This document shows, piece after piece, positions 1-43,899 of a stretch of DNA of 43,899 nt. Every line of letters begins with the position of its first letter. Positions within the stretch are counted from its first letter, which is position 1. Under the pieces are notes generated by a model. That model did no database searches. It was not told where the DNA came from and worked only from the letters and a program-made list of their open reading frames with translations. Made by a program: the position numbers and the translations under genes. The DNA comes from Candidatus Woesearchaeota archaeon (GTDB lineage: Archaea > Nanobdellota > Nanobdellia > SCGC-AAA011-G17 > UBA489). The stretch lies in NCBI GenBank assembly GCA_964374125.1, contig CAYJXL010000002.1:1-43899 (forward strand). The letters are read 5' to 3'.

Positions 1-50
1 AGAGCATAAAGAGCAAGGATAAAAAGCTATCACCCATTAACTTCCTCGGT

Positions 51-245
51 CTACCCTTCAGTTCGATAGACAACTTTCAGCAGCCTGCCTGACGGCGGTA
101 TTCGTGCAATCGCATTCCAAACGCCTTTCCATGTTCGATCGCGCTGCCTTTCCGAGACAACGACGCAATACTCAACCATATCATCCGTGATACCCGGTCG
201 CTTGCGTCGTTTTCGAAACCAATAAAGCGTGCTTTCAATTGGCAT
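51..245 (-). CDS. small basic hypothetical protein, possibly a toxin-like (DUF4258/RelE-superfamily-like) fragment; tentative
   Basis: 64-aa ORF. The stretch '..RPGITDDMVEYCV..LLKVVYRTEG' resembles short nuclease-toxin families by eye only. Its stop codon (51-53) abuts the 54-bp repeat shared with the right window end. Confidence 0.3.
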   Translation of the reverse strand: MPIESTLYWFRKRRKRPGITDDMVEYCVVVSERQRDRTWKGVWNAIARIPPSGRLLKVVYRTEG

Positions 246-330
246 AACTTAAAGAAAAACTCAATCTGGCTCTGTTAGAAGAGCTGTGCAGAAAGCTTAA
301 TATAGATGCAAATCATAAAAGATTCATCCA

Positions 331-489
331 ATGAAGCTGCCAAAGAAGGTTAACCTTAAAGCCCTTGAAGAGTTTAAGAAAAAGAACTTTGAAGAGCGGA
401 TCAATTTTATCGATCAGTATGTGGAATGGGTCAAAAAAACCCCCAATAAAGTCTGGTCAAAGCAGCAGAAAGATTTGGAGGCGAAGTAG
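331..489 (+). CDS. small hypothetical protein (52 aa, below the ORF-track cutoff)
   Basis: My translation from the ATG at 331 gives MKLPKKVNLKALEEFKKKNFEERINFIDQYVEWVKKTPNKVWSKQQKDLEAK, ending at TAG 487-489. A TATA-like 'ttaatata' lies at 297-304, about 30 nt upstream. Confidence 0.4.
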   Translation: MKLPKKVNLKALEEFKKKNFEERINFIDQYVEWVKKTPNKVWSKQQKDLEAK

Positions 490-506
490 CATGCTTCTAA
501 CAAACC

Positions 507-803
507 ATGGCAGTGGTTGAAATTTTTAAGTGTGCGGGCTGTGGCAGAGAGCACCAAAGCAAGATATACGAAAACGCTTCGGAAGCTATTGCAGATGAGT
601 TTACAGAGGGTTTCTTTGCGCCAATCTGGGACAAGCTTAAAGAACAAGCTAAAAGAAAATCACTGGAAGAATTTTGTAAAGAGATCATGTTCTATGCCGT
701 GTACAACTATCACCGAAACAAGCGGCGGATCAGAATTACGAGAGGTAGTATCGCAACGCCGGACAAATCAGACAAAGGATTAGAGAAAGCGAAAGATGGC
801 TGA
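507..803 (+). CDS. hypothetical protein with an N-terminal CxxC (KCAGCG) motif
   Basis: 98-aa ORF lying 18 nt after the preceding small ORF. It is charged and Lys-rich. I recognise no family. Confidence 0.45.
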   Translation: MAVVEIFKCAGCGREHQSKIYENASEAIADEFTEGFFAPIWDKLKEQAKRKSLEEFCKEIMFYAVYNYHRNKRRIRITRGSIATPDKSDKGLEKAKDG

Positions 804-907
804 AAAAGATAACAACCGCAGGGAATACGAAGAAAGAATCGTGTAATGGCTCGGAGAAGACTTTGATCCTGAAGCTTTTGATATTGAAAAAATAAATAAA
901 AGACTGG

Positions 908-1843
908 ATGTCAAAAAACAGAGGGACTATGAAAGAAGACGTACAGCTAATCAAGCTCTTGGCGCCGGACAACGAAAAAGTAAAGGAATTAAAATCAATC
1001 TTCAAGAAAGAAGCAGACTACGCGGGGATACTTGGGCCGATAGAGTATACAATCGCCTCATATTACAAAGAAAATAAGAAACTAAGAGACCATGACGTGG
1101 CCAAAGCCGTCAAGGACATAAAGTTAAATCTCGATCAAGGATTTAAGGATGTTAAGGATCCAATTGAACAAGAGATCTTTGGCGCTGCTTACTATGCGCT
1201 CCAAAAGAAAAAAATCACAAAGCACGAGTTCCTGCTCGTTCTCAGCTACATCACTTGGAGCATTGATAACAGAAGATGGATCCCAGACGCGAGAGCTTAT
1301 CTCAATTGGCTCCTTGCGTTCTTCGGCATGTCGAACAAAAAAGAAGAAAAAGAATTTGAGAGACAATATGATGAACTCGGAGCGATGTTATGTATTGATA
1401 AAGATAGGCTCAATGTTATGAAGTGTGATTACAGCAATGTCCCTAAGCAGAGCGAAGAAGCAGAAGAGTGGAACAAAGAAAACAGCGAATACTTTGCGAT
1501 GTCAGATGGGGAAAAATACAAGTATCTGCTTGCCTGCAAGGAAGACCCTGGTTGCGAATTTGCCAACATCGGCCTAGAGCTTGAGAAGAAAGGCGAATTC
1601 AAGAAGGCAAAAAAGCTCTATAAACGGGCGATACGGTTGTATCCGGACGACCATGATGGATACTCTCACTTGGGTATGCTCTACAAGAAGATGAAGAAGT
1701 ATGCGCGTGCTGCAGCTAATCTGAGTGCTGCGCTTGAACTGGCGCAGAAACTAAAGGATGAAGACCCGACGTACATCAATCAGGAAGTAATCGACGAGAT
1801 AGAAAAAGAGCTTAAGGAGATTGAAACGCTAAGGAAGAAATGA
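908..1843 (+). CDS. hypothetical protein with C-terminal TPR-like repeats
   Basis: 311-aa ORF. The C-terminal stretch 'GEFKKAKKLYKRAIRLYPDDHDGYSHLGMLYKKMKKYARAAANLSAALELA' fits the TPR consensus. I do not recognise the N-terminal 200 aa. Confidence 0.6.
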   Translation: MSKNRGTMKEDVQLIKLLAPDNEKVKELKSIFKKEADYAGILGPIEYTIASYYKENKKLRDHDVAKAVKDIKLNLDQGFKDVKDPIEQEIFGAAYYALQKKKITKHEFLLVLSYITWSIDNRRWIPDARAYLNWLLAFFGMSNKKEEKEFERQYDELGAMLCIDKDRLNVMKCDYSNVPKQSEEAEEWNKENSEYFAMSDGEKYKYLLACKEDPGCEFANIGLELEKKGEFKKAKKLYKRAIRLYPDDHDGYSHLGMLYKKMKKYARAAANLSAALELAQKLKDEDPTYINQEVIDEIEKELKEIETLRKK

Positions 1844-1899
1844 GCCGCCGCCCAAAGGATGAGACATTTCCGTCGTTTATCCGAAGAAGCCCGAAGAGA

Positions 1900-2154
1900 T
1901 TATCCAAAGCGCCTTGCAAGATCACGCATGACCTTCTCACCAGCTTCATGTAGCGCTTCATCAGTTGTTTTGCGTTTTGATGAGCCTGCAATCTTTTCGA
2001 TATGCCTCAGCATGGCTTCTTTTTCAAGCTCTGAAAGCTTCTCTCTGATGGCATCACGAACGAATTCGCTTCTTGTGCTATAGCGGTGATCCTGAATTGT
2101 CCGATCTATCTCGCGAAGGATCTTTCCATCGATTTTTAAATTGAGAACTTCCAT
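1900..2154 (-). CDS. ribbon-helix-helix (CopG/MetJ-type) DNA-binding protein
   Basis: 'MEVLNLKIDGKILREIDRTIQDHRYSTRSEFVRDAIREKL' is a classic RHH pattern (beta strand, helix, helix). I moved the start to Met10 (ATG at 2154) because a TATA box sits about 30 nt upstream of it. Confidence 0.75.
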   Translation of the reverse strand: MEVLNLKIDGKILREIDRTIQDHRYSTRSEFVRDAIREKLSELEKEAMLRHIEKIAGSSKRKTTDEALHEAGEKVMRDLARRFG

Positions 2155-2180
2155 GGTAATACTTTGTATATACGAACTCA

Positions 2181-2189
2181 TTTATATAG
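2181..2189 (-). promoter_or_regulatory. TATA box (ctatataaa on the minus strand) for the RHH gene
   Basis: Centred about 31 nt upstream of the ATG at 2154. This matches the leaderless pattern seen throughout the window. Confidence 0.45.
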
Positions 2190-2383
2190 TTTACTCGTCT
2201 CCACCCATCAAATCCATCGTCGAACAATGAATCAAAGAAACATTCGAAGGTCCAGCATCAATGCTAACGTTCCTTGCCAAGAAATCCATTAATCTAAAAA
2301 ATCTTTCAACTTCTCCGCAATCTCTCCAGAAAGATAATCTCTATATCAAAAACAATAATCACTCTTCAACCCCTCGCAGGAAC

Positions 2384-2391
2384 TATATAAA
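2384..2391 (+). promoter_or_regulatory. TATA box (tatataaa) for the LAGLIDADG-like gene
   Basis: Centred about 25 nt upstream of the ATG at 2413. Confidence 0.45.
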
Positions 2392-2412
2392 GAAAAAATT
2401 CTCAACAACGGA

Positions 2413-3432
2413 ATGAACGAAACAATTGATCTTCTTCAGTACCTTCCAACAGACATCATAACGCAAGAAGAAAGGAAATACCCATTGCACGTACAACACG
2501 ACGAAATCTCGATAGGCCTAAGTTACCAAGCACCGTTGCATAATCAAACAGGCGAATGCGGCACGCAAGAGTTCTCCTGCACTATACCTCGCTACATAGC
2601 AAAGAATGAGCGTACCTTCGAAGTGCTCGATCTTCTGCAGGCAGAGATGGGAAAGACACAGAATGGAACCCTATCATTCTCAAATTGTGAACCGAAGATT
2701 ATCAACGCAGTTATGCGGTGGTTCGACCAAGAAGGATTGCTAGATAAAAATAAATGGCGATGGAGTACTAAGGTTAATATTAATGAACCGATAGATCAAG
2801 CCCGCAAGACCAAAATAGAGGGGGATTGCACTGACTATTGGCTTAGCAAGACGAAAGTAACAAAAGAACAAGCGTATCCTAAAAGAGTAACTTACGTAAA
2901 ACAATCACCACACAAAGAACCGCAAAACAAAGGAACGCTGGTTCTAGAGTACAGAAACAACCTCTTTAGCCAGGTTATCAAAAATTTAGTAAGGAAGGTA
3001 ACCTACGAACAGATTACAAACGAACAACCGGAGCTCATCAGAGGTTATATGCGAGGGATTATCGCTGGTGAGGCATGCGTTAATGACGACCCAAAAAGCA
3101 GGCATTTCACAGTGCATATATCTGCTACAAAGCCTGAAGAAAGAGCGATTTATAAGAACTGCTTAGAAAATATCGGCTTAGAGGCAAAGATTTATAGCAA
3201 CTACAAAGAGATGTTAATCTCCAGATTAAAAAATCTTATCCAACTATTGAATCTACGATTAATGACTCTCAGCCCACGCAAATATGCAAAATTCCTCTAC
3301 ATGATGCAAAGGTATTCCGATATAAAAGAAAAAACAGGTTACTTCATGGGGGAGAAAAAGGGCATATGGAACAAGCACCCTCAAGAGAAAATCGATAAGA
3401 TCATCGAGCTATACAAAAGTGGGATAACCTGA
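2413..3432 (+). CDS. LAGLIDADG-like (homing-endonuclease fold) protein that ends inside an HTH module
   Basis: 339 aa. 'LIRGYMRGIIAGEACVNDD...HISATKPEERAIYKNCLENIGLEAKIY..ISRLKNLIQLL' looks like a LAGLIDADG motif plus its beta-sheet scaffold. A weaker first pseudo-domain lies around 'LDLLQAEMGKTQNGTLSFSN'. The TGA at 3430-3432 cuts an HTH repeat in half. Confidence 0.55.
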   Translation: MNETIDLLQYLPTDIITQEERKYPLHVQHDEISIGLSYQAPLHNQTGECGTQEFSCTIPRYIAKNERTFEVLDLLQAEMGKTQNGTLSFSNCEPKIINAVMRWFDQEGLLDKNKWRWSTKVNINEPIDQARKTKIEGDCTDYWLSKTKVTKEQAYPKRVTYVKQSPHKEPQNKGTLVLEYRNNLFSQVIKNLVRKVTYEQITNEQPELIRGYMRGIIAGEACVNDDPKSRHFTVHISATKPEERAIYKNCLENIGLEAKIYSNYKEMLISRLKNLIQLLNLRLMTLSPRKYAKFLYMMQRYSDIKEKTGYFMGEKKGIWNKHPQEKIDKIIELYKSGIT

Positions 3433-3519
3433 ACCGAAGACATAGCAAATCATGTAGGTGTCAGTACAATCAAAGTAAGCAGAGTGCTAAGAGAAAGCAA
3501 TTTGCGTAAAAAAAATTAG
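3433..3519 (+). other. in-frame post-TGA extension encoding the recognition half of the interrupted HTH module
   Basis: In the frame of 2413, 3433-3516 reads TEDIANHVGVSTIKVSRVLRESNLRKKN and ends at TAG 3517-3519. It completes '...KIDKIIELYKSGIT' into a module matching the two HTH repeats of the next ORF. Confidence 0.5.
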
Positions 3520-3911
3520 TGAACTACAGCGAAGAAATCAAACAAAAGATCATAGCGTATATAAAAGATGATCCAACAATGTCGAACGAACAAGTTGCAA
3601 AAGTATTCAATATAAGCAGATCAGCAATACAACGAGTACGTACAAAATACCACTGTAGGAGACCACGAAATACAATTAAAACACCACAAGAAAAAGTTGA
3701 TCGTATCATTCAGATATATCGACAAAACCCAACAGCGAAACTGAAAGATATTGCGTATGAAGTTGGCGTAAGTGATAATGTCGTGTCAAACGTTCGAAAG
3801 AGATACGGTTTAACGCATCTAGGGTACATGCATATTATCGGAAATAACAATCGAAAATATAAACAACAAAATAAAAATAAACTGCTCAATAAAGATAAGT
3901 CAAAAGTTTAG
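3519..3911 (+). CDS. tandem helix-turn-helix protein (two HTH repeats)
   Basis: 130 aa with a GTG start. The repeats are 'EEIKQKIIAYIKDDPTMSNEQVAKVFNISRSAIQRVRTKY' and 'QEKVDRIIQIYRQNPTAKLKDIAYEVGVSDNVVSNVRKRYGL'. The GTG overlaps the upstream TAG by 1 nt, directly after an A8 run. Confidence 0.55.
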   Translation: MNYSEEIKQKIIAYIKDDPTMSNEQVAKVFNISRSAIQRVRTKYHCRRPRNTIKTPQEKVDRIIQIYRQNPTAKLKDIAYEVGVSDNVVSNVRKRYGLTHLGYMHIIGNNNRKYKQQNKNKLLNKDKSKV

Positions 3912-3931
3912 GAAACGAGATAAGCCTGCGA

Positions 3932-4336
3932 TCATCTATAAGATTTTTGTCGTGCTTTCCGCGGCTTAGAATCATTCGGTTTGTGAGGTTCGTTCACACG
4001 ACTGTCGTCCACGATAAGATGCCGATCGTAGCTCAAAAAGTCTTGTCTCAATTGCTTGTTCTTCGTAAATTCAACCAACGCTTTTGCAACACATCCTCTC
4101 GCAGCTTCCGCTTGCGCGTGCCATCCGCCGCCAAAGACATTGATGTCGACATTGATCTTCTTTGCGTAATCGCCTGCAATCTCCAAAGGTTCTTGTACCA
4201 ACAGCCGCGCCATCTTCGGCCCATACGTATCAAGCAGCTGATGGTTAATCCGAATGAACCCCTGTCCATCCCGCAACGTCGCTCTCGCTATCGCCCTCTT
4301 CCGTCGTGATGATACATGAACAATCTTAGTTGCCAT
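3932..4336 (-). CDS. rps9: 30S ribosomal protein uS9
   Basis: 'SSRRKRAIARATLRDGQGFIRINH...GGGWHAQAEAARGCVAKAL...DSRVNEPHKPN..KARQKSYR' is the canonical uS9 pattern, including the C-terminal ..SYR. Confidence 0.95.
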   Translation of the reverse strand: MATKIVHVSSRRKRAIARATLRDGQGFIRINHQLLDTYGPKMARLLVQEPLEIAGDYAKKINVDINVFGGGWHAQAEAARGCVAKALVEFTKNKQLRQDFLSYDRHLIVDDSRVNEPHKPNDSKPRKARQKSYR

Positions 4337-4685
4337 AGATTACTGGCCTCTTCATCTGTTTTTTCTCGTGCACTGCTATTGGAACTCCAGGAGTACAAAT
4401 ATCTTCGGCCATCATCACGGGGATAAACAAATAATCTTCTCTTCTTCGTCTTGTCAGGCGATACTTATTATTGACAATTCCAATCTGCCGCTGTTCATGC
4501 ATAACGTCCAAATAATGAACAATAGCGAGATTAGTAAGACTAATTCCAGCTCTTGCGGCTAACGCTTGTGCTCCACTAACAACCTCGGAAAGCGTTGGGC
4601 TTCTCCCCTCCATCCTCCGAACAGCTTGGACAGCAACTGAAATATACAGCGTCAAGTTCATTTCACGAAGATCATTCTCATCCAT
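4326..4685 (-). CDS. hypothetical protein inserted between rpl13 and rps9 (possibly a winged-helix fold)
   Basis: The ORF fills the 351-nt rpl13-rps9 gap. With Met10 (MDENDL..) as start it begins 2 nt after the rpl13 stop. It overlaps the rps9 start by 11 nt. I recognise no family. Confidence 0.45.
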   Translation of the reverse strand: MDENDLREMNLTLYISVAVQAVRRMEGRSPTLSEVVSGAQALAARAGISLTNLAIVHYLDVMHEQRQIGIVNNKYRLTRRRREDYLFIPVMMAEDICTPGVPIAVHEKKQMKRPVIYGN

Positions 4686-4687
4686 TG

Positions 4688-5110
4688 TTAATTCCTCCCC
4701 AGGTGGAAACATAATTCCTGTAATGTCATGTATTTTAAGCTTTGCGTCTTGCTGACATTCGCCCCAGCAACAGTAGCAAGCGTCTTCCCCTCAAATTCTT
4801 TTGGAACGCCGACATAGCACATAACTCGCTGCAGTGCTGTTTTGCCCTTAAATTGCCTGTACGGCAACATCCCGCGAATGACGCGCTTCAAGAACCGATG
4901 CTCCTGTCTGTAAACAAACGGCCCAGTCTTGGGCATCCCCCGCTCCAGTCGGTGCTTGTAATGATCCAAGAGCGGTCTTCTGTTCCCTGTAATGACTGCA
5001 TGTTCGCTGTTCACAATCACAATCGCATCGCCAAGCAACGCCCTCTTCGCCGCATAGCTCGCAAGCCGTCCAACAACCAAGTTCGTCGCGTCAATGATCA
5101 TATTAGCCAA
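4688..5110 (-). CDS. rpl13: 50S ribosomal protein uL13
   Basis: 'MIIDATNLVVGRLASYAAKRALLGDAIVIVNSEHAVITG...' is the typical archaeal uL13 N-terminus. 140 aa. Confidence 0.95.
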   Translation of the reverse strand: MANMIIDATNLVVGRLASYAAKRALLGDAIVIVNSEHAVITGNRRPLLDHYKHRLERGMPKTGPFVYRQEHRFLKRVIRGMLPYRQFKGKTALQRVMCYVGVPKEFEGKTLATVAGANVSKTQSLKYMTLQELCFHLGRN

Positions 5111-5465
5111 CGATCCTCACCCCTTTGCCTGTGGGATTCTCTTTGAGCAACGCTAATAACGTAATCGCCTTGCCTGTTTTGTTAATGCTCGCAAGCGCAC
5201 CGTCAGAGAACTTCCACGCTGCCACTGTAATCTTCCGCTCGAGAACATCATTCCCCAAGACTTTTCCAGGCACGACAATGAGCTCTTTGTCTCGACACAC
5301 CTTGTTTAGATCTCTAATGGTAACCTCACGCCTGATTCTCGTGGGCCGTTCCAAATCAGAAGCCACTCTTCTCCAGATCTCGACCTTATGCTGAGCGCTC
5401 GCTACTTGCAACATCTTGATCATCTCCTGTAGTCTTGGATTCGTAGGGCCTGTTCGTACTGCCAT
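5103..5465 (-). CDS. rpl18e: 50S ribosomal protein eL18 (L18e)
   Basis: 'MAVRTGPTNPRLQEMIKML...RPTRIRREV..LNKV...VVPGKVLG' matches L18e, a family found only in archaea and eukaryotes. Start set at Met8 (ATG at 5465). Confidence 0.9.
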   Translation of the reverse strand: MAVRTGPTNPRLQEMIKMLQVASAQHKVEIWRRVASDLERPTRIRREVTIRDLNKVCRDKELIVVPGKVLGNDVLERKITVAAWKFSDGALASINKTGKAITLLALLKENPTGKGVRIVG

Positions 5466-5619
5466 GGTAAAACGCTGAAGAATCATCGCTACTGGACGCG
5501 TGAGCTCGCAGCGTATCTTTTGCTTCGAATGAAAGCTTTATAAAAGCATCGATTCCTCAGCAGGCAAAAATGTATACACAAGACTGATTCCATTTAAAGT
5601 ATTTAGCATAGGGTACGTT

Positions 5620-5988
5620 TTATTCAAGTGGTATGCGCTTCAGACCGATGCGATCATAAACACGATCGGAACTAAGTATCTCATCGCCTTGCGCGAAGGC
5701 CGCATGCAATGCGTCAAAGGTATGCAGCTTGTTCTCCTGCATGAAGTGAGCCGCAAGCAATAGTTTCGTCCGATCCGCACCACGAACCTCCGCAATCTCA
5801 GTCACGTCCATAACAATACGTTCTGGATCAAGTTGCATGCGTTCTGACAAGAGAAGCATCTCGATGACGGTGACAACAGATGTCCAAAGTCTATCTCGAT
5901 GCTGTTCAAAAAGACGTTTCGCTGAACTCTTCAACCAATCAGTCGTCTTGATAAGTGCAAGGAAGAAATCAGTATCAGCATACGTCAC
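5620..5988 (-). CDS. vapC: PIN-domain ribonuclease toxin (VapC family)
   Basis: 122 aa. The acidic residues fall in PIN positions ('YADTDFF', 'VIEML', 'TFDALHAA', 'LSSD'). It overlaps the upstream AbrB-like gene by 4 nt. Confidence 0.75.
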   Translation of the reverse strand: MTYADTDFFLALIKTTDWLKSSAKRLFEQHRDRLWTSVVTVIEMLLLSERMQLDPERIVMDVTEIAEVRGADRTKLLLAAHFMQENKLHTFDALHAAFAQGDEILSSDRVYDRIGLKRIPLE

Positions 5989-6221
5989 GCTCTCACCTGG
6001 TAAAGTGCAGTCTCTCGAATCAATTTCTTAAGGCGCTTGAGAGAGAGCTTCCGTGCTTTGCCAGCGACTTCCTGAAGATCCTTTACAGGATCCTTAGGTA
6101 CAGGAAGAAGGACAATCTCCCCAGCTGCGGGTACTGCAATGAACCGATCGCCATATTTCTTGCGGAGTTCCTCTTTTAGATACAAGCGTCCTTTCGCATC
6201 GCATATAGTAGTAAATGTCAT
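5985..6221 (-). CDS. vapB: AbrB/SpoVT-type antitoxin (VapB family)
   Basis: 'ICDAKGRLYLKEELRKKYGDRFIAV..GEIVLLPV' is a swapped-hairpin AbrB-like motif. Start set at Met23 (ATG at 6221), which has 'tttatata' about 25 nt upstream. Confidence 0.7.
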   Translation of the reverse strand: MTFTTICDAKGRLYLKEELRKKYGDRFIAVPAAGEIVLLPVPKDPVKDLQEVAGKARKLSLKRLKKLIRETALYQVRA

Positions 6222-6325
6222 ACGATAGATGTAGTGGGGAAGTATATAAACTTTTCCCACCAATAACTGTTTGGGGTATTGGCTCAACTCAGCCTAAAGT
6301 ACGAGAGATCGGCAATTCGTAACCA

Positions 6326-6333
6326 TTATATAA
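6326..6333 (+). promoter_or_regulatory. TATA box (ttatataa) about 28 nt upstream of the orphan tRNA-Leu 5' half
   Basis: Position and sequence fit an archaeal tRNA promoter. The intact tRNA copy has no equivalent A/T-rich box at about -28. Confidence 0.5.
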
Positions 6334-6357
6334 TATTTGAACTGATTTGCATCACCC

Positions 6358-6404
6358 GCGGGAGTCGCATAGCCTGGTCAAGTGCGCTAGCTTGAGGGGC
6401 TAGT
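6358..6404 (+). repeat. orphan copy of the 5' 47 nt of tRNA-Leu(GAG) (att-like direct repeat)
   Basis: 6358-6404 is identical, base for base, to 9548-9594 (acceptor 5' strand, D-arm and the complete anticodon arm). Confidence 0.9.
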
Positions 6405-8742
6405 CCTTGGCAAAACCGAAGATATCATTGAATTGTTGTCCATAGTAAGCTCCGCCCAGATAGAGATTCAGTGCCATCTCTGGAGAGAAAACTGTAGATC
6501 CGGAATCACGAGCCGAAGGCAAGCGACTAACAACTTGTATCTGATGTGTAACGGGATTGTATTCTAAGATCTCATCAGTTGGACCAGATCCTGTAGTATA
6601 TCCGCCAAAGAGAAGGAATGTACCCCTCGCCGGATCGAAGAGTGCATTAAGTCCTGTTCGCCCGTTCGGCAATATTTCCGGAAGCGTGACTGCTTGCCCT
6701 GTCGCTGGTGTAAACTTAATGATGTTTAATGCAGATGTGGAACCACCGAAGAGGTACATCGACTGATCATTTGTGTTGTATGCGCCTGCACCGAACGCGA
6801 ATTCTCGTGGCAACTGCGCACTGAGCGTCCTTAAACGCTGGCTGGCAGGCCGCGCTGGATCCCACTGCTGTATCGTTTGCAGGGTGCCTCCAGGCGCATT
6901 GCCTCCAAAGACATACACATTCTGGTTAGCAGGATCAGTGATGGCAACGGCATTGCTTATGCCGCTCGGAAGGACCTCCTGCTGCAGTCTGATCTGGCTT
7001 CCAGCAGGTGCAGAAGGATTGATTTCATAGATCGACGCAAGAGGGTTATACTGGGAGTCAGAGCCGCCAAAGACAAGAATCTTATTTCCATTCCACGCTG
7101 CCGCGGCACCAGAAAAAGGTGTCGAGAATCGATCGGCGAGCATGTTAATCGGTGTGAACATATTTGTTTCCTGAAAGGCAAGTATTGTGTCAAGAGGGTT
7201 ATACTGGGAGTCAGAGCCGCCAACGAGGTAGGTTATTCGACGGTTAGGGTCTCGGACTGCTGCGCTCCGCGATATTACCGAAGGCAGCGCTTGTATATTA
7301 TATGCTTGGCCGGTCTGCGGATTGAATGCAACAATCTCAGGGTGATGGTAAGGACCACAGTCTGGTGAGCCAAGGCCGTAATTCATACCACCTGCGACAA
7401 CAAGGAGCCCTGTCACAGGATCTGCAACCGCTTTCAGCTTCCATCGTCCCTCAGGCAGTTGCCCAACCCGAACAAACCCCTGACTTGGGTTATTGGGATC
7501 AAAAGCAAGAATGCCGTTGTCGCAAAGAAAGTTTTCTCTCGGACCAGGACCGATGTTACCGCCGATGAGGTAAAATTTTCCTGTTACTGGATTAAATGCT
7601 TCCGCAGCATCGGAACGTAGTGGAATTGTTGTGAGTAATGTAAACGTTCCGCCTTGCTGTCCTCCTGGTATGAACTGATAAAGCTGACCGATCCAATTGC
7701 GAGGGCTGATATTACGATTACCGAACGCGTAGATTACCCCTGTTCGAGGATCTCGCGCTGCATTTTCAACATAAAAAGGCCCACTTGGGGGGGATACTAA
7801 CAAACGACGAATGCGCGAGCCTGGCGGAAGGTTTAGATCATACACTGTCACTCTGTTGTCAGTCGTAGACCAACCGAAAAGATATACAACATCTGCTACA
7901 GGATCGTACGTGCCAGAAATCGCTGAGTCGTAGCTCGGAAGACGATCTGGCAAAAGTATGCACTGATTGGTATCCGGATTATACTCCATGATCTGATCTC
8001 TTGGCGGATATGGCGGATCAGCAGCACTACCGCTGAAGATGTAGGCTTTACTTCTTCGTGAATCCCAAACAGCGACAGCTAGATATACCCTGTATGGACA
8101 ATGAGCGACGATGCGTGATTGAAGGTCAACAGGATTGTGGGGGTTGATCTCAACAACATTATCGACAGTGTATATCAAATGTCCGTCAATGCTATATGAG
8201 CCACCGAATATATACATAATGCCTGTCAGAGGGTCAATGACCATTGTTGATGAGAATATGCCGCGAGGAGCTGCCGGTGTTGCTGCAGGCAAAGATCCTA
8301 TGATCGTACTGACAGGATGACTATTGGTATATGCATATGGTGCAGAAATCGCAATTCCGCCCTGACCTCCAGGATCGATGGCAACAGCTTGCATATATAT
8401 AATTGGTAGCCCGCCTGGGACAGGAAAATCAAAACTACCTCCCGGCTGAAGCTGAAGAATAAGAAACTGTCCTGGACCAAGAGGTCTAACGCTTAAGATT
8501 GCGCCAGGACCGAACGCTGCAGAGAAATCTTCTCGCCATGGTTTGAAGCTGATAAGAATGTAGACGATTTGTGCTTGCGATGCAACATTCTCGACCGTGA
8601 GCTGCGCCATCTGTCCTGGAATGTTCGTGCTAATGTGAATCTTCGGAATCAAACCATTGGAACCCGGTGTTCCGATCTGCACTTGTGCAAATGTCACCGG
8701 GAGGATCATCAATATGCCCATGACGAGAGTGACGATGCGCAT
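6400..8742 (-). CDS. secreted Kelch-repeat / beta-propeller protein
   Basis: 780 aa. Signal peptide 'MRIVTLVMGILMILPVTFAQVQ'. At least 10 Kelch-like blades are recognisable ('YIFGGS','YLFGW','YLIGGN','VVAGGMNYG','YLVGGSDSQYNPL','LVFGGSDSQYNPL','VYVFGGN','MYLFGGS','LLFGGY'). Confidence 0.8.
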   Translation of the reverse strand: MRIVTLVMGILMILPVTFAQVQIGTPGSNGLIPKIHISTNIPGQMAQLTVENVASQAQIVYILISFKPWREDFSAAFGPGAILSVRPLGPGQFLILQLQPGGSFDFPVPGGLPIIYMQAVAIDPGGQGGIAISAPYAYTNSHPVSTIIGSLPAATPAAPRGIFSSTMVIDPLTGIMYIFGGSYSIDGHLIYTVDNVVEINPHNPVDLQSRIVAHCPYRVYLAVAVWDSRRSKAYIFSGSAADPPYPPRDQIMEYNPDTNQCILLPDRLPSYDSAISGTYDPVADVVYLFGWSTTDNRVTVYDLNLPPGSRIRRLLVSPPSGPFYVENAARDPRTGVIYAFGNRNISPRNWIGQLYQFIPGGQQGGTFTLLTTIPLRSDAAEAFNPVTGKFYLIGGNIGPGPRENFLCDNGILAFDPNNPSQGFVRVGQLPEGRWKLKAVADPVTGLLVVAGGMNYGLGSPDCGPYHHPEIVAFNPQTGQAYNIQALPSVISRSAAVRDPNRRITYLVGGSDSQYNPLDTILAFQETNMFTPINMLADRFSTPFSGAAAAWNGNKILVFGGSDSQYNPLASIYEINPSAPAGSQIRLQQEVLPSGISNAVAITDPANQNVYVFGGNAPGGTLQTIQQWDPARPASQRLRTLSAQLPREFAFGAGAYNTNDQSMYLFGGSTSALNIIKFTPATGQAVTLPEILPNGRTGLNALFDPARGTFLLFGGYTTGSGPTDEILEYNPVTHQIQVVSRLPSARDSGSTVFSPEMALNLYLGGAYYGQQFNDIFGFAKD

Positions 8743-8743
8743 G

Positions 8744-9049
8744 TTAGCATTTCACCATTATTCTTATCTGTTGCGGAAGTTGCGCGCATGTGATCTCATT
8801 CTCTTCGGAAAAAATTTCATGGAGCGTTACGTCCTGCGGGGGCGCACTGACTTTGGTGGCCCATTCTTCATTTCTTTCTTCCTGTTGGAGCACACGTTCT
8901 TGCTCAACAGTTTGCGGGTGGGTGATCAGCTCTTGAGCATCCTTAATGGCATATGGTTGTGTGCTCTTTGATAAAAAAAGAACAAGAGCGAAGACCCCAA
9001 TGATTAGTATTCCATAAACTATTACATTACTTTTCCTCTTTTTGACCAC
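8744..9049 (-). CDS. small single-pass membrane protein (start uncertain)
   Basis: 'KKRKSNVIVYGILIIGVFALVLFLSK' is a transmembrane segment. A GTG at 9049 avoids the overlap with the integrase fragment; the longest ORF would start at 9136. The ORF ends 1 nt before the Kelch gene start. Confidence 0.35.
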   Translation of the reverse strand: MVKKRKSNVIVYGILIIGVFALVLFLSKSTQPYAIKDAQELITHPQTVEQERVLQQEERNEEWATKVSAPPQDVTLHEIFSEENEITCAQLPQQIRIMVKC

Positions 9050-9473
9050 CGGTTTGGTTACTCCCCAGTATTTTAATACCTTTCGGTTTTTTTGGGTACA
9101 TACCCAGCTTCTGGGGGTCTGCCGCAGCATGCTCAACGTATTGAGTCCTTGGAGATTCCATGTCCTCCTGCGTCACCTCGTCAAGGTTCTTCGTCGTAAA
9201 CGTGAGGAGCGTCATGAAGTGCCCCACGTTCGAGCTAAGCCGCGCAGCCCCGATCTTCTTCCGCGCCCTGTTGTGCACGGTCTTCCCGAGCCGCGCGTCG
9301 CGGACGTATCGTGTCACGAGTTCCTTGTTCCGCTCCGTCACGTTCGGATCCTGCAGGAACCGCTCGAGCGCACGCTCAAGCAAGCGTTCACACTTCCCCA
9401 GGCGCACGTCAACTTCTTCCATAGTAATCTTTTTAAGCACCGCTCGTCCTTCACCGTACGGGTGCTCGATCAT
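9027..9473 (-). pseudogene. tyrosine-recombinase/integrase N-terminal fragment (catalytic domain missing)
   Basis: 'ERNKELVTRYVRDARLGKTVHNRARKKIGAARLSSNVGHFMTLLTFTTKNLDEVTQEDME' resembles the SAM-like N-domain of archaeal and phage integrases. I saw no R..HxxR..Y catalytic region downstream in any frame. Confidence 0.45.
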
Positions 9474-9547
9474 GCACAGCGCCCGCCTTTATCAGGATTC
9501 GCCTGTGTTGCGGTCGCCGGTCACATGATCTGGTGCATCGCCCGGTT

Positions 9548-9633
9548 GCGGGAGTCGCATAGCCTGGTCAAGTGCGCTAGCTTGAGGGGCTAGTTCCTTA
9601 GTGGATTCGTAAGTTCAAATCTTACCTCCCGCA
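9548..9633 (+). tRNA. trnL: tRNA-Leu (anticodon GAG), class II with a long variable arm
   Basis: Hand-folded. Acceptor stem: gcgggag/ctcccgc. D-stem: gcat/gtgc. Anticodon stem: ctagc/gctag with loop ttGAGgg. Variable arm: 15 nt. T-arm: gtaag-ttcaaat-cttac. Discriminator: A. CCA is not encoded. Confidence 0.9.
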
Positions 9634-9693
9634 TCTTTAGCAACGCTCAACTAAGAAGAACTACAACTGCATAGTCTTTTTATTCACGAAAGT

Positions 9694-9701
9694 TTATAAA
9701 T
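9694..9701 (+). promoter_or_regulatory. TATA box (ttataaat) for the HEPN-MNT operon
   Basis: Centred about 27 nt upstream of the ATG at 9724. Confidence 0.45.
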
Positions 9702-9723
9702 ATTACAAATCACTAGTAAGTAT

Positions 9724-10086
9724 ATGAAACAAGAAGTCCAAAACTGGTGGCAGCAAGCCAAGGACGATCTCGATGCTGCCGAATACACCTTCCGTGGTGC
9801 ACGATACAGAATAGCTGCTTTTTTATGTCAACAAGCGGTAGAAAAGGCGTTCAAAGCGCTCCTGTTGGAAAAGACAGGGATAATCAGGAAAATACACGAT
9901 TTAGTTGAGCTAGGAAAAGATCTAGATATTCCAGATCGTTTACTAGCAGAAATAAAAGAGCTTACACTTGCTTACATCTACTCAAGATACCCTGACGTAA
10001 AGCAAGAGCCAAATCTAAAAGAAAAGGTCAACCAATTTCTTAAAAGCACAAAGGAGGCTATGCAATGGGTAGAAGAAAATCTCTAA
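9724..10086 (+). CDS. HEPN-domain protein (toxin partner of MNT)
   Basis: 120 aa. 'AAEYTFRGARYRIAAFLCQQAVEKAFKALLLEK..IIRKIHDLVELG' is the typical HEPN helical pattern with the R..H..L motif. It overlaps the nucleotidyltransferase gene by 22 nt. Confidence 0.8.
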   Translation: MKQEVQNWWQQAKDDLDAAEYTFRGARYRIAAFLCQQAVEKAFKALLLEKTGIIRKIHDLVELGKDLDIPDRLLAEIKELTLAYIYSRYPDVKQEPNLKEKVNQFLKSTKEAMQWVEENL

Positions 10087-10382
10087 AAGAAAGACTGGTG
10101 AACTTCAAAAAAACAGTTAACAGGGATTTTCCAATACAGACAATGATCCTCTTTGGAAGTAGGGCAAGAGGAAAGACTGGCAGAGACAGGGACGTGGACT
10201 TAATAATTGTAAGCCCCAGATTCAAATGGCTCGATTTTTTTGAGAGAGGAGCAAAAATGTATGATTACTGGGATTTAAGAATGCCAGCCGACTTTTTGTG
10301 CTATACGCCGGAAGAATTCAAGAAATTAAGTAGACATACAACCATCGTCTCTGAAGCAATCAAAGAAGGCATCAAGATTTAA
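10065..10382 (+). CDS. minimal nucleotidyltransferase (MNT-type antitoxin)
   Basis: 'ILFGSRARGKTGRDRDVDLIIVS' matches the GSxxxG...DxD motif of the polymerase-beta-like NTase fold. 105 aa. Confidence 0.85.
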   Translation: MGRRKSLKERLVNFKKTVNRDFPIQTMILFGSRARGKTGRDRDVDLIIVSPRFKWLDFFERGAKMYDYWDLRMPADFLCYTPEEFKKLSRHTTIVSEAIKEGIKI

Positions 10383-10412
10383 AGCCCATTCAGAAAAATT
10401 CGACCAATGATA

Positions 10413-10437
10413 GTAAGTTCAAATCTTACCTCCCGCA
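10413..10437 (+). repeat. orphan copy of the 3' 25 nt of tRNA-Leu(GAG) (att-like direct repeat)
   Basis: 'gtaagttcaaatcttacctcccgca' is identical to 9609-9633 (T-arm, 3' acceptor strand and discriminator). Confidence 0.9.
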
Positions 10438-10454
10438 TAAACACATAATGAAAC

Positions 10455-11303
10455 ATGAGAACAATTAAAGCAGACTTACGGAATTATTTGAGAAGCCGAA
10501 GCGACATGTCGGTTTTTGACTTCAACGACATCATCGATAGAGCGCATAAGAAGCTAGGCAACGGCGGAATTCTGGGTGTAACAAACTATCATGACGAGCG
10601 CTACGAACAATTTGTGCAACGCCCGGGCTACGAACGCAAAAATCTTGGAAACGCGGTCTACATTCCTGAAAAAGACATGCTCATTGTCAAGGGACAAACA
10701 ATACCAACAAAGGAAGGACCACTCTGTGCCATGGGTAGCCCTTCACACAAACACGTTCCTGAGCATCTATCTCTTGAGGAAACTATCAAAGTCGTTCAAG
10801 AGCAGAATGGCATGATCATTGTGCCAGGCCCGTATCGGCTATATGGTGTAGGCGCGTTCTTGGAAAGCCACTCTCATTATCTTGAATCATGTGACGCCAT
10901 CGAGGTTTTTAATGGGCAGGGAACACTCTGGCTCCCGGGACTCTTGCAACGACATGCAAATGAACGTGCAGTGACATGGTACAAACGAATGAAACAAACA
11001 TACTCGCATCTAGGAGCAATCACCGCCTCAAACGGCAGCTCGCTGCGCGAAATCGGCAGAAATAATACGTTAATGGAAATGCCAGAGCACTATGACATAT
11101 TTCAGACAAAAGAAGATGTTATCACAGTTCTACGCTGCGCGATACGTGAGAGTACGCCTGAACGTGCTGAACGCTACAGTGCATGGGGAATGGAGTTGAT
11201 GCATTTCCTGATCGTAAAATGGGATCACAATCCGCTCAGCTACTGGTGGAAGGGAGTCCCAAATGCGCATCTCGATCCGCTATTCAGGAACGAGAGTCTG
11301 TAA
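10455..11303 (+). CDS. PHP-domain-like protein with apparently degenerate metal-ligand motifs
   Basis: The PHP motif order is preserved but the ligands are altered. 'KADLRNYLRSRSDM' stands for DLHxHS..SDG, 'GVTNYHD' for ITDHD, 'IVPGPY' for ..HP, and 'ITASNGSSLREIG' for GSDAH...iG. 'AIEVFNG' is retained. Confidence 0.4.
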   Translation: MRTIKADLRNYLRSRSDMSVFDFNDIIDRAHKKLGNGGILGVTNYHDERYEQFVQRPGYERKNLGNAVYIPEKDMLIVKGQTIPTKEGPLCAMGSPSHKHVPEHLSLEETIKVVQEQNGMIIVPGPYRLYGVGAFLESHSHYLESCDAIEVFNGQGTLWLPGLLQRHANERAVTWYKRMKQTYSHLGAITASNGSSLREIGRNNTLMEMPEHYDIFQTKEDVITVLRCAIRESTPERAERYSAWGMELMHFLIVKWDHNPLSYWWKGVPNAHLDPLFRNESL

Positions 11304-11562
11304 CCAATAAAATTTTTCAAGCCAGAAAAACCGATGATCATAGTATTTGTTGAGGGACGAGGTCAGCAAAGTAAAGGGAAATGTATCCAGCCTTATCAGA
11401 CGGACAAAATTGCTCAAGTCAAAAAATCGCTGCTCACTGCAAAGTTAACCATAGCGAAGAACAAAGAAAACACTTATAATGAGAACAGATAAAACTGCAT
11501 GAATAGAAAAGCAAGCACCGTTAGGTATCAAAGTTATTTCAATTCTATATTACATAGGATCA

Positions 11563-11940
11563 GTGATTGGGGTGATTGTCGGGCTGATGTTTCTTCTCGG
11601 AGCTGGACTTATCGCAGCCATCATACCGTCTTTACGGCTGTTCAGCTCTATATTCGCCGGCCTCGCTATTGTCATCTTTGCGTTAAGCATACTTTCATTC
11701 TTTATCGGAAGAGACCTATGGAAAGGAAAAAATTGGGCTAGAGTAGTTATTATAGTAAGTTCTGTAATTGGATTAGTGATGGCAGTTTATTTCCTCGTTG
11801 GGGGTATTACGTATCACAGTGACTGGAGAGGTTACGCGGACATTTGCAATGGTATCATTGGTATAGTAACAGACACGCTCATAGGGGGCTACCTCATGTT
11901 TAATAGCAAGGTAAAAAAATATTTTTCAAAAGACCAATAG
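11563..11940 (+). CDS. small membrane protein with 4 predicted transmembrane segments
   Basis: 125-aa ORF with a GTG start and four hydrophobic stretches of about 20-24 aa. I recognise no family. Confidence 0.5.
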   Translation: MIGVIVGLMFLLGAGLIAAIIPSLRLFSSIFAGLAIVIFALSILSFFIGRDLWKGKNWARVVIIVSSVIGLVMAVYFLVGGITYHSDWRGYADICNGIIGIVTDTLIGGYLMFNSKVKKYFSKDQ

Positions 11941-11953
11941 AAGAAATAAGGGT

Positions 11954-12733
11954 TTATTTGATTTTCTTCACCAGCTTCTCAAACTCATCCAGCTTGTCAT
12001 CAAAGACTTCCACTGCCCTTACAAGGATTTCCTTCAACGTTAATTGTCCCCATGACTCTAAATAAAAGATAAAGGTTTCCTTGCTCGCAGTCACTTCAAC
12101 GCCATTCTTTTCAAGGATACCCTCATGTGATTCCCTCCACTTGAGAACATCCTTAATCTCTAGCCCCTGTCCTTTCTGTCCCAGGACGCCAGAAGGAATC
12201 TGCTCCAGAGATTTCTTGATGTCGCTATCCTTCGTCGTTTTTAATTCAGGAGAGCCGCGATAGTAAAGCAATCCCGGCGAGAACTTCGCATGATCCTTCC
12301 CTCGTCCAAGAACAGCAACAGCCTCCAGCTTCAATTCTTGATCCTCAGCAAGCTTCACAATAGGCATTTTCTCATGCACAGGAACACAATCCTTGTCCTT
12401 GCTCTCCAGACTGCTGCTGTACACCGTGCACGGTCCCTTCGCTTTTAATGCAAAAAGCAGCTGGCAATGATTGCACCCCTTGCCATTGCACTTGCAGTCA
12501 GCCATAAAGTTGTACGACTTCAAGTCCGTCTTGATCGGTATCAGTCCCAAGCGGTGCGCGATGATCTCGTCGTAAAGCGCAGAACTATTCTTCTGAAACG
12601 AGACCTCCTCAATCGCCAGTGTCGGCACGTAATTCATCACGTATCGCCTGATCATGTTTGCGATAGCCGGCGTGATGCCCTCGAGAACGAAAACAGCTTT
12701 GTTGGCGTCTTTGTGTAAAACCATAAATTTCAT
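11954..12733 (-). CDS. rpoD: DNA-directed RNA polymerase subunit D (Rpo3)
   Basis: 'VLEGITPAIANMIRRYVMNYVPTLAIEEVSFQKNSSALYDEIIAHRLGLIPIKTD' plus the Cys cluster 'CKCNGKGCNHCQ' match archaeal RpoD. Confidence 0.9.
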   Translation of the reverse strand: MKFMVLHKDANKAVFVLEGITPAIANMIRRYVMNYVPTLAIEEVSFQKNSSALYDEIIAHRLGLIPIKTDLKSYNFMADCKCNGKGCNHCQLLFALKAKGPCTVYSSSLESKDKDCVPVHEKMPIVKLAEDQELKLEAVAVLGRGKDHAKFSPGLLYYRGSPELKTTKDSDIKKSLEQIPSGVLGQKGQGLEIKDVLKWRESHEGILEKNGVEVTASKETFIFYLESWGQLTLKEILVRAVEVFDDKLDEFEKLVKKIK

Positions 12734-12758
12734 TGTCTATCAACCCTGCCGAATGCAT

Positions 12759-13667
12759 TTATAAACGTTGCTTCGAAGCTGAAAATCCAGCAGAAGAGCC
12801 ATTTTTCCGCACGATAACTGCGTACTCATCAAGCAGATTAAAGGGAACAGAAACAGACTGCAGTCGCAAAAACCGAATAACAGATGTCATGATCTGCGAA
12901 AGCGGCCCAAAGAGAGATGCAGATTTTATAGCCAAGGTTTTCAATGATCGATGCCTCCCAAGATGTCGCAGATAAACGATCCTGTAGCCGGTATCGTGAA
13001 ACAACCGCTCAAGCGAGCTTCTCGTGAAATAATGCAAATGCTCATTGGGCTTCAGATGAAACCATCGTCGACCGAGAAAGGAAAACATCGCGCTTCCCCC
13101 ATCCGGCGTCACTAAAAATAAGACACCGTCATCCTTCAGCCAGGAACGAACCTTCATCAGCAGCTTCTTGGGTTGAGGAACATGTTCAATCAAGTCATTC
13201 ATCACAATAACGTCAAAAGATTCTTTGGGGTAAGACGCAGCAAGAACGTTGCCAATGGTGATGTGAATGCCGGAATTGTGAAAGGAGCGTCTCACTCGTG
13301 CGTTGATGTCCATGCCTTCGCACAACCATCCGCGCTCCTTGGCAAGAAACAAGAGCGTTCCAATGTTGCAACCAATATCCAATATCTTCCCCTTTCGGCC
13401 AAGCACTTGTTCAATGATCGCGAGACGCTTCCGAAATGTCTGGCGGTCAGCATCTTTTGTTTCAGCGTAGTATGAATGCGGCGAGATCTCGTCTGAATTG
13501 TACATCGCCTCAAGAACCTTGGGTTTTAGTCGCGGAGTAACATAATAAAGGCCGCACTCAGTGCATCGTACAATCGTGAATCCATCTCGTACGCAAGCAT
13601 GCGTCGCAGTATGACTGCCGCATACGCCGCAAGATACAGATTCCAGGTCATCGAAACGAATGTTCAT
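12759..13667 (-). CDS. class I SAM-dependent methyltransferase with an N-terminal double zinc ribbon
   Basis: The N-terminus has 'CGVCGS...CTECG'. Motif I is 'KILDIGCNIGTL', followed by 'DVIVMNDLIEHV'. Confidence 0.75.
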   Translation of the reverse strand: MNIRFDDLESVSCGVCGSHTATHACVRDGFTIVRCTECGLYYVTPRLKPKVLEAMYNSDEISPHSYYAETKDADRQTFRKRLAIIEQVLGRKGKILDIGCNIGTLLFLAKERGWLCEGMDINARVRRSFHNSGIHITIGNVLAASYPKESFDVIVMNDLIEHVPQPKKLLMKVRSWLKDDGVLFLVTPDGGSAMFSFLGRRWFHLKPNEHLHYFTRSSLERLFHDTGYRIVYLRHLGRHRSLKTLAIKSASLFGPLSQIMTSVIRFLRLQSVSVPFNLLDEYAVIVRKNGSSAGFSASKQRL

Positions 13668-13700
13668 GGGAGAACTATGAAAGCCATTGGTGCGATATTC

Positions 13701-16253
13701 TTAAAAAGCTTGCGTCGCCGATTTGCGCTTGAAAAGCTTGAACAGCTCAAGTCCAAAGAAGCCCGCGCTTGCGAGAAGCACAACGTACGCCCAATCCTGA
13801 ACCATTAAAGGAACAACTTTAAACGCAATATGAAGCGGCGTATAAATGACCAGCGCTTGAAGCCCTATCGAAACAAGGGCCGCGAGGTTCAACCAGCGAT
13901 TGCTAAAAAAGTTCAGCGCAAACGCTTTTTGTGATCTGCTGCTGTACGCGCGGAAAAGCTCAAAGAGAATAAGCGTTGAAAACGCAACCGTCCTCGCTTT
14001 TGGCAAGTCATCAACATTATAGTAAAAGAGGGCTAGCACAATCACAGTTCCTATGATGCCGGTAACAATAATGTTGCCAGTCATGCCGCTCGTAATGCGC
14101 TCGCGAACGCTTCTCGGTTTTCGTCGCATGACATCTTCCGCAGGAGTATCGATGCCCAATGCCAGCGCAGGCCAGCTGTCAGTCATCAAATTGACCCAAA
14201 GAAGATGAACAGCAAGGAGGGGCAATGGCAAGCCAATAATGAGAGAGACAATGATGACGCCAACCTCTACTGTGTTCGCGCACAACAGATAATCAACAAA
14301 TTTCCGGATGTTGTCATACACCACGCGTCCATTTTTAACAGCATTCACGATGGTTGCAAAGTTGTCATCAAGCAAGACCATCTCCGCAGCATCCCTGCTG
14401 ACATCAGTTCCCTTCAGCGACATCGCAACACCAACATCCGCCCGTTTCAACGCAGGTGCGTCATTGATGCCATCGCCCGTCATCGCGACAATCTCGCCAT
14501 TCGCCTGCAGTGCCTTCAGGATGCGTACTTTATGGGAAGAGCTCGTGCGCGCAAAGATGCTGCAGTCTTTCACAGCAACATGAAGCTCTTCATCAGTCAT
14601 CACATCAAGTTCTTTGCCAATAACAATCCTTCCATCGAGTCCGACTTGATGCGCAATCGCCTTCGCCGTCAGGGGATGGTCTCCAGTAATCATCATGCTT
14701 CTGATGCCAGCAAGCTTGCATAGCTCAATAGCTTCTTTCACGTTATCCTTCGGCGGATCAATCATGCCCATCAAGCCAACAAAGTGCATCTCTCCGTGCT
14801 TCTCGTACGCCATCGCCAGCACGCGCAACGCTTCCTCAGCCAGCTGCTGGTTCACCTTGAGTATCTTCTCTCGATCTTTGGGAAGCAGCCTTCGTGTTTT
14901 TCCTCCGATGTTGATATACTTGCACATGTCCAAAATAATCTCCACCGCGCCTTTGTAGTAGCTGAATCCCTTGTGAACCGTAGCCATGTACTTCTTGTCC
15001 GCATCAAAAGGAATCTCATCAACGCGCTCAAGCCGGTCAGCGCCGCCCTTCAACGCCGCATACAACAAAGCCATCTCTGTCGGATCGCCAACTGTCTTTG
15101 TCGCGTTGTTGCACGTCATAGCAATCTCCAGAAGAAGCTGAAACTCTTTTGGATCAACCCTCTCGCCATCTTTGTAAAATTCTCCATCAGCGTTATATCC
15201 ATACCCTGTCGTTTCGATAACAGAATTGTTGACGTAAATCTTGCGCACCGTCATCTCATTCTTCGTCAGTGTTCCCGTCTTGTCAGAGCAAATAACAGTA
15301 ATATCACCCAATGTCTCAATGCTCTTGAGTTTTTTCACGAGCGCATTGCTCCGAATCATCGTCTGCACCGAAAGCGCCAGGCAGATGGTCACGACCGCAG
15401 GCAGCCCCTCGGGAACAGCCGCAACCGCAAGGCTGATGGACGTCAGAAGCATCTCATAAATGCCAAGGCCTTTCAAAACGCCAATGGCAAACACAAGCGC
15501 CGCAATCAACAAAACAAGAACGCCCAAAAAACGACCGAGCTGCGCAAGCTTCACTTGCAGTGGCGTCTTTGTTTCCTTCACTTCTTGAATCAACGACGCA
15601 ATCTTGCCAACCTCTGTATCCATGCCAGTCTCAACCACGATACCCTTGCCAGTGCCGCGAACGACGATTGTGCTTGAGTACATCATATTGTTCCGTTCAG
15701 CAAGTTCAACATCCTTGTTAATGGGTCCAATTTGCTTGGTGCACGGCTGGCTTTCCCCAGTCAACGAAGCCTCGCTGGTCTGCAAATTTCGTGCTTCAAA
15801 GATGCGGATATCAGCAGGCACCTTGTCGCCAGCCTCAAGAAAAACAACGTCCCCGGGAACAAGAAGGTTAGAGGGAATCTCGCGGACAACGCCGTTGCGT
15901 ATGACCTTCGCTTTTAGCGTCGTTAATTTCTTCAAGAGTTCCACCGCACGCTCTGCTTTGTATTCCTGCACAAATCCCAAGATCGCGTCAAATACAATAA
16001 TGCCAAGAATCACATACGCATCAAGGTACTCGCGCAGAAAAAAAGAGACAAGGGCTGCAAAAAGCAGGATGTAAATGACGATCTCATTAAACTGCCGAAA
16101 GAAGATTTGTATGGGATGTATTCTTCGCTCTTCTCGAAGCTTGTTCTCCCCATGTCGCTTCAACCGCTGCTCCGCCTCAACATCAGTAAGCCCGTTGACA
16201 GAAGTGTCCTTGAGGCGAAGAACCTCTTGAACAGCAAGACTGTGATAGGTCAT
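13701..16253 (-). CDS. P-type cation-transporting ATPase (type II, Ca2+/SERCA-PacL-like)
   Basis: Signature motifs 'CSDKTGTLT', 'TGDGINDAPAL', TM4 'PEGLP', 'TGES' and 'MITGDH' are all present. 850 aa. Confidence 0.9.
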   Translation of the reverse strand: MTYHSLAVQEVLRLKDTSVNGLTDVEAEQRLKRHGENKLREERRIHPIQIFFRQFNEIVIYILLFAALVSFFLREYLDAYVILGIIVFDAILGFVQEYKAERAVELLKKLTTLKAKVIRNGVVREIPSNLLVPGDVVFLEAGDKVPADIRIFEARNLQTSEASLTGESQPCTKQIGPINKDVELAERNNMMYSSTIVVRGTGKGIVVETGMDTEVGKIASLIQEVKETKTPLQVKLAQLGRFLGVLVLLIAALVFAIGVLKGLGIYEMLLTSISLAVAAVPEGLPAVVTICLALSVQTMIRSNALVKKLKSIETLGDITVICSDKTGTLTKNEMTVRKIYVNNSVIETTGYGYNADGEFYKDGERVDPKEFQLLLEIAMTCNNATKTVGDPTEMALLYAALKGGADRLERVDEIPFDADKKYMATVHKGFSYYKGAVEIILDMCKYINIGGKTRRLLPKDREKILKVNQQLAEEALRVLAMAYEKHGEMHFVGLMGMIDPPKDNVKEAIELCKLAGIRSMMITGDHPLTAKAIAHQVGLDGRIVIGKELDVMTDEELHVAVKDCSIFARTSSSHKVRILKALQANGEIVAMTGDGINDAPALKRADVGVAMSLKGTDVSRDAAEMVLLDDNFATIVNAVKNGRVVYDNIRKFVDYLLCANTVEVGVIIVSLIIGLPLPLLAVHLLWVNLMTDSWPALALGIDTPAEDVMRRKPRSVRERITSGMTGNIIVTGIIGTVIVLALFYYNVDDLPKARTVAFSTLILFELFRAYSSRSQKAFALNFFSNRWLNLAALVSIGLQALVIYTPLHIAFKVVPLMVQDWAYVVLLASAGFFGLELFKLFKRKSATQAF

Positions 16254-16301
16254 TGCAATATCGAGGCAGAATGAACTTTATATAATTAACGTTAGGCGTA
16301 A

Positions 16302-16315
16302 TTTTCGGGGGCGCG
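16302..16315. repeat. left arm of the inverted repeat flanking the AT-rich methyltransferase cassette
   Basis: 'ttttcgggggcgcg' is the perfect reverse complement of 17115-17128. The adjacent 'gttaggcgt' (16291-16299) pairs with 17179-17187. Confidence 0.8.
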
Positions 16316-16361
16316 ACTTTTTCTAGGAAATTTTATAAACATCAGAATAATTACTATAACT

Positions 16362-17108
16362 ATGACTGTGTATAATGAACCACTTTACTATGAAATTGCA
16401 TTTAGCTTTGTTGATGCCAAAAAACAGGTAGATTTGTTTGAGAACTTTATTAAAGAATATAGCAAAATAAGAGTAAAAAGAGTTCTGGATATTGCTTGTG
16501 GTACAAGTCTACAATTAAGAGAAATGGCTAAAAGAAGTTATGAAGCAATTGGCTTGGATTTGAGTTCACAAATGTTGGATTATCTAAAACAAAAAACCGA
16601 AGAAGAAGGAATAGAAGTAGACACGATTAAAGCAGATATGACAAAATTCAATCTAAAAGAGAAAGTTGATTTTGTTTTTATAATGATGGGTTCTTTTAGA
16701 TTTAAAAACAATAAAGAGCTTTTAAAACATCTTGATTGTGTTTCTAATTCCCTTAAAAAAGGTGGGTTATATCTTATTGAAAATATGGAATTAAATTGGC
16801 TAAGTTTTAAGCCTCAAAGTTGGATTATGAGGAGAGACGGAATTGAAGTAAAAACAACTTACAAATTAGAGCAAAAAGATCCACTTTCTCAAATATCTGA
16901 AGAAAACATAACCCTAGAAGTGAATGATCATGGGAAAAAATTAAAATTTGTTGAAAAAAGAATCACGAAACACGTTTATCCTCAAGAATTTCTGACTCTT
17001 GTTAAACTGAATAATAGATTTGAATTTCTTGGTTGGTTTGAGCGTTTCAAGTTTAAGAAATTAAAGAAAGGAAGTATGGATAATATTGTTCTTTTGCGTA
17101 AAAAATAA
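16362..17108 (+). CDS. class I SAM-dependent methyltransferase, compositionally foreign (AT-rich)
   Basis: Motif I is 'VLDIACGTSLQL', followed by 'GLDLSSQML' and 'DFVFIM'. The first 60 nt are about 32% G+C, against about 55% in a 60-nt sample of the neighbouring ATPase gene. The protein is rich in Lys, Asn, Ile and Phe. Confidence 0.8.
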   Translation: MTVYNEPLYYEIAFSFVDAKKQVDLFENFIKEYSKIRVKRVLDIACGTSLQLREMAKRSYEAIGLDLSSQMLDYLKQKTEEEGIEVDTIKADMTKFNLKEKVDFVFIMMGSFRFKNNKELLKHLDCVSNSLKKGGLYLIENMELNWLSFKPQSWIMRRDGIEVKTTYKLEQKDPLSQISEENITLEVNDHGKKLKFVEKRITKHVYPQEFLTLVKLNNRFEFLGWFERFKFKKLKKGSMDNIVLLRKK

Positions 17109-17114
17109 TTATGA

Positions 17115-17128
17115 CGCGCCCCCGAAAA
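17115..17128. repeat. right arm of the inverted repeat flanking the methyltransferase cassette
   Basis: 'cgcgcccccgaaaa' is the reverse complement of 16302-16315. The second segment 'acgcctaac' lies at 17179-17187, after a 50-nt spacer. Confidence 0.8.
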
Positions 17129-17188
17129 CTTCTCCGCTTCGCTCCGACCACTCCCTGCAGGCTTTCACTTTGTTCAGGACGCCTAACA

Positions 17189-17256
17189 GCGATTAAGAGG
17201 GAAAATCCTGCGAATTTTCCCCAAATTTTTGCTTCGCAAAAACATCGCTTAATCGC
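17189..17256. other. structured intergenic element (outer stem plus two hairpins), possibly a bidirectional terminator
   Basis: The outer 9-bp stem is gcgattaag/cttaatcgc. Hairpin 1 is gggaaaat-cctgcga-attttccc (17199-17221). Hairpin 2 is tttttgc-ttc-gcaaaaa (17226-17242), with T5 runs on both strands. It sits between convergent genes. Confidence 0.35.
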
Positions 17257-17268
17257 GATGTTAACGAA

Positions 17269-17988
17269 CTAATAAGTCACCGTAAACCCGATAAAATCTT
17301 TAGTCCACAAGATCAAGAGAATGCCAAGGGCGATCATGAAAAGACCGATAAAAAGTCGCATCCATCGCTTCTGGCGTTGCTTCCACTCCTGAATTCGTTT
17401 GACGCGCATGCCAAAGAACACCAGGAACAGAATCACAATAAGCGGCAAAACAAAGATCACATTGTAAAATAAGAGAAGCCCAAGAACATCCCATGTAAAC
17501 CCGATTTTCGCTAAGAACGTTGTAATTGCAAGATAAGGTCCGCCAGTGCAAGGTAACTCGACAGCTGCAACAAACATCCCCAGCAGGATCGCGCTCGGCA
17601 CAGTGACGTGCCGTACATATTTCTTGATCTGTTGCGCTCGTTTCGCTGGTATCGACAATGTGATGCCCTTGCCATACCACCAAAAATCTTTGACCTCAAT
17701 AAGCCCAAGGACAATGATTAAACCACCAACAATGATGCTCAAGGGTTCCGCAATGTTCAGCTTTTGAATGAAGTAAAGAAGGCCAACGCCTGCCGCGAGA
17801 TACGTCACGTATACTGCAAGGATATAAATGCTTCCGACAAACAGCATCTTCTTTCGGTCATGGGAAAGTGCCAGCAGCGTCGTAATCAAGAGGATAAGAA
17901 CGCCGATAGCGCAGGGATTGATGGAATCAATAAGCGCCGTTGTAATAACAATAGGCAATGCTGGAAGTGAAAGTTCTGCAACAGCCAT
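17269..17988 (-). CDS. ccdA: CcdA/DsbD-family transmembrane thiol:disulfide electron transporter
   Basis: The two conserved Cys motifs 'SINPCAIGVL' and 'ELPCTGGPYL' lie in a polytopic membrane protein of about 6 transmembrane segments. Confidence 0.75.
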   Translation of the reverse strand: MAVAELSLPALPIVITTALIDSINPCAIGVLILLITTLLALSHDRKKMLFVGSIYILAVYVTYLAAGVGLLYFIQKLNIAEPLSIIVGGLIIVLGLIEVKDFWWYGKGITLSIPAKRAQQIKKYVRHVTVPSAILLGMFVAAVELPCTGGPYLAITTFLAKIGFTWDVLGLLLFYNVIFVLPLIVILFLVFFGMRVKRIQEWKQRQKRWMRLFIGLFMIALGILLILWTKDFIGFTVTY

Positions 17989-17990
17989 AC

Positions 17991-18377
17991 CTATTGCACC
18001 TTCACAGGCATTGGACAGCCGCTTTTTGCTGCAAGCTGCTCAAACGTTGGCACACCAACAAGCCAGTTATCCTTATTGGAGTCGTCATTGAAGATGAATG
18101 TCGCATACTTGTCAATGCCTTTCTGAAGACAAAGCTCAGATTGCTCGTTCTCACCCTTCGGATCGCATTCAACATAAGTAAGATACTGAAAGGAACTGCC
18201 AAAATTCTTCTTGACCTGGGCGCACTTTGGGCACCAGAATGCGCCATACTCGACGCCACCATTTGCTGTAATGCACTTCGCCAATACATCTACTGATTCC
18301 CTTGTATATTTCGGTGCATTCGAGCATGCAGCTAAAACAACGGAAAGAGCCAAAAACGCAATGAAAATTCCTTTCAC
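17991..18377 (-). CDS. thioredoxin-like lipoprotein (VKOR-partner type)
   Basis: Lipobox-like 'VVLAAC'. 'YGAFWCPKCAQVKKNFG' resembles the Trx domains found fused to bacterial VKOR homologues. It overlaps the VKOR gene by 4 nt. Confidence 0.7.
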   Translation of the reverse strand: MKGIFIAFLALSVVLAACSNAPKYTRESVDVLAKCITANGGVEYGAFWCPKCAQVKKNFGSSFQYLTYVECDPKGENEQSELCLQKGIDKYATFIFNDDSNKDNWLVGVPTFEQLAAKSGCPMPVKVQ

Positions 18378-18919
18378 GATGTACCTCCAGGGAGTTTGTA
18401 AACCAAGAATAACGCTGCAAGAATCAAGAGATCAAGAACAACGCAAAAGATGCAGATTGTCTTCAAAACGTAAAGTTCAATATACACCAAATAAATCGCG
18501 TAAAGAACACTCAAGACGAGTATCCATTTCGCGACTACCAGTTGCCGATGAACGCTCATGCCAAGGAACTTTCGCTTCTGTTCTACCGCGCGGACGCTCA
18601 AAAAAAGGAATAAAAACGTCAAAAAACCCCAAAAGGCGTTCGTCGTAAGCAGGTCAATCAAGAAGCCATACTGCGAAAAATTCAAAAGTTGGACCTGGAC
18701 GCCCATGTCAAAAAGAAGAAAGTAAAGAATTCCATCAATGCTCGCATACGGACTCTTGTTGACAATCCCGCAGTCAAATGATTTCCCAAAAGTGCAAAAC
18801 TGCTCCGCGCTCTCGGAAAAATGCTCGTACACTAAAAACAACGACACAAGCATCGCAAGAACGCAAACTATCTTAAACAGCTGAAAAGCCCTCTTTTTTC
18901 GAGTTTTCATTGCAGACAT
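18374..18919 (-). CDS. vitamin K epoxide reductase (VKOR) family membrane protein
   Basis: The loop cysteine pair 'CTFGKSFDC' (C-x7-C) and the transmembrane 'CIFC' CxxC motif are present, with four transmembrane segments. The start is probably Met18 (18919) or Met21 (18910) of the ORF-track model. Confidence 0.7.
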   Translation of the reverse strand: MSAMKTRKKRAFQLFKIVCVLAMLVSLFLVYEHFSESAEQFCTFGKSFDCGIVNKSPYASIDGILYFLLFDMGVQVQLLNFSQYGFLIDLLTTNAFWGFLTFLFLFLSVRAVEQKRKFLGMSVHRQLVVAKWILVLSVLYAIYLVYIELYVLKTICIFCVVLDLLILAALFLVYKLPGGTS

Positions 18920-19101
18920 AAGGCGCAGGGGAAAAGCAAATGAAGCAGTAAGAGTTAACAAAACTCGCAAACATTCTTCTTTTTCTTCTTTGCCCCACTC
19001 TTTTTTTTCCTTCTTGGCATAAACATACGTCTCGAGAGGATATTTAAACTTTGTTGTTCTGAAAAGTAAAGTATATAAAAGTAAAAAACAGGGAAAATTT
19101 C

Positions 19102-20607
19102 ATGAAAAGAGGCTGGTATTTTTTTCTCTGGGTCGTTGCACTCGCAGTGGCAGTGAATGCCCAAATTCAGGCAGATCCAGAATGGCGGCACCATATAACG
19201 CTCGTGGACATTCCCCAGCTCAACCAGTTCCGCGTCCAGTCGCCCGCTATCGTTGGCAGCGGCGTCTTCTGGGTCGATAACCGAGACCAGCTCCAAGGAA
19301 CCGCTCTTTTCACAAAACTCTACGGCCAGTTCTACGACCAGAACAACCAGCCAACAGGACCAACCATCGTGCTGCCGCAGGAGGGCATCGCATCGCCAAG
19401 CTACGCAGGCTCAGATACGCAAGGAAATCATTATCTCGTCTACATCAGTGACCAGCGTCGGATCACGCTCGCGCAGGTGCGTGACGATCCTCCAAGAATG
19501 ATCTACAGCAGACAAATCACAACCAGCAGCACAATCCTGTACATTCGGCCGACAGCAGTCATCTACAGCGACAAGATATATCTCACAGCAACAAAAGCCC
19601 AGGCAGGTACGAACAACAAACTCATTCTAGTTGTCCTCAATCTTGACGGTTCCATAGCGCGAAGTGAACAGCAAATCGTCATCCCGGGCCAAGGTTCCGC
19701 GGACAGCATCACCGATGCCATTCTTGCAAAGGATCAGGCTGGCAGTCTCTATGTGTTCTACAAAATGCAAGTAGGCAGCAGCAGTAATGCATATGCTCTC
19801 AAGCTCGATCGTGCGTCAGGTGCCGTTCAGTGGAACACGTTCGTTGACACGACAATTTCTTCTATCGATGACCTGCTTATTGACGACGCGCAAAACAAGG
19901 TCTTCCTTGCATGGACTGTCACAGAAAGGATCAACAACCAGGACACGACAAACATCTTCTTTGGGCATGCTGACACACAAACAGGGCAACCGACAACGCC
20001 TCGTGTGAGGATCACGAATTCAGAATGGTACCATACAAGGCCTGACCTTATGCTCAGTGACGAAGGACTCGATATCTTCTATGAAGGGGGCCGCTCCGGC
20101 AACGCTGGATATGACATATACGACAATCATCTCAGCTCAAGTGGTCCCATTACAAGAGCAATAATAACAGGTGCCGGCGATTCACCGCTCGAGCACGCAG
20201 TCACAAAGCAAGGAAGCAAGATTCACGTGTTCTACGCAGACGGGAGCCTCGGCCATCGTCGCTTGCGAAAAACGCATTACCAGCCAACGCTCGACATGCC
20301 CAACCCGCGCCAAGCCTCTACTACACCCATTATAATCTACGCGTCACGCCAGAATCAGCAGAACGCATTCATCGCTCTTTCTCTTGGAACCGCAAATGGA
20401 TGGCTCGCGTTCGACGGGCTCTTCTTCCTTTCGTACCTACTCTTTCCCAGTGGACAAATAGTGCAGTTGGATGCGCAAGGCCGCGGCGTAGCACAGCTCT
20501 GGTTGCCTGGAGGCATTCCCTCAACGCCATTTTATATCGGATTCGTGACCTTTACTGACCACATCACCGCATTCTCTGATGTTGTTGCCCGGCAGACGCA
20601 GCCATAG
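19102..20607 (+). CDS. secreted hypothetical protein (beta-rich)
   Basis: 501 aa. Signal peptide 'MKRGWYFFLWVVALAVAVNAQIQ'. 'gtatataaaag' lies about 28 nt upstream of the ATG. I recognise no family. Confidence 0.6.
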   Translation: MKRGWYFFLWVVALAVAVNAQIQADPEWRHHITLVDIPQLNQFRVQSPAIVGSGVFWVDNRDQLQGTALFTKLYGQFYDQNNQPTGPTIVLPQEGIASPSYAGSDTQGNHYLVYISDQRRITLAQVRDDPPRMIYSRQITTSSTILYIRPTAVIYSDKIYLTATKAQAGTNNKLILVVLNLDGSIARSEQQIVIPGQGSADSITDAILAKDQAGSLYVFYKMQVGSSSNAYALKLDRASGAVQWNTFVDTTISSIDDLLIDDAQNKVFLAWTVTERINNQDTTNIFFGHADTQTGQPTTPRVRITNSEWYHTRPDLMLSDEGLDIFYEGGRSGNAGYDIYDNHLSSSGPITRAIITGAGDSPLEHAVTKQGSKIHVFYADGSLGHRRLRKTHYQPTLDMPNPRQASTTPIIIYASRQNQQNAFIALSLGTANGWLAFDGLFFLSYLLFPSGQIVQLDAQGRGVAQLWLPGGIPSTPFYIGFVTFTDHITAFSDVVARQTQP

Positions 20608-20643
20608 AGCGAAAGAATTAAAAGAGTATACGCATTCGCCTTC

Positions 20644-20853
20644 TTGATGAAACTAAGGGTATTTGTAGAACGCCAAAAAAAGTACGTCAGCATCGAGGTA
20701 CCGAAGGGAACAACAGTGCGCGTGCTCCTCGAAAAGCTCAAGCTCAACCCCGTTGCTGTTGTCACCACTATCGGCAACGAAGTGGTCACCGAAGACTGCA
20801 AGATCGAAGCAGAGGAAAAGATCAATATCCACTCCGTCGTTTCAGGCGGGTAA
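20644..20853 (+). CDS. ThiS/MoaD/Urm1-like ubiquitin-fold sulfur-carrier protein ending in Gly-Gly
   Basis: 69 aa of beta-grasp size. The C-terminus is '...IHSVVSGG*'. It lies 4 nt upstream of a PP-loop thiolase gene. Confidence 0.75.
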   Translation: MMKLRVFVERQKKYVSIEVPKGTTVRVLLEKLKLNPVAVVTTIGNEVVTEDCKIEAEEKINIHSVVSGG

Positions 20854-20857
20854 TTCA

Positions 20858-21757
20858 ATGACCTGTAGAAACTGCAACATCAAGCCCGTTTACAAGATGT
20901 TGAATGACAAGAACCTCTGCAAGAAGTGCTTCATCAAGTACTTCGAAAAAAAGATCCTCAAAACAATCAGGCTCTACAAGCTCGTCAGCAAGAATGACTC
21001 AATCGTCTGCGGCTTCTCCGGTGGAAAGGACAGTGCAACAAATCTCTACATCTTAAACAACCTTCTCAAGAAGTACGGGAAACAGCCGATCGCGCTCGCA
21101 ATAGATGAAGGCATCAAAGGCTACAGAAACAAAACACTAGACGATGCGAGGAAGTTTTGCAAGCAGTACAAAATGCCTCTAAAGATTATTTCCTACAAAA
21201 AAGAGCTTGGAACCACGCTCGACAGCTTCTTGCGAAAGTGGAAAGGTCGCCCATGCACGCCCTGCGGTGTCTTTCGTCGGTATCTCCTTAACAAAGGCGC
21301 TCGCGAATTAGGTGCAACAAGACTCGCAACAGGCCATAATCTTGATGACGAAGCCCAAAGCATCCTCATGAATCAAGTCAAAGGAAACATGCAGCTCTCG
21401 GCAAAGCTCGGCCCGGTAACAGGCGTTCTCGTCCACCCGAAGTTTATTCGACGTGTCAAGCCATTGTATTTCATGTCAGAAAAGGAAGTAACCATTTACG
21501 CGAAACTACAAGGGTTTCCCGTGCATTTCAGCGAATGCCCAAACTTCAAGGATAACTTCCGTGATTACATTGGTGCAATCCTCAACGATCTTGAAGCAAA
21601 GTACCCGGGAACAAAGCACGGCATCATCAACGCATTCCTTCAAGTCTTGCCATCGCTACGCAAAAAATATCAGCACGAGGAAATAGGCACCTGTAAAAAC
21701 TGCGGCGAGCCAGCAACAAAAGACAGGTGCAAAGCCTGCGAGCTGCTACAAAAATGA
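20858..21757 (+). CDS. TtuA/Ncs6(Ctu1)-family tRNA 2-thiolation PP-loop ATPase
   Basis: Zinc fingers 'CRNCN..CKKC' and 'CKNCG...CKAC'. PP-loop 'GFSGGKDS'. Also 'GHNLDDEAQSILMN' and the cluster cysteines 'CTPCG'. Start set at the ATG at 20858. Confidence 0.8.
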   Translation: MTCRNCNIKPVYKMLNDKNLCKKCFIKYFEKKILKTIRLYKLVSKNDSIVCGFSGGKDSATNLYILNNLLKKYGKQPIALAIDEGIKGYRNKTLDDARKFCKQYKMPLKIISYKKELGTTLDSFLRKWKGRPCTPCGVFRRYLLNKGARELGATRLATGHNLDDEAQSILMNQVKGNMQLSAKLGPVTGVLVHPKFIRRVKPLYFMSEKEVTIYAKLQGFPVHFSECPNFKDNFRDYIGAILNDLEAKYPGTKHGIINAFLQVLPSLRKKYQHEEIGTCKNCGEPATKDRCKACELLQK

Positions 21758-22227
21758 AATACTACGATAAAATCGCCAAAGGCTACAACGAACTCTATGG
21801 AGCGGAGCAGATCAAAAAAGCGCGTCTTCTGAAACAACATCTGAAAATCAATGGTTTGTTGCTGGATATAGGTGCAGGTACAGGTATCGCAACAGAGGAA
21901 TTCAAAAGTCAAGCAACGTGCGTTTTACTCGACCCGAGTTTAGAAATGTTAAGGAAGGCGCAAGGCCTTCGTGTTTGTGCAACAGCCGAGCATCTTCCGT
22001 TCAAGAAGAGAACATTCGGCGCAATCATTTCATTAACCGCTCTCCATCACGCCAACATGAAAAAAGCGCTCAAGGAGATCAATCGCATTGCAGGAAAGAA
22101 CACCGCCATCGGCATAAGCATTCTCAAGAGATCATCAGCCATCAAGGCAAACCTTCTGAGAAAATGGAAAAAGATAGAAGAAGAGAAAGATGTCCTCTTT
22201 ATTTCCTCCGGCGAATCTTCGCGATAA
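21754..22227 (+). CDS. small class I SAM-dependent methyltransferase
   Basis: 'LLDIGAGTGIATEEF' is motif I, followed by 'FGAIISLTALHH'. The ATG at 21754 overlaps the thiolase stop codon (ATGA). Confidence 0.7.
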   Translation: MKYYDKIAKGYNELYGAEQIKKARLLKQHLKINGLLLDIGAGTGIATEEFKSQATCVLLDPSLEMLRKAQGLRVCATAEHLPFKKRTFGAIISLTALHHANMKKALKEINRIAGKNTAIGISILKRSSAIKANLLRKWKKIEEEKDVLFISSGESSR

Positions 22228-23341
22228 CCTCGGGTAAGACGCGTAGCAGCTGCTCAACGTTCTCTTTCGTCGTCTCTCTCCCAAGGGTAACCCGTAATGA
22301 AGCGCGCGTGTCTCTGTACGAAAGCCCAATCGCTGTAAGCACATGGGAAGGTTCAGAAGACTTCGAAGCGCAGGCGCTCCCAATAGACGTCAAGAACCCG
22401 CGATCGCTTAGCAACAGCATCAGTGACTCGCCCTCTAAACCACGCACAGTGAAGTTAACATTGTTGGGGAGCCTCTGTTGAATATCGCCATGGACAACAA
22501 TATCTGGAATCTTCTGCCGCAAGCCCTTGATAAGATAATCTCGCAATGCAGTAAGTCTTTTAGTTTCTTCTTCCTTCCGCTGCTCCACAAGCTCTAGTGC
22601 CTTCGCAAATCCAACAATTGCAGGCACATTCTCTGTTCCAGAGCGAAAGCCAAATTCCTGTCCGCCGCCATAGAGAATAGGTTTCAGCGGCGCCCCTGTT
22701 CTCTTGTACAAGACGCCAACCCCTTTGGGTCCGTAGAGTTTAATGCCATTCAACGTCATAAAATCAACGTGCAGTTTTTGAACATCCAGCGAGAGAAACG
22801 AAGCAGCCTGGCATGCATCAGTGTGAAAAAGAACATCGTGTTTCCGTGCAATTTCACCAATCTTTGCAACATCTTGTATCACGCCAATCTCATTGTTCGC
22901 ATATCCGATAGAAATCAAAATGGTATCTTTCTTGATCGCTTTCTCAACGTCGTCAACATTTACAAGTCCATTCGCATCAACACGCAAGTGCGTCACGTCG
23001 CATTCTTCATCCCTCTGAAGATGCTCGCACGTCTTCAAGACAGAGCTGTGCTCAATCTTCGTCGTAATTATGTGCCTCCCTTTCTGCTTCAAGGCACGAA
23101 CAACGCCTTGAAGAACAAGGTTGTTGCTTTCAGTGCCTCCAGACGTAAAAAGAATCTCCATTGGCTTGCAGTGCAAAACATTTGCGACAGTCTGTCGCGC
23201 ATCGTCCAATGCATGTCGTACTTCAAGGCCTAACGCGTGCATGCTGCTCGGATTGCCATAGAGCTGAGTATAACATCTATCCATGACTGTCCTGACGTCA
23301 GGATCCAGCGGCGTCGCAGACGCATAATCAAGGTAAATCAT
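22199..23341 (-). CDS. cysteine desulfurase, NifS/IscS type (class V aminotransferase, group I)
   Basis: 'MIYLDYASATPLDP', 'GNPSSMH', the PLP-lysine region 'NGIKLYGPKGVG', and the catalytic loop 'GSACASKSSEPSHVL'. Start set at Met32 (23341), which has a TATA-like box about 30 nt upstream. Confidence 0.85.
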   Translation of the reverse strand: MIYLDYASATPLDPDVRTVMDRCYTQLYGNPSSMHALGLEVRHALDDARQTVANVLHCKPMEILFTSGGTESNNLVLQGVVRALKQKGRHIITTKIEHSSVLKTCEHLQRDEECDVTHLRVDANGLVNVDDVEKAIKKDTILISIGYANNEIGVIQDVAKIGEIARKHDVLFHTDACQAASFLSLDVQKLHVDFMTLNGIKLYGPKGVGVLYKRTGAPLKPILYGGGQEFGFRSGTENVPAIVGFAKALELVEQRKEEETKRLTALRDYLIKGLRQKIPDIVVHGDIQQRLPNNVNFTVRGLEGESLMLLLSDRGFLTSIGSACASKSSEPSHVLTAIGLSYRDTRASLRVTLGRETTKENVEQLLRVLPEVIAKIRRRK

Positions 23342-23378
23342 TCTTATAAGGTTAATCGTGTAATAGTATAAAAGAGTA

Positions 23379-23714
23379 TCAGTTGATGCTCGGTGGACGA
23401 TCCATTTGTGTATCAACAAGGTCTGATATTTCAATGCTTTTTGAACGCCGAATCAAATGCTCATCTGTAAGCACCTCGGAGGGAGTTCCATACCGAACAA
23501 GATATCGCCGAAGAATTCGCATACTCTGCACAAAGACACGCCGCAGTTTATCTATTGTGAGGCGATTCAAATAAATAACATCATTTAGATGTTGACCAAT
23601 GCGGAGATAGCGCTCAGCGTCAGTCTGACTCATCTGTAAGAAAACATCACGCGTTTCAAATTGCATCAAGCCACTGAAGATGTTACACGTCTGTTCACAA
23701 TCGTATGTCGCCAT
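23379..23714 (-). CDS. hypothetical protein
   Basis: 111-aa ORF lying between sufT and the NifS-type gene on the same strand. It looks helical, has 'CEQTC' near the N-terminus, and matches no family I recognise. Confidence 0.4.
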   Translation of the reverse strand: MATYDCEQTCNIFSGLMQFETRDVFLQMSQTDAERYLRIGQHLNDVIYLNRLTIDKLRRVFVQSMRILRRYLVRYGTPSEVLTDEHLIRRSKSIEISDLVDTQMDRPPSIN

Positions 23715-23721
23715 AATAGTG

Positions 23722-24012
23722 CTACTGCAGTCCCAGCATCATTTTCAGTTCATCAGAAGGCTTCCATGGCGGATCAAACGTTATCTCCACATCAACCTTC
23801 TTCGCCTTCGCAATCGATGTTACTTTCTGCTTCACGTCATCGATCAGCATCGGACCATAGGGACACATCGGTGATGTCAGCGTCATTAAGATCTTCACAT
23901 CGTCTTTTTTGATGGTGGTGGTATAGATCAACCCGAGTGTATGTACATCTATGTTCAACTCAGGATCAAAGCTCTGCTTCAGCGCCTCAACAACTGCTTC
24001 TTTTGTGACCAT
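23722..24012 (-). CDS. sufT: SufT/DUF59 (MIP18-family) Fe-S assembly protein
   Basis: 'FDPELNIDVHTLGLIY...ILMTLTSPMCPYGPML' is the typical DUF59 signature. Confidence 0.8.
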   Translation of the reverse strand: MVTKEAVVEALKQSFDPELNIDVHTLGLIYTTTIKKDDVKILMTLTSPMCPYGPMLIDDVKQKVTSIAKAKKVDVEITFDPPWKPSDELKMMLGLQ

Positions 24013-24034
24013 GTGCTATCAACGTTCCCAAGGA

Positions 24035-25942
24035 TTATAAAGGTGTCGCTTCTCTTTGTGTATAAACGCGTGCGCGAGCGCTTGATGAAAGTTCATCTAA
24101 ACCGCCAACAAACCTCGCGTAATGACCATGGACTGCTGCCCGATACTGCCGTGAAAGCCTCGTAAGCCGTTGTCGAGCATCCTGAAGAGCCTCAAGCTTT
24201 TCATGTTCGAGCTCGCGAAAAGCATGCTGCAAGTCCTCAACACGACCGCTAACTCGTTCTCCAAATGCGGCCGCGCGTTCTCTAAAAGAAGCAAGCTTAT
24301 CAGAAAAGTAATGACGAAAGGAGTCAACCGCAAGCGCTTCCTCGGTCAACGCATGAAAATGATGTCCCATCACCGCTAATCGTACAGCCTCGGGAAAGTA
24401 CTCCGGCCTCTCGCGTATCGTCCTTCCGAGGAACTTGAGATACTCCCACCCATATGATTGGAACGGCTGAGTAAAAAATGATGTCACTCCAGCGCGAATA
24501 TCTGCAAGACTTAAACGACGATTGTAGTGCGGGTTTTTCCCAAGGTTGCGCAGCAACGCCGTGCATCGTTCAAAGTACCCTCGCAATCGATCACCATAAA
24601 TCGTTCCAAGTATCTTCCGATACGCTACTCGGAGGTCTTCGAGAGGCATTTTTGGAACAAAGTTCGGTTCAAAGTGGTGTGTATGCACGCCAGTCGATTC
24701 AGAAAGCAACCGTCCCTCTCGTTGCAAGCGCTCATACAAATCCGTATCGCGAATTGCAGTCAGCAAACCGACCATCGCCATGGGAATGCTTGACGCTTGA
24801 ATGAACTCGATCTGGCGCTCCGCAATATCAGGTGGATCATGATCAAAACCAACAATGAACCCGGAAGAAACCTCGATACCCTCTGCTTGAATAGCTCGTA
24901 CCCGTTCATGCAGGTCACGCTTTGTGTTCAAATACTTGTGCGTCTCCTCAAGGCTTTCCTTCACCGGCGTTTCAATGCCAACAAAAACCATGTTAAACCC
25001 GGCATCGCGCATCAATCGAAGGAGCTCTCGATCATCCGCCAAGTTCACCGTCGCCTCAGTATAGAAAGTAAATGGATAGCGGTGTTTTTCCTGCCACATG
25101 ATAACGTGGTCAAGTAAATCCTTTGTCGCTTCACGCTTCCCAATGAAATTGTCATCGACAGCCATGATCGCCCCGCGCCAGCCTAGGTGGTATAGTTCAT
25201 CAAGCTCAGCAAGCGTCTTCTCAGCGCCCTTCAATCTTGGCCTTCTTCCAAATCGCCGCCAGATATCGCAAAACTCGCAGCCAATAGGGCAGCCACGCGA
25301 GGTCTGAATCGCCATTGATTGATACGCGCGAAAGTTCAGGAGATCATAGCGCGGCACAGGCGATCCACGAATTTCCGGCAGATTCTTTTGAAGAGTAACA
25401 TGGCTATCCTGGCCAAAATGAGCGCGTAACGCCGCAAAATCACTCTCGCGGACCGTGGTTGCATACGCTCTCTTCGCATGTCCTTTATCAAAGTCAGCAA
25501 GGAAATGCGCAAGCGTGTCGCTCTCTTCCATCTCGCCTAAAACAAAATGAGAAACACCTGCAAGTTCCGGCATATCGTAGAACGTCGTCGGGTGCGGCCC
25601 TCCAGCAACAACTGGCACTGCGTGTTTCTGTGCGCGCCGAATAACGCCTTCAAGTGAGTGTTCCTGCGCAACCATGGTTGAGGTGAAGACAGCATCAGCC
25701 CATTCGAAATGCTCGTCGGTCAATCGCTCAATGTTCATGTCAATCAAACGCGAAGAATAGTGTTCGGGGAGCATGGCAGCAACAGTCACCAAGCCAAGAG
25801 GAGGCATCGCCGCGCGTTTCCCCATGAACCGCAATGCGCGCTTGAACCCCCAGTACGTCGGAGGAAACTCAGGGTACACTAGAAGAATATTTTTTGATGT
25901 CTGCTCATTCGAAGCTCTCATCAGGAACATGCCCCTCGCCAA
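24035..25942 (-). CDS. B12-binding-domain radical SAM protein (DUF4070-type C-terminus)
   Basis: The N-terminal 'ILLVYPEFPPTYWGF' region is cobalamin-domain-like. The radical SAM cluster motif is 'SRGCPIGCEFC' (CxxxCxxC). The C-terminal region is long and helical. The start may instead be Met5 or Met8. Confidence 0.75.
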   Translation of the reverse strand: MARGMFLMRASNEQTSKNILLVYPEFPPTYWGFKRALRFMGKRAAMPPLGLVTVAAMLPEHYSSRLIDMNIERLTDEHFEWADAVFTSTMVAQEHSLEGVIRRAQKHAVPVVAGGPHPTTFYDMPELAGVSHFVLGEMEESDTLAHFLADFDKGHAKRAYATTVRESDFAALRAHFGQDSHVTLQKNLPEIRGSPVPRYDLLNFRAYQSMAIQTSRGCPIGCEFCDIWRRFGRRPRLKGAEKTLAELDELYHLGWRGAIMAVDDNFIGKREATKDLLDHVIMWQEKHRYPFTFYTEATVNLADDRELLRLMRDAGFNMVFVGIETPVKESLEETHKYLNTKRDLHERVRAIQAEGIEVSSGFIVGFDHDPPDIAERQIEFIQASSIPMAMVGLLTAIRDTDLYERLQREGRLLSESTGVHTHHFEPNFVPKMPLEDLRVAYRKILGTIYGDRLRGYFERCTALLRNLGKNPHYNRRLSLADIRAGVTSFFTQPFQSYGWEYLKFLGRTIRERPEYFPEAVRLAVMGHHFHALTEEALAVDSFRHYFSDKLASFRERAAAFGERVSGRVEDLQHAFRELEHEKLEALQDARQRLTRLSRQYRAAVHGHYARFVGGLDELSSSARARVYTQREATPL

Positions 25943-26312
25943 GGTATTTGTACAAGCTGTACTTAAAGACTTTTAGTCCCAGCAACGCGCACTTCAGCCG
26001 CGCCATCGAAATAGGAATGCCGAGCGCCTGCAAAATATCATCCTTCGAGAACTGCAGCGCTTCCTCAACTGTCTTTCCACTCGCCATCTCCGTCAGCATG
26101 CCAGAAGCGGCAAAACTGATCGCGCATCCCTTGCCTGTGTATTTAACGTCAGCAATCTTCCCATCCGCAATCTTCAGCTGCATCTCTGTCACGTCACCGC
26201 ACGACGGATTCACATCCCGAAACACCGCATCAGGTTGCTCTAAGATACCATAATTCCGTGGACTCCGATAATAGTCCAGGATAATTTCCGCATACAATTG
26301 CTCTGAAGTCAT
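25905..26312 (-). CDS. sufU: SufU-type (IscU-like) sulfur-transfer/scaffold protein
   Basis: 'NPSCGD', 'GKGCAIS' and 'RLKCALL' provide the three Cys and the Asp ligands. It lies directly downstream of sufS. Confidence 0.8.
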   Translation of the reverse strand: MTSEQLYAEIILDYYRSPRNYGILEQPDAVFRDVNPSCGDVTEMQLKIADGKIADVKYTGKGCAISFAASGMLTEMASGKTVEEALQFSKDDILQALGIPISMARLKCALLGLKVFKYSLYKYLGEGHVPDESFE

Positions 26313-27538
26313 AGTCGGAAAATCTTCCTCGCTTTCTCCAGCACCGCAATCAACCAGTCAACGTCCTCAAAAGTGTTATACACGTGAAAGCTGACGCGCG
26401 CCGCAGAATGTATGCCAAGCTTCTCGATCAGAGGCATCGCGCAATGATGCCCGCTCCGAATCGCAATGCCCTCCTCGTCCAGCACTGTCGTCAGGTCATG
26501 CGCATGAATGTCTCCAAGGTTAAAGGAGATCGCGCCATTGCGCTGTTCAACATCCTTCGGTCCATAAATCGTCACATAGGATAGCTTTGAGAGCTTCTCG
26601 TAAGCATATCGCGTAACAGCCTTTGTATGCTCCTGTATCTGCTCAATGCCGAGGGTGTTGATGAAATCAACCGCAGACCCCAGCCCTATCGCATCCGCAA
26701 TGTTCGGCGTTCCAGCCTCGAACTTCCACGGCAGATCATTCCACGTCGCTCCCTCATACGTCACTTCCTTGATCATATCGCCGCCGCCAAACACCGGCTC
26801 CATCGATTCCAAAACATTCCTCTTGCCATAGAGGACACCAATGCCAGTTGGTCCAAACATCTTGTGGCCGCTAAACGCCAAAAACTCGCAGTCAATATCT
26901 TTGACATCAACCTTCATGTGCGGCACGCTCTGCGCTCCATCAATCAAGACAGGCACGCCATGCATATGCGCCAGCCGAACAATCTCATGCACGGGATTAA
27001 TAGTTCCAAGCACGTTGGAAACATGCGTGAGCGCCATCATCTTGGGTTTCTTCTCAAGTGATTTCTTCAACTGCGCTATGTCCAGCATTCCATCAGGTGT
27101 AACAGGAACATACTCAACAATCGCGCCTTTCTCCTTCGCAATGAGTTGCCACGGAACGATATTGCTGTGATGTTCCATCTCTGTCAATAAAATGCGATCG
27201 CCATTTTGCAGCATCGGTTTCACGTATGCATGCGCTACAAGGTTTATCGCCTCAGTTGTATTCCGGACAAAAATGATCTCCTTCGACTGTGCATTGACAA
27301 ACTGCGCAACTTTCTTCCGCGCTTCCTCATATTTCCGAGTTGCTAATTCGCTCAGGTAGTGCAATCCGCGATGAACATTCGCGTTATACTCTTCGTAGTA
27401 CTTCACAATCGCTTCAATCACCGCTCGTGGTTTCTGTGAGGTCGCCGCAGAGTCGAGATAGACAAGTGGTTTGCCGTTTACTTTCTGTTTGAAGATGGGA
27501 AAATCATTCCTGGCGTCCATAACTTGAACTACTTCCAT
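26309..27538 (-). CDS. sufS: cysteine desulfurase SufS (group II)
   Basis: 'YLDSAATSQKP', 'NVHRG.H', 'FSGHKMFGPTGIGVLYG' and the active-site stretch 'RSGHHCAMPL'. Confidence 0.9.
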   Translation of the reverse strand: MEVVQVMDARNDFPIFKQKVNGKPLVYLDSAATSQKPRAVIEAIVKYYEEYNANVHRGLHYLSELATRKYEEARKKVAQFVNAQSKEIIFVRNTTEAINLVAHAYVKPMLQNGDRILLTEMEHHSNIVPWQLIAKEKGAIVEYVPVTPDGMLDIAQLKKSLEKKPKMMALTHVSNVLGTINPVHEIVRLAHMHGVPVLIDGAQSVPHMKVDVKDIDCEFLAFSGHKMFGPTGIGVLYGKRNVLESMEPVFGGGDMIKEVTYEGATWNDLPWKFEAGTPNIADAIGLGSAVDFINTLGIEQIQEHTKAVTRYAYEKLSKLSYVTIYGPKDVEQRNGAISFNLGDIHAHDLTTVLDEEGIAIRSGHHCAMPLIEKLGIHSAARVSFHVYNTFEDVDWLIAVLEKARKIFRL

Positions 27539-28476
27539 TTTTCCTCGAACAACTGGTGGAATTGTTCTTTCGAATGCGCGCTGAGTGTATTCAACGCGCT
27601 TCCCAAGAACCCTTGCACAATCATCTTCCGCGCCTCGCGCTCATCTAGCCCTCGCGTCCGCAAGTAAAAAACCTGCTCTTGGTCAATCTGCGACACAGAG
27701 ACTGCGTGGCTTGCCTTGACGTCATTGGCCCGTATCTCTAATGAAGGAATCACGTTCGCCTTCGCATCCTTGCTCAGTACCAAGATGTGTTCTGCAAGGA
27801 ACGTATCCGTCCGCTGTGCTTCTGGGACGATGTCAAGCATCGCATTTGAGTGAAACTGGGCTCGTTCTTGCAGCAATCCTTTAATCAAGATGTTCCCCTT
27901 GCTGCGAAGCCCAGTGTGATACAATCCTGTATTAACAGTAAATATCTGTTCGCCGTTCCCAAAGAACACTTCCACGTCATCCGCAGACGCGTCATCCGCA
28001 AGCGCAATCCCTGTATCAACCGTCGACGTCTTTCCGCCGATGTGAATGACCTCGCGCCGAAGTTGGCTGTTACGCTCGCAATGAATGTGTTTCTTCAAGT
28101 GCGCCGCAACAGCGCCACTCTGATGAATCTCAAAAAGATGCGCGCATGCGTTCTCTCGAAGCACCATCGCGATGTTTCCTGTGCTGTCGTTCTTCAACAA
28201 CCGTTCCTCAACCAGGGTTACAGTGCTTCCTTCATCGAAAATAAAGAGGACCTGCTCATGTGCGGCATCCAGCACCCTGTAGCGCAGGGTAACATTCGTT
28301 CGGGGAGCCACGTAAACAACAGAGCCTTGGTCAACATTTTCAACAAACCGTGAAACCTGTTTGTCTTTCTTTGCTTCAGCAACATCGAAAATGTGAACCC
28401 CATCGCCAGAAACAGTCAGCTGTTTGTCAAACGTGATCGTAGTTCGCGTATCCAAAAGCTCAGTCGCTGCATGCAT
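27529..28476 (-). CDS. sufD: Fe-S cluster assembly protein SufD
   Basis: 315 aa. The C-terminal 'QVFYLRTRGLDEREARKMIVQGF' is the SufB/D-family signature. It lies between sufB and sufS. Confidence 0.8.
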   Translation of the reverse strand: MHAATELLDTRTTITFDKQLTVSGDGVHIFDVAEAKKDKQVSRFVENVDQGSVVYVAPRTNVTLRYRVLDAAHEQVLFIFDEGSTVTLVEERLLKNDSTGNIAMVLRENACAHLFEIHQSGAVAAHLKKHIHCERNSQLRREVIHIGGKTSTVDTGIALADDASADDVEVFFGNGEQIFTVNTGLYHTGLRSKGNILIKGLLQERAQFHSNAMLDIVPEAQRTDTFLAEHILVLSKDAKANVIPSLEIRANDVKASHAVSVSQIDQEQVFYLRTRGLDEREARKMIVQGFLGSALNTLSAHSKEQFHQLFEEKWK

Positions 28477-28489
28477 GTCAACACTTCCA

Positions 28490-29896
28490 TCAACCGATAG
28501 ACCCCTCCATGTTCAGCTGCACAAGCTTGTTGAGTTCAATCGCATATTCCATCGGCAGTTCCTTCGTAAATTCTCCAATAAATCCTAAAACTATCATGGA
28601 CATCGCCTCGCTTTCTGTCAGGCCTCGGCTCATCAAGTAGAAAAGCTGCTCTTCTCCAACCTTGCCAACAAAAGCCTCATGCGCAATGGTCACGTCTTCT
28701 TCCTCAATCTTCATTGTCGGATAGGTATCCGAACGCGATAGCTCATCTAAAAGAAGTGCGTCGCATCGTACAGTGCTTTTAACACCAGTGGCGCCTTTTC
28801 GTACCTCAAGCAACCCCCGATAGCTCGTACGCCCTCCGTCATTGCTGATGGACTTCGAAATAATCCGAGACGTTGTATGCGGCGCAGCGTGAATCACCTT
28901 GCCTCCCGCGTCTTGGTGCTGCCCCTTGCCAGCATATGCAATCGACAAAATGTCCGCTTTCGCTCCTGGCTCAAGCATATATACGCTAGGGTATTTCATC
29001 GTAAGCCGACTTCCACTATTAAAATCCAACCATTCCACCCTCGCATCTTTATACGCAAACGCTCGCTTCGTCACGAGATTGTAAACATCATTCGACCAGT
29101 TCTGGATCGTCGTGTACCGAATCTTCGCTCCCTCGAGCGCAATGAGCTCAACAACTGCTGAATGCAGTGAGTCTGATGAATAAACCGCCGCAGTGCATCC
29201 CTCAATGTAATTTACCTCAGCATCTTTGTCCGCTATGATCAGTGTTCGTTCAAACTGGCCCATGTTCTTCGCATTGATTCTAAAATAAGCTTGCAGAGGC
29301 GTCGTCACTTTCACGCCAGGCGGTATATAAATAAAAGTGCCGCCCGACCACACTGCGGTGTTCAACGCAGCGAACTTGTTGTCATGCAAAGGAACAACCT
29401 TTCCAAACCACTTCTTGAACAATTCCTCATGCTCCTTCAGCCCAGTATCCGTGTCCAAGAACACGACGCCTTGTTCCGCAAGATCATCGCGTAACTTGTG
29501 GTACACGGTTTCGCTTTCAAATTGTGCCCCGGATCCACCAAGAAACTTCCGCTCCGCTTCAGGAACGCCCAGTCGATCAAACGTCTTCTTGATGTTGTCA
29601 GGCACATCATTCCAATCCGTCGCCTTTTTATCCGCCGGATCAATGTAATAAGTGATGTTGTTGAAATTGATCTTCGAAAGCTCTCCGCCCCACGTCGGCA
29701 TTGGCTTGCTAATAAACACTTCTAATGCCTTCAATCGCCGATCAAGCATCCACTGCGGTTCCTTCTTCCGCTTGCTGATCTGTTCAACAACTTCTCGCGA
29801 AAGTCCTTTGCCAGTCTCAAAAACTGAGGTTTGCTGCACGCTAAATCCATATTTTTTTTCATAGTCCGTATTCAAAAACTGCAAGTCCTCTCTCAT
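28490..29896 (-). CDS. sufB: Fe-S cluster assembly scaffold SufB
   Basis: 'YEKKYGF', 'LNTAVWSGGTFIYIPPGV', 'RTLIIADKDAEVNYIEGCTA' and 'QLFYLMSRGLTESEAMSMIV' are all present. Start set at the ATG at 29896, which overlaps the sufC stop (ATGA). Confidence 0.9.
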   Translation of the reverse strand: MREDLQFLNTDYEKKYGFSVQQTSVFETGKGLSREVVEQISKRKKEPQWMLDRRLKALEVFISKPMPTWGGELSKINFNNITYYIDPADKKATDWNDVPDNIKKTFDRLGVPEAERKFLGGSGAQFESETVYHKLRDDLAEQGVVFLDTDTGLKEHEELFKKWFGKVVPLHDNKFAALNTAVWSGGTFIYIPPGVKVTTPLQAYFRINAKNMGQFERTLIIADKDAEVNYIEGCTAAVYSSDSLHSAVVELIALEGAKIRYTTIQNWSNDVYNLVTKRAFAYKDARVEWLDFNSGSRLTMKYPSVYMLEPGAKADILSIAYAGKGQHQDAGGKVIHAAPHTTSRIISKSISNDGGRTSYRGLLEVRKGATGVKSTVRCDALLLDELSRSDTYPTMKIEEEDVTIAHEAFVGKVGEEQLFYLMSRGLTESEAMSMIVLGFIGEFTKELPMEYAIELNKLVQLNMEGSIG

Positions 29897-30636
29897 GCGC
29901 CTGCTCCATTCATGAGCCACTGATAGCCCTTCTGTTCAAGCTCTTCCGCAAGATTCGCGTCTCCTGTCTTCACGATCTTGCCGTCAAGCAATACATGCAC
30001 GTAATCAGGCTTCACGTAATTCAAGATGCGCTGATAGTGCGTAATCAATAATGCTCCAAAATCTCCCGTCCGCAAGCTGTTCATCGCTTTTGCCACGAGT
30101 TGCAAGGAATCGATGTCAGTTCCAGAATCAACCTCGTCAAGAATCGCAAATTTAGGTCGTAACGTCAAAAGCTGCAGCATCTCTGTCCGCTTCTTTTCTC
30201 CCCCTGAAGATCCAACATTCAACTGCCGCTCAAGGAATCCCTTGTCCAGCCCCAGCAGGGCAGCGTTTTCAATCAATTGCTTCCGGAACTCTAGCGGGCT
30301 CAATTGCATCCGCGCCTTCGCAACCGTGTACAAAAAATGATGGAGCGTAATGCCGCTGATCTCCATCGGATATTGAAATGCCAAAAACAAGCCGCTTCTC
30401 GACCGCTCGTCAGGCTTCATCGCCAGAACATCCTTGCCGTCCAATAAGACAGAGCCTTTTGTCACCTGGTACTTTGGATGTCCCGCAAGCACATAGGATA
30501 ACGTCGACTTTCCCGTGCCGTTAGGTCCCATCAGCGCATGAAGCTCGTTTGGCTTGATCGCGAGATGTACGCCTTTCAAAATCTCCTTCCCATCAACTGC
30601 AACATGCAGGTCCTTGATTTCAAGAGTTCCATTCAT
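29893..30636 (-). CDS. sufC: Fe-S cluster assembly ATPase SufC
   Basis: Walker A 'GPNGTGKST', ABC signature 'GSSGGEKKR' and Walker B 'FAILDEVDSG'. Confidence 0.95.
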   Translation of the reverse strand: MNGTLEIKDLHVAVDGKEILKGVHLAIKPNELHALMGPNGTGKSTLSYVLAGHPKYQVTKGSVLLDGKDVLAMKPDERSRSGLFLAFQYPMEISGITLHHFLYTVAKARMQLSPLEFRKQLIENAALLGLDKGFLERQLNVGSSGGEKKRTEMLQLLTLRPKFAILDEVDSGTDIDSLQLVAKAMNSLRTGDFGALLITHYQRILNYVKPDYVHVLLDGKIVKTGDANLAEELEQKGYQWLMNGAGA

Positions 30637-30640
30637 GGTT

Positions 30641-31033
30641 CTAGGTCAAAGCCTCTCGATACGGAACGCAACCCGTCACAAGAGGGTCGCAGTCCAGTTT
30701 GATCGTGGAAAATCGACGGTGAATGTCGCACAATGTTCGTGACTCACGGATAAGCTGGAGCAGCCGCTGCATTTCACGAATGACATCCATATGCGTCTTG
30801 ATGCGCCCTGCAGAAACCTCAATCTCGTCAGCAACCGCCTGCGGAAACGTCACCAGTGCTGCCCGTTTGGCATTGAAATATTGGCTGATGGTAGATTCCC
30901 GAACCATGAATATCTCTGCAATCAACTTCTGGGAGAGCCCTTGCTTTTTTAGGAAGTGCGCTAAATAGCGCCGAAGTGTCGGTATGACGTAGAAAACTTC
31001 TACCTCCTGGGGGTGCATGAGTTGGGTAATCAT
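30641..31033 (-). CDS. HTH transcriptional regulator with a Cys-containing C-terminal tail, first gene of the suf run
   Basis: The HTH is 'LSQKLIAEIFMVRESTISQYFNAKR'. The C-terminal tail is 'LCDIHRR...LDCDPLVTGC'. Start set at Met5 (31033), about 25 nt downstream of the TATA box at 31053-31064. Confidence 0.6.
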   Translation of the reverse strand: MITQLMHPQEVEVFYVIPTLRRYLAHFLKKQGLSQKLIAEIFMVRESTISQYFNAKRAALVTFPQAVADEIEVSAGRIKTHMDVIREMQRLLQLIRESRTLCDIHRRFSTIKLDCDPLVTGCVPYREALT

Positions 31034-31052
31034 AAAGTTCAACATAGTGAAG

Positions 31053-31064
31053 TTATATATAAAT
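31053..31064 (-). promoter_or_regulatory. TATA box (tttatatataac on the minus strand) for the suf regulator and operon
   Basis: A strong A/T box about 25 nt upstream of the ATG at 31033. Confidence 0.45.
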
Positions 31065-31209
31065 GCTTTGGTTCAAAGTTTTTACGACTGCCAAGAAAGA
31101 ACAGAGCTTAGGATAATTGAGGAATGTCTTTGGTTGCTATATGATTGTATGAGTCATGAAAACAAACTCTTTCTTCTAAAAGATAGTTAGTTGCAATTGG
31201 CAAAGGCGT

Positions 31210-31518
31210 TTACAGCTTTAATTCGTTCTCTAATTTGTTAGCTGCCGCTTGTCGTCGTAACAGTTCATAGGTTATATACATTCCGAGAGCAAAACCTCTA
31301 AAGTAGTCGCTCTTACCGTGGTTGTGCTGAATAAATTCGAGTACCTGATAAATAGATGGATTTTCGTTTTTGAATCTCTCCAGCTCGACCCCGAAATCTT
31401 TGTAGTATCCCTTCACAATTTCGGGTGATTTACCGACTTCTCGTTCTAATATGTCCAGAAGAGATTCGTACGCTGCGCTACTTACAACAGGTAGCCCATC
31501 AGGCGTATTCTCTGTCAT
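31210..31518 (-). CDS. hypothetical protein
   Basis: The ORF is somewhat AT-richer than its surroundings. Start set at Met6 (31518), which lies about 29 nt downstream of 'tttttaaatatat'. I recognise no family. Confidence 0.4.
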   Translation of the reverse strand: MTENTPDGLPVVSSAAYESLLDILEREVGKSPEIVKGYYKDFGVELERFKNENPSIYQVLEFIQHNHGKSDYFRGFALGMYITYELLRRQAAANKLENELKL

Positions 31519-31686
31519 TTTCGATATGTACACTCGAACATATATTTAAAAACCTTCGCCTTTGCCAACTCTTCGGTCACTGCGTTCCCTCAGCCTTCCT
31601 CCGCTCCCTTCGATCGCTTCCTGCTGCACGCAAAAAAACCATGAAACGAAAGTCTTTTATTATGATTTTCTGGACTGTAAACAACA

Positions 31687-32322
31687 ATGAAATACAAGCT
31701 CATCTGCTTCGACATGGATGGCGTAATATTCCAAGATGTCAATTTCTGGATACGTCTCCACAAAGTGTTCGGAACGCTCGACCAAGGCGGGGAACTAACC
31801 AGGAAATATTTGCATACGAACTACGACAGGCTCGTGGAAGAAGTCGTCCATAAGCTCTGGAAAGGAAAAGACGCGCAGCCGTATTTCGATCTTGTCAACT
31901 CGCTCGAGTACCTCCCAGGCGTGCCAGAAACATTCTCCTACGTCAAGCATCGCAGCTTGCTGACCGCAATCATCAGTGCCTCCAGCATCGAAGCTGCCCG
32001 TCGTGTCCAGCGAGACTTCGGCATCGACCATATATTCGCAAACGAACTCGTTATCAAAAACGGAAAAATTTCTGGCGAGTTTGTCTGGCCCATTGGTGCG
32101 GGAAAAGAGAAAAAAGCGCAGATCATCCAAGATCTCTGCCGAGGCTTAGAGATCGAAACAAAAGAAGTAATCTACGTCGGCGATAGTGACGCAGATATCG
32201 AGGCATTCAAGGAAGTAGGATTGTCAATTGCATTCAACACAACATCAGAAGAATTAAAAAAAGCGGCAACGCGCGTTGTTGACTCACAGAATCTCGCAGA
32301 TATATTAAAATATATTCACTAA
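31687..32322 (+). CDS. HAD-superfamily hydrolase (subfamily IB, phosphoserine-phosphatase-like)
   Basis: Motif I is 'LICFDMDGVIF', followed by 'IISASS' and the K/'VGDSDADIEAF' motifs. A TATA-like box lies about 28 nt upstream. Confidence 0.75.
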   Translation: MKYKLICFDMDGVIFQDVNFWIRLHKVFGTLDQGGELTRKYLHTNYDRLVEEVVHKLWKGKDAQPYFDLVNSLEYLPGVPETFSYVKHRSLLTAIISASSIEAARRVQRDFGIDHIFANELVIKNGKISGEFVWPIGAGKEKKAQIIQDLCRGLEIETKEVIYVGDSDADIEAFKEVGLSIAFNTTSEELKKAATRVVDSQNLADILKYIH

Positions 32323-32729
32323 GCACGTAAATAAAGGCTTCGTAACCACTGTCGCGCACTCGGATGCGTCAGTAATCGAAGCGCCTCGTTCTTTGTTACC
32401 CATCGATGCCGATCATGTTCTATAATCTTTTGTCGAATATTAATCTTCTGCCTCATCGGCGCCCGTATCAAGTACACTTGAACAATCTTGACAGGTCGCT
32501 CGTTCCACCGCCACCGGCTCTGCTTGTTCAACCGCCTTTCAATTCGATAATGTCTCAGATGTGTCTCCTCCAGTATCCCGCGTCGTAAACACCCCAGCCT
32601 TGTCTCTCCGGGTTCCACTGTCTCCTTCAAGAACTCCCACCCTTTCCAATGCAGGACGCGATGAAAAACCAAGAAGTAAGGAACGCCATTCTTAAGATCA
32701 TAAATGATGGCTTGAACTTTTCGGATCAT
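32319..32729 (-). CDS. NUDIX hydrolase
   Basis: The Nudix box is 'GWEFLKETVEPGETRLGCLRRGILEETHL'. Confidence 0.8.
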   Translation of the reverse strand: MIRKVQAIIYDLKNGVPYFLVFHRVLHWKGWEFLKETVEPGETRLGCLRRGILEETHLRHYRIERRLNKQSRWRWNERPVKIVQVYLIRAPMRQKINIRQKIIEHDRHRWVTKNEALRLLTHPSARQWLRSLYLRA

Positions 32730-33031
32730 GCGCGAAACCTCGTCTTGAGAACGCCGAATTTCTTTTCAAATTCGGTTTCCAGTTCGATATCGTGCAGCGA
32801 AGCAAGATGGCATAACAGCATCAAACAATCCGCAAGCTCCTCTCCAAGGTTCTCCCGATTCACTGCCTCACGCTTTGTCTCTTGGTTATACAATTGTCGC
32901 GCCAGCTCGCCCATCTCTTCCATCAGATGAATAACAGTCAATGGAGCGTCATGACGCCGGCCATTATACGTCCTTTCGATTTCATGAATGATGAGCTCAG
33001 TCTTTCGCTGGATCTCGTGAAGCATGGTCAT
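32726..33031 (-). CDS. MazG-like nucleotide pyrophosphohydrolase
   Basis: '[12 protein letters not shown]' and '[16 protein letters not shown]' give the EExxE...ExxD pattern. 101 aa. Confidence 0.75.
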
Positions 33032-34428
33032 GGTTTCACCAGCCGATAGCCCTCTGGTAAATCCTGAATTGCATAGCCATGTTCTTCAATCTTCTTCCGC
33101 AGTTTATCAGCTCGTTCCCAGTCTTTCTTCTTTCTCGCTTCCTCGCGTTCCTTCGCTAATAATGCAACAGATTTAGGTATGTTTAGTTTCTCCTTCTTGA
33201 GGCCCGTAAGTCCAAACCCAAAGACCATGTCAAAAACCTCAAGCAAGCGCCGTTTCTCCGCGTTGTTCATTTCCTTGTGCTTAACAACCCCCCACAGTAG
33301 CGCAAGCGCTTTGGGCATGTCCAGATCATCATAAATCGCCTCTTCAAACTTTTTCAAGTACAACGTCGCATAGTGGTCATTTTCGGAGACGTTGCGCGTA
33401 TCATCGCGAAACTCTAAATATCGTTCTTTCAGAGTATGCAAAGCCGCGCGCGCGCTCGTCAACGCCTCCCAGCTAAACGTCAATTGCGACCGATAATGCG
33501 CAGTAAAACAAAAGTACCGATAATCCAGCGGATCGTAGCCTTTTTCAACCGCAGTCTGCAGTGTGACAAAATTGCCGCCAGACTTTGCCATCTTTTCCTT
33601 CTCAAGCGCTAGAAAAGCGCCATGCAGCCAGTAACAAACAAAAGATTTTCCTGTCGCAGATTCTGACTGGGCAATCTCATTCGTATGGTGCACAGGAATA
33701 TGATCAATCCCGCCACAATGAATATCAAAAGTCTCTCCTAAGTATTTCATCGCCATCGCCGAGCACTCAAGGTGCCAGCCAGGAAAACCGCGCTCTGACC
33801 ACGGCGATCTCCATTTCATCTGCCGCTTCTGGCCTGAAGGCGAGAATTTCCACAACGCAAAGTCCGTCACGTTCCTTTTTTCCCTCGCATCAACACGTGC
33901 GCCAGCCTTGAGCCCCTCAAGATCAAGCTTTGCAAGTTTTCCATAGTCCTTCAGCTTCGATGTATCAAAATAAATGCCATCTTCAGTTCTGTACGTGAAT
34001 CCTTTCTTCTCCAGCTGCTGAACCAGCGCAATTTGCTCCTTGATGTGATCAGTCGCCTTGCACCAAACATCAGGTTCAAGAACATGCAACGCTTTCAAAT
34101 CAGTCTTGAACGCTTTCGTATAAAATGCTGCAATCTCCCACGCAGTCTTACGCTCCCGTGCCGCTCCAACCTCCATCTTGTCTTCGCCAGTATCCGCATC
34201 CGACGTCAGATGTCCAACATCAGTGATGTTCATAACGTGCTTCACCTTGTATCCATTCCACAACAGAACACGTTTCAAGATGTCCTCAAAGATATATGTC
34301 CGCAAGTTACCAATGTGGGCATAGGCATACACAGTTGGACCGCATGTATAAAGACCAATCTGCTTATCTTTCAATGGTGTAAAAACTTCTTTCTTTCTCG
34401 TTAAGGTGTTATACAAGACAAGCGCCAT
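33028..34428 (-). CDS. cysS: cysteine--tRNA ligase
   Basis: '[17 protein letters not shown]' is the HIGH motif and 'KMAKSGGN' the KMSKS motif. 'WHLECSAM' is also present. Confidence 0.95.
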
Positions 34429-34460
34429 AGATCAAAGAAAGAAAAGTGCTTTATAAAACT

Positions 34461-35045
34461 TTATTTCGCAGTCACTTCGACGATCAATGGCGTCGATTCC
34501 TTCTCCGGAGTGCCGCAATCTGTGCATTGTAATTCCACGCGGAACCGGTACGTTCCCAGGGATAATCCACGCGAGTCAAAGGTGATAAAATCAGAAGCGC
34601 CCTTTCCAGAAGTCAGCTCAACAGGCGACGTAAACCACTGGACGCGATTCTTCAACAATGATTGGGCGCCGGCAGGAACGCTGTCAACAACAACATCGTA
34701 CCGAAAAGAATGGGTCTCCTCTTGGATATTTCGTATATTGACCCGCAAATTGAGTTTCTTGCCTTGCTCCACGCTCGCAAGCGGCTGCGGGATATTGATC
34801 GCGCTCGCGGTATTGCCAAACAATTCAACAATCTGCTGGTCAGTAAGCTCTTTGAGCTTCGTCTGTTCTTCGCTCAGTCCGCCAAAGATGTTGTAAATCC
34901 AGCGCAGCCCCAGCGTCAACAACGTAATGCCAAGAACCACGACAATAACAGTGGTCATGGAAAGTTCTACCGCGCCCCTCTTCCGCGTAAAAACATGTTT
35001 CATTGATAAGTAGCGTTGTAATGTGTTAATAAATGTTTCTTTCAT
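34461..35045 (-). CDS. putative archaeal type IV pilin-like (class III signal peptide) surface protein
   Basis: '(M)KHVFTRKRGAVELSMTTVIVVVLGITLLTLGL' has a basic stretch, Gly-Ala, then a hydrophobic helix. An alternative start is Met15 at 35003. The remainder is beta-rich. Confidence 0.45.
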   Translation of the reverse strand: MKETFINTLQRYLSMKHVFTRKRGAVELSMTTVIVVVLGITLLTLGLRWIYNIFGGLSEEQTKLKELTDQQIVELFGNTASAINIPQPLASVEQGKKLNLRVNIRNIQEETHSFRYDVVVDSVPAGAQSLLKNRVQWFTSPVELTSGKGASDFITFDSRGLSLGTYRFRVELQCTDCGTPEKESTPLIVEVTAK

Positions 35046-35048
35046 CAG

Positions 35049-36449
35049 TCATTTTCTCAGGTCGGCAAGCTTTTTCAAGTTCAGTGCCTTTTCAAGCGTC
35101 TTCTTGTCCATCAAACCATCCTCGAGAACAAGTTCTCGCACCGTTCGCTCTTCCTTGTACGCGCGCTTTGCAATCTCAGCAGCTTTTGCATAACCAATGT
35201 ATGGTGTCAAGGCAGTAACAATGATCGGATTTTTCTCCGCATGCTCGCGACACCTTCGCTCATTTGCTTTGATCCCCCTGACACACTTCTCCGTAAAAAT
35301 CACGACGCCATGGCTCAGTATCTCAAGAGATTCCAGGAGTGTAAATGCAGCCAGAGGCATCATAACGTTCAGCTCCAATTGTCCCGCCTGTGTGCATAAC
35401 CCGATTGTTGTGTCATTGCCAACCACTTGGAACCCGACCATGTCAAGCATTTCCGCAACTGCGGGATTGACTTTTCCAGGCATGATCGACGACCCCGGCT
35501 GCACTGCCGGCAACGAAAGCTCTCCAAGCCCCGTGCTCGGACCAGAACTCAACAATCGCAGGTCATTCACAATCTTCACCAGGTCCAACGCAAGTGTTTT
35601 CAGAGATGCGCTGACCGTCGCAACCGCGCCAATGCTTTGTGTCCCTTCAAAAAGATCCCTGCTCGGCTTGAACGGCACGCCAGTCAATTTCCGAATCTCC
35701 TGGAAGACAAACTTTCTATAGCGGCGTGATGCATGTACTCCAGTTCCTATCGCAGTCCCGCCCATGTTCAGTTCCCGCAGTCGCTCGCCATCATCAAAGA
35801 CATGCTCGCAATCCTTGCGAATAACTTCTGCATAAGCGCCGAACTCCTGTCCAAGCGTCATCGGCACCGCATCCCGCAGGTGTGTTCGTCCAGATTTTAT
35901 CACGCGCTTCCACGCCTTCGCTTTTTTCCGCAGCTCGCGTTCAAGTCGTGTAAGCGCAAGCAACAATTCTTTGTGGAGCTGCAGATACGCGGCAATATGA
36001 ATCGCGCTATGAAACACGTCATTCGTCGATTGGGACATGTTCACATGGTCATTGGGATGAATGATAATGTATGACCCTCGCTGCCGATGAAGAATCTCCA
36101 ACGCTCGGTTTGCAATCACCTCATTCAAGTTCATGTTCTCCGCAGTCCCAGCGCCAGCCTGAAAAACATCAATCAGAAATTGATCGTCAAGTTTTCCGCG
36201 CAGCACATCGTCGCACGCATGAACAATAGCGTTTCCCTTTGTTTTCTCAAGCTTGCCATCCCGCATATTCGCGCGCGCGGCAGCCTTTTTCAGCAATGCA
36301 ATCGCAAAGATCAACGGCCGCTGAAGGCGCAAGCCGCTGACCTGAAACGTATCCAATGCCCGTTTCGTCTGCACGCCATAATACGCAGAAGAAGGAACAC
36401 GCTGAGCGCCGAGGTAATCACGTTCAACACGATAGCCTCTCTTTTTCAT
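35049..36449 (-). CDS. aspartate ammonia-lyase / class II fumarase family lyase (more aspartase-like)
   Basis: 'GSSIMPGKVNPAVAEM' is the family signature, and 'YRVERDYLG...AYYGVQTKRA' is also present. Start set at Met15 (36449), with a TATA box about 24 nt upstream. Confidence 0.85.
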   Translation of the reverse strand: MKKRGYRVERDYLGAQRVPSSAYYGVQTKRALDTFQVSGLRLQRPLIFAIALLKKAAARANMRDGKLEKTKGNAIVHACDDVLRGKLDDQFLIDVFQAGAGTAENMNLNEVIANRALEILHRQRGSYIIIHPNDHVNMSQSTNDVFHSAIHIAAYLQLHKELLLALTRLERELRKKAKAWKRVIKSGRTHLRDAVPMTLGQEFGAYAEVIRKDCEHVFDDGERLRELNMGGTAIGTGVHASRRYRKFVFQEIRKLTGVPFKPSRDLFEGTQSIGAVATVSASLKTLALDLVKIVNDLRLLSSGPSTGLGELSLPAVQPGSSIMPGKVNPAVAEMLDMVGFQVVGNDTTIGLCTQAGQLELNVMMPLAAFTLLESLEILSHGVVIFTEKCVRGIKANERRCREHAEKNPIIVTALTPYIGYAKAAEIAKRAYKEERTVRELVLEDGLMDKKTLEKALNLKKLADLRK

Positions 36450-36468
36450 ACAAAACAAAAAGATAACC

Positions 36469-36477
36469 TTATATAAA
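36469..36477 (-). promoter_or_regulatory. TATA box (atttataaa/ttatataag region) for the lyase gene
   Basis: 'ccttatataaatgc' is centred about 24 nt upstream of the ATG at 36449. Confidence 0.4.
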
Positions 36478-36546
36478 TGCTTTTCCAACAAGAGAATAAA
36501 AGCCTAGGTATATCGCCAAATCAAGAGGAATAAGAGGTAAAAAGAG

Positions 36547-36675
36547 ATGTTTGAGCTCATTTACGACCCAATCAAGGCGGAGAAGAAGCCCTGGGATGTG
36601 TTTCTTTGGGCGCTGGTGATTACGTTTATAGCCATCTGGTTAAGCCCCTCGATCGCTCAAGGTTTCTCTGGGTAA
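36547..36675 (+). pseudogene. N-terminal fragment of a membrane-protein gene, truncated at the IS remnant
   Basis: MFELIYDPIKAEKKPWDVFLWALVITFIAIWLS... reads like a normal N-terminus plus the first transmembrane segment. It then runs into antisense transposase sequence and stops after 42 aa. Confidence 0.4.
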
Positions 36676-37227
36676 TCCGAATCTCTTCACACCGTGTTCG
36701 AACAGCGCAATGCTGTTCTCCGTGGTTGCTTCTCGAACGTACTCGGCTGCGGTGATCAGCCGAGAATGATCATCCAACCATGCCGTGATCCAACAGCCCA
36801 GTCGTTCTACCCAGCAATAATCGGTCTGCCAGAGGCTATTGCTGTGGTTTCGCTCCCAGCGAATGTAGTGGTAGCGCTTGCCTTTTTCTGGTGCTGGACG
36901 ATCAAGATGATGTGCCTGCAAAATCTTCGTAATCTTCTGCTTGCTGATCTGCAAGCCTCGTTGCTGCAACAAGCCTTTGATTTTATGAATTCCATACTGC
37001 TTCTTGCAGAGCTGCAAGATGCGATGTTGCATCTCACGAGGAATAGCATCGATCTTTCGTCCAGAAGATCGGGAAGCAAGTGCCTCCCTTCCGCCACGTT
37101 GATATGACGTCCAAAGGCGATGCACAGTCATACGTGTAATCTGCTGTGCAGAAGCAATTTCTTGATCGGTCAATACGCCCTTTGCCTTTTGCAGAACGAT
37201 CCAATATCGTTTCTTTTCCGTTAACAT
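36640..37227 (-). pseudogene. truncated DDE (rve-type, IS481/IS3-superfamily-like) transposase
   Basis: An N-terminal HTH is followed by 'SLWQTDYCW' (first Asp) and 'TLSDRGA*', which ends at the second Asp region. The rest of the catalytic core, including the Glu, is missing. Confidence 0.6.
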
Positions 37228-37406
37228 ACGCTATCACCTCGGACAAGCCGAGGGATAAAAAGGTTAAAATGTAACACTATTTCGGGACATCACAATCGCG
37301 CCGTGCATGCGCAAAAGGAAGGAAAAATACATAAAAGCAATCATGAGGTGGTATAAGACACAAAGTACCTGCCAGACCAAATATTACGCTAAAGATGTGA
37401 ATAAAC

Positions 37407-39023
37407 ATGGAAAAAGAAACAAAAATATTTCTCGTAATATTTACAGTCTTCTTCATCTTTCTCTTCGCCACGATTGACGACACAGGCGTTACGCATGATG
37501 AAGTAGTCTACTTCTCGCAAACAATGAGGCTGGCAAATACCTCGCTAGGATTCTTCGAGAAGTTTGAAGCGTTCAAGCCACCATATCATGGCGCATTTAT
37601 GCACATGTTCTCGCTGCCATTGTATCTTCTTACAAGAAGTTTCCTCGACACAACAACCGCGCTCCGCGTCGGCTCATCAGTGCTCTATAGTTTATTTCTC
37701 GTGTTGTTCTTCTTTTTTTTAAAGAATAAATTTAACGGATTCACCGCGCTCATAGCAACCACAGTTCTCATGGGAATGCCGCGTCTCTTCTTCCACAGCC
37801 ATCTTCTGGCATCAGATCTTACAATAGCAGCGCTCTACTTTGCAGCAACGATTTTGTTTTTCGAAGCAACCACAAAAAGAAGTATGCCATACACGCTGCT
37901 AACAGGTCTCGTACTTGGCGCAATGCTCGCGACGAAGATCACGGGATATTTCATTTTCATTGCCCTGTTGATTTATACAATGTGCAACGACATAAAAAAG
38001 AAAGAGATAACAACATGGAATGTGGGCAAAGCAAAGATACCAATGATTATCATTGTATTTGCAATTGGCGGCCTCTTTTTCTTTATCATATCGCCCCAAC
38101 TCTACAAAGATCCGTTGCTCATCATCGAGTATCTAAAATATCACAGTCCTCAATCTCGGTGGGACAGTGTTTTCTTGTTTAACGCAAGCCACGAACCCTC
38201 ATCGCCAATAAGTTTCCTCTTTGTGCCAACAACGCTGATAGCGACATTCAATACATTGCAGGTGCTTGTCACGCTCTATGGCGTAGCAATAATGTTTATG
38301 ACAAGAAACAAACGAATAGCATACCTCGGGTTCATATTCTTGCTGACAACATTGTTCTTCATGTCTCCAATGGGATACAAAGGTGATGGACATGGTGAGC
38401 GTTACTTCCTCATGCTCTATCCATTTCTTGCAGTCTTCGCTGGGACAGGTGCGCAATCAATTAGGGATGCTATAATGGGCCTGCAGAAGCAGGATAAAAA
38501 AAATAAATATCGCGCAATCGTTGATGGAATCATCATCGTCCTGTTCATGGGCACGTCTGCATTCGCCATCGTCTCATCGCACCCATTCGAAAGCTCTTAC
38601 TTCAATAGCATCGTTGGCGGAACAAAAGGCGTTGCCGAGCACAACATGCTGACAGCAACATACTGGTCTGATGAATTAAAATACACGCTCGATTGGCTAA
38701 ACAAGTTCCTGCCGCAAAATGCTACGATAGAAGCTCCTCCGCAAGCATCACCTTATCGTTGGTATCAAAGTCAGGGACTCTTGCGAAAGGACATAAAGAT
38801 CAGTGGCGATAGTCCGCAGTATCTCATCGTAACATTGCGGCAATCGTCCTTCTTCCCAAGAGAATTGTGGGACGCTGCTTCAGCAGGGCTTATCAAACCG
38901 TTATTCGTGGTAAAAAACAATCAAGGAGTCGACTTGGTAAGGATATACAAAATGCCGCAGTATGAATTAGTGCCCTTCCCAGCCTGGCCATTCAGAGAGT
39001 ACGAACAGATTATCCCGCTGTGA
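37407..39023 (+). CDS. GT-C fold glycosyltransferase (family 39 / ArnT-PMT-like) membrane protein
   Basis: 538 aa with more than 10 transmembrane segments. The first loop carries an acidic 'DDTGVTHDE' stretch. The C-terminal domain looks soluble. Confidence 0.55.
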   Translation: MEKETKIFLVIFTVFFIFLFATIDDTGVTHDEVVYFSQTMRLANTSLGFFEKFEAFKPPYHGAFMHMFSLPLYLLTRSFLDTTTALRVGSSVLYSLFLVLFFFFLKNKFNGFTALIATTVLMGMPRLFFHSHLLASDLTIAALYFAATILFFEATTKRSMPYTLLTGLVLGAMLATKITGYFIFIALLIYTMCNDIKKKEITTWNVGKAKIPMIIIVFAIGGLFFFIISPQLYKDPLLIIEYLKYHSPQSRWDSVFLFNASHEPSSPISFLFVPTTLIATFNTLQVLVTLYGVAIMFMTRNKRIAYLGFIFLLTTLFFMSPMGYKGDGHGERYFLMLYPFLAVFAGTGAQSIRDAIMGLQKQDKKNKYRAIVDGIIIVLFMGTSAFAIVSSHPFESSYFNSIVGGTKGVAEHNMLTATYWSDELKYTLDWLNKFLPQNATIEAPPQASPYRWYQSQGLLRKDIKISGDSPQYLIVTLRQSSFFPRELWDAASAGLIKPLFVVKNNQGVDLVRIYKMPQYELVPFPAWPFREYEQIIPL

Positions 39024-39024
39024 A

Positions 39025-40137
39025 CTACAAGGGCCTCATTTCCGAAACTGTAGGAATGATGTGCTCTGCAGTCAGCGGCTTCGTCATTCTTGCGATCTGT
39101 CGCGCAACAGACAGCATAAGCTCTCCGCCGACGTGCGAAATGCGCTCGTCAAGGATCTTTCGCATAAGAAAAGGAAAGACAATCGCATTGTTGACCTGGT
39201 TGGGAAAATCGCTTCTGCCCGTTGCAACAATCTTCGCGCCTGCGCGGAAAGCGAGTGATGGCAAAATCTCAGGATCAGGATTTGAAAGCGCGAAAACAAC
39301 GGGTTCATGCATAGTGCCAATCATTGCAGGCGTGAGAATATCAGCCTGGCCTGAAACGCCGATGAAAACATCCGCATCTTGAACCGCATCGTCAAGTGTA
39401 CCGTCCTCATCATGTGGATTGGTTAGTGCAATAAGACGCTGCTTGTAGATATGCAAATCCTTGCGCTTTCGAGAGAGGATGCCTTTGCTGTCCAGCACGA
39501 GCATGTCGCGAGCGCCAGCGCTATAAAGAAGATGTGCAATGCCATAGCCCGCAGCGCCAGCCCCAAGGATAACGATCCTCGCAGTTTGAAGTTTCTTGCC
39601 AACAACCTGCAGGGCATTAAGCAACGCAGCAGTTGCCACGATCGCAGTGCCATGCTGGTCATCATGAAACACAGGGATTTTCAATCGCTTCGTCAGCTCA
39701 TCAACAACCTCAAAGCATTTCGGCACCTCGATATCCTCGATGTTGATAGCGCCGAACGTCGGTTCAATGTTTTCAACAAACTGGATGATTTCGTCAACGT
39801 CTTGCGTCTTGATGCAGAGAGGCACAGCGTCAACATTGCCATAAACTTTGTAGAGCAATGCCTTCCCCTCCATCACCGGCAAGGCTGCTTCAGGTCCTCG
39901 ATTCCCCAGTCCTAAAACGCGGGAGCCATCGCTGACAATCGCGACAGCATTTCCCCTGCCAGTATATCGGTAAACCTCTTCTTTTTTGTCGCTGATGCGC
40001 CGCACAACCTCTGCAACGCCAGGCGTATACAATAAGCTAAGAACGCGCTGGTCAACCGCAATCTTCGGTTTAAGTTCAGTCTTCCCTTTCAGCTGTTCAT
40101 GCAGCTTTAGTGCCTCTCTTTTTAAGTCCATGATCAT
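39025..40137 (-). CDS. NAD(P)-dependent malic enzyme (short form)
   Basis: 'LSLLYTPGVAEV', 'VSDGSRVLGLGNRGPEAALPVMEGKALLYK', 'FHDDQHGTA' and the Rossmann motif 'ILGAGAAGYG'. Confidence 0.9.
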   Translation of the reverse strand: MIMDLKREALKLHEQLKGKTELKPKIAVDQRVLSLLYTPGVAEVVRRISDKKEEVYRYTGRGNAVAIVSDGSRVLGLGNRGPEAALPVMEGKALLYKVYGNVDAVPLCIKTQDVDEIIQFVENIEPTFGAINIEDIEVPKCFEVVDELTKRLKIPVFHDDQHGTAIVATAALLNALQVVGKKLQTARIVILGAGAAGYGIAHLLYSAGARDMLVLDSKGILSRKRKDLHIYKQRLIALTNPHDEDGTLDDAVQDADVFIGVSGQADILTPAMIGTMHEPVVFALSNPDPEILPSLAFRAGAKIVATGRSDFPNQVNNAIVFPFLMRKILDERISHVGGELMLSVARQIARMTKPLTAEHIIPTVSEMRPL

Positions 40138-40177
40138 GAAAGAAAAGAAGAACGTTATTTAAATCCTTTGTTGAGCG

Positions 40178-40927
40178 CTAATCATTGCTGACGCGTGGCG
40201 CGAGAATGAACGAAAGATTCAGCTTGTCCTTCGCCAAATAGTCAACCCGAAGTGGATAATCTTTGTTGAATTGCAGGACAACCCTGCTGCTCAGCTTGCT
40301 TCCCTTGACAATCTTCTTCAGGTACTCGATGCTGTATTTCGCCTTTACTGCATCACGCAGTGAATTCTTGATAATCAACCGTTCATCCACGCCAAGTTCT
40401 ACGCGCGCATCATTCATGTTGCTTTCTGCTTCAACCACAAAGTGATCCTTGCCGGCAATCAACGCAACACTCTCAGCAACCACATCAACGTCCTGGATAG
40501 CCTCGTCAAAGGTAACGCTGTCCATCTCAACTTTCAGGGGAAACGTCAGCTCAGGGATGCGCTGGTTCTTCTCCTCTGTATCAATCAACGCTAAATTAAA
40601 AGTCCTCGTGCCCTCGCTCTTGAGCTGAATCTTCAAGCGGTTTTTCTCGCGGTCGAGCTCGATCGTGACAACATCAGAAGGTCTCGCTCGCCGCATGATT
40701 GCCTTGAGTGAATCCAAGCTTACAGAAATGTCCTCTGGCTTGTCCACCTTGTACTCGGCAAACGCAGAGCTCAAAAGGTGAAAGACGACCATGGCAACGT
40801 TGGCAGGGTCCATCGCCACGAGTTCAATCTTGTCCTTGTCGACCTTGAAGCGAACCTCATTGACAAGCTCCGAAATAACATGAATGGAATCCACCAACAC
40901 TTTAGGTTCCGCAAGACTGAGCTTCAT
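40178..40927 (-). CDS. pcn: DNA polymerase sliding clamp PCNA
   Basis: 249 aa. 'LVDSIHVISELVNEVRFKVDKDKIELVAMDPANVAMVVF' and the two-domain layout match archaeal PCNA. Confidence 0.9.
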   Translation of the reverse strand: MKLSLAEPKVLVDSIHVISELVNEVRFKVDKDKIELVAMDPANVAMVVFHLLSSAFAEYKVDKPEDISVSLDSLKAIMRRARPSDVVTIELDREKNRLKIQLKSEGTRTFNLALIDTEEKNQRIPELTFPLKVEMDSVTFDEAIQDVDVVAESVALIAGKDHFVVEAESNMNDARVELGVDERLIIKNSLRDAVKAKYSIEYLKKIVKGSKLSSRVVLQFNKDYPLRVDYLAKDKLNLSFILAPRVSND

Positions 40928-41010
40928 GATCCCCCACGCTACGTCATCCGCTCGTTTCTTTATAAAGGTTTGGTTCAGATAAAGTTGTTATTGGAGAATA
41001 GGGAAAAAGT

Positions 41011-41018
41011 TTTATATA
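41011..41018 (+). promoter_or_regulatory. TATA box (tttatata) for the antiporter gene
   Basis: Centred about 25 nt upstream of the ATG at 41040. Confidence 0.45.
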
Positions 41019-41039
41019 ACGCCAAATGCCCGTGAAAAA

Positions 41040-42257
41040 ATGTCAATACTCCTCGCGATCTTCGTCTGCGTAGCGCTCGCATATTTTCTTGGTGAAATAG
41101 CAAAACTGGTTAAGCTCCCTCGCGTCATCGGCCAGCTCATCGCAGGCGTAATCCTCGGGATACCTGTAATAAGAAACACGATTTTTGACGCAGCTGCATT
41201 GGACGCCCTTGGCTCGTTGGCAAACATAGGATTCATACTCTTGCTTTTCTTTACAGGGCTTGAGATAAATCTCTTCAGGTTCAAGAGCAACCTAGAACGC
41301 GGATGTATCATCTCCATCTTCCGTATCGCCGTGCCGTTGATCTTGGGATTCGTGGTCAGCAAAATGTTCGGTCTCGGTAACCTACAATCGCTGATTATCG
41401 GCATCACGCTCTCCGTCGGCGCTGTTGCAGTCTCCGTTGACGTGCTTGAAGAGTTAAATATTCTAAAAACAGCATTTGCTTCGAAGATGATGAGCGCTGG
41501 TGCCGTCCATGACGTCATCGAGCTCCTTATTATCGCAATCGTTCTCGCAATCGCTAAAATATCAGCCTTGAAGTATGGATTGTATAGTCTCCTCTTCGAA
41601 GTTGCGTTATTTATCGCGCTCGTGATCATGCTCAAGTCGCTGATTATTCCCTTTATCTTAAGGTTTGTTGAAAAGGAAAAATCAGCAACCAGTTTATTTG
41701 CGGGTGCAGTAATCATCGCGTTGTTGATGGCGGCACTCTCTGAATTCCTTGGCCTTGGCTCGCTGATCGGCGCGTTAATCGCGGGAATGATCGTCAGAAA
41801 AACGTTATTGAGCGGTAAAGATCGAAGGCCGTGGGAGGAGCATGAAATAGCCAAGATGATTCACACCATTGCATTTGGCCTTTTCGCACCGCTGTTTTTC
41901 GTTTTCATTGGCTTAAGAACTGATTTTTATGGAAATTTCAACATGCTGTTCAGTGTGATTATAACAGGGTTGGCCTTAGTTGGCGCCGTCCTTGGAACAT
42001 GGGTTGGAAACATAACAGCCCCGCACAAGAGGGAAAACCTCGCAGCACGATACCGCGAAGGAAATCTTTTAGGCTGGGGTCTCGCAGTAAAGGGAGATAC
42101 AGACCTTATTATCGCAGCTATTGCATTACAACACAATCTGATCAGCGAAATGATATTCACCTCATTGGTGTTCATGGGCATTGTAACAACGATCATTGCA
42201 GTCATTATGTTTAGGATGAACATCAGGAGGGAGTGCAAATATTTCAAGATGTGCTAA
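41040..42257 (+). CDS. cation:proton antiporter (CPA2/Kef-NapA type)
   Basis: 'LGEIAKLVKLPRVIGQLIAGVILGP'-like N-terminus, 'LLFFTGLEI', and about 11-12 transmembrane segments. Confidence 0.8.
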   Translation: MSILLAIFVCVALAYFLGEIAKLVKLPRVIGQLIAGVILGIPVIRNTIFDAAALDALGSLANIGFILLLFFTGLEINLFRFKSNLERGCIISIFRIAVPLILGFVVSKMFGLGNLQSLIIGITLSVGAVAVSVDVLEELNILKTAFASKMMSAGAVHDVIELLIIAIVLAIAKISALKYGLYSLLFEVALFIALVIMLKSLIIPFILRFVEKEKSATSLFAGAVIIALLMAALSEFLGLGSLIGALIAGMIVRKTLLSGKDRRPWEEHEIAKMIHTIAFGLFAPLFFVFIGLRTDFYGNFNMLFSVIITGLALVGAVLGTWVGNITAPHKRENLAARYREGNLLGWGLAVKGDTDLIIAAIALQHNLISEMIFTSLVFMGIVTTIIAVIMFRMNIRRECKYFKMC

Positions 42258-42258
42258 G

Positions 42259-42900
42259 ATGTACAAGGAAAAAGCCCATAAAATACTAGCATTGCTAAAG
42301 AAAGAATATCCGCATGCAAAGTACTACCTGAACTTCTCAAGTCCACTCGAGCTATTGGTTGCTGCAATTCTCTCAGCGCAATGCAGGGATGAAGTTGTCA
42401 ACACCGCCACCCCCTCATTGTTCAAAAAATACAAAACAGCAGAAGAATACGCACATGCAGATTTGCAAGAATTAATCAAGGACATCAGCCGCATCACCTT
42501 CGCAGGCAACAAGGCAAAGTTCATCAAGAATGCCTGCAAGATTCTCGTTGAAAATCACAGCGGCAAGGTTCCAAAGACAATGGAAGAGCTAACGAAGTTG
42601 CCAGGCATCGGAAGAAAAACTGCAAACACGATATTGGTAAATGCATACGACATCGTGAATGGCATGAGTGTCGACACGCATTGTATTCGGTTGTCGCAAC
42701 GTCTTGGCTTCTCAAAAAATAAAGATCCAGACAAGATCGAAAAAGATCTCATGCAACTATTTGACAGAAGCGAATGGAAGAAGTTGCCCTATATGTTAAA
42801 AGCACACGGAAGAGCAATTTGCACCGCACCCGTCCCTCATTGTTCAAAATGTTTTCTCGACAAGCTATGCCCAAAGAACGGGGTAATCAAACGTTATTAA
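42259..42900 (+). CDS. nth: endonuclease III (HhH-GPD DNA glycosylase/lyase)
   Basis: 'LPGIGRKTANTIL' is the HhH motif, 'VDTHCIRLSQRLG' is present, and the [4Fe-4S] motif is 'CTAPVPHCSKCFLDKLC'. Confidence 0.9.
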   Translation: MYKEKAHKILALLKKEYPHAKYYLNFSSPLELLVAAILSAQCRDEVVNTATPSLFKKYKTAEEYAHADLQELIKDISRITFAGNKAKFIKNACKILVENHSGKVPKTMEELTKLPGIGRKTANTILVNAYDIVNGMSVDTHCIRLSQRLGFSKNKDPDKIEKDLMQLFDRSEWKKLPYMLKAHGRAICTAPVPHCSKCFLDKLCPKNGVIKRY

Positions 42901-43712
42901 AACTCAAAGATACCGACAATTGGATAATGATCAGAGGCAATCTCGGTGTCATCGTTTTTAAGAACGTAAGCATCTTTAACTTTGATTGTGTCTGAAACAA
43001 AGAAATAATCGATACGCATTCCAACAACCTTCCTTCCATGCTTTGCTGATGTTGGAACAGTAGAGGCGCGCTTTGTCGAATCCTCAAACGCGTCACGCAA
43101 ATTATGTGTAAGTATCCATCGAATGAGGTTCCGTTGTAAAAGTTCTTGAATATGTTCCAGTGGTAGATCTTTATAGAATTGCCGAAGCTCTTGAACAAGC
43201 CGCTCATGTTCGTAAACGTCATCGGGGGAAAGCGCATTAAAATCACCAGTAAGTACATAATGACCAGTTCGATGAGTTCCGAGGAGTGGCCGTAACACAT
43301 CAACGTTAGCCAAATCACCGAGTGAAGCGCTGGGGTGCACGACGTCTATTCGAAGAAGACGATCATCCAAAGAAATGCTGGTGCTAACAGCAGATTTTGA
43401 TGGTAAAGAAACGACAGTAGCATCAAGCGGGTAACGAGAAAGCAAGGCATTGCCCCCAATATCTAGTTTCTTATTCCCAAAAAAAGGATAACCACCCCAT
43501 ATACCGTGCGTAAATCCAAAAAGTGACTGGTAATCCATAATGTTGCCCAGAGAGTTTTTGCCACCGTAACACGCTTCAACCAACGCAAGAACATTCGGTT
43601 TTTCATGATGAACGAGCCGCTGAGCGGCCTCTAACCGTTCACGTTGCAAAATGTGGTCTTTACTATGAAAACCACGCCAGATGTTGTATGTCATAATTTT
43701 TACCGTTGCCAT
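42897..43712 (-). CDS. endonuclease/exonuclease/phosphatase (EEP) family protein
   Basis: 'IMTYNIW', 'LALVEA', 'VLTGDFNA' and the C-terminal 'SDHYPIVG' are EEP motifs. Start set at Met9 (43712). Confidence 0.75.
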   Translation of the reverse strand: MATVKIMTYNIWRGFHSKDHILQRERLEAAQRLVHHEKPNVLALVEACYGGKNSLGNIMDYQSLFGFTHGIWGGYPFFGNKKLDIGGNALLSRYPLDATVVSLPSKSAVSTSISLDDRLLRIDVVHPSASLGDLANVDVLRPLLGTHRTGHYVLTGDFNALSPDDVYEHERLVQELRQFYKDLPLEHIQELLQRNLIRWILTHNLRDAFEDSTKRASTVPTSAKHGRKVVGMRIDYFFVSDTIKVKDAYVLKNDDTEIASDHYPIVGIFEF

Positions 43713-43752
43713 AAATGTAACATCAAATGATAACAAAGTTAAAATGCATTCC

Positions 43753-43806
43753 GTAGACTGAGGAAGTTAATGGGTGATAGCTTTTTATTCTTGCTCTTCA
43801 TGCTCT
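43753..43806. repeat. 54-bp sequence that is the inverted copy of window positions 1-54
   Basis: The reverse complement of 1-54 matches 43753-43806 at 51 of 54 positions by my alignment. The left copy runs off the window edge. Confidence 0.85.
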
Positions 43807-43899
43807 TGCTTGAAGGAGCATGATCGTCAAATGGGGGTTGCCCGGAGGTAACCCCCATGATATGCACCCGTTGCAAGGGAACACATATCACCTATAACA

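Follow-up and report, generated by a model that had tools for sequence, protein, structure and literature searches.

In the window, by which we mean the whole analysed stretch of 43,899 nucleotides, the co-oriented genes rpoD (11954-12733, minus strand) and rpl18e (5103-5486, minus strand) are 6,467 bp apart. Among 30 relatives, the distance is 5 bp at its smallest and 3,188 bp at its largest. The rpoD product was assigned by the Pfam domains RNA_pol_A_bac and RNA_pol_L and is 41-69% identical to the proteins of 38 relatives; that of rpl18e matches Pfam Ribosomal_L27A/L18 and shows 39-56% identity to L18e of 35 relatives. The true start of rpl18e is probably position 5465 (MAVRTGP...), where alignment with the relatives places it, in agreement with a preliminary description of this DNA. 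The gene is the first of a unit rpl18e-rpl13-orf128-rps9, in which L13 (4688-5110, minus strand) and S9 (3932-4336, minus strand) were recognized by Pfam.

It had been stated in the preliminary description that rpoD and rpl18e are co-oriented but split by a series of accessory features, and that rps13, rps4, rps11 and rpoN are missing from their usual places. All of the listed features are indeed present. The genome is metagenome-assembled and consists of 89 contigs; S11 occurs alone on contig C13 and S13-S4 on contig C19, and the assembly, which is 84.5% complete, yielded no rpoN. S11 is gone upstream of rpoD, and rpl18e is separated downstream. The slot that S11 fills in 33 of 37 relatives, at a distance of 11-65 bp from rpoD on its upstream side, is occupied by the gene of a zinc-ribbon SAM methyltransferase (12759-13667, minus strand; Methyltransf_23, N-terminal CxxC...CxxC), an orthologue of which, 64% identical, is found at the equal position upstream of rpoD in L075.

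Upstream of rpl18e lies a putative promoter region (5489-5546, minus strand), consisting of a leader block at 5489-5518, with CTGCGAGCTCACGCGT as its core, and a TATA-like box at about 5537-5546. In G007, the sequence ahead of rpl18e shares 87% identity with the leader block, which can also be aligned in L075 and, partly, in G008; the consensus fold of the conserved leader is weak (-3.5 kcal/mol). TATA box and leader are conserved ahead of rpl18e even in relatives with a compact junction. As rpl18e keeps this conserved TATA box and leader of its own, two transcription units naturally meet at the junction, and a functioning operon is not cut by the insertions found there.

The island begins on the rpl18e side with a PIN/VapC gene (5620-5988, minus strand; Pfam PF01850, E=3e-7) and a VapB-like ORF of 100 aa (5985-6287, minus strand), which shares 4 bp with the PIN gene and gave no match in Pfam. 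With an overlapping candidate antitoxin ORF preceding the PIN toxin gene, the two probably represent a type II toxin-antitoxin (TA) pair and would be expected to act as such. Their orthologues in G007 are 70% and 57% identical and occupy an equally divergent position next to the 5' end of a tRNA-Leu. The DNA of VapBC is 72% identical to that of G007, comparable to rpoD (65-68%).

At the rpoD side of the island, orf282 (10455-11303, plus strand) codes for what appears to be a degenerate PHP-like protein. Neither Pfam nor a PDB sequence search gave a match, and the assignment comes from alignment with the PF13263-bearing homologue P0004, which shows DLRNY in place of DLHNH and SNGSS in place of SDGHS, with loss of the metal ligands. 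Only four homologues were found (88, 79, 65 and 36% identity), and it is the 36% one that carries PF13263 and intact DLHNH/SDGH. The gene adjoins the tRNA in L075 and L080, whereas in L078 and L079 its neighbours are glycosyltransferase and RimK genes; the 65%-identical homologue lies among such genes. It is older cargo on the 3' side of the tRNA that is common to the genus. The preliminary description had named both TA pairs, VapBC and the HEPN-MNT pair treated below, as well as the degenerate PHP-like protein, and all of these are present. The last gene before rpoD codes for a membrane protein with four predicted transmembrane segments (4-TM; 11563-11940, plus strand), which is convergent with rpoD, ends 13 bp from its stop and has no significant Pfam match. 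It is specific to the genome of the window: homology with the DNA of relatives extends only as far as 11327 or 11482, and BLASTP gave no match to the 159-aa membrane protein found in the equal slot in L075/L080-type contigs. This pair, like VapBC and an HD protein, represents a swap of slot occupants without repeats.

Between these genes lies an intact tRNA-Leu(GAG) (9547-9635, plus strand; ARAGORN and Rfam, 50.3 bits), which is the single GAG tRNA detected in a genome-wide search of the assembly and shares 99% identity with its counterparts in L075, L076, L077 and L080. The block that contains it is inverted relative to the operon in the genus of the window only, a feature common to L075. A repeat search of the window revealed that two parts of this tRNA occur a second time with 100% identity. 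Nucleotides 2-48 (9548-9594) are repeated over 47 nt at 6358-6404, and the 3' end (9609-9634) is repeated over 26 nt at 10413-10438. In a sequence of 44 kb, chance would not be expected to produce exact repeats of 47 and 26 nt.

The 47-nt repeat delimits element A, a 3.19-kb unit with its body at 6405-9547 (minus strand). It codes for a putatively secreted Kelch-repeat protein of 780 aa with an N-terminal signal-like segment (6400-8742, minus strand; Pfam), for a small TM ORF (8744-9136, minus strand) and for orf148 (9027-9473, minus strand), the N-terminal stump of an integrase. The homology of orf148 to tyrosine recombinases (PF00589) of the same order, which have 370-508 aa, is limited to residues 7-107 and to the N-terminal region of these enzymes (their first ~107 residues). 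A tblastn search of 6301-9600 revealed no remnant of the catalytic domain (R..HxxR..Y), and no intact integrase of the orf148 family was found in the assembly. The att core is positioned 74 bp outside the orf148 start, while the opposite end of the element is the stop codon of the Kelch gene. Judged by its sequence, element A is a decayed and immobile remnant. When a more intact copy of element A was sought with the stump, one distant relative was found in metagenome contigs, and of 240 genomes of the order six gave a match; none of these adjoins a tRNA-Leu.

For element A, the empty site is at hand. In contig L080 (88% DNA identity), VapB is followed by the native promoter, the intact tRNA and orf282, and the element is missing from L075, L076 and L077 as well. 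The left copy of the repeat (attL) is thus an orphan 5' part of the tRNA (6358-6404), preceded by the probable native tRNA-Leu promoter (both at 6327-6404, plus strand; TATA box ttatataata at 6327-6336). The 29 bp that precede the orphan half share 88% identity with the region ahead of the tRNA in G007, and they match the stretch preceding the intact tRNA in L080. The first 47 nt of the intact tRNA and the 74 bp upstream of it now derive from element A, and no obvious TATA box is found at about -27 of the intact gene. This raises the question of how the sole detected tRNA-Leu(GAG), severed from its native promoter by a non-excisable element, is transcribed.

Element B (9636-10438, plus strand) is only 0.8 kb long and ends in the second copy of the 26-mer (10413-10438). 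The 779 bp between the repeats hold a HEPN gene (9724-10086, plus strand; Pfam HEPN, PF05168, E=2e-27) and an MNT gene (10065-10382, plus strand; Pfam NTP_transf_2), and no recombinase. MNT has GSRARGKTGRDRDVD, as found in a test for the motif GSx(n)DxD, and is below the cut-off for NCBIfam MntA; the HEPN protein has the family-wide invariant residues H58-D-L and R88-Y-P, which are 30 residues apart, and no contiguous Rx4-6H. Again the empty site was found: in L080, L075, L076 and L077 the 3' end of the tRNA is directly followed by the sequence upstream of orf282. The two tRNA duplications had been described as att-type, and the empty sites confirm them as integration scars for both elements; the integrase fragment and its Kelch cargo, likewise named in the preliminary description, are present. 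A split tRNA as in Nanoarchaeum was considered for the orphan pieces and rejected: the 5' piece (about nt 1-47) and the 3' piece (nt 63-88) make an incomplete tRNA, and both are accounted for by the empty-site contigs.

As to composition, the GC content of element A is 0.498 vs 0.465 for the genome (top 12%), and its tetranucleotide distance is in the top 18%. The integrase stump has a GC content of 0.55 (top 1%) and element B one of 0.386 (lowest 4.5%). Taken in its entirety, element A thus has only weak compositional evidence of insertion, and the stump and the HEPN-MNT cassette alone stand out.

The junction was then compared across the order. The rpoD-L18e gap (n=30) has a median of 418 bp and exceeds 500 bp in 15 of 30 cases, that of the window being the largest (6,470 bp), while the S11-rpoD gap (n=37) has a median of 23 bp and exceeds 250 bp in four. 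The genes rpoD and L18e are on different contigs in six genomes, S11 and rpoD in two, and the assemblies of many relatives break exactly at the rpoD|rpl18e junction. A tRNA-Leu is found between rpoD and rpl18e, or at a contig end beside either of them, in at least 25 of the 39 relatives, and all 21 copies that ARAGORN detected are on the rpoD strand. The order S13-S4-S11-rpoD-tRNA(leu)-L18e occurs also in the DPANN genome AR10 (PMC10833476). The tRNA-Leu had initially been counted among the accessory features that split a contiguous pair; instead, it is an ancestral, co-oriented resident. It is this ancestral occupant of the junction that serves as attachment site of both elements, and its presence makes the junction an integration hotspot.

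The cargo of the junction depends on the genus. It includes VapBC, MNT-HepT and MNT-HEPN, ParE-like proteins with DUF2683 or another small partner, DUF433 with DUF5615, ATPases of the AAA_14/DUF4143 type, LAGLIDADG proteins, GNAT and S51 peptidase. TA pairs from five families recur, in seven genera. The recombination hotspot proposed in the preliminary description is borne out by this synteny comparison, as insertions and rearrangements recur at the junction across the whole order. Around the cargo of 19 relatives, no tRNA-derived att-type repeats of at least 13 nt were found, so that site-specific integration of the older insertions is assumed rather than demonstrated. At the level of the genus, much of the interruption has been passed on vertically: the inverted tRNA, orf282 beside it and the methyltransferase are common to L075, and VapBC beside the 5' side of the tRNA is common to G007, which belongs to another genus. 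Elements A and B are absent in the empty-site contigs.

We consider it likely that the rpoD|rpl18e junction of Woesearchaeota-type archaea is a tRNA-anchored integration hotspot, situated at a transcription-unit boundary with an ancestral tRNA-Leu(GAG/AAG) that is co-oriented with the flanking genes. The tRNA-Leu would serve elements with a tyrosine integrase as attachment site and, more loosely, would be a landing pad for small cassettes. With such a landing pad, lineages would have gathered different cargo, often TA pairs, which may be common cargo because they resist loss. The genome-wide placement of PIN and MNT genes near tRNAs and a second tRNA-bounded MNT cassette on contig C39, both described below, also speak for this reading. 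From the observed repeats, empty sites, integrase truncation, tRNA conservation and orientation, and gap statistics, a probable order of events can be proposed, with a tyrosine integrase as the probable acting enzyme. VapBC would have settled first, beside the 5' end of the tRNA, as it is common to genus g8 (G007). At the level of the genus, and in common with L075, the VapCB-tRNA block would then have been inverted, S11 would have parted from rpoD, and orf282 would have joined the 3' side of the tRNA. More recently, element A may have recombined with the tRNA inside the 47 nt at its 5' end, leaving the native promoter on the orphan half and giving the working gene a new 5' half and upstream region. 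Its integrase has lost the catalytic domain, which would lock the element in place. Element B, the 0.8-kb HEPN-MNT unit, would be likewise recent, having entered the 3' end of the tRNA with duplication of 26 nt.

This gives a concrete cause for the variability of one junction in a conserved ribosomal/RNA-polymerase cluster across a DPANN order. Occupied and empty sites are both in hand in Woesearchaeota-type archaea, whose mobile elements are poorly described. It is also a warning for annotation, as a "broken operon" signal in DPANN genomes may reflect tRNA-anchored cargo and not lost function.

HEPN-MNT and PIN systems are known components of abortive infection. The recurrence of five TA families in seven genera and the match of MNT to a PADLOC candidate family could thus be taken to indicate a selected defence island, in which VapBC, HEPN-MNT, orf282 and the 4-TM protein act jointly against viruses beside essential genes. 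An uncharacterised defence module had indeed been suspected here; we consider it quite improbable. In a scan with PADLOC-DB 2.0, only MNT was matched (candidate families PDC-S09 and PDC-M05A), apart from a partial mad2 match of the flanking methyltransferase; the other eight proteins gave no match. A PHROGs scan of the island proteins found nothing, and NCBIfam added only matches of the MNT and Kelch proteins below the cut-off. The pairing of orf282 with the 4-TM gene is not conserved, orf282 has lost its metal ligands, and its homologue is found in a cell-envelope/RimK context. In addition, TA genes are frequent all over this genome, where about 15 PIN and 11 MNT matches were counted per 1.07 Mb.

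Even less likely is general shuffling in a reduced DPANN genome, with the tRNA repeats as by-products of local duplication and not of an integrase. It would fit with the breakage of the alpha operon elsewhere (S13-S4 on C19, S11 on C13, rpoN missing), with the inverted tRNA block, with the exchange of the 4-TM/159-aa and VapBC/HD slots without repeats and with the lack of att-type repeats in relatives. However, both repeats are exact, begin or end at natural tRNA borders and bracket precisely the DNA that is absent in the empty-site contigs. The integrase remnant is only 74 bp from one of them, and a matching architecture exists at a tRNA-Gly on contig C39. We give equally little credence to an assembly artefact, in which an empty-site chromosome was joined with a free circular element or a second strain via the 47- and 26-nt sequences. 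It would fit with a metagenome assembly in 89 contigs, with repeats whose 26-47 nt fall below many read lengths but exceed small k-mers, and with the break of many relatives' assemblies at the junction. However, k >=55 or read pairs would resolve the 47-nt repeat, a free 0.8-kb circle with only HEPN-MNT is implausible, and the elements would even then carry tRNA-identical att sequences, so that the reading as a hotspot stands.

As a tRNA-anchored integration hotspot, the island is of a known kind, clear but ordinary. As at tRNA hotspots of bacteria and of Sulfolobales, Thermococcales and Methanococcales, att is part of a tRNA, direct repeats are made, an integrase gene lies beside one att, and serial insertions result in a composite island with decayed, fixed elements. 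The differences are that the tRNA is inside the alpha-operon cluster, between rpoD and rpl18e, that element A used the 5' part of the tRNA, so that the native promoter drives an orphan half, and that the elements are tiny (3.2 kb, 0.8 kb) and reside in a Woesearchaeota-type DPANN host of about 1 Mb. In "suicidal" archaeal integrases of the SSV type, attP is within int, which is split into two recoverable parts at the element ends (PMC7253208). Element A resembles such elements in its archaeal tyrosine recombinase, in targeting a tRNA and in the incomplete state of the integrase after integration. However, 74 bp separate its att core from the int start, outside the gene, there is no C-terminal int fragment, and the 3' end of the Kelch gene is at the far end. 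A partitioned integrase of the SSV type was therefore rejected for element A, as the truncation is a deletion and not a partition. Of the archaeal cluster S13-S4-S11-rpoD-(tRNA-Leu)-L18e-L13-S9-rpoN (PMC10833476), the order rpoD, tRNA-Leu, L18e, L13, S9 has been kept. The differences are that S13-S4 and S11 are on other contigs, that no rpoN was detected, that the tRNA has the reverse orientation, that the junction has taken up 6.5 kb of cargo, and that L13 and S9 have an additional ORF between them. The predicted TA pairs resemble known type II VapBC and type VII-like HEPN-MNT modules, which stabilise mobile DNA, in their overlapping two-gene operons, in the PIN domain, in the combination of HEPN with a minimal nucleotidyltransferase that has GSx(n)DxD and in being located on or beside integrated elements; they differ in the invariant residues H58-D-L and R88-Y-P of HEPN (PF05168) and in a VapB-like ORF that lacks a Pfam match.

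A homologous HEPN-MNT cassette (84% DNA identity) is found downstream of orf282 in the L080-type population, where it is not flanked by tRNA repeats. With this cassette elsewhere and no recombinase of its own, element B may not depend on the tRNA site alone for its movement. HEPN-MNT homologues were found in eight other contexts and are tRNA-adjacent in none of them, so that association with a tRNA is not a general property of the cassette family; the homologue in L101 is flanked by imperfect repeats of ~175 bp. Small TA cassettes might conceivably be self-contained miniature integrative units without a recombinase, which an integrase acting in trans would insert at the 3' ends of tRNAs; they would then rely on a helper enzyme somewhat as integron cassettes and MITEs do. 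We regard this as rather doubtful. It would explain two cassettes of one 1-Mb genome with exact tRNA 3'-end repeats of 26 and 33 nt and no other content, the shifted cassette in the sister population and the PIN and MNT genes near tRNAs. The second cassette, on contig C39, is a wHTH-MNT unit with a border repeat of 33 nt that corresponds to the 3' end of tRNA-Gly. Of the PIN/MNT genes genome-wide, 8 of 26 are within 2 kb of a tRNA vs 1.5 expected, a count of eight being reached in none of 5000 permutations.

The region between rpoD and rpl18e is a tRNA-Leu-anchored integration hotspot within the archaeal alpha-operon cluster, and it combines two recent insertions with older genus-level rearrangements. 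This type of structure is already known, and the window provides a well-documented further example. Pfam scans were performed for every sizeable ORF between 3.9 and 16.3 kb of the window (positions refer to the plus strand). Pfam matches on the minus strand identify S9 (3932-4336), L13 (4688-5110), L18e (5103-5486), a PIN toxin (5620-5988) and a Kelch-repeat protein of 780 aa with a signal-like N-terminus (6400-8742). The same strand carries a 100-aa ORF with a 4-bp overlap to the PIN gene (5985-6287), as well as orf130 (8744-9136) and orf148 (9027-9473), both without Pfam match. On the plus strand follow tRNA-Leu(GAG) (9547-9635), the Pfam-assigned HEPN (9724-10086) and MNT (10065-10382), orf282 (10455-11303) and a 4-TM protein (11563-11940). 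RpoD (11954-12733), a zinc-ribbon methyltransferase (12759-13667) and a P-type ATPase (13701-16253), all assigned by Pfam, are again encoded on the minus strand. From the rpoD stop to the rpl18e start there are about 6,467-6,470 bp. The preliminary description of this island is thus accurate as an observation (layout and 6,467-bp spacing); its interpretation holds in part.

In 40 relatives from the same family or order, we located RpoD, L18e, S11 and RpoN and examined the flanking DNA. The gap between rpoD and the L18e gene, measurable in 30 genomes including the window, has a median of 418 bp and exceeds 500 bp in 15 of them. The maximum is that of the window, and the largest among the relatives is 3,188 bp. 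A further six genomes have rpoD and rpl18e on separate contigs; one of them, G013, has both contig ends inside the tRNA-Leu. At the neighbouring S11-rpoD junction, in contrast, the median gap is 23 bp, with only four gaps above 250 bp and the pair split across contigs in two genomes. The junction cargo varies by genus and is without homology between genera. It includes VapBC with an S51 peptidase (G007), MNT-HepT and MNT-HEPN (G006), a ParE-like toxin with a DUF2683 partner (G003, G023) or with a DUF7557-like small ORF (G015), DUF433 with DUF5615 (G028), AAA_14/DUF4143 or ATPase_2 proteins (G035, G002, G012) and LAGLIDADG proteins (G021, G027). Further cargo consists of a GNAT acetyltransferase, alpha/beta hydrolase-like and glycosyltransferase-like ORFs and membrane proteins. 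A toxin-antitoxin (TA) pair is found at the junction in seven genera. The junction is a hotspot, as had been proposed. No tRNA-derived repeats of at least 13 nt flank the older cargo of the relatives.

The tRNA-Leu itself had been listed among the accessory features that split the junction, and this could not be upheld. ARAGORN found a tRNA-Leu (GAG or AAG) between rpoD and rpl18e at 21 loci, on the rpoD strand in all 21. BLAST added copies missed by ARAGORN, those of three genomes (G014, G017, G025) being intron-split and others partial or at a contig end, which brings the relatives with the tRNA at this junction to at least 25 of 39. The complete DPANN genome AR10 has the order S13-S4-S11-rpoD-tRNA(leu)-L18e-L13-S9-rpoN (PMC10833476). 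The tRNA-Leu is therefore an ancestral component of the cluster rather than an insertion. In the window and its closest relatives (contigs L075 and L076) it lies on the opposite strand, which points to an inversion at the genus level. The tRNA-Leu of G014, G017 and G025 has an apparent insert of 20-30 nt near the anticodon loop (L015:2295-2400, L016:1888-1940, L048:8316-8421), and ARAGORN in bacterial mode overlooks these copies.

A repeat search revealed that 47 nt from the 5′ part of the tRNA-Leu (9548-9594) occur as an exact second copy at 6358-6404, and that 26 nt from its 3′ end (9609-9634) recur exactly at 10413-10438. No further copies of either repeat occur elsewhere in the 1.07-Mb assembly. 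Short contigs from closer relatives were reached by a homology search with orf282. L080, from an aquifer metagenome (DNA 88% identical), has the order VapB start, native promoter, intact tRNA-Leu, orf282. L075 (GCA_053533615.1, about 80% identical) has S9, two ORFs, L13, L18e(-), an HD protein(+), tRNA-Leu(+), orf282(+), a 159-aa membrane protein(+), rpoD(-) and the methyltransferase(-). In anchored alignments, the 45 bp 5′ of the orphan half-tRNA correspond to the region that precedes the complete tRNA of L080, and their final 29 bp have a counterpart in G007 as well (88%). What precedes the intact tRNA of the window is unrelated sequence. On the other side, the sequence 3′ of the second 26-mer, aaacacataatgaaacATGAGAACAAT, matches that 3′ of the tRNA in both L080 and L075. 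For both elements, these contigs represent the unoccupied site.

Element A, which carries the Kelch gene, comprises 6405-9547 plus one 47-nt core. Element B comprises 9635-10412 plus one 26-nt core and is a bare HEPN-MNT cassette. Element A recombined within the 5′ portion of the tRNA. As a result, the native TATA box (ttatataata, 6327-6336) would now drive a 47-nt stump, and this stump contains the stop codon of the Kelch gene. Compositional signals of the inserts are modest. The sequence stems from a metagenome-assembled genome, in which free elements mixed with empty-site chromosomes are a remote but conceivable alternative to integration at the four junctions. We consider the elements to be two recent, well-delimited insertions into the junction. 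Elsewhere in the genome, two full-length paralogues of the Kelch protein (40% and 32% identity) are encoded at C29:1900-4191 and C30:2898-5069, and the protein is part of a lineage-expanded family of secreted beta-propellers.

The orf148 product, an integrase fragment, matches only the N-terminal approximately 100 residues of ORFs of 370-508 aa from six other genomes of the order. A Phage_integrase domain is present in all three full-length homologues scanned, and tblastn over 6301-9600 revealed no remnant of this catalytic part.

Other parts of the island are older. VapBC at the 5′ end of the tRNA is common to the window and G007; at 72% identity, its DNA is about as conserved as rpoD (65-68%), a similarity that points to vertical descent. 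L075 likewise has the tRNA in inverted orientation with orf282 3′ of it, and the methyltransferase ahead of rpoD, and these are thus features of the genus. Element A, the 4-TM gene and the place of HEPN-MNT are peculiar to the window genome. The VapBC slot is occupied by the HD protein in L075, and the 4-TM slot by the unrelated 159-aa membrane protein in L075 and L080-type contigs. In six L080-type contigs, the HEPN-MNT cassette (84% identical) lies 3′ of orf282 and lacks tRNA repeats. Genomes with 80% identity or more differ structurally in four respects over a few kb, which is the appearance of a hotspot; the sequence of events was reconstructed by parsimony from few relatives.

The idea of an uncharacterised defence module beyond the two predicted TA pairs found no support. 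MNT was the sole PADLOC match in the island (candidate families PDC-S09 and PDC-M05A); for the island proteins, PHROGs gave no matches and NCBIfam only matches below cut-off (MNT, Kelch protein). The pairing of orf282 with the 4-TM gene is not kept in relatives. Only four homologues of orf282 were found among 5.8 billion proteins. The most distant one belongs to PF13263 with intact PHP motifs (DLHNH, SDGHS), and the window protein has DLRNY and SNGSS at these positions, so that orf282 is a PHP-like domain which has lost its metal ligands. Among 99 homologues of the HEPN protein, the invariant positions are H58-D-L and R88-Y-P rather than a contiguous Rx4-6H motif.

A 30-bp block ahead of rpl18e (5489-5518), itself preceded by a TATA-like box, is conserved in G007, L075 and partly in G008. 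With this block and box, rpl18e-rpl13-rps9 appears to form a transcription unit of its own, also at compact junctions, and the block may serve it as a leader or promoter-proximal element. Its predicted consensus structure is weak. Inserts between the rpoD terminator, the tRNA and the rpl18e promoter would not need to impair expression, and a transcript shared by rpoD and rpl18e is implausible in the window because five intervening genes and the tRNA point the opposite way. Within 5489-5546 (minus strand), the conserved block, with the core CTGCGAGCTCACGCGT, is situated between the TATA-like box and the start of rpl18e.

Small ORFs without Pfam match also occur within this unit, between rpl13 and rps9 in the window (orf128, 128 aa, no family assigned, 4326-4712, minus strand), in L075:447-1216 and in G003 and G007, and between rpl18e and rpl13 in G001 (other coordinates are L065:2164-2740, L031:9705-9998 and L043:9232-9546). 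orf128 and the 135-aa ORF of L075 share 37% identity; no relationship was detectable for the others. LAGLIDADG-like ORFs are found at shifting spots (window 2413-3432, 3′ of rps9; L034:8962-9691; L072:3773-4429; L058:398-1316; L060:2587-3228), in G021 and G027 between rpoD and the tRNA or rpl18e, and in two other genomes of the order they adjoin integrase genes.

The alpha cluster of this genome is also scattered beyond rpoD-rpl18e. C19 carries L21e to S13-S4 (C19:8389-11872) and, behind them, a UPF0175 antitoxin-type gene next to an ORF of 192 aa that looks PIN-like by eye. S11 stands isolated on C13 (C13:2114-2893) near rpoH-rpoB, with a MazE/AbrB-type gene behind it, and rpoN was not detected in the assembly. 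Across all contigs there are 15 PIN and 11 NTP_transf_2 matches, and these genes are clustered around tRNA genes, with 8 of the 26 at most 2 kb from a tRNA (1.5 expected; none of 5000 permutations reached 8). On C39 (3007-4333), the 3′ 33 nt of a tRNA-Gly(TCC) (4248-4333, minus strand) are repeated exactly at 3007-3039 and bound a 1.2-kb unit whose sole contents are a wHTH-MNT gene (3142-3714) plus small ORFs. It shares its architecture with element B, a TA-type mini-cassette between tRNA 3′-end repeats, and recombinase-less TA mini-cassettes at tRNA 3′ ends are a speculative lead. A frameshifted PIN + RHH pair lies just outside the C39 unit. C53 carries tRNA-Leu(CAG), 14 bp, VapC, a MazE-type VapB, and a second PIN with a small ORF that is RHH-like by eye. 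The HEPN (120 aa) and MNT (105 aa) cassette family keeps gene lengths and overlap constant across many unrelated contexts, such as directly after rpS6e or beside PCNA (L092, L097, L104 and L099 among the contigs). At L101:3764-5170, such a cassette lies between direct repeats of about 175 bp (82% identical) that span the start of a small membrane-protein gene. On C25, ARAGORN reported an 88-nt tRNA with a CUA anticodon (13570-13657, labelled Pyl) directly adjoining tRNA-Arg(CCG); as the Kelch gene of the window ends in TAG, this codon still seems to serve as a stop.

Follow-up and report, generated by a model that had tools for sequence, protein, structure and literature searches.

Why does a 43,899-nucleotide stretch of DNA from a Candidatus Woesearchaeota archaeon (the whole of which we call the window) carry a promoter-bearing 5′ half of tRNA-Leu(GAG) 3.2 kb ahead of the intact gene? 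An earlier note on this DNA proposed that the two copies are the attL and attR outcome of an element recombining into the tRNA. The exact repeat, the integrase homology, the empty sites in relatives and the orthology of the orphan's promoter support that proposal, and we consider it very probable that the 3.2-kb segment is the remnant of an integrative element that recombined into the 5′ half of tRNA-Leu(GAG). The features that raise the question are the following.

6358 to 6404, plus strand: putative attL, the orphan tRNA-Leu(GAG) 5′ half, identical to 9548-9594 at 47 of 47 nt; no tRNA call; fold z-score 0.11
9548 to 9594, plus strand: putative attR, the copy of the 47-nt repeat within the tRNA
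9548 to 9633, plus strand: tRNA-Leu(GAG), functional and rebuilt in our reading (ARAGORN; Rfam, 50.3 bits; cloverleaf fold z-score −3.7; 98.9% identical to the L097 gene)

ARAGORN and Rfam call one tRNA-Leu(GAG), on the plus strand at 9547/8 to 9633/5, and the orphan half is not called. Aligning the two copies, a check that the earlier note had suggested, confirms the exact direct repeat that it had described, and a gapped alignment widens the similarity to 6348-6409 versus 9534-9600. The 47-nt match was found in none of 100 shuffles, with 0 expected by chance. It spans nucleotides 1 to 47 of the tRNA gene, comprising the acceptor 5′ strand, the D arm, the whole anticodon arm and 1 further nt, so that it ends one base beyond the anticodon stem. 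Direct repeats thus bracket the insert with one copy inside the tRNA gene, as in a tRNA-integrated element. Apart from this repeat and a 26-nt repeat discussed below, the window holds no further tRNA-Leu(GAG) fragments, and the 47-mer has no match among viral contigs. In split tRNAs of the Nanoarchaeum type, separate genes for the 5′ and 3′ halves are divided after position 37 and carry complementary extensions, and no intact gene exists. This reading could be rejected here, as the intact gene is present, the orphan runs past the anticodon stem, and shuffled sequence folds as well as the region that starts at the orphan half (the z-score of 0.11 given above).

The DNA upstream of each copy bears on which side of the insert is native.

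6326 to 6357, plus strand: predicted native tRNA-Leu promoter, TATA box TTATATAA (6326-6333) and 24-nt leader; orthologous to DNA upstream of the L096 tRNA, with the leader motif also kept in L003
9423 to 9547, no strand assigned: apparently element-derived DNA from the integrase start to the tRNA (sequence, alignments, fold)
9488 to 9493, no strand assigned: TTTATC, the sole TATA-like motif in 9423-9547 (sequence)
9510 to 9541, no strand assigned: GC-rich hairpin (fold)
9522 to 9547, no strand assigned: leader-like stretch (alignments)

The TATA box that had been reported at 6326-6333 is indeed there, 24 nt ahead of the orphan half; the window has 4 occurrences of TTATATAA, where 0.42 are expected. 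In the relative L096, the DNA preceding the intact gene is orthologous to the 50 nt that precede the orphan half, TTATATAA and the leader AACTGATTTGC among them (89% identity over 101 nt, the tRNA part included), which bears out the suggestion that the native promoter stayed with the orphan half. Upstream of the window's intact tRNA, 9510-9547 is GC-rich and without TATA, as previously described; no TATA box is found 24 to 32 nt upstream, and the sequence at the TATA position is unrelated to the native promoter. These comparisons support the view that the orphan half retains the native promoter and that the working tRNA carries element-derived upstream DNA. We infer that the orphan promoter still fires and that the promoter of the rebuilt tRNA lies in element DNA, within 9423-9547. 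As T-runs at 9039, 9087 and 9430 lie between the native promoter and the rebuilt tRNA, read-through from the former would stop before reaching the latter.

Relatives of the same DPANN (Woesearchaeota-like) clade, found through RpoD homologues and their contigs, provide the uninterrupted state; an L18e-based scan of GTDB genomes returned distant archaea only, at 52% identity or less. L096 and L097 (RpoD 80% identical to that of the window) and L003 (60%) have an uninterrupted tRNA-Leu(GAG) with native flanks, and in all three tblastn was negative for the integrase stub, the small membrane protein and the Kelch gene; the last is absent from L099 as well. The insertion is thus polymorphic, with all three relatives representing empty sites without the cargo genes; the earlier note had held that relatives sharing the arrangement would speak against integration. 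The flanks are as follows.

5620 to 5988, minus strand: vapC (PIN; Pfam PIN, 3e-7), native left flank
5985 to 6287, minus strand: vapB-like gene with a probable true start at ATG 6219-6221, native left flank
10455 to 11303, plus strand: gene of 282 aa, native right flank, about 80% amino acid identity in L096 and L097

An empty site with vapBC beside tRNA-Leu had been predicted, and L003 has it, its vapBC homologues (70% and 57% amino acid identity) directly adjoining the intact tRNA-Leu(GAG). Judged by these alignments, vapBC is the native left flank and lies outside the predicted element. The same genomes bear on whether the partial tRNA copy could be a by-product of a local duplication or rearrangement, namely an inversion of the tRNA block relative to rpoD/L18e. 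The region is clearly rearranged, the tRNA being co-oriented with rpoD/L18e in L099, L104, L105 and L003 and inverted in the window, L096 and L097. However, L096 and L097 have the inversion and neither the orphan half nor the insert, the repeat ends one base beyond the anticodon stem, which is a sublocation of classical recombinases, and an integrase fragment adjoins attR. We therefore regard this origin as extremely unlikely and return to integration of an element, whose candidate genes are the three minus-strand ORFs that the earlier note had reported between the copies, all of them present.

9153 to 9422, minus strand: remnant of a tyrosine-recombinase gene, N-terminal ~90 residues only (HMMER, tblastn), within the listed ORF 9027-9473
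8744 to 9136, minus strand: small protein with an N-terminal hydrophobic helix, VIVYGILIIGVFALVLFLS (ORF list)
6400 to 8742, minus strand: Kelch/beta-propeller protein of 780 aa with a signal-peptide-like N-terminus (Pfam Kelch families down to 8e-26)

Since the ORF at 9027-9473 had no Pfam, PHROG or NCBIfam match, and a word-indexed protein search with its 148 aa matched only itself, the integrase family was revealed only by an exhaustive HMMER scan of 1.84 billion representatives, which gave 82 matches. The alignment pairs stub residues ~20-107 with the N-terminal ~90 residues of tyrosine recombinases of ~400 aa, with 39-52% identity to P0002 and P0013, archaeal members of an uncharacterised family that carries the R-K-H-R-W-Y catalytic set. 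PF00589 was found in 10 of 10 full-length homologues scanned (9 of them above the Pfam cutoff), mostly at ~165-339. When 25 full-length homologues were compared with the window by tblastn, homology was confined to 9422 down to 9153; there is no catalytic domain in any frame, and the stub tail at 9027-9152 has no homology. The search for recombinase similarity that the earlier note had called for was thus positive for the N-terminal domain only, by both HMMER and tblastn, in agreement with its description of an N-domain lacking a catalytic domain. Its coordinates for the ORF were right, but the start that it placed 75 bp from the tRNA gives way to a likely true start at ATG 9420-9422 (MEEVDV..., which fits the family N-termini), 126 bp from the tRNA. 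The integrase gene adjoins attR, as in tRNA-integrated tyrosine-recombinase elements, and the window's element lacks an intact catalytic set (R-K-H-R-H/W-Y); with no catalytic domain in the window, the element is defective.

Could the stub nevertheless be a working protein? A minimal element moved by a helper integrase encoded elsewhere, with the stub acting as a DNA-binding accessory protein, would fit the stub ORF staying open for 148 codons, the 100% identity that attL and attR still show, the many short relatives in the databases (94-190 aa) and the HEPN/MNT cassette described below, which likewise has repeats without an integrase. However, those short relatives that we examined seem to be genes wrecked separately (divergence sets in after ~77-100 aa in P0003 and P0007, and P0011 is internally deleted), the helper is missing from the 44-kb window, and the stub tail at 9027-9152 matches nothing. 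We find such a helper-dependent element improbable, and favour an element that lost its own integrase.

The wider family helps to set the scope of this claim. Its nearest annotated relatives, 20-29% identical, are haloarchaeal plasmid integrases and those of Geoglobus pleomorphic virus 1 and a Methanomicrobiales tailed virus; relatives are encoded on 452 metagenome stretches, and there is no IMG/VR match. One member, L026, adjoins tRNA-Leu(CAA), whose 3′ end is repeated over 14 nt at a distance of 8.8 kb, a layout indicating that the family does integrate into tRNA genes. Only a handful of 80 metagenome integrase loci have an adjacent tRNA, in mixed orientations, and we therefore claim 5′-half targeting for the window's element and not for the whole family; the window tRNA-Leu sequence occurs in 0 of the 80. 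Neither an intact copy of the element nor a free attP form was found among viral contigs and these 80 loci.

The junctions are seen in one assembled contig, and two independent Logan assemblies (k = 31, from two other runs) break within or at the end of the repeat, L014 ending at 9577, 30 nt into it, and L015 at 9594. The Logan assemblies hence cannot tell which path is real, and the contig might be a chimera in which an empty tRNA-Leu site and a separate 3.2-kb attP circle were joined via the 47-nt repeat. However, a circle of this size would be an implausible replicon, as its integrase is truncated and it has no gene for replication, and the repeat is shorter than an ordinary read, so that an assembler working with longer k-mers should be able to span it. 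We consider a chimera very unlikely, and even if true it would imply the same biology, an element with the tRNA 5′ half as its attP.

The remaining genes of the integrated segment tell a different story from the integrase. The Kelch/beta-propeller assignment made in the earlier note is upheld by Pfam, and the Kelch stop codon (6400-6402) lies inside the attL repeat. The second ORF, described there as a small membrane protein, has an obvious hydrophobic helix and encodes a putative small membrane protein; its probable start is GTG 9049 (101 aa, the same length as the Logan gene call), with a TATA-like ATTAAAATA ~30 nt upstream. The description of the element as decayed fits the truncated integrase, but the membrane-protein/Kelch pair looks intact and has its own TATA-like element. 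L102 has a Kelch homologue that is 61% identical and ends at the same residues (KD, then stop), and the 110-aa ORF preceding it shows weak similarity to the C-terminus of the small protein. This copy of the pair is flanked by the gene for topoisomerase VI subunit A and by an AbiEii gene and has no accompanying integrase; as the topoisomerase gene, which lies upstream, marks a chromosomal context, L102 was rejected as an intact element. Such a homologue makes it uncertain whether the pair was original cargo. A point against integration is that the GC content of the insert differs only mildly from the window average (49.8% vs 46.4%).

A few elements that integrate into tRNA 5′ halves, a rare choice of site, have already been published. 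For pTN3, attB is the tRNA-Leu 5′ half including the anticodon stem-loop, with 41 bp of identity and a minimal site, Leu2-44 (PMC5495485, PMC8371274), and a 2021 review described the pTN3-like integrases as "unique in archaea" for this geometry (PMC8371274). As in pTN3/TKV4 of Thermococcales, the site here is the tRNA-Leu 5′ half (gene nucleotides 1-47, 47 nt vs 41 bp), an intact tRNA would be rebuilt, and the original promoter would be left with the orphan half. The integrases differ. Int-pTN3 (Cossu et al. 2017) is of the SSV-type "suicidal" kind, in which attP lies inside the int ORF and integration splits it into an int(N) and an int(C) part; the tRNA that is rebuilt has the same direction as the integrase promoter, from which it is read (PMC5495485, PMC8371274). 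In the window, by contrast, int starts 126 bp outside the att site and points away from the tRNA, the two being divergent (int on the minus strand, the tRNA on the plus strand), and the gene breaks off at ~9153, away from any att site; an SSV-type split integrase is ruled out by this orientation and by the lack of integrase-like sequence after attL on the plus strand. The hosts also differ, hyperthermophilic euryarchaea for pTN3 and a DPANN archaeon here. A tblastn search of PLSDB/INPHARED with full-length P0002 gave no Thermococcus match, the presence of pTN3 in either collection being unconfirmed. Other rare 5′-distal tRNA integrations, described in PMC6563490, are CalSub-E1 in tRNA-Ser of Ca. 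Caldiarchaeum and a bacterial case cited there (Zhao & Williams 2002); these share recombination with the tRNA 5′ part in reverse of the usual orientation, and differ in hosts, tRNAs and integrases.

The window's tRNA locus resembles ordinary tRNA-integrating elements (Williams 2002 sublocation classes, summarised in PMC8371274) in having direct repeats with one copy inside the tRNA, repeat boundaries that coincide with the anticodon arm and with the T arm, an integrase beside the att site and decay to fixed islands with toxin-antitoxin genes. In the ordinary case, however, the 3′ part is duplicated and the native promoter is kept on the working gene, unlike in the 3.2-kb element. The ordinary pattern is followed by the family member L026 and by a second insertion in the window, overlooked in the earlier note, at the 3′ end of the same tRNA.

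9635 to 10412, plus strand: inserted HEPN/MNT cassette with no integrase, bracketed by the 26-nt repeat and absent in L097
9724 to 10086, plus strand: HEPN gene (PF05168, 2e-27)
10065 to 10382, plus strand: MNT nucleotidyltransferase gene (PF01909, NTP_transf_2, 2e-11)
10413 to 10438, plus strand: orphan tRNA 3′ fragment (T arm, acceptor 3′ strand, discriminator and 1 further nt), identical to 9609-9634 at 26 of 26 nt

The HEPN and MNT genes overlap by 22 nt (10065-10086), as a pair would, and are a predicted toxin-antitoxin pair. L097 provides the empty site, its tRNA abutting the 282-aa gene, and the sequence after 10438 is orthologous to the DNA directly downstream of the L097 tRNA; L096 does have the MNT gene (91% amino acid identity). 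With the 47-nt repeat on one side and the 26-nt repeat on the other, the tRNA is occupied on both sides.

All these results combined suggest the following sequence of events. The starting point would be a circular element with a classical tyrosine recombinase, one whose gene integration leaves in one piece, and with an attP that duplicates nucleotides 1 to ~47 of tRNA-Leu(GAG) and adds ~20 nt of leader-like sequence. Recombination between this element and the gene on the chromosome, most probably across the anticodon stem-loop, would have given a left junction of native promoter, 5′ half (attL, 6358-6404) and element, and a right junction of element, 5′ half (attR, 9548-9594) and native 3′ half, that is, an intact tRNA with element DNA upstream. 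The integrase would later have been lost after about codon 90-107, leaving a fixed 3.2-kb remnant with the integrase stub, the small membrane protein and the secreted Kelch protein. The HEPN/MNT cassette would have entered the T-arm/3′ end of the same tRNA independently and earlier. The position of the crossover and the order of decay are those that we infer from this arrangement.

What does this mean for the clade? The rpoD-L18e interval varies among the relatives, and the window's version holds three toxin-antitoxin-type modules. In L104 and L105 the tRNA has a 13-nt intron at 37/38, and the L105 interval is minimal and uninvaded; all four intron-less alleles (window, L096, L097, L003) adjoin accessory DNA. 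It is a tentative and rather unlikely suggestion that the tRNA-Leu(GAG) between rpoD and L18e is a clade-wide hotspot, hit at the anticodon arm and the T arm, and that introns at those positions are protective; linked to it is the possibility that the native promoter left behind at the orphan half now gives rise to a 2.6-kb RNA that is antisense to the gene of the Kelch surface protein. For annotation the locus is a warning, in that the promoter would be assigned 3.2 kb from the working tRNA. It is also a clean natural example of an essential-looking tRNA parted from its promoter, in which orthologous empty sites reveal the native side, and it extends the 5′-half geometry to a DPANN archaeon and to a classical integrase that is not split and belongs to an uncharacterised family. 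As the integrase promoter is directed away from the rebuilt tRNA, how is this tRNA expressed? The rpoD-L18e interval would lend itself to work on gene flow in symbionts with reduced genomes, and if the hotspot and intron reading were true across many genomes, it would offer a natural test of tRNA introns defending against integrating elements.

The single tRNA in the window, called by ARAGORN and by Rfam, is tRNA-Leu(GAG) on the plus strand (9548-9633), and its nucleotides 1-47 recur exactly, in the same orientation, at 6358-6404; in 100 shuffles the repeat had no match. On the cloverleaf, these 47 nt comprise the acceptor 5' strand, the D arm, the entire anticodon arm and one further base, and a gapped alignment (one 4-nt gap and one 1-nt gap) widens the similarity to 6348-6409 versus 9534-9600. 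The earlier note, written from the sequence alone, took the two copies as the borders of a decayed integrative element, with an orphan 5' half (attL) and a working tRNA gene rebuilt at the other end (attR, 9548-9594). Our analysis confirms the observation and supports this interpretation, and the three minus-strand ORFs placed between the copies are recovered at the same positions in our ORF list.

RpoD (11954-12733) puts the organism among the DPANN archaea, labelled Woesearchaeota or Nanoarchaeota by different sources. Contig look-ups for the closest RpoD proteins yielded three useful groups of relatives, with identities to the window protein of 80% (contigs L096 and L097), 67-68% (L099, L104 and L105) and 60% (L003).

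tRNA-Leu(GAG) genes without interruption in relatives of the window
L096, 7493-7578: intact; the 50 nt upstream match the upstream of the orphan half, including TTATATAA and TGAACTGATTTGC
L097, 2986-3073: intact, with its own TTTATAAA box
L003, 7067-7150: intact; vapBC homologues directly adjoin it, oriented away

The L096 locus matches the orphan half and its upstream at 89% over 101 nt, tRNA part included. In L003, where the vapBC homologues share 70% and 57% amino acid identity with those of the window and the leader motif AACTGATGTGCATCAC is conserved, the contiguous vapBC-tRNA empty site predicted by the earlier note does exist. The integrase stub, the small membrane protein and the Kelch gene are absent by tblastn from the L096, L097 and L003 loci. 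By comparison with these uninterrupted, cargo-free loci, 6405-9547 is an insertion and the native promoter has stayed with the orphan half, as had been proposed. Searches for the 47-mer in viral contigs, for the integrase family in IMG/VR and across 80 metagenome integrase loci found no intact copy of the element. A palindrome at 6232-6262 (AGTGGGGAA-GTATATAAAC-TTTTCCCACC), also conserved in L003 (about 6915-6945), covers the TATA box ahead of the probable vapB start (ATG 6219-6221) and is probably the VapB operator.

The ORF at 9027-9473 had no match in profile libraries, and a word-indexed protein search returned only itself, on the window contig and two Logan contigs. HMMER, run exhaustively over 1.84 billion representatives, gave 82 relatives, with residues ~20-107 of the ORF aligning to residues ~1-90 of ~400-aa proteins. 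The ten long relatives scanned all matched Pfam Phage_integrase, mostly around residues 165-339, and in nine the match cleared Pfam's cutoff; a 20-member alignment of the family shows R195, K230, R305, W328 and Y338 as invariant and H302 as nearly so. When 25 full-length members were compared with the window by tblastn, the sole match ran from 9422 to 9153, and no frame of the window held catalytic-domain-like sequence; the ORF is thus the N-terminal quarter of a tyrosine recombinase, in agreement with the earlier reading of an N-domain and no visible catalytic domain. Its true start is probably the ATG at 9420-9422 (MEEVDV...), while the final ~40 codons belong to unrelated sequence. Several database relatives are comparable wrecks, which indicates that decay is common in this family, and identity to annotated archaeal plasmid or virus integrases is only 20-29%. 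On the 496-kb contig L026 (9839-18742), tRNA-Leu(CAA) has an integrase of this family directly downstream and 14 nt of its 3' end repeated 8.8 kb away, which is the ordinary 3'-end geometry; the locus is probably an integrated element in the usual orientation whose boundaries are intact.

The integrase homology ends at ~9153, and ~60 nt further is a TATA-like ATTAAAATA. The small membrane protein has its probable start at GTG 9049, and the Kelch gene follows directly. The latter, recognized as such in the earlier note, is an ORF at 6400-8742 with strong Kelch and beta-propeller Pfam matches, and its TAG stop (6400-6402) falls inside the 47-nt repeat. Another contig, L102 (region 3-4465), encodes a Kelch protein of 61% identity with the same final residues; the small protein ahead of it again has a hydrophobic N-terminus, and its C-terminus is weakly similar. 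That locus sits between the genes for topoisomerase VI subunit A and an AbiEii toxin, with no integrase nearby; the two-gene module is thus found apart from recognizable elements too and is a mobile or island-prone unit by itself. It could be the original cargo or a replacement for the remainder of the element.

For repeat boundaries of this kind, the standard mechanism is a tyrosine recombinase acting across the anticodon stem-loop (PMC8371274), and the 3.2-kb element most likely entered in this way. Recombination at the 5'-distal portion of a tRNA gene is described as "considerably less frequent" than at the 3' portion (PMC6563490). A 2021 review describes the pTN3-like integrases as "unique in archaea", using the 5' half of a tRNA that is then expressed from the integrase promoter (PMC8371274). 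The pTN3 target is a tRNA-Leu, where the identity spans 41 bp and the minimal site is Leu2-44 (PMC5495485), strikingly similar to the 47 nt of the window. Int-pTN3 is split by its own integration, whereas the integrase in the window is unsplit and transcribed away from the working tRNA, an orientation in which the integrase promoter should not be able to serve the tRNA as it does in pTN3. We class the insertion as a tyrosine-recombinase element integrated in a tRNA gene, of the rare 5'-half type, and do not assign it to the pTN3 family. The junctions are known from one contig, and an assembly chimera between a host empty site and a free 3.2-kb circle would leave the same arrangement. Two Logan assemblies (k = 31), 100% identical, stop inside the 47-nt repeat or right where it ends and are compatible with either topology, but a free circle of this size with neither a replication gene nor a working integrase is implausible, and we consider the chimera very improbable.

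The two tRNA copies differ in their upstream sequences. The TATA box that the earlier note saw ahead of the orphan half is present (TTATATAA, 6326-6333, 24 nt upstream), an octamer that occurs four times in the window versus 0.42 expected; at the equivalent position the working tRNA has GTCGCCGGTCAC. The element-derived upstream is still leader-like for a tRNA-Leu (ATGATCTGGTGCATCGCC plus CGGTT), and its final bases, CGGTT, are shared with the L097 leader and not with the window's own, which suggests a related tRNA-Leu allele as the source of the attP copy. T-runs at 9039, 9087 and 9430, between the native promoter and the working tRNA, should end transcripts from that promoter, 3.2 kb upstream. 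With such transcripts expected to stop and the integrase promoter pointing away, the predicted promoter of the working tRNA, if the gene is expressed, would have to lie within element DNA (9423-9547), where the sole TATA-like motif is TTTATC (9488-9493). Its use would give a ~30-nt leader that includes a stable hairpin (9510-9541) and needs 5' processing. This hairpin, GC-rich, imperfect, element-derived and directly upstream of the tRNA (fold including it, z = -2.9), may serve as an arm site for the recombinase or as a structure of the leader. The orphan promoter is intact and conserved, and since the 2.6 kb after it contain no T5 run, it could possibly produce RNA antisense to the Kelch gene.

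A second exact repeat, missed by the earlier note, pairs 9609-9634 with 10413-10438 (26 nt: T arm, acceptor 3' strand, discriminator and one base).

Insertion between the copies of the 26-nt repeat
9635-10412: HEPN/MNT cassette, an overlapping HEPN and MNT-nucleotidyltransferase toxin-antitoxin pair without integrase

In L097, a 282-aa gene begins right after the tRNA 3' end, and this sequence is orthologous to that beyond the orphan 3' fragment in the window; by this comparison L097 represents the empty site for the cassette. The MNT gene is also in L096 (91% amino acid identity), with another partner ORF and an orphan 3' fragment down to ~3 bases; insertion of the cassette therefore predates the split between the window and L096 lineages, and the 3.2-kb element arrived later, in the window lineage only. 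The cassette has the usual geometry (3' repeat, native promoter retained), whereas that of the 3.2-kb element is reversed.

Intron-bearing tRNA-Leu(GAG) genes in relatives, all in the same direction as rpoD/L18e
L099, 7177-7318
L105, 3767-3865
L104, 6295-6377

Each has a 13-nt intron at 37/38, and the L099 gene, missed by ARAGORN, has a further ~43-nt intron in the T loop. These positions are exactly both sublocations invaded in the window, and the L105 interval is uninvaded. Such introns could conceivably shield the tRNA gene from integration, a mere lead drawn from seven loci in about three clades. Hypervariability marks the rpoD-L18e interval, which ranges from 740 bp in L105 to ~6.5 kb in the window (5500-11950), with accessory genes that differ per relative (an HD-domain gene, small ORF pairs, vapBC, HEPN/MNT), and the tRNA block is inverted in the clade of the window, L096 and L097.

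Elsewhere in the window, a low-GC segment just past the S9 gene (2413-3911, 37-41%) encodes a 339-aa ORF with a borderline LAGLIDADG_3 match and a helix-turn-helix protein of 130 aa whose HTH matches are transposase- or terminase-like; the segment may be a further insertion, at the position expected for rpoN. A 128-aa ORF of no known function lies between the L13 and S9 genes (4326-4712), and L097 and L099 have one or two unknown ORFs at the same spot in the ribosomal-protein cluster. GC dips sharply (34-35%, 16000-17500) around a methyltransferase gene (16362-17108), by which one of the four TTATATAA motifs is found (16278).

Taken as a whole, the mechanism at tRNA-Leu(GAG) is ordinary, its geometry is rare and the host is under-studied.

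Follow-up and report, generated by a model that had tools for sequence, protein, structure and literature searches.

The window analysed here, the whole stretch of 43,899 nucleotides, comes from a DPANN (Pacearchaeota-like) archaeon with a streamlined genome. It carries an intact tRNA-Leu(GAG) gene, followed by a HEPN-MNT gene pair that lies between two copies of the tRNA 3′ end. The features of this part of the locus are:

9548-9633, + strand: intact tRNA-Leu(GAG) gene (Rfam, 50.3 bits; ARAGORN gives 9547-9635)
9609-9634, + strand: attL, inner copy of the HEPN-MNT insertion, an exact repeat
9635-9662, + strand: insert-specific left flank of 28 nt, with no detectable homologue
9663-9723, + strand: promoter region of the cassette
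9724-10086, + strand: HEPN-domain protein of 120 aa, HEPN-T/PF05168 type (Pfam E = 2e-27)
10065-10382, + strand: minimal nucleotidyltransferase (MNT) of 105 aa with the motif GSRARG...DVD (PF01909, E = 2e-11)
10383-10412, + strand: insert-specific right flank of about 29-30 nt
10413-10438, + strand: attR, outer copy, the displaced original tRNA 3′ end with its native downstream flank attached
10455-11303, + strand: ORF282, chromosomal neighbour of the tRNA outside the insert, as placed by synteny with an outgroup contig (L033)

An earlier note on this DNA had claimed that the last 25 nt of the tRNA and the following t are duplicated at 10413, and this holds to the base. The 25-mer GTAAGTTCAAATCTTACCTCCCGCA has exactly two copies in the window, at 9609-9633 and 10413-10437, and the next base (t) is identical at both, which makes the repeat 26 nt long. 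No third copy is seen in the window, even when 3 mismatches are allowed, and no match occurred in any of 100 shuffled controls. The repeat runs from the first base of the T stem to 1 base beyond the discriminator. It is made up of the T stem (GTAAG), T loop (TTCAAAT), T stem (CTTAC), acceptor 3′ strand (CTCCCGC), discriminator A, and the additional base, and it encloses a dyad of 5 bp, 7 nt, and 5 bp. Tyrosine integrases classically target such a stretch, from the whole T arm through the acceptor end. Within tRNA genes these enzymes use three sublocations, among them the T stem-loop, and those of archaea favour the tRNA 3′ end (PMC8371274). Elsewhere, the 25-mer was found solely within tRNA-Leu genes, one per locus, so it is not the dispersed repeat that had been raised as an alternative.

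Could the duplication be a chance repeat, or the contig a chimera? The contig is metagenomic, and short repeats can mis-join strains during assembly. However, a Logan contig from another sequencing run (L044) is 100% identical to window positions 10252-11703 and spans MNT, the repeat, and ORF282, while two others match 8213-9577 (L042) and 8348-9594 (L043), also at 100% identity, so that the junction regions recur unchanged in other runs. The occupied form alone was found in other assemblies. Furthermore, the partial tRNA end after MNT must exist in real DNA whatever the assembly path, and the shuffled controls speak against a chance match. A single faulty assembly does not account for the insertion structure, and we find a chimera or a chance repeat hardly credible.

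The insert between the repeats is 778-779 bp long and, as had been read from the sequence, contains only a promoter and the HEPN and MNT genes, which overlap by 22 nt. Pfam detects HEPN and MNT only, and a profile of the integrase family found beside this tRNA has no match inside the insert, which agrees with the earlier statement that no recombinase lies within it. The TATA-like sequence tttataaata at 9693-9702 is about 27 nt ahead of the HEPN ATG, and the cassette transcript is probably leaderless. The promoter region has a homologue ahead of HEPN in a sister-lineage contig (L001), with the TATA box conserved (alignment p = 0.0075). The HEPN protein has PDB relatives 1WOL, 1UFB, and 1O3U, and the MNT protein is related to HI0073 (1NO5). 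There are 115 HEPN homologues besides the window's own protein, and those with a named source are all from DPANN archaea; exact look-ups of the HEPN and MNT of the window found no other contig. The composition also sets the insert apart, with a GC content of 38.7%, in the lowest 4% of same-size windows, compared with 46.4% for the contig. The dN/dS values of 0.04 for HEPN and 0.12 for MNT show strong purifying selection, and thus both genes are functional. We assign putative roles of toxin to HEPN and antitoxin to MNT.

Related contigs were searched for tRNA-Leu(GAG) loci without the insert, and an empty site was found in five of them. The tRNA is joined directly to ORF282 in two contigs of a sister lineage (L001 and L025), where ORF282 is about 89-90% identical in nucleotide sequence to that of the window, and in three outgroup contigs (L033-L035), where it is about 80% identical. 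The tRNA-Leu(GAG) sequence of the window is the same as that of the sister contigs. Homology to the relatives resumes exactly at 10413, with the tRNA end and ORF282 collinear in L001, L025, and L033. Because the relatives show the direct tRNA-ORF282 junction, the window contains a true insertion. No relative has HEPN-MNT at this position, which sets aside the alternative of relatives that all hold the pair here without repeats. With the empty site and the att-site anatomy of the repeat, the proposal that the tRNA-end repeat is the footprint of integration is supported.

ORF282 has only 4 known homologues and no match in NCBIfam or PHROGs. The order in the outgroup L033 is tRNA, ORF282, an intergenic region, a membrane ORF, and RpoD, and this contig is collinear with window positions 10409-11482, across the point where the sister lineage has an insertion. 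Since L033 is collinear and has no HEPN-MNT pair, the state of the window after ORF282 is ancestral, and ORF282 is chromosomal.

The insertion in the sister lineage is an 84%-identical HEPN-MNT pair, which lies 0.9 kb away, 24 nt past the ORF282 stop codon, and has no repeats. The presence of such similar pairs within 1 kb around ORF282 in both lineages could point to a local move, in which a pair ancestrally downstream of ORF282 relocated to a site 0.9 kb further upstream in the lineage of the window, or in which ORF282 and the tRNA end were themselves mobile. However, the outgroup is pair-free and collinear across the sister insertion point, and the dS between the two pairs is 1.4-1.5 for HEPN and 0.64-0.68 for MNT, above the 0.32-0.50 of the flanking VapC, VapB, and ORF282 genes. 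Because the dS of the pairs is larger, the two pairs split earlier than their hosts, and the comparison suggests that they were acquired separately. We therefore regard a local move as very unlikely: transposition after the lineage split is disfavoured by dS, and the L033 synteny rules out both ORF282 as the element that moved and an exchange of places between ORF282 and the pair by excision and re-integration.

The sister pair shows no att remnants, as an 'atctcatctcc' match and a gapped downstream alignment are no better than those of shuffled sequences (p = 0.55-0.86). The left flank of the insert does not significantly resemble that of the sister cassette (p = 0.66), and the right flank has no homology to its downstream flank (p = 0.86). 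Since the sister pair has no repeat, the HEPN-MNT pair can reach new sites without att duplication. Among the 12 loci with complete homologous pairs, the window copy alone is flanked by repeats; a scan for flanking repeats was negative at the other 11 loci, none of which adjoins a tRNA.

The same tRNA gene carries a second insertion at its 5′ half, with these features:

6358-6404, + strand: displaced tRNA-Leu(GAG) 5′ half, positions 1-47 to the end of the anticodon arm, an exact repeat of 9548-9594
6405-9547, no strand assigned: left-hand insertion of 3.1 kb, a decayed integrative element absent from L001, L025, and L033
6400-8742, - strand: Kelch-repeat protein (Pfam Kelch matches)
8744-9136, - strand: membrane ORF of 130 aa
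9027-9473, - strand: N-terminal fragment of a tyrosine integrase (phmmer and family HMM)

The earlier note had stated that this one tRNA was struck at both ends, and the exact 47-nt repeat and the truncated tyrosine integrase in the 5′ insertion confirm it. For the left-hand insertion, the outer att copy is the displaced 5′ half, which retains the native TATA box (6327-6336) and whose upstream flank is homologous to that of the intact tRNA gene in L001 and L025. The functional tRNA is thereby separated from this TATA box and may be expressed from DNA of the element. In the three contigs that lack the insertion, a VapB or HD flank abuts the tRNA directly.

The integrase fragment represents the first ~90 residues of a tyrosine integrase of ~400 aa. 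Its homology covers residues ~20-107, roughly nt 9152-9422, and the catalytic domain is absent. The phmmer matches are the N-termini of proteins of 320-490 aa, in which PF00589 is at about residues 160-340 (10 of the 10 tested), and a family HMM matches the fragment at positions 1-90 of 380 (E = 7e-29). A word-indexed search with the fragment found no match except itself, and neither the fragment nor the 130-aa ORF has a match in NCBIfam or PHROGs. The composition of the fragment is foreign-looking, with a GC content of 60% and a GC3 of 81%. It starts 75 nt from the repeat, at profile position 1, and ends ~400 nt from any att. An SSV-type split integrase was rejected for the left insertion because the att is not inside the ORF and the natural N-terminus is 75 nt from it. 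Because the left insertion holds a truncated tyrosine integrase, integration followed by integrase loss has occurred at this tRNA-Leu(GAG). For the HEPN-MNT insertion, the fragment is an analogy and not the responsible enzyme, since it targets a different part of the tRNA.

Integration into the 5′ half of a tRNA gene is also seen with pTN3-like elements in Thermococcales, and the 5′-half target duplicated here has been called unique to pTN3-like integrases among archaea (PMC8371274). However, pTN3-type integrases belong to the SSV family, with the att inside the gene, which is split on integration, and this sets the window fragment apart from them.

Several other Pacearchaeota have an identical 25-mer in their tRNA-Leu(TAA) genes. 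In two of these loci (L027 and L026), an intact integrase of 398 aa is located 72 nt downstream of the tRNA (family profile E = 5e-36; PF00589). A third (L022) has kept the same flank, with the integrase reduced to ~14 codons, and a fourth (L023) has 3 direct copies of CCTCCCGCATT within 185 nt, an att scar array. The pairwise similarity of the L027 integrase to the window fragment is not significant, despite the match of both to the family profile.

We suggest, with moderate confidence, that the 779-bp cassette is the remnant of a larger mobile element, formed by integrase-mediated integration and subsequent deletion ('gene capture'). The attP of the element, carrying the last ~25 nt of the tRNA, would have recombined with the T arm and 3′ end of tRNA-Leu(GAG), catalysed by a tyrosine recombinase. 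This would rebuild the intact tRNA with attL (9609-9634) and shift the original 3′ end downstream to become attR (10413-10438). Later deletion would strip the integrase and all other cargo, leaving two ~29-nt flanks of the element and a self-promoted, self-sufficient toxin-antitoxin pair under purifying selection, the loss of which may be counter-selected through toxin activity. Three parts of this account are inferred: the action of an integrase in making the HEPN-MNT insertion, the originally larger size of the element, and a contribution of addiction to its persistence.

Two possibilities had been offered in the earlier note, the last piece of a larger island or a cassette mobilised in trans. 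The first is the better fit, because decay of elements is visible both at this tRNA and at the tRNA-Leu(TAA) genes (L022 and L023), while the second gained no support. Against the remnant model, no other part of the postulated larger element is left, and the model needs one or more deletions that removed all but the pair and spared both att copies. It is also conceivable that the pair did not arrive as cargo but came into an att-att scar that was empty by then.

Searches of viral, phage, plasmid, JGI metagenome, and GTDB genome collections found no parent element with the pair or its flanks. The 25-mer and both ~29-nt insert flanks are absent from the viral contigs, where profile scans for HEPN and for the integrase also found no match. 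There was no match in the phage collection and only two distant bacterial matches in the plasmid collection. The same cassette with the 25-mer inside a larger integrative element or plasmid, as the earlier note had envisaged, was found in none of the collections searched.

In the second possibility, a minimal att-flanked cassette, the archaeal analogue of a CIME or of a miniature integrative element, would be excised as a circle of ~0.8 kb and would enter tRNA-Leu 3′ ends again with the help of an integrase supplied by another part of the genome or by an incoming element. The perfect att copies in direct orientation, the cassette's own promoter, the integrase adjoining the identical 25-mer in L027, and the several targets provided by a 25-mer common to tRNA-Leu(GAG) and tRNA-Leu(TAA) are all in its favour. 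Furthermore, the synonymous divergence suggests horizontal movement of the pair, and bacterial att-flanked elements without integration genes (CIME) are mobilisable (PMC5704250). However, the window has the sole repeat-flanked copy of the 12, the other 11 are not beside a tRNA, and the sister copy lacks an att remnant (p = 0.5-0.9). A second copy, a circular junction, or an empty-site variant of the strain was not found among the assemblies searched, and the 43.9-kb contig contains no integrase of the left-fragment family apart from the truncated fragment itself. Mobilisation in trans thus seems unlikely to us. It would be improbable, too, that HEPN-MNT, with its promoter, one tRNA-derived att, and no other cargo, is a free-standing DPANN mini-element that borrows co-resident integrases, spreads between lineages and between tRNA-Leu genes with the 25-mer, and is selected purely for addiction. 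Such an element would be the archaeal equivalent of the toxin-antitoxin cassettes of integrons or of CIMEs.

It is worth asking whether a site-specific recombinase is needed at all. Campbell-type homologous recombination through the shared 25-26 nt could insert a small circular or linear donor DNA, for example, one excised from the tRNA-Leu(TAA) locus of another Pacearchaeote. The identical 25-mer in Pacearchaeota tRNA-Leu(TAA) would give homology across loci and hosts, and the pair does reach other sites without integrase signatures. However, homologous recombination would have had a mere 25 nt of identity to work with, which is very little, and the repeat has its edges at the T-stem boundary and 1 base past the tRNA, like integrase identity blocks, with no further tRNA homology left of 10413. 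A donor with the pair beside a tRNA was not found among the homologous-pair loci. We doubt this route strongly and retain the decayed integrated element as the preferred explanation.

The decay of tRNA-integrated elements in archaea, with 'gene capture', has been described (She et al. 2001/2002/2004, as cited in PMC8371274). As in those cases, direct repeats of part of a tRNA bracket genes, the tRNA is regenerated, several events have occurred at one tRNA, and loss or disabling of the integrase traps the cargo in the chromosome. In Sulfolobus, however, the SSV-type integrase gene splits at its own att, whereas the fragment near the window's insert was truncated by deletion. The HEPN-MNT insert also differs in having no trace of an integrase, a DPANN host, and an unusually small remnant of 0.78 kb. 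The CIMEs of streptococcal ICEs and IMEs arise in the manner proposed for the insert, when an element integrated into the 3′ end of its target decays. By definition, these keep attL and attR without integration and transfer genes, as does the HEPN-MNT insert (PMC5704250). CIMEs differ in that they occur in bacteria, typically measure several kb, and are shown to be mobilised through accretion with an incoming ICE, while the cassette of the window is a candidate mobile unit.

The toxin-antitoxin cassettes of chromosomal integrons, which are thought to stabilise their surroundings, are alike in being promoter-bearing pairs of less than 1 kb between recombination sites without a recombinase of their own. 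An integron gene cassette was rejected, as there is no attC hairpin, IntI/attI platform, or cassette array, and the flanking sites are tRNA fragments.

As it stands, the locus exemplifies gene capture following the loss of an integrase, a process that is known and fairly commonplace, and not a new mechanism. The mobile elements integrated in DPANN genomes have been little explored, and this is a clean and comparatively dated example, with a tRNA targeted at both ends, empty sites in relatives, several stages of decay in neighbouring lineages, and the same pair at different sites in sister lineages. It would show how a streamlined genome pares away an integrated element until a toxin-antitoxin pair is all that is left. 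If the cassette were truly excised in trans, no smaller att-bounded mobile unit would be known from archaea.

What kind of HEPN-MNT pair is this? MNT-HEPN modules (HEPN-T/PF05168 with PF01909, related to type VII HepT-MntA) likewise have adjacent, overlapping genes and GS...DxD in MNT, and they are very abundant in archaea (PMC3710099). The MNT protein scores 25.4 bits with the NCBIfam MntA model NF047752, below the cutoff of 60, and a type VII HepT-MntA equivalog was rejected on this basis. The MNT gene is described as almost always 5′ in MNT-HEPN modules (PMC3710099), whereas HEPN is upstream in the window and in all relatives examined. The HEPN protein has no Rx4-6H motif at the canonical spacing. 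His-58 (H58) and Arg-88 (R88, in SRYPD) are invariant across 24 homologues, and this pattern fits HEPN-T variants with an alternative upstream histidine (PMC3710099).

The window is a whole metagenomic contig of 43,899 nt, a chromosomal segment of a DPANN archaeon, and has a single tRNA gene, tRNA-Leu(GAG), at 9548-9633. The last 25 nt of this tRNA occur in exactly two exact copies, at 9609-9633 and 10413-10437, and the base that follows is also identical, giving an exact 26-nt repeat, as the earlier note had described. No third copy was found in the window with up to three mismatches allowed, and 100 shuffles gave 0 matches. The claim that the gene has been hit from both ends also held, with tRNA positions 1-47 duplicated exactly at 6358-6404. 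The main features around the tRNA are:

3932-5486, ribosomal proteins S9, L13 and L18e
9027-9473, minus strand, 148-aa ORF, integrase fragment, 75 nt from the tRNA, inside the left insertion (the segment bounded by the 47-nt copy)
9693-9702, TATA-like tttataaata, ~27 nt before the HEPN start
9724-10086, HEPN protein, 120 aa (PF05168, E 2e-27)
10065-10382, minimal nucleotidyltransferase (MNT), 105 aa (PF01909, E 2e-11)
11954-12733, RNA polymerase subunit D

The 26-mer starts with the first T-stem base and spans the T arm (GTAAG-TTCAAAT-CTTAC), the acceptor 3' strand and the discriminator, ending one base past the gene. A dyad of 5 bp enclosing a 7-nt spacer, as in this arm, is the classical core of sites for tyrosine recombinases. 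Archaeal tyrosine recombinases favour the tRNA 3' end, and the T stem-loop is one of the three tRNA sublocations that they use (PMC8371274). The 47-nt repeat terminates one base past the anticodon arm, a mirror image of the 26-mer arrangement; 5'-half tRNA targets are described as peculiar to pTN3-like integrases (PMC8371274).

Independent assemblies from other sequencing runs cover parts of the locus. Contig L044 is 100% identical to window 10252-11703, spanning MNT, the repeat and ORF282, the gene downstream of the tRNA; L042 and L043 are 100% identical to 8213-9577 and 8348-9594, and L043 ends precisely at the end of the 47-nt repeat. Because these contigs agree fully across the critical junctions, the repeat-flanked HEPN-MNT structure is confirmed as real, and an assembly artefact has a negligible probability.

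The locus was also compared with that of relatives. In the sister-lineage contigs L001 and L025, the tRNA is identical, ORF282 is about 89-90% identical in nucleotides and VapBC 86%, and the order is VapC-VapB-tRNA-ORF282, with neither insertion present. Homology of the window to these contigs is lost at the tRNA 3' end and restored exactly at 10413, and the DNA that precedes the sister tRNA, TATA box included, aligns with the window before 6358 and not before 9548. The outgroup contigs L033-L035 (about 80% nucleotide identity) have the order S9-L13-L18e-HD-tRNA-ORF282-membrane ORF-RpoD, contain no HEPN-MNT pair anywhere and are collinear with window 10409-11482. Since the outgroup shows this order, the backbone tRNA-ORF282-membrane ORF-RpoD is ancestral and ORF282 a chromosomal gene. 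All five contigs show an empty site, the tRNA joined to ORF282, which bears out the proposed insertion with an att footprint. By these alignments, the HEPN-MNT cassette is a true insertion, the window having gained 0.80 kb at the tRNA 3' end and 3.19 kb at the 5' half.

The VapC (PIN)/VapB-like pair at 5620-6287 lies directly upstream of the tRNA locus and is kept in L025, and an HD-domain gene takes its place in L033. With HEPN-MNT downstream, the tRNA is thus flanked on both sides by toxin-antitoxin pairs. The displaced 47-nt 5' fragment has kept the native TATA box (ttatataata, 6327-6336), a box conserved in L001 and L025. The functional tRNA follows GC-rich element DNA (9474-9547) that lacks a TATA at the usual distance; its transcription must therefore now come from element sequence. 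Directly before this tRNA, the 5 nt cggtt equal the tRNA flank of L033.

The HEPN protein belongs to the HEPN-T type; its H58 and R88 are invariant, and the canonical Rx4-6H spacing is absent. MNT has the GS...DxD motif and scores under the NCBIfam MntA cutoff. From this domain content, a toxin-antitoxin role is predicted for the pair. In MNT-HEPN modules, MNT is said to come first almost without exception (PMC3710099). In this DPANN family, however, the order is reversed: in the window and at all homologous loci examined, HEPN is first and overlaps MNT by 22 nt.

As the earlier note stated, no recombinase lies between the repeat copies. Residues 20-107 of the 148-aa ORF match the N-terminal ~90 residues of proteins 320-490 aa long, and 10/10 tested full-length matches have a Phage_integrase catalytic domain, placed near residues 160-340. 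A profile from these proteins has its sole window match in this ORF (positions 1-90/380, E 7e-29). The fragment has 60% GC and 81% GC3, against 46% GC for the contig, and is a foreign integrase whose catalytic domain has been lost. An SSV-type split gene was rejected, as the natural N-terminus is present and there is no interruption at att. The adjoining gene for a secreted Kelch-repeat protein (780 aa, 6400-8742) differs in having a host-like composition (GC 49%, GC3 43%), and the left insertion looks mosaic. The Kelch stop codon falls within the 47-nt tRNA fragment, and the gene has an internal 36-nt repeat (7038-7073 and 7191-7226).

The nearest relative, a pair with 84% nucleotide identity (HEPN 89% in amino acids), was found on six contigs representing five or more samples, in each case immediately downstream of the sister-lineage ORF282. 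This insertion begins 24 nt past the ORF282 stop, and the backbone resumes at the next gene's promoter; no flanking repeat or significant tRNA-end remnant was found there. The segment common to both, 9663-10383, comprises the two genes and a promoter stretch of ~60 nt whose TATA is conserved, and the 28-30-nt flanks of the window cassette are unique on both sides. Synonymous divergence between the window and the sister lineage, compared gene by gene, was:

VapC, dS 0.42
VapB, dS 0.50
ORF282, dS 0.32-0.37
HEPN, dS 1.4-1.5
MNT, dS 0.64-0.68

HEPN and MNT have dN/dS of 0.04-0.12. On their face, these values mean that divergence of the two pairs predates that of their hosts, although HEPN and MNT are short genes and their synonymous sites may change faster. 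The higher dS of the pair than of the flanking genes favours separate acquisitions out of a shared pool over a local jump, and a local rearrangement is very unlikely. Distant homologues (55-68% in amino acids) occupy stable chromosomal sites, for example after the S6e gene or beside the PCNA gene, with no tRNA or flanking repeats. No member of the family was found in viral contigs or phages, and plasmids gave two remote bacterial matches only.

The 25-mer is not a dispersed repeat unrelated to the tRNA: its 16 matches outside the window, in JGI metagenomes and GTDB genomes, are all in tRNA-Leu genes, once per locus, and 15 are in tRNA-Leu(TAA) genes, mostly of Pacearchaeota. Campbell-type homologous recombination through this common sequence is an alternative source of the insert, which we consider unlikely. 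In L027 and L026, an intact 398-aa integrase begins 72 nt past the tRNA (family profile E 5e-36, PF00589). L022 (189-440) has the same 72-nt flank and promoter, about 14 codons of the L027-type integrase and then unrelated DNA. In L023 (478-660), a stretch of 185 nt holds three direct copies of the tRNA terminal sequence CCTCCCGCATT, which form an array of att scars. As different stages of occupancy, these loci make integration at the 25-mer, followed by erosion to small scars, apparent in this group. The L027 enzyme and the window integrase fragment are related at the profile level only; pairwise BLASTP was not significant.

The earlier note offered two origins, a remnant of a larger island or a minimal cassette mobilised in trans. 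We lean towards the first, a remnant of a tyrosine-recombinase-integrated element later deleted down to a functional HEPN-MNT pair; mobilisation of a mini-element in trans found no support and is improbable. An element with an attP matching the T arm and tRNA 3' end would have integrated through a tyrosine recombinase, rebuilding the tRNA and displacing its original end. Deletion would then have removed the integrase and other cargo, and the self-promoted pair would have stayed because it was functional and possibly addictive; like the earlier note, we infer retention by toxin-antitoxin addiction. In a variant not separable from this remnant history, an att-att scar would already have been vacant and the pair would have entered it in the way that left no repeats in the sister lineage. 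The locus falls within an already known pattern, archaeal gene capture after integrase loss, and fits the definition of a CIME (cis-mobilizable element), in which att sites are retained and recombination genes lost (PMC5704250). What sets it apart is the host group, the very small size and the lack of any integrase trace. An integron cassette and an SSV-type element were rejected for this insert.

Several tRNA-Leu(TAA) contigs (L024, L030, L027, L029, L017 and L022) end 2-200 nt from the tRNA, L024 and L030 terminating 2 nt past it, which suggests that assemblies break here because the downstream DNA varies within populations. L027, and also L026, carries a diversity-generating retroelement-like locus (L027 5094-7736) on the same contig as the intact integrase:

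5094-6191, reverse transcriptase
6198-6308 and 6955-7065, 111-nt repeat pair, 77% identity
6474-6839, Avd-like 23S_rRNA_IVP protein
6951-7736, Lcl_C-domain target gene

Elsewhere in the window, a low-GC stretch (2413-3911) adjoining the ribosomal protein genes holds two ORFs:

2413-3432, LAGLIDADG-domain ORF
3519-3911, 130-aa ORF with IS630-type transposase HTH domains only

The two contig ends carry the arms of a 54-nt inverted repeat with 94% complementarity (1-54 and 43753-43806); the left arm starts at base 1, and 93 nt separate the right arm from the contig end. This may reflect one repeated element that borders the contig on both sides in opposite orientations, or an effect of assembly. 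The SAM-methyltransferase gene (248 aa, 16362-17108) has the lowest GC in the contig (29%, GC3 22%) and is enclosed by a GC-rich 21-nt inverted repeat (16295-16315 and 17115-17135), and this region, 16295-17135, looks like another foreign single-gene insert.
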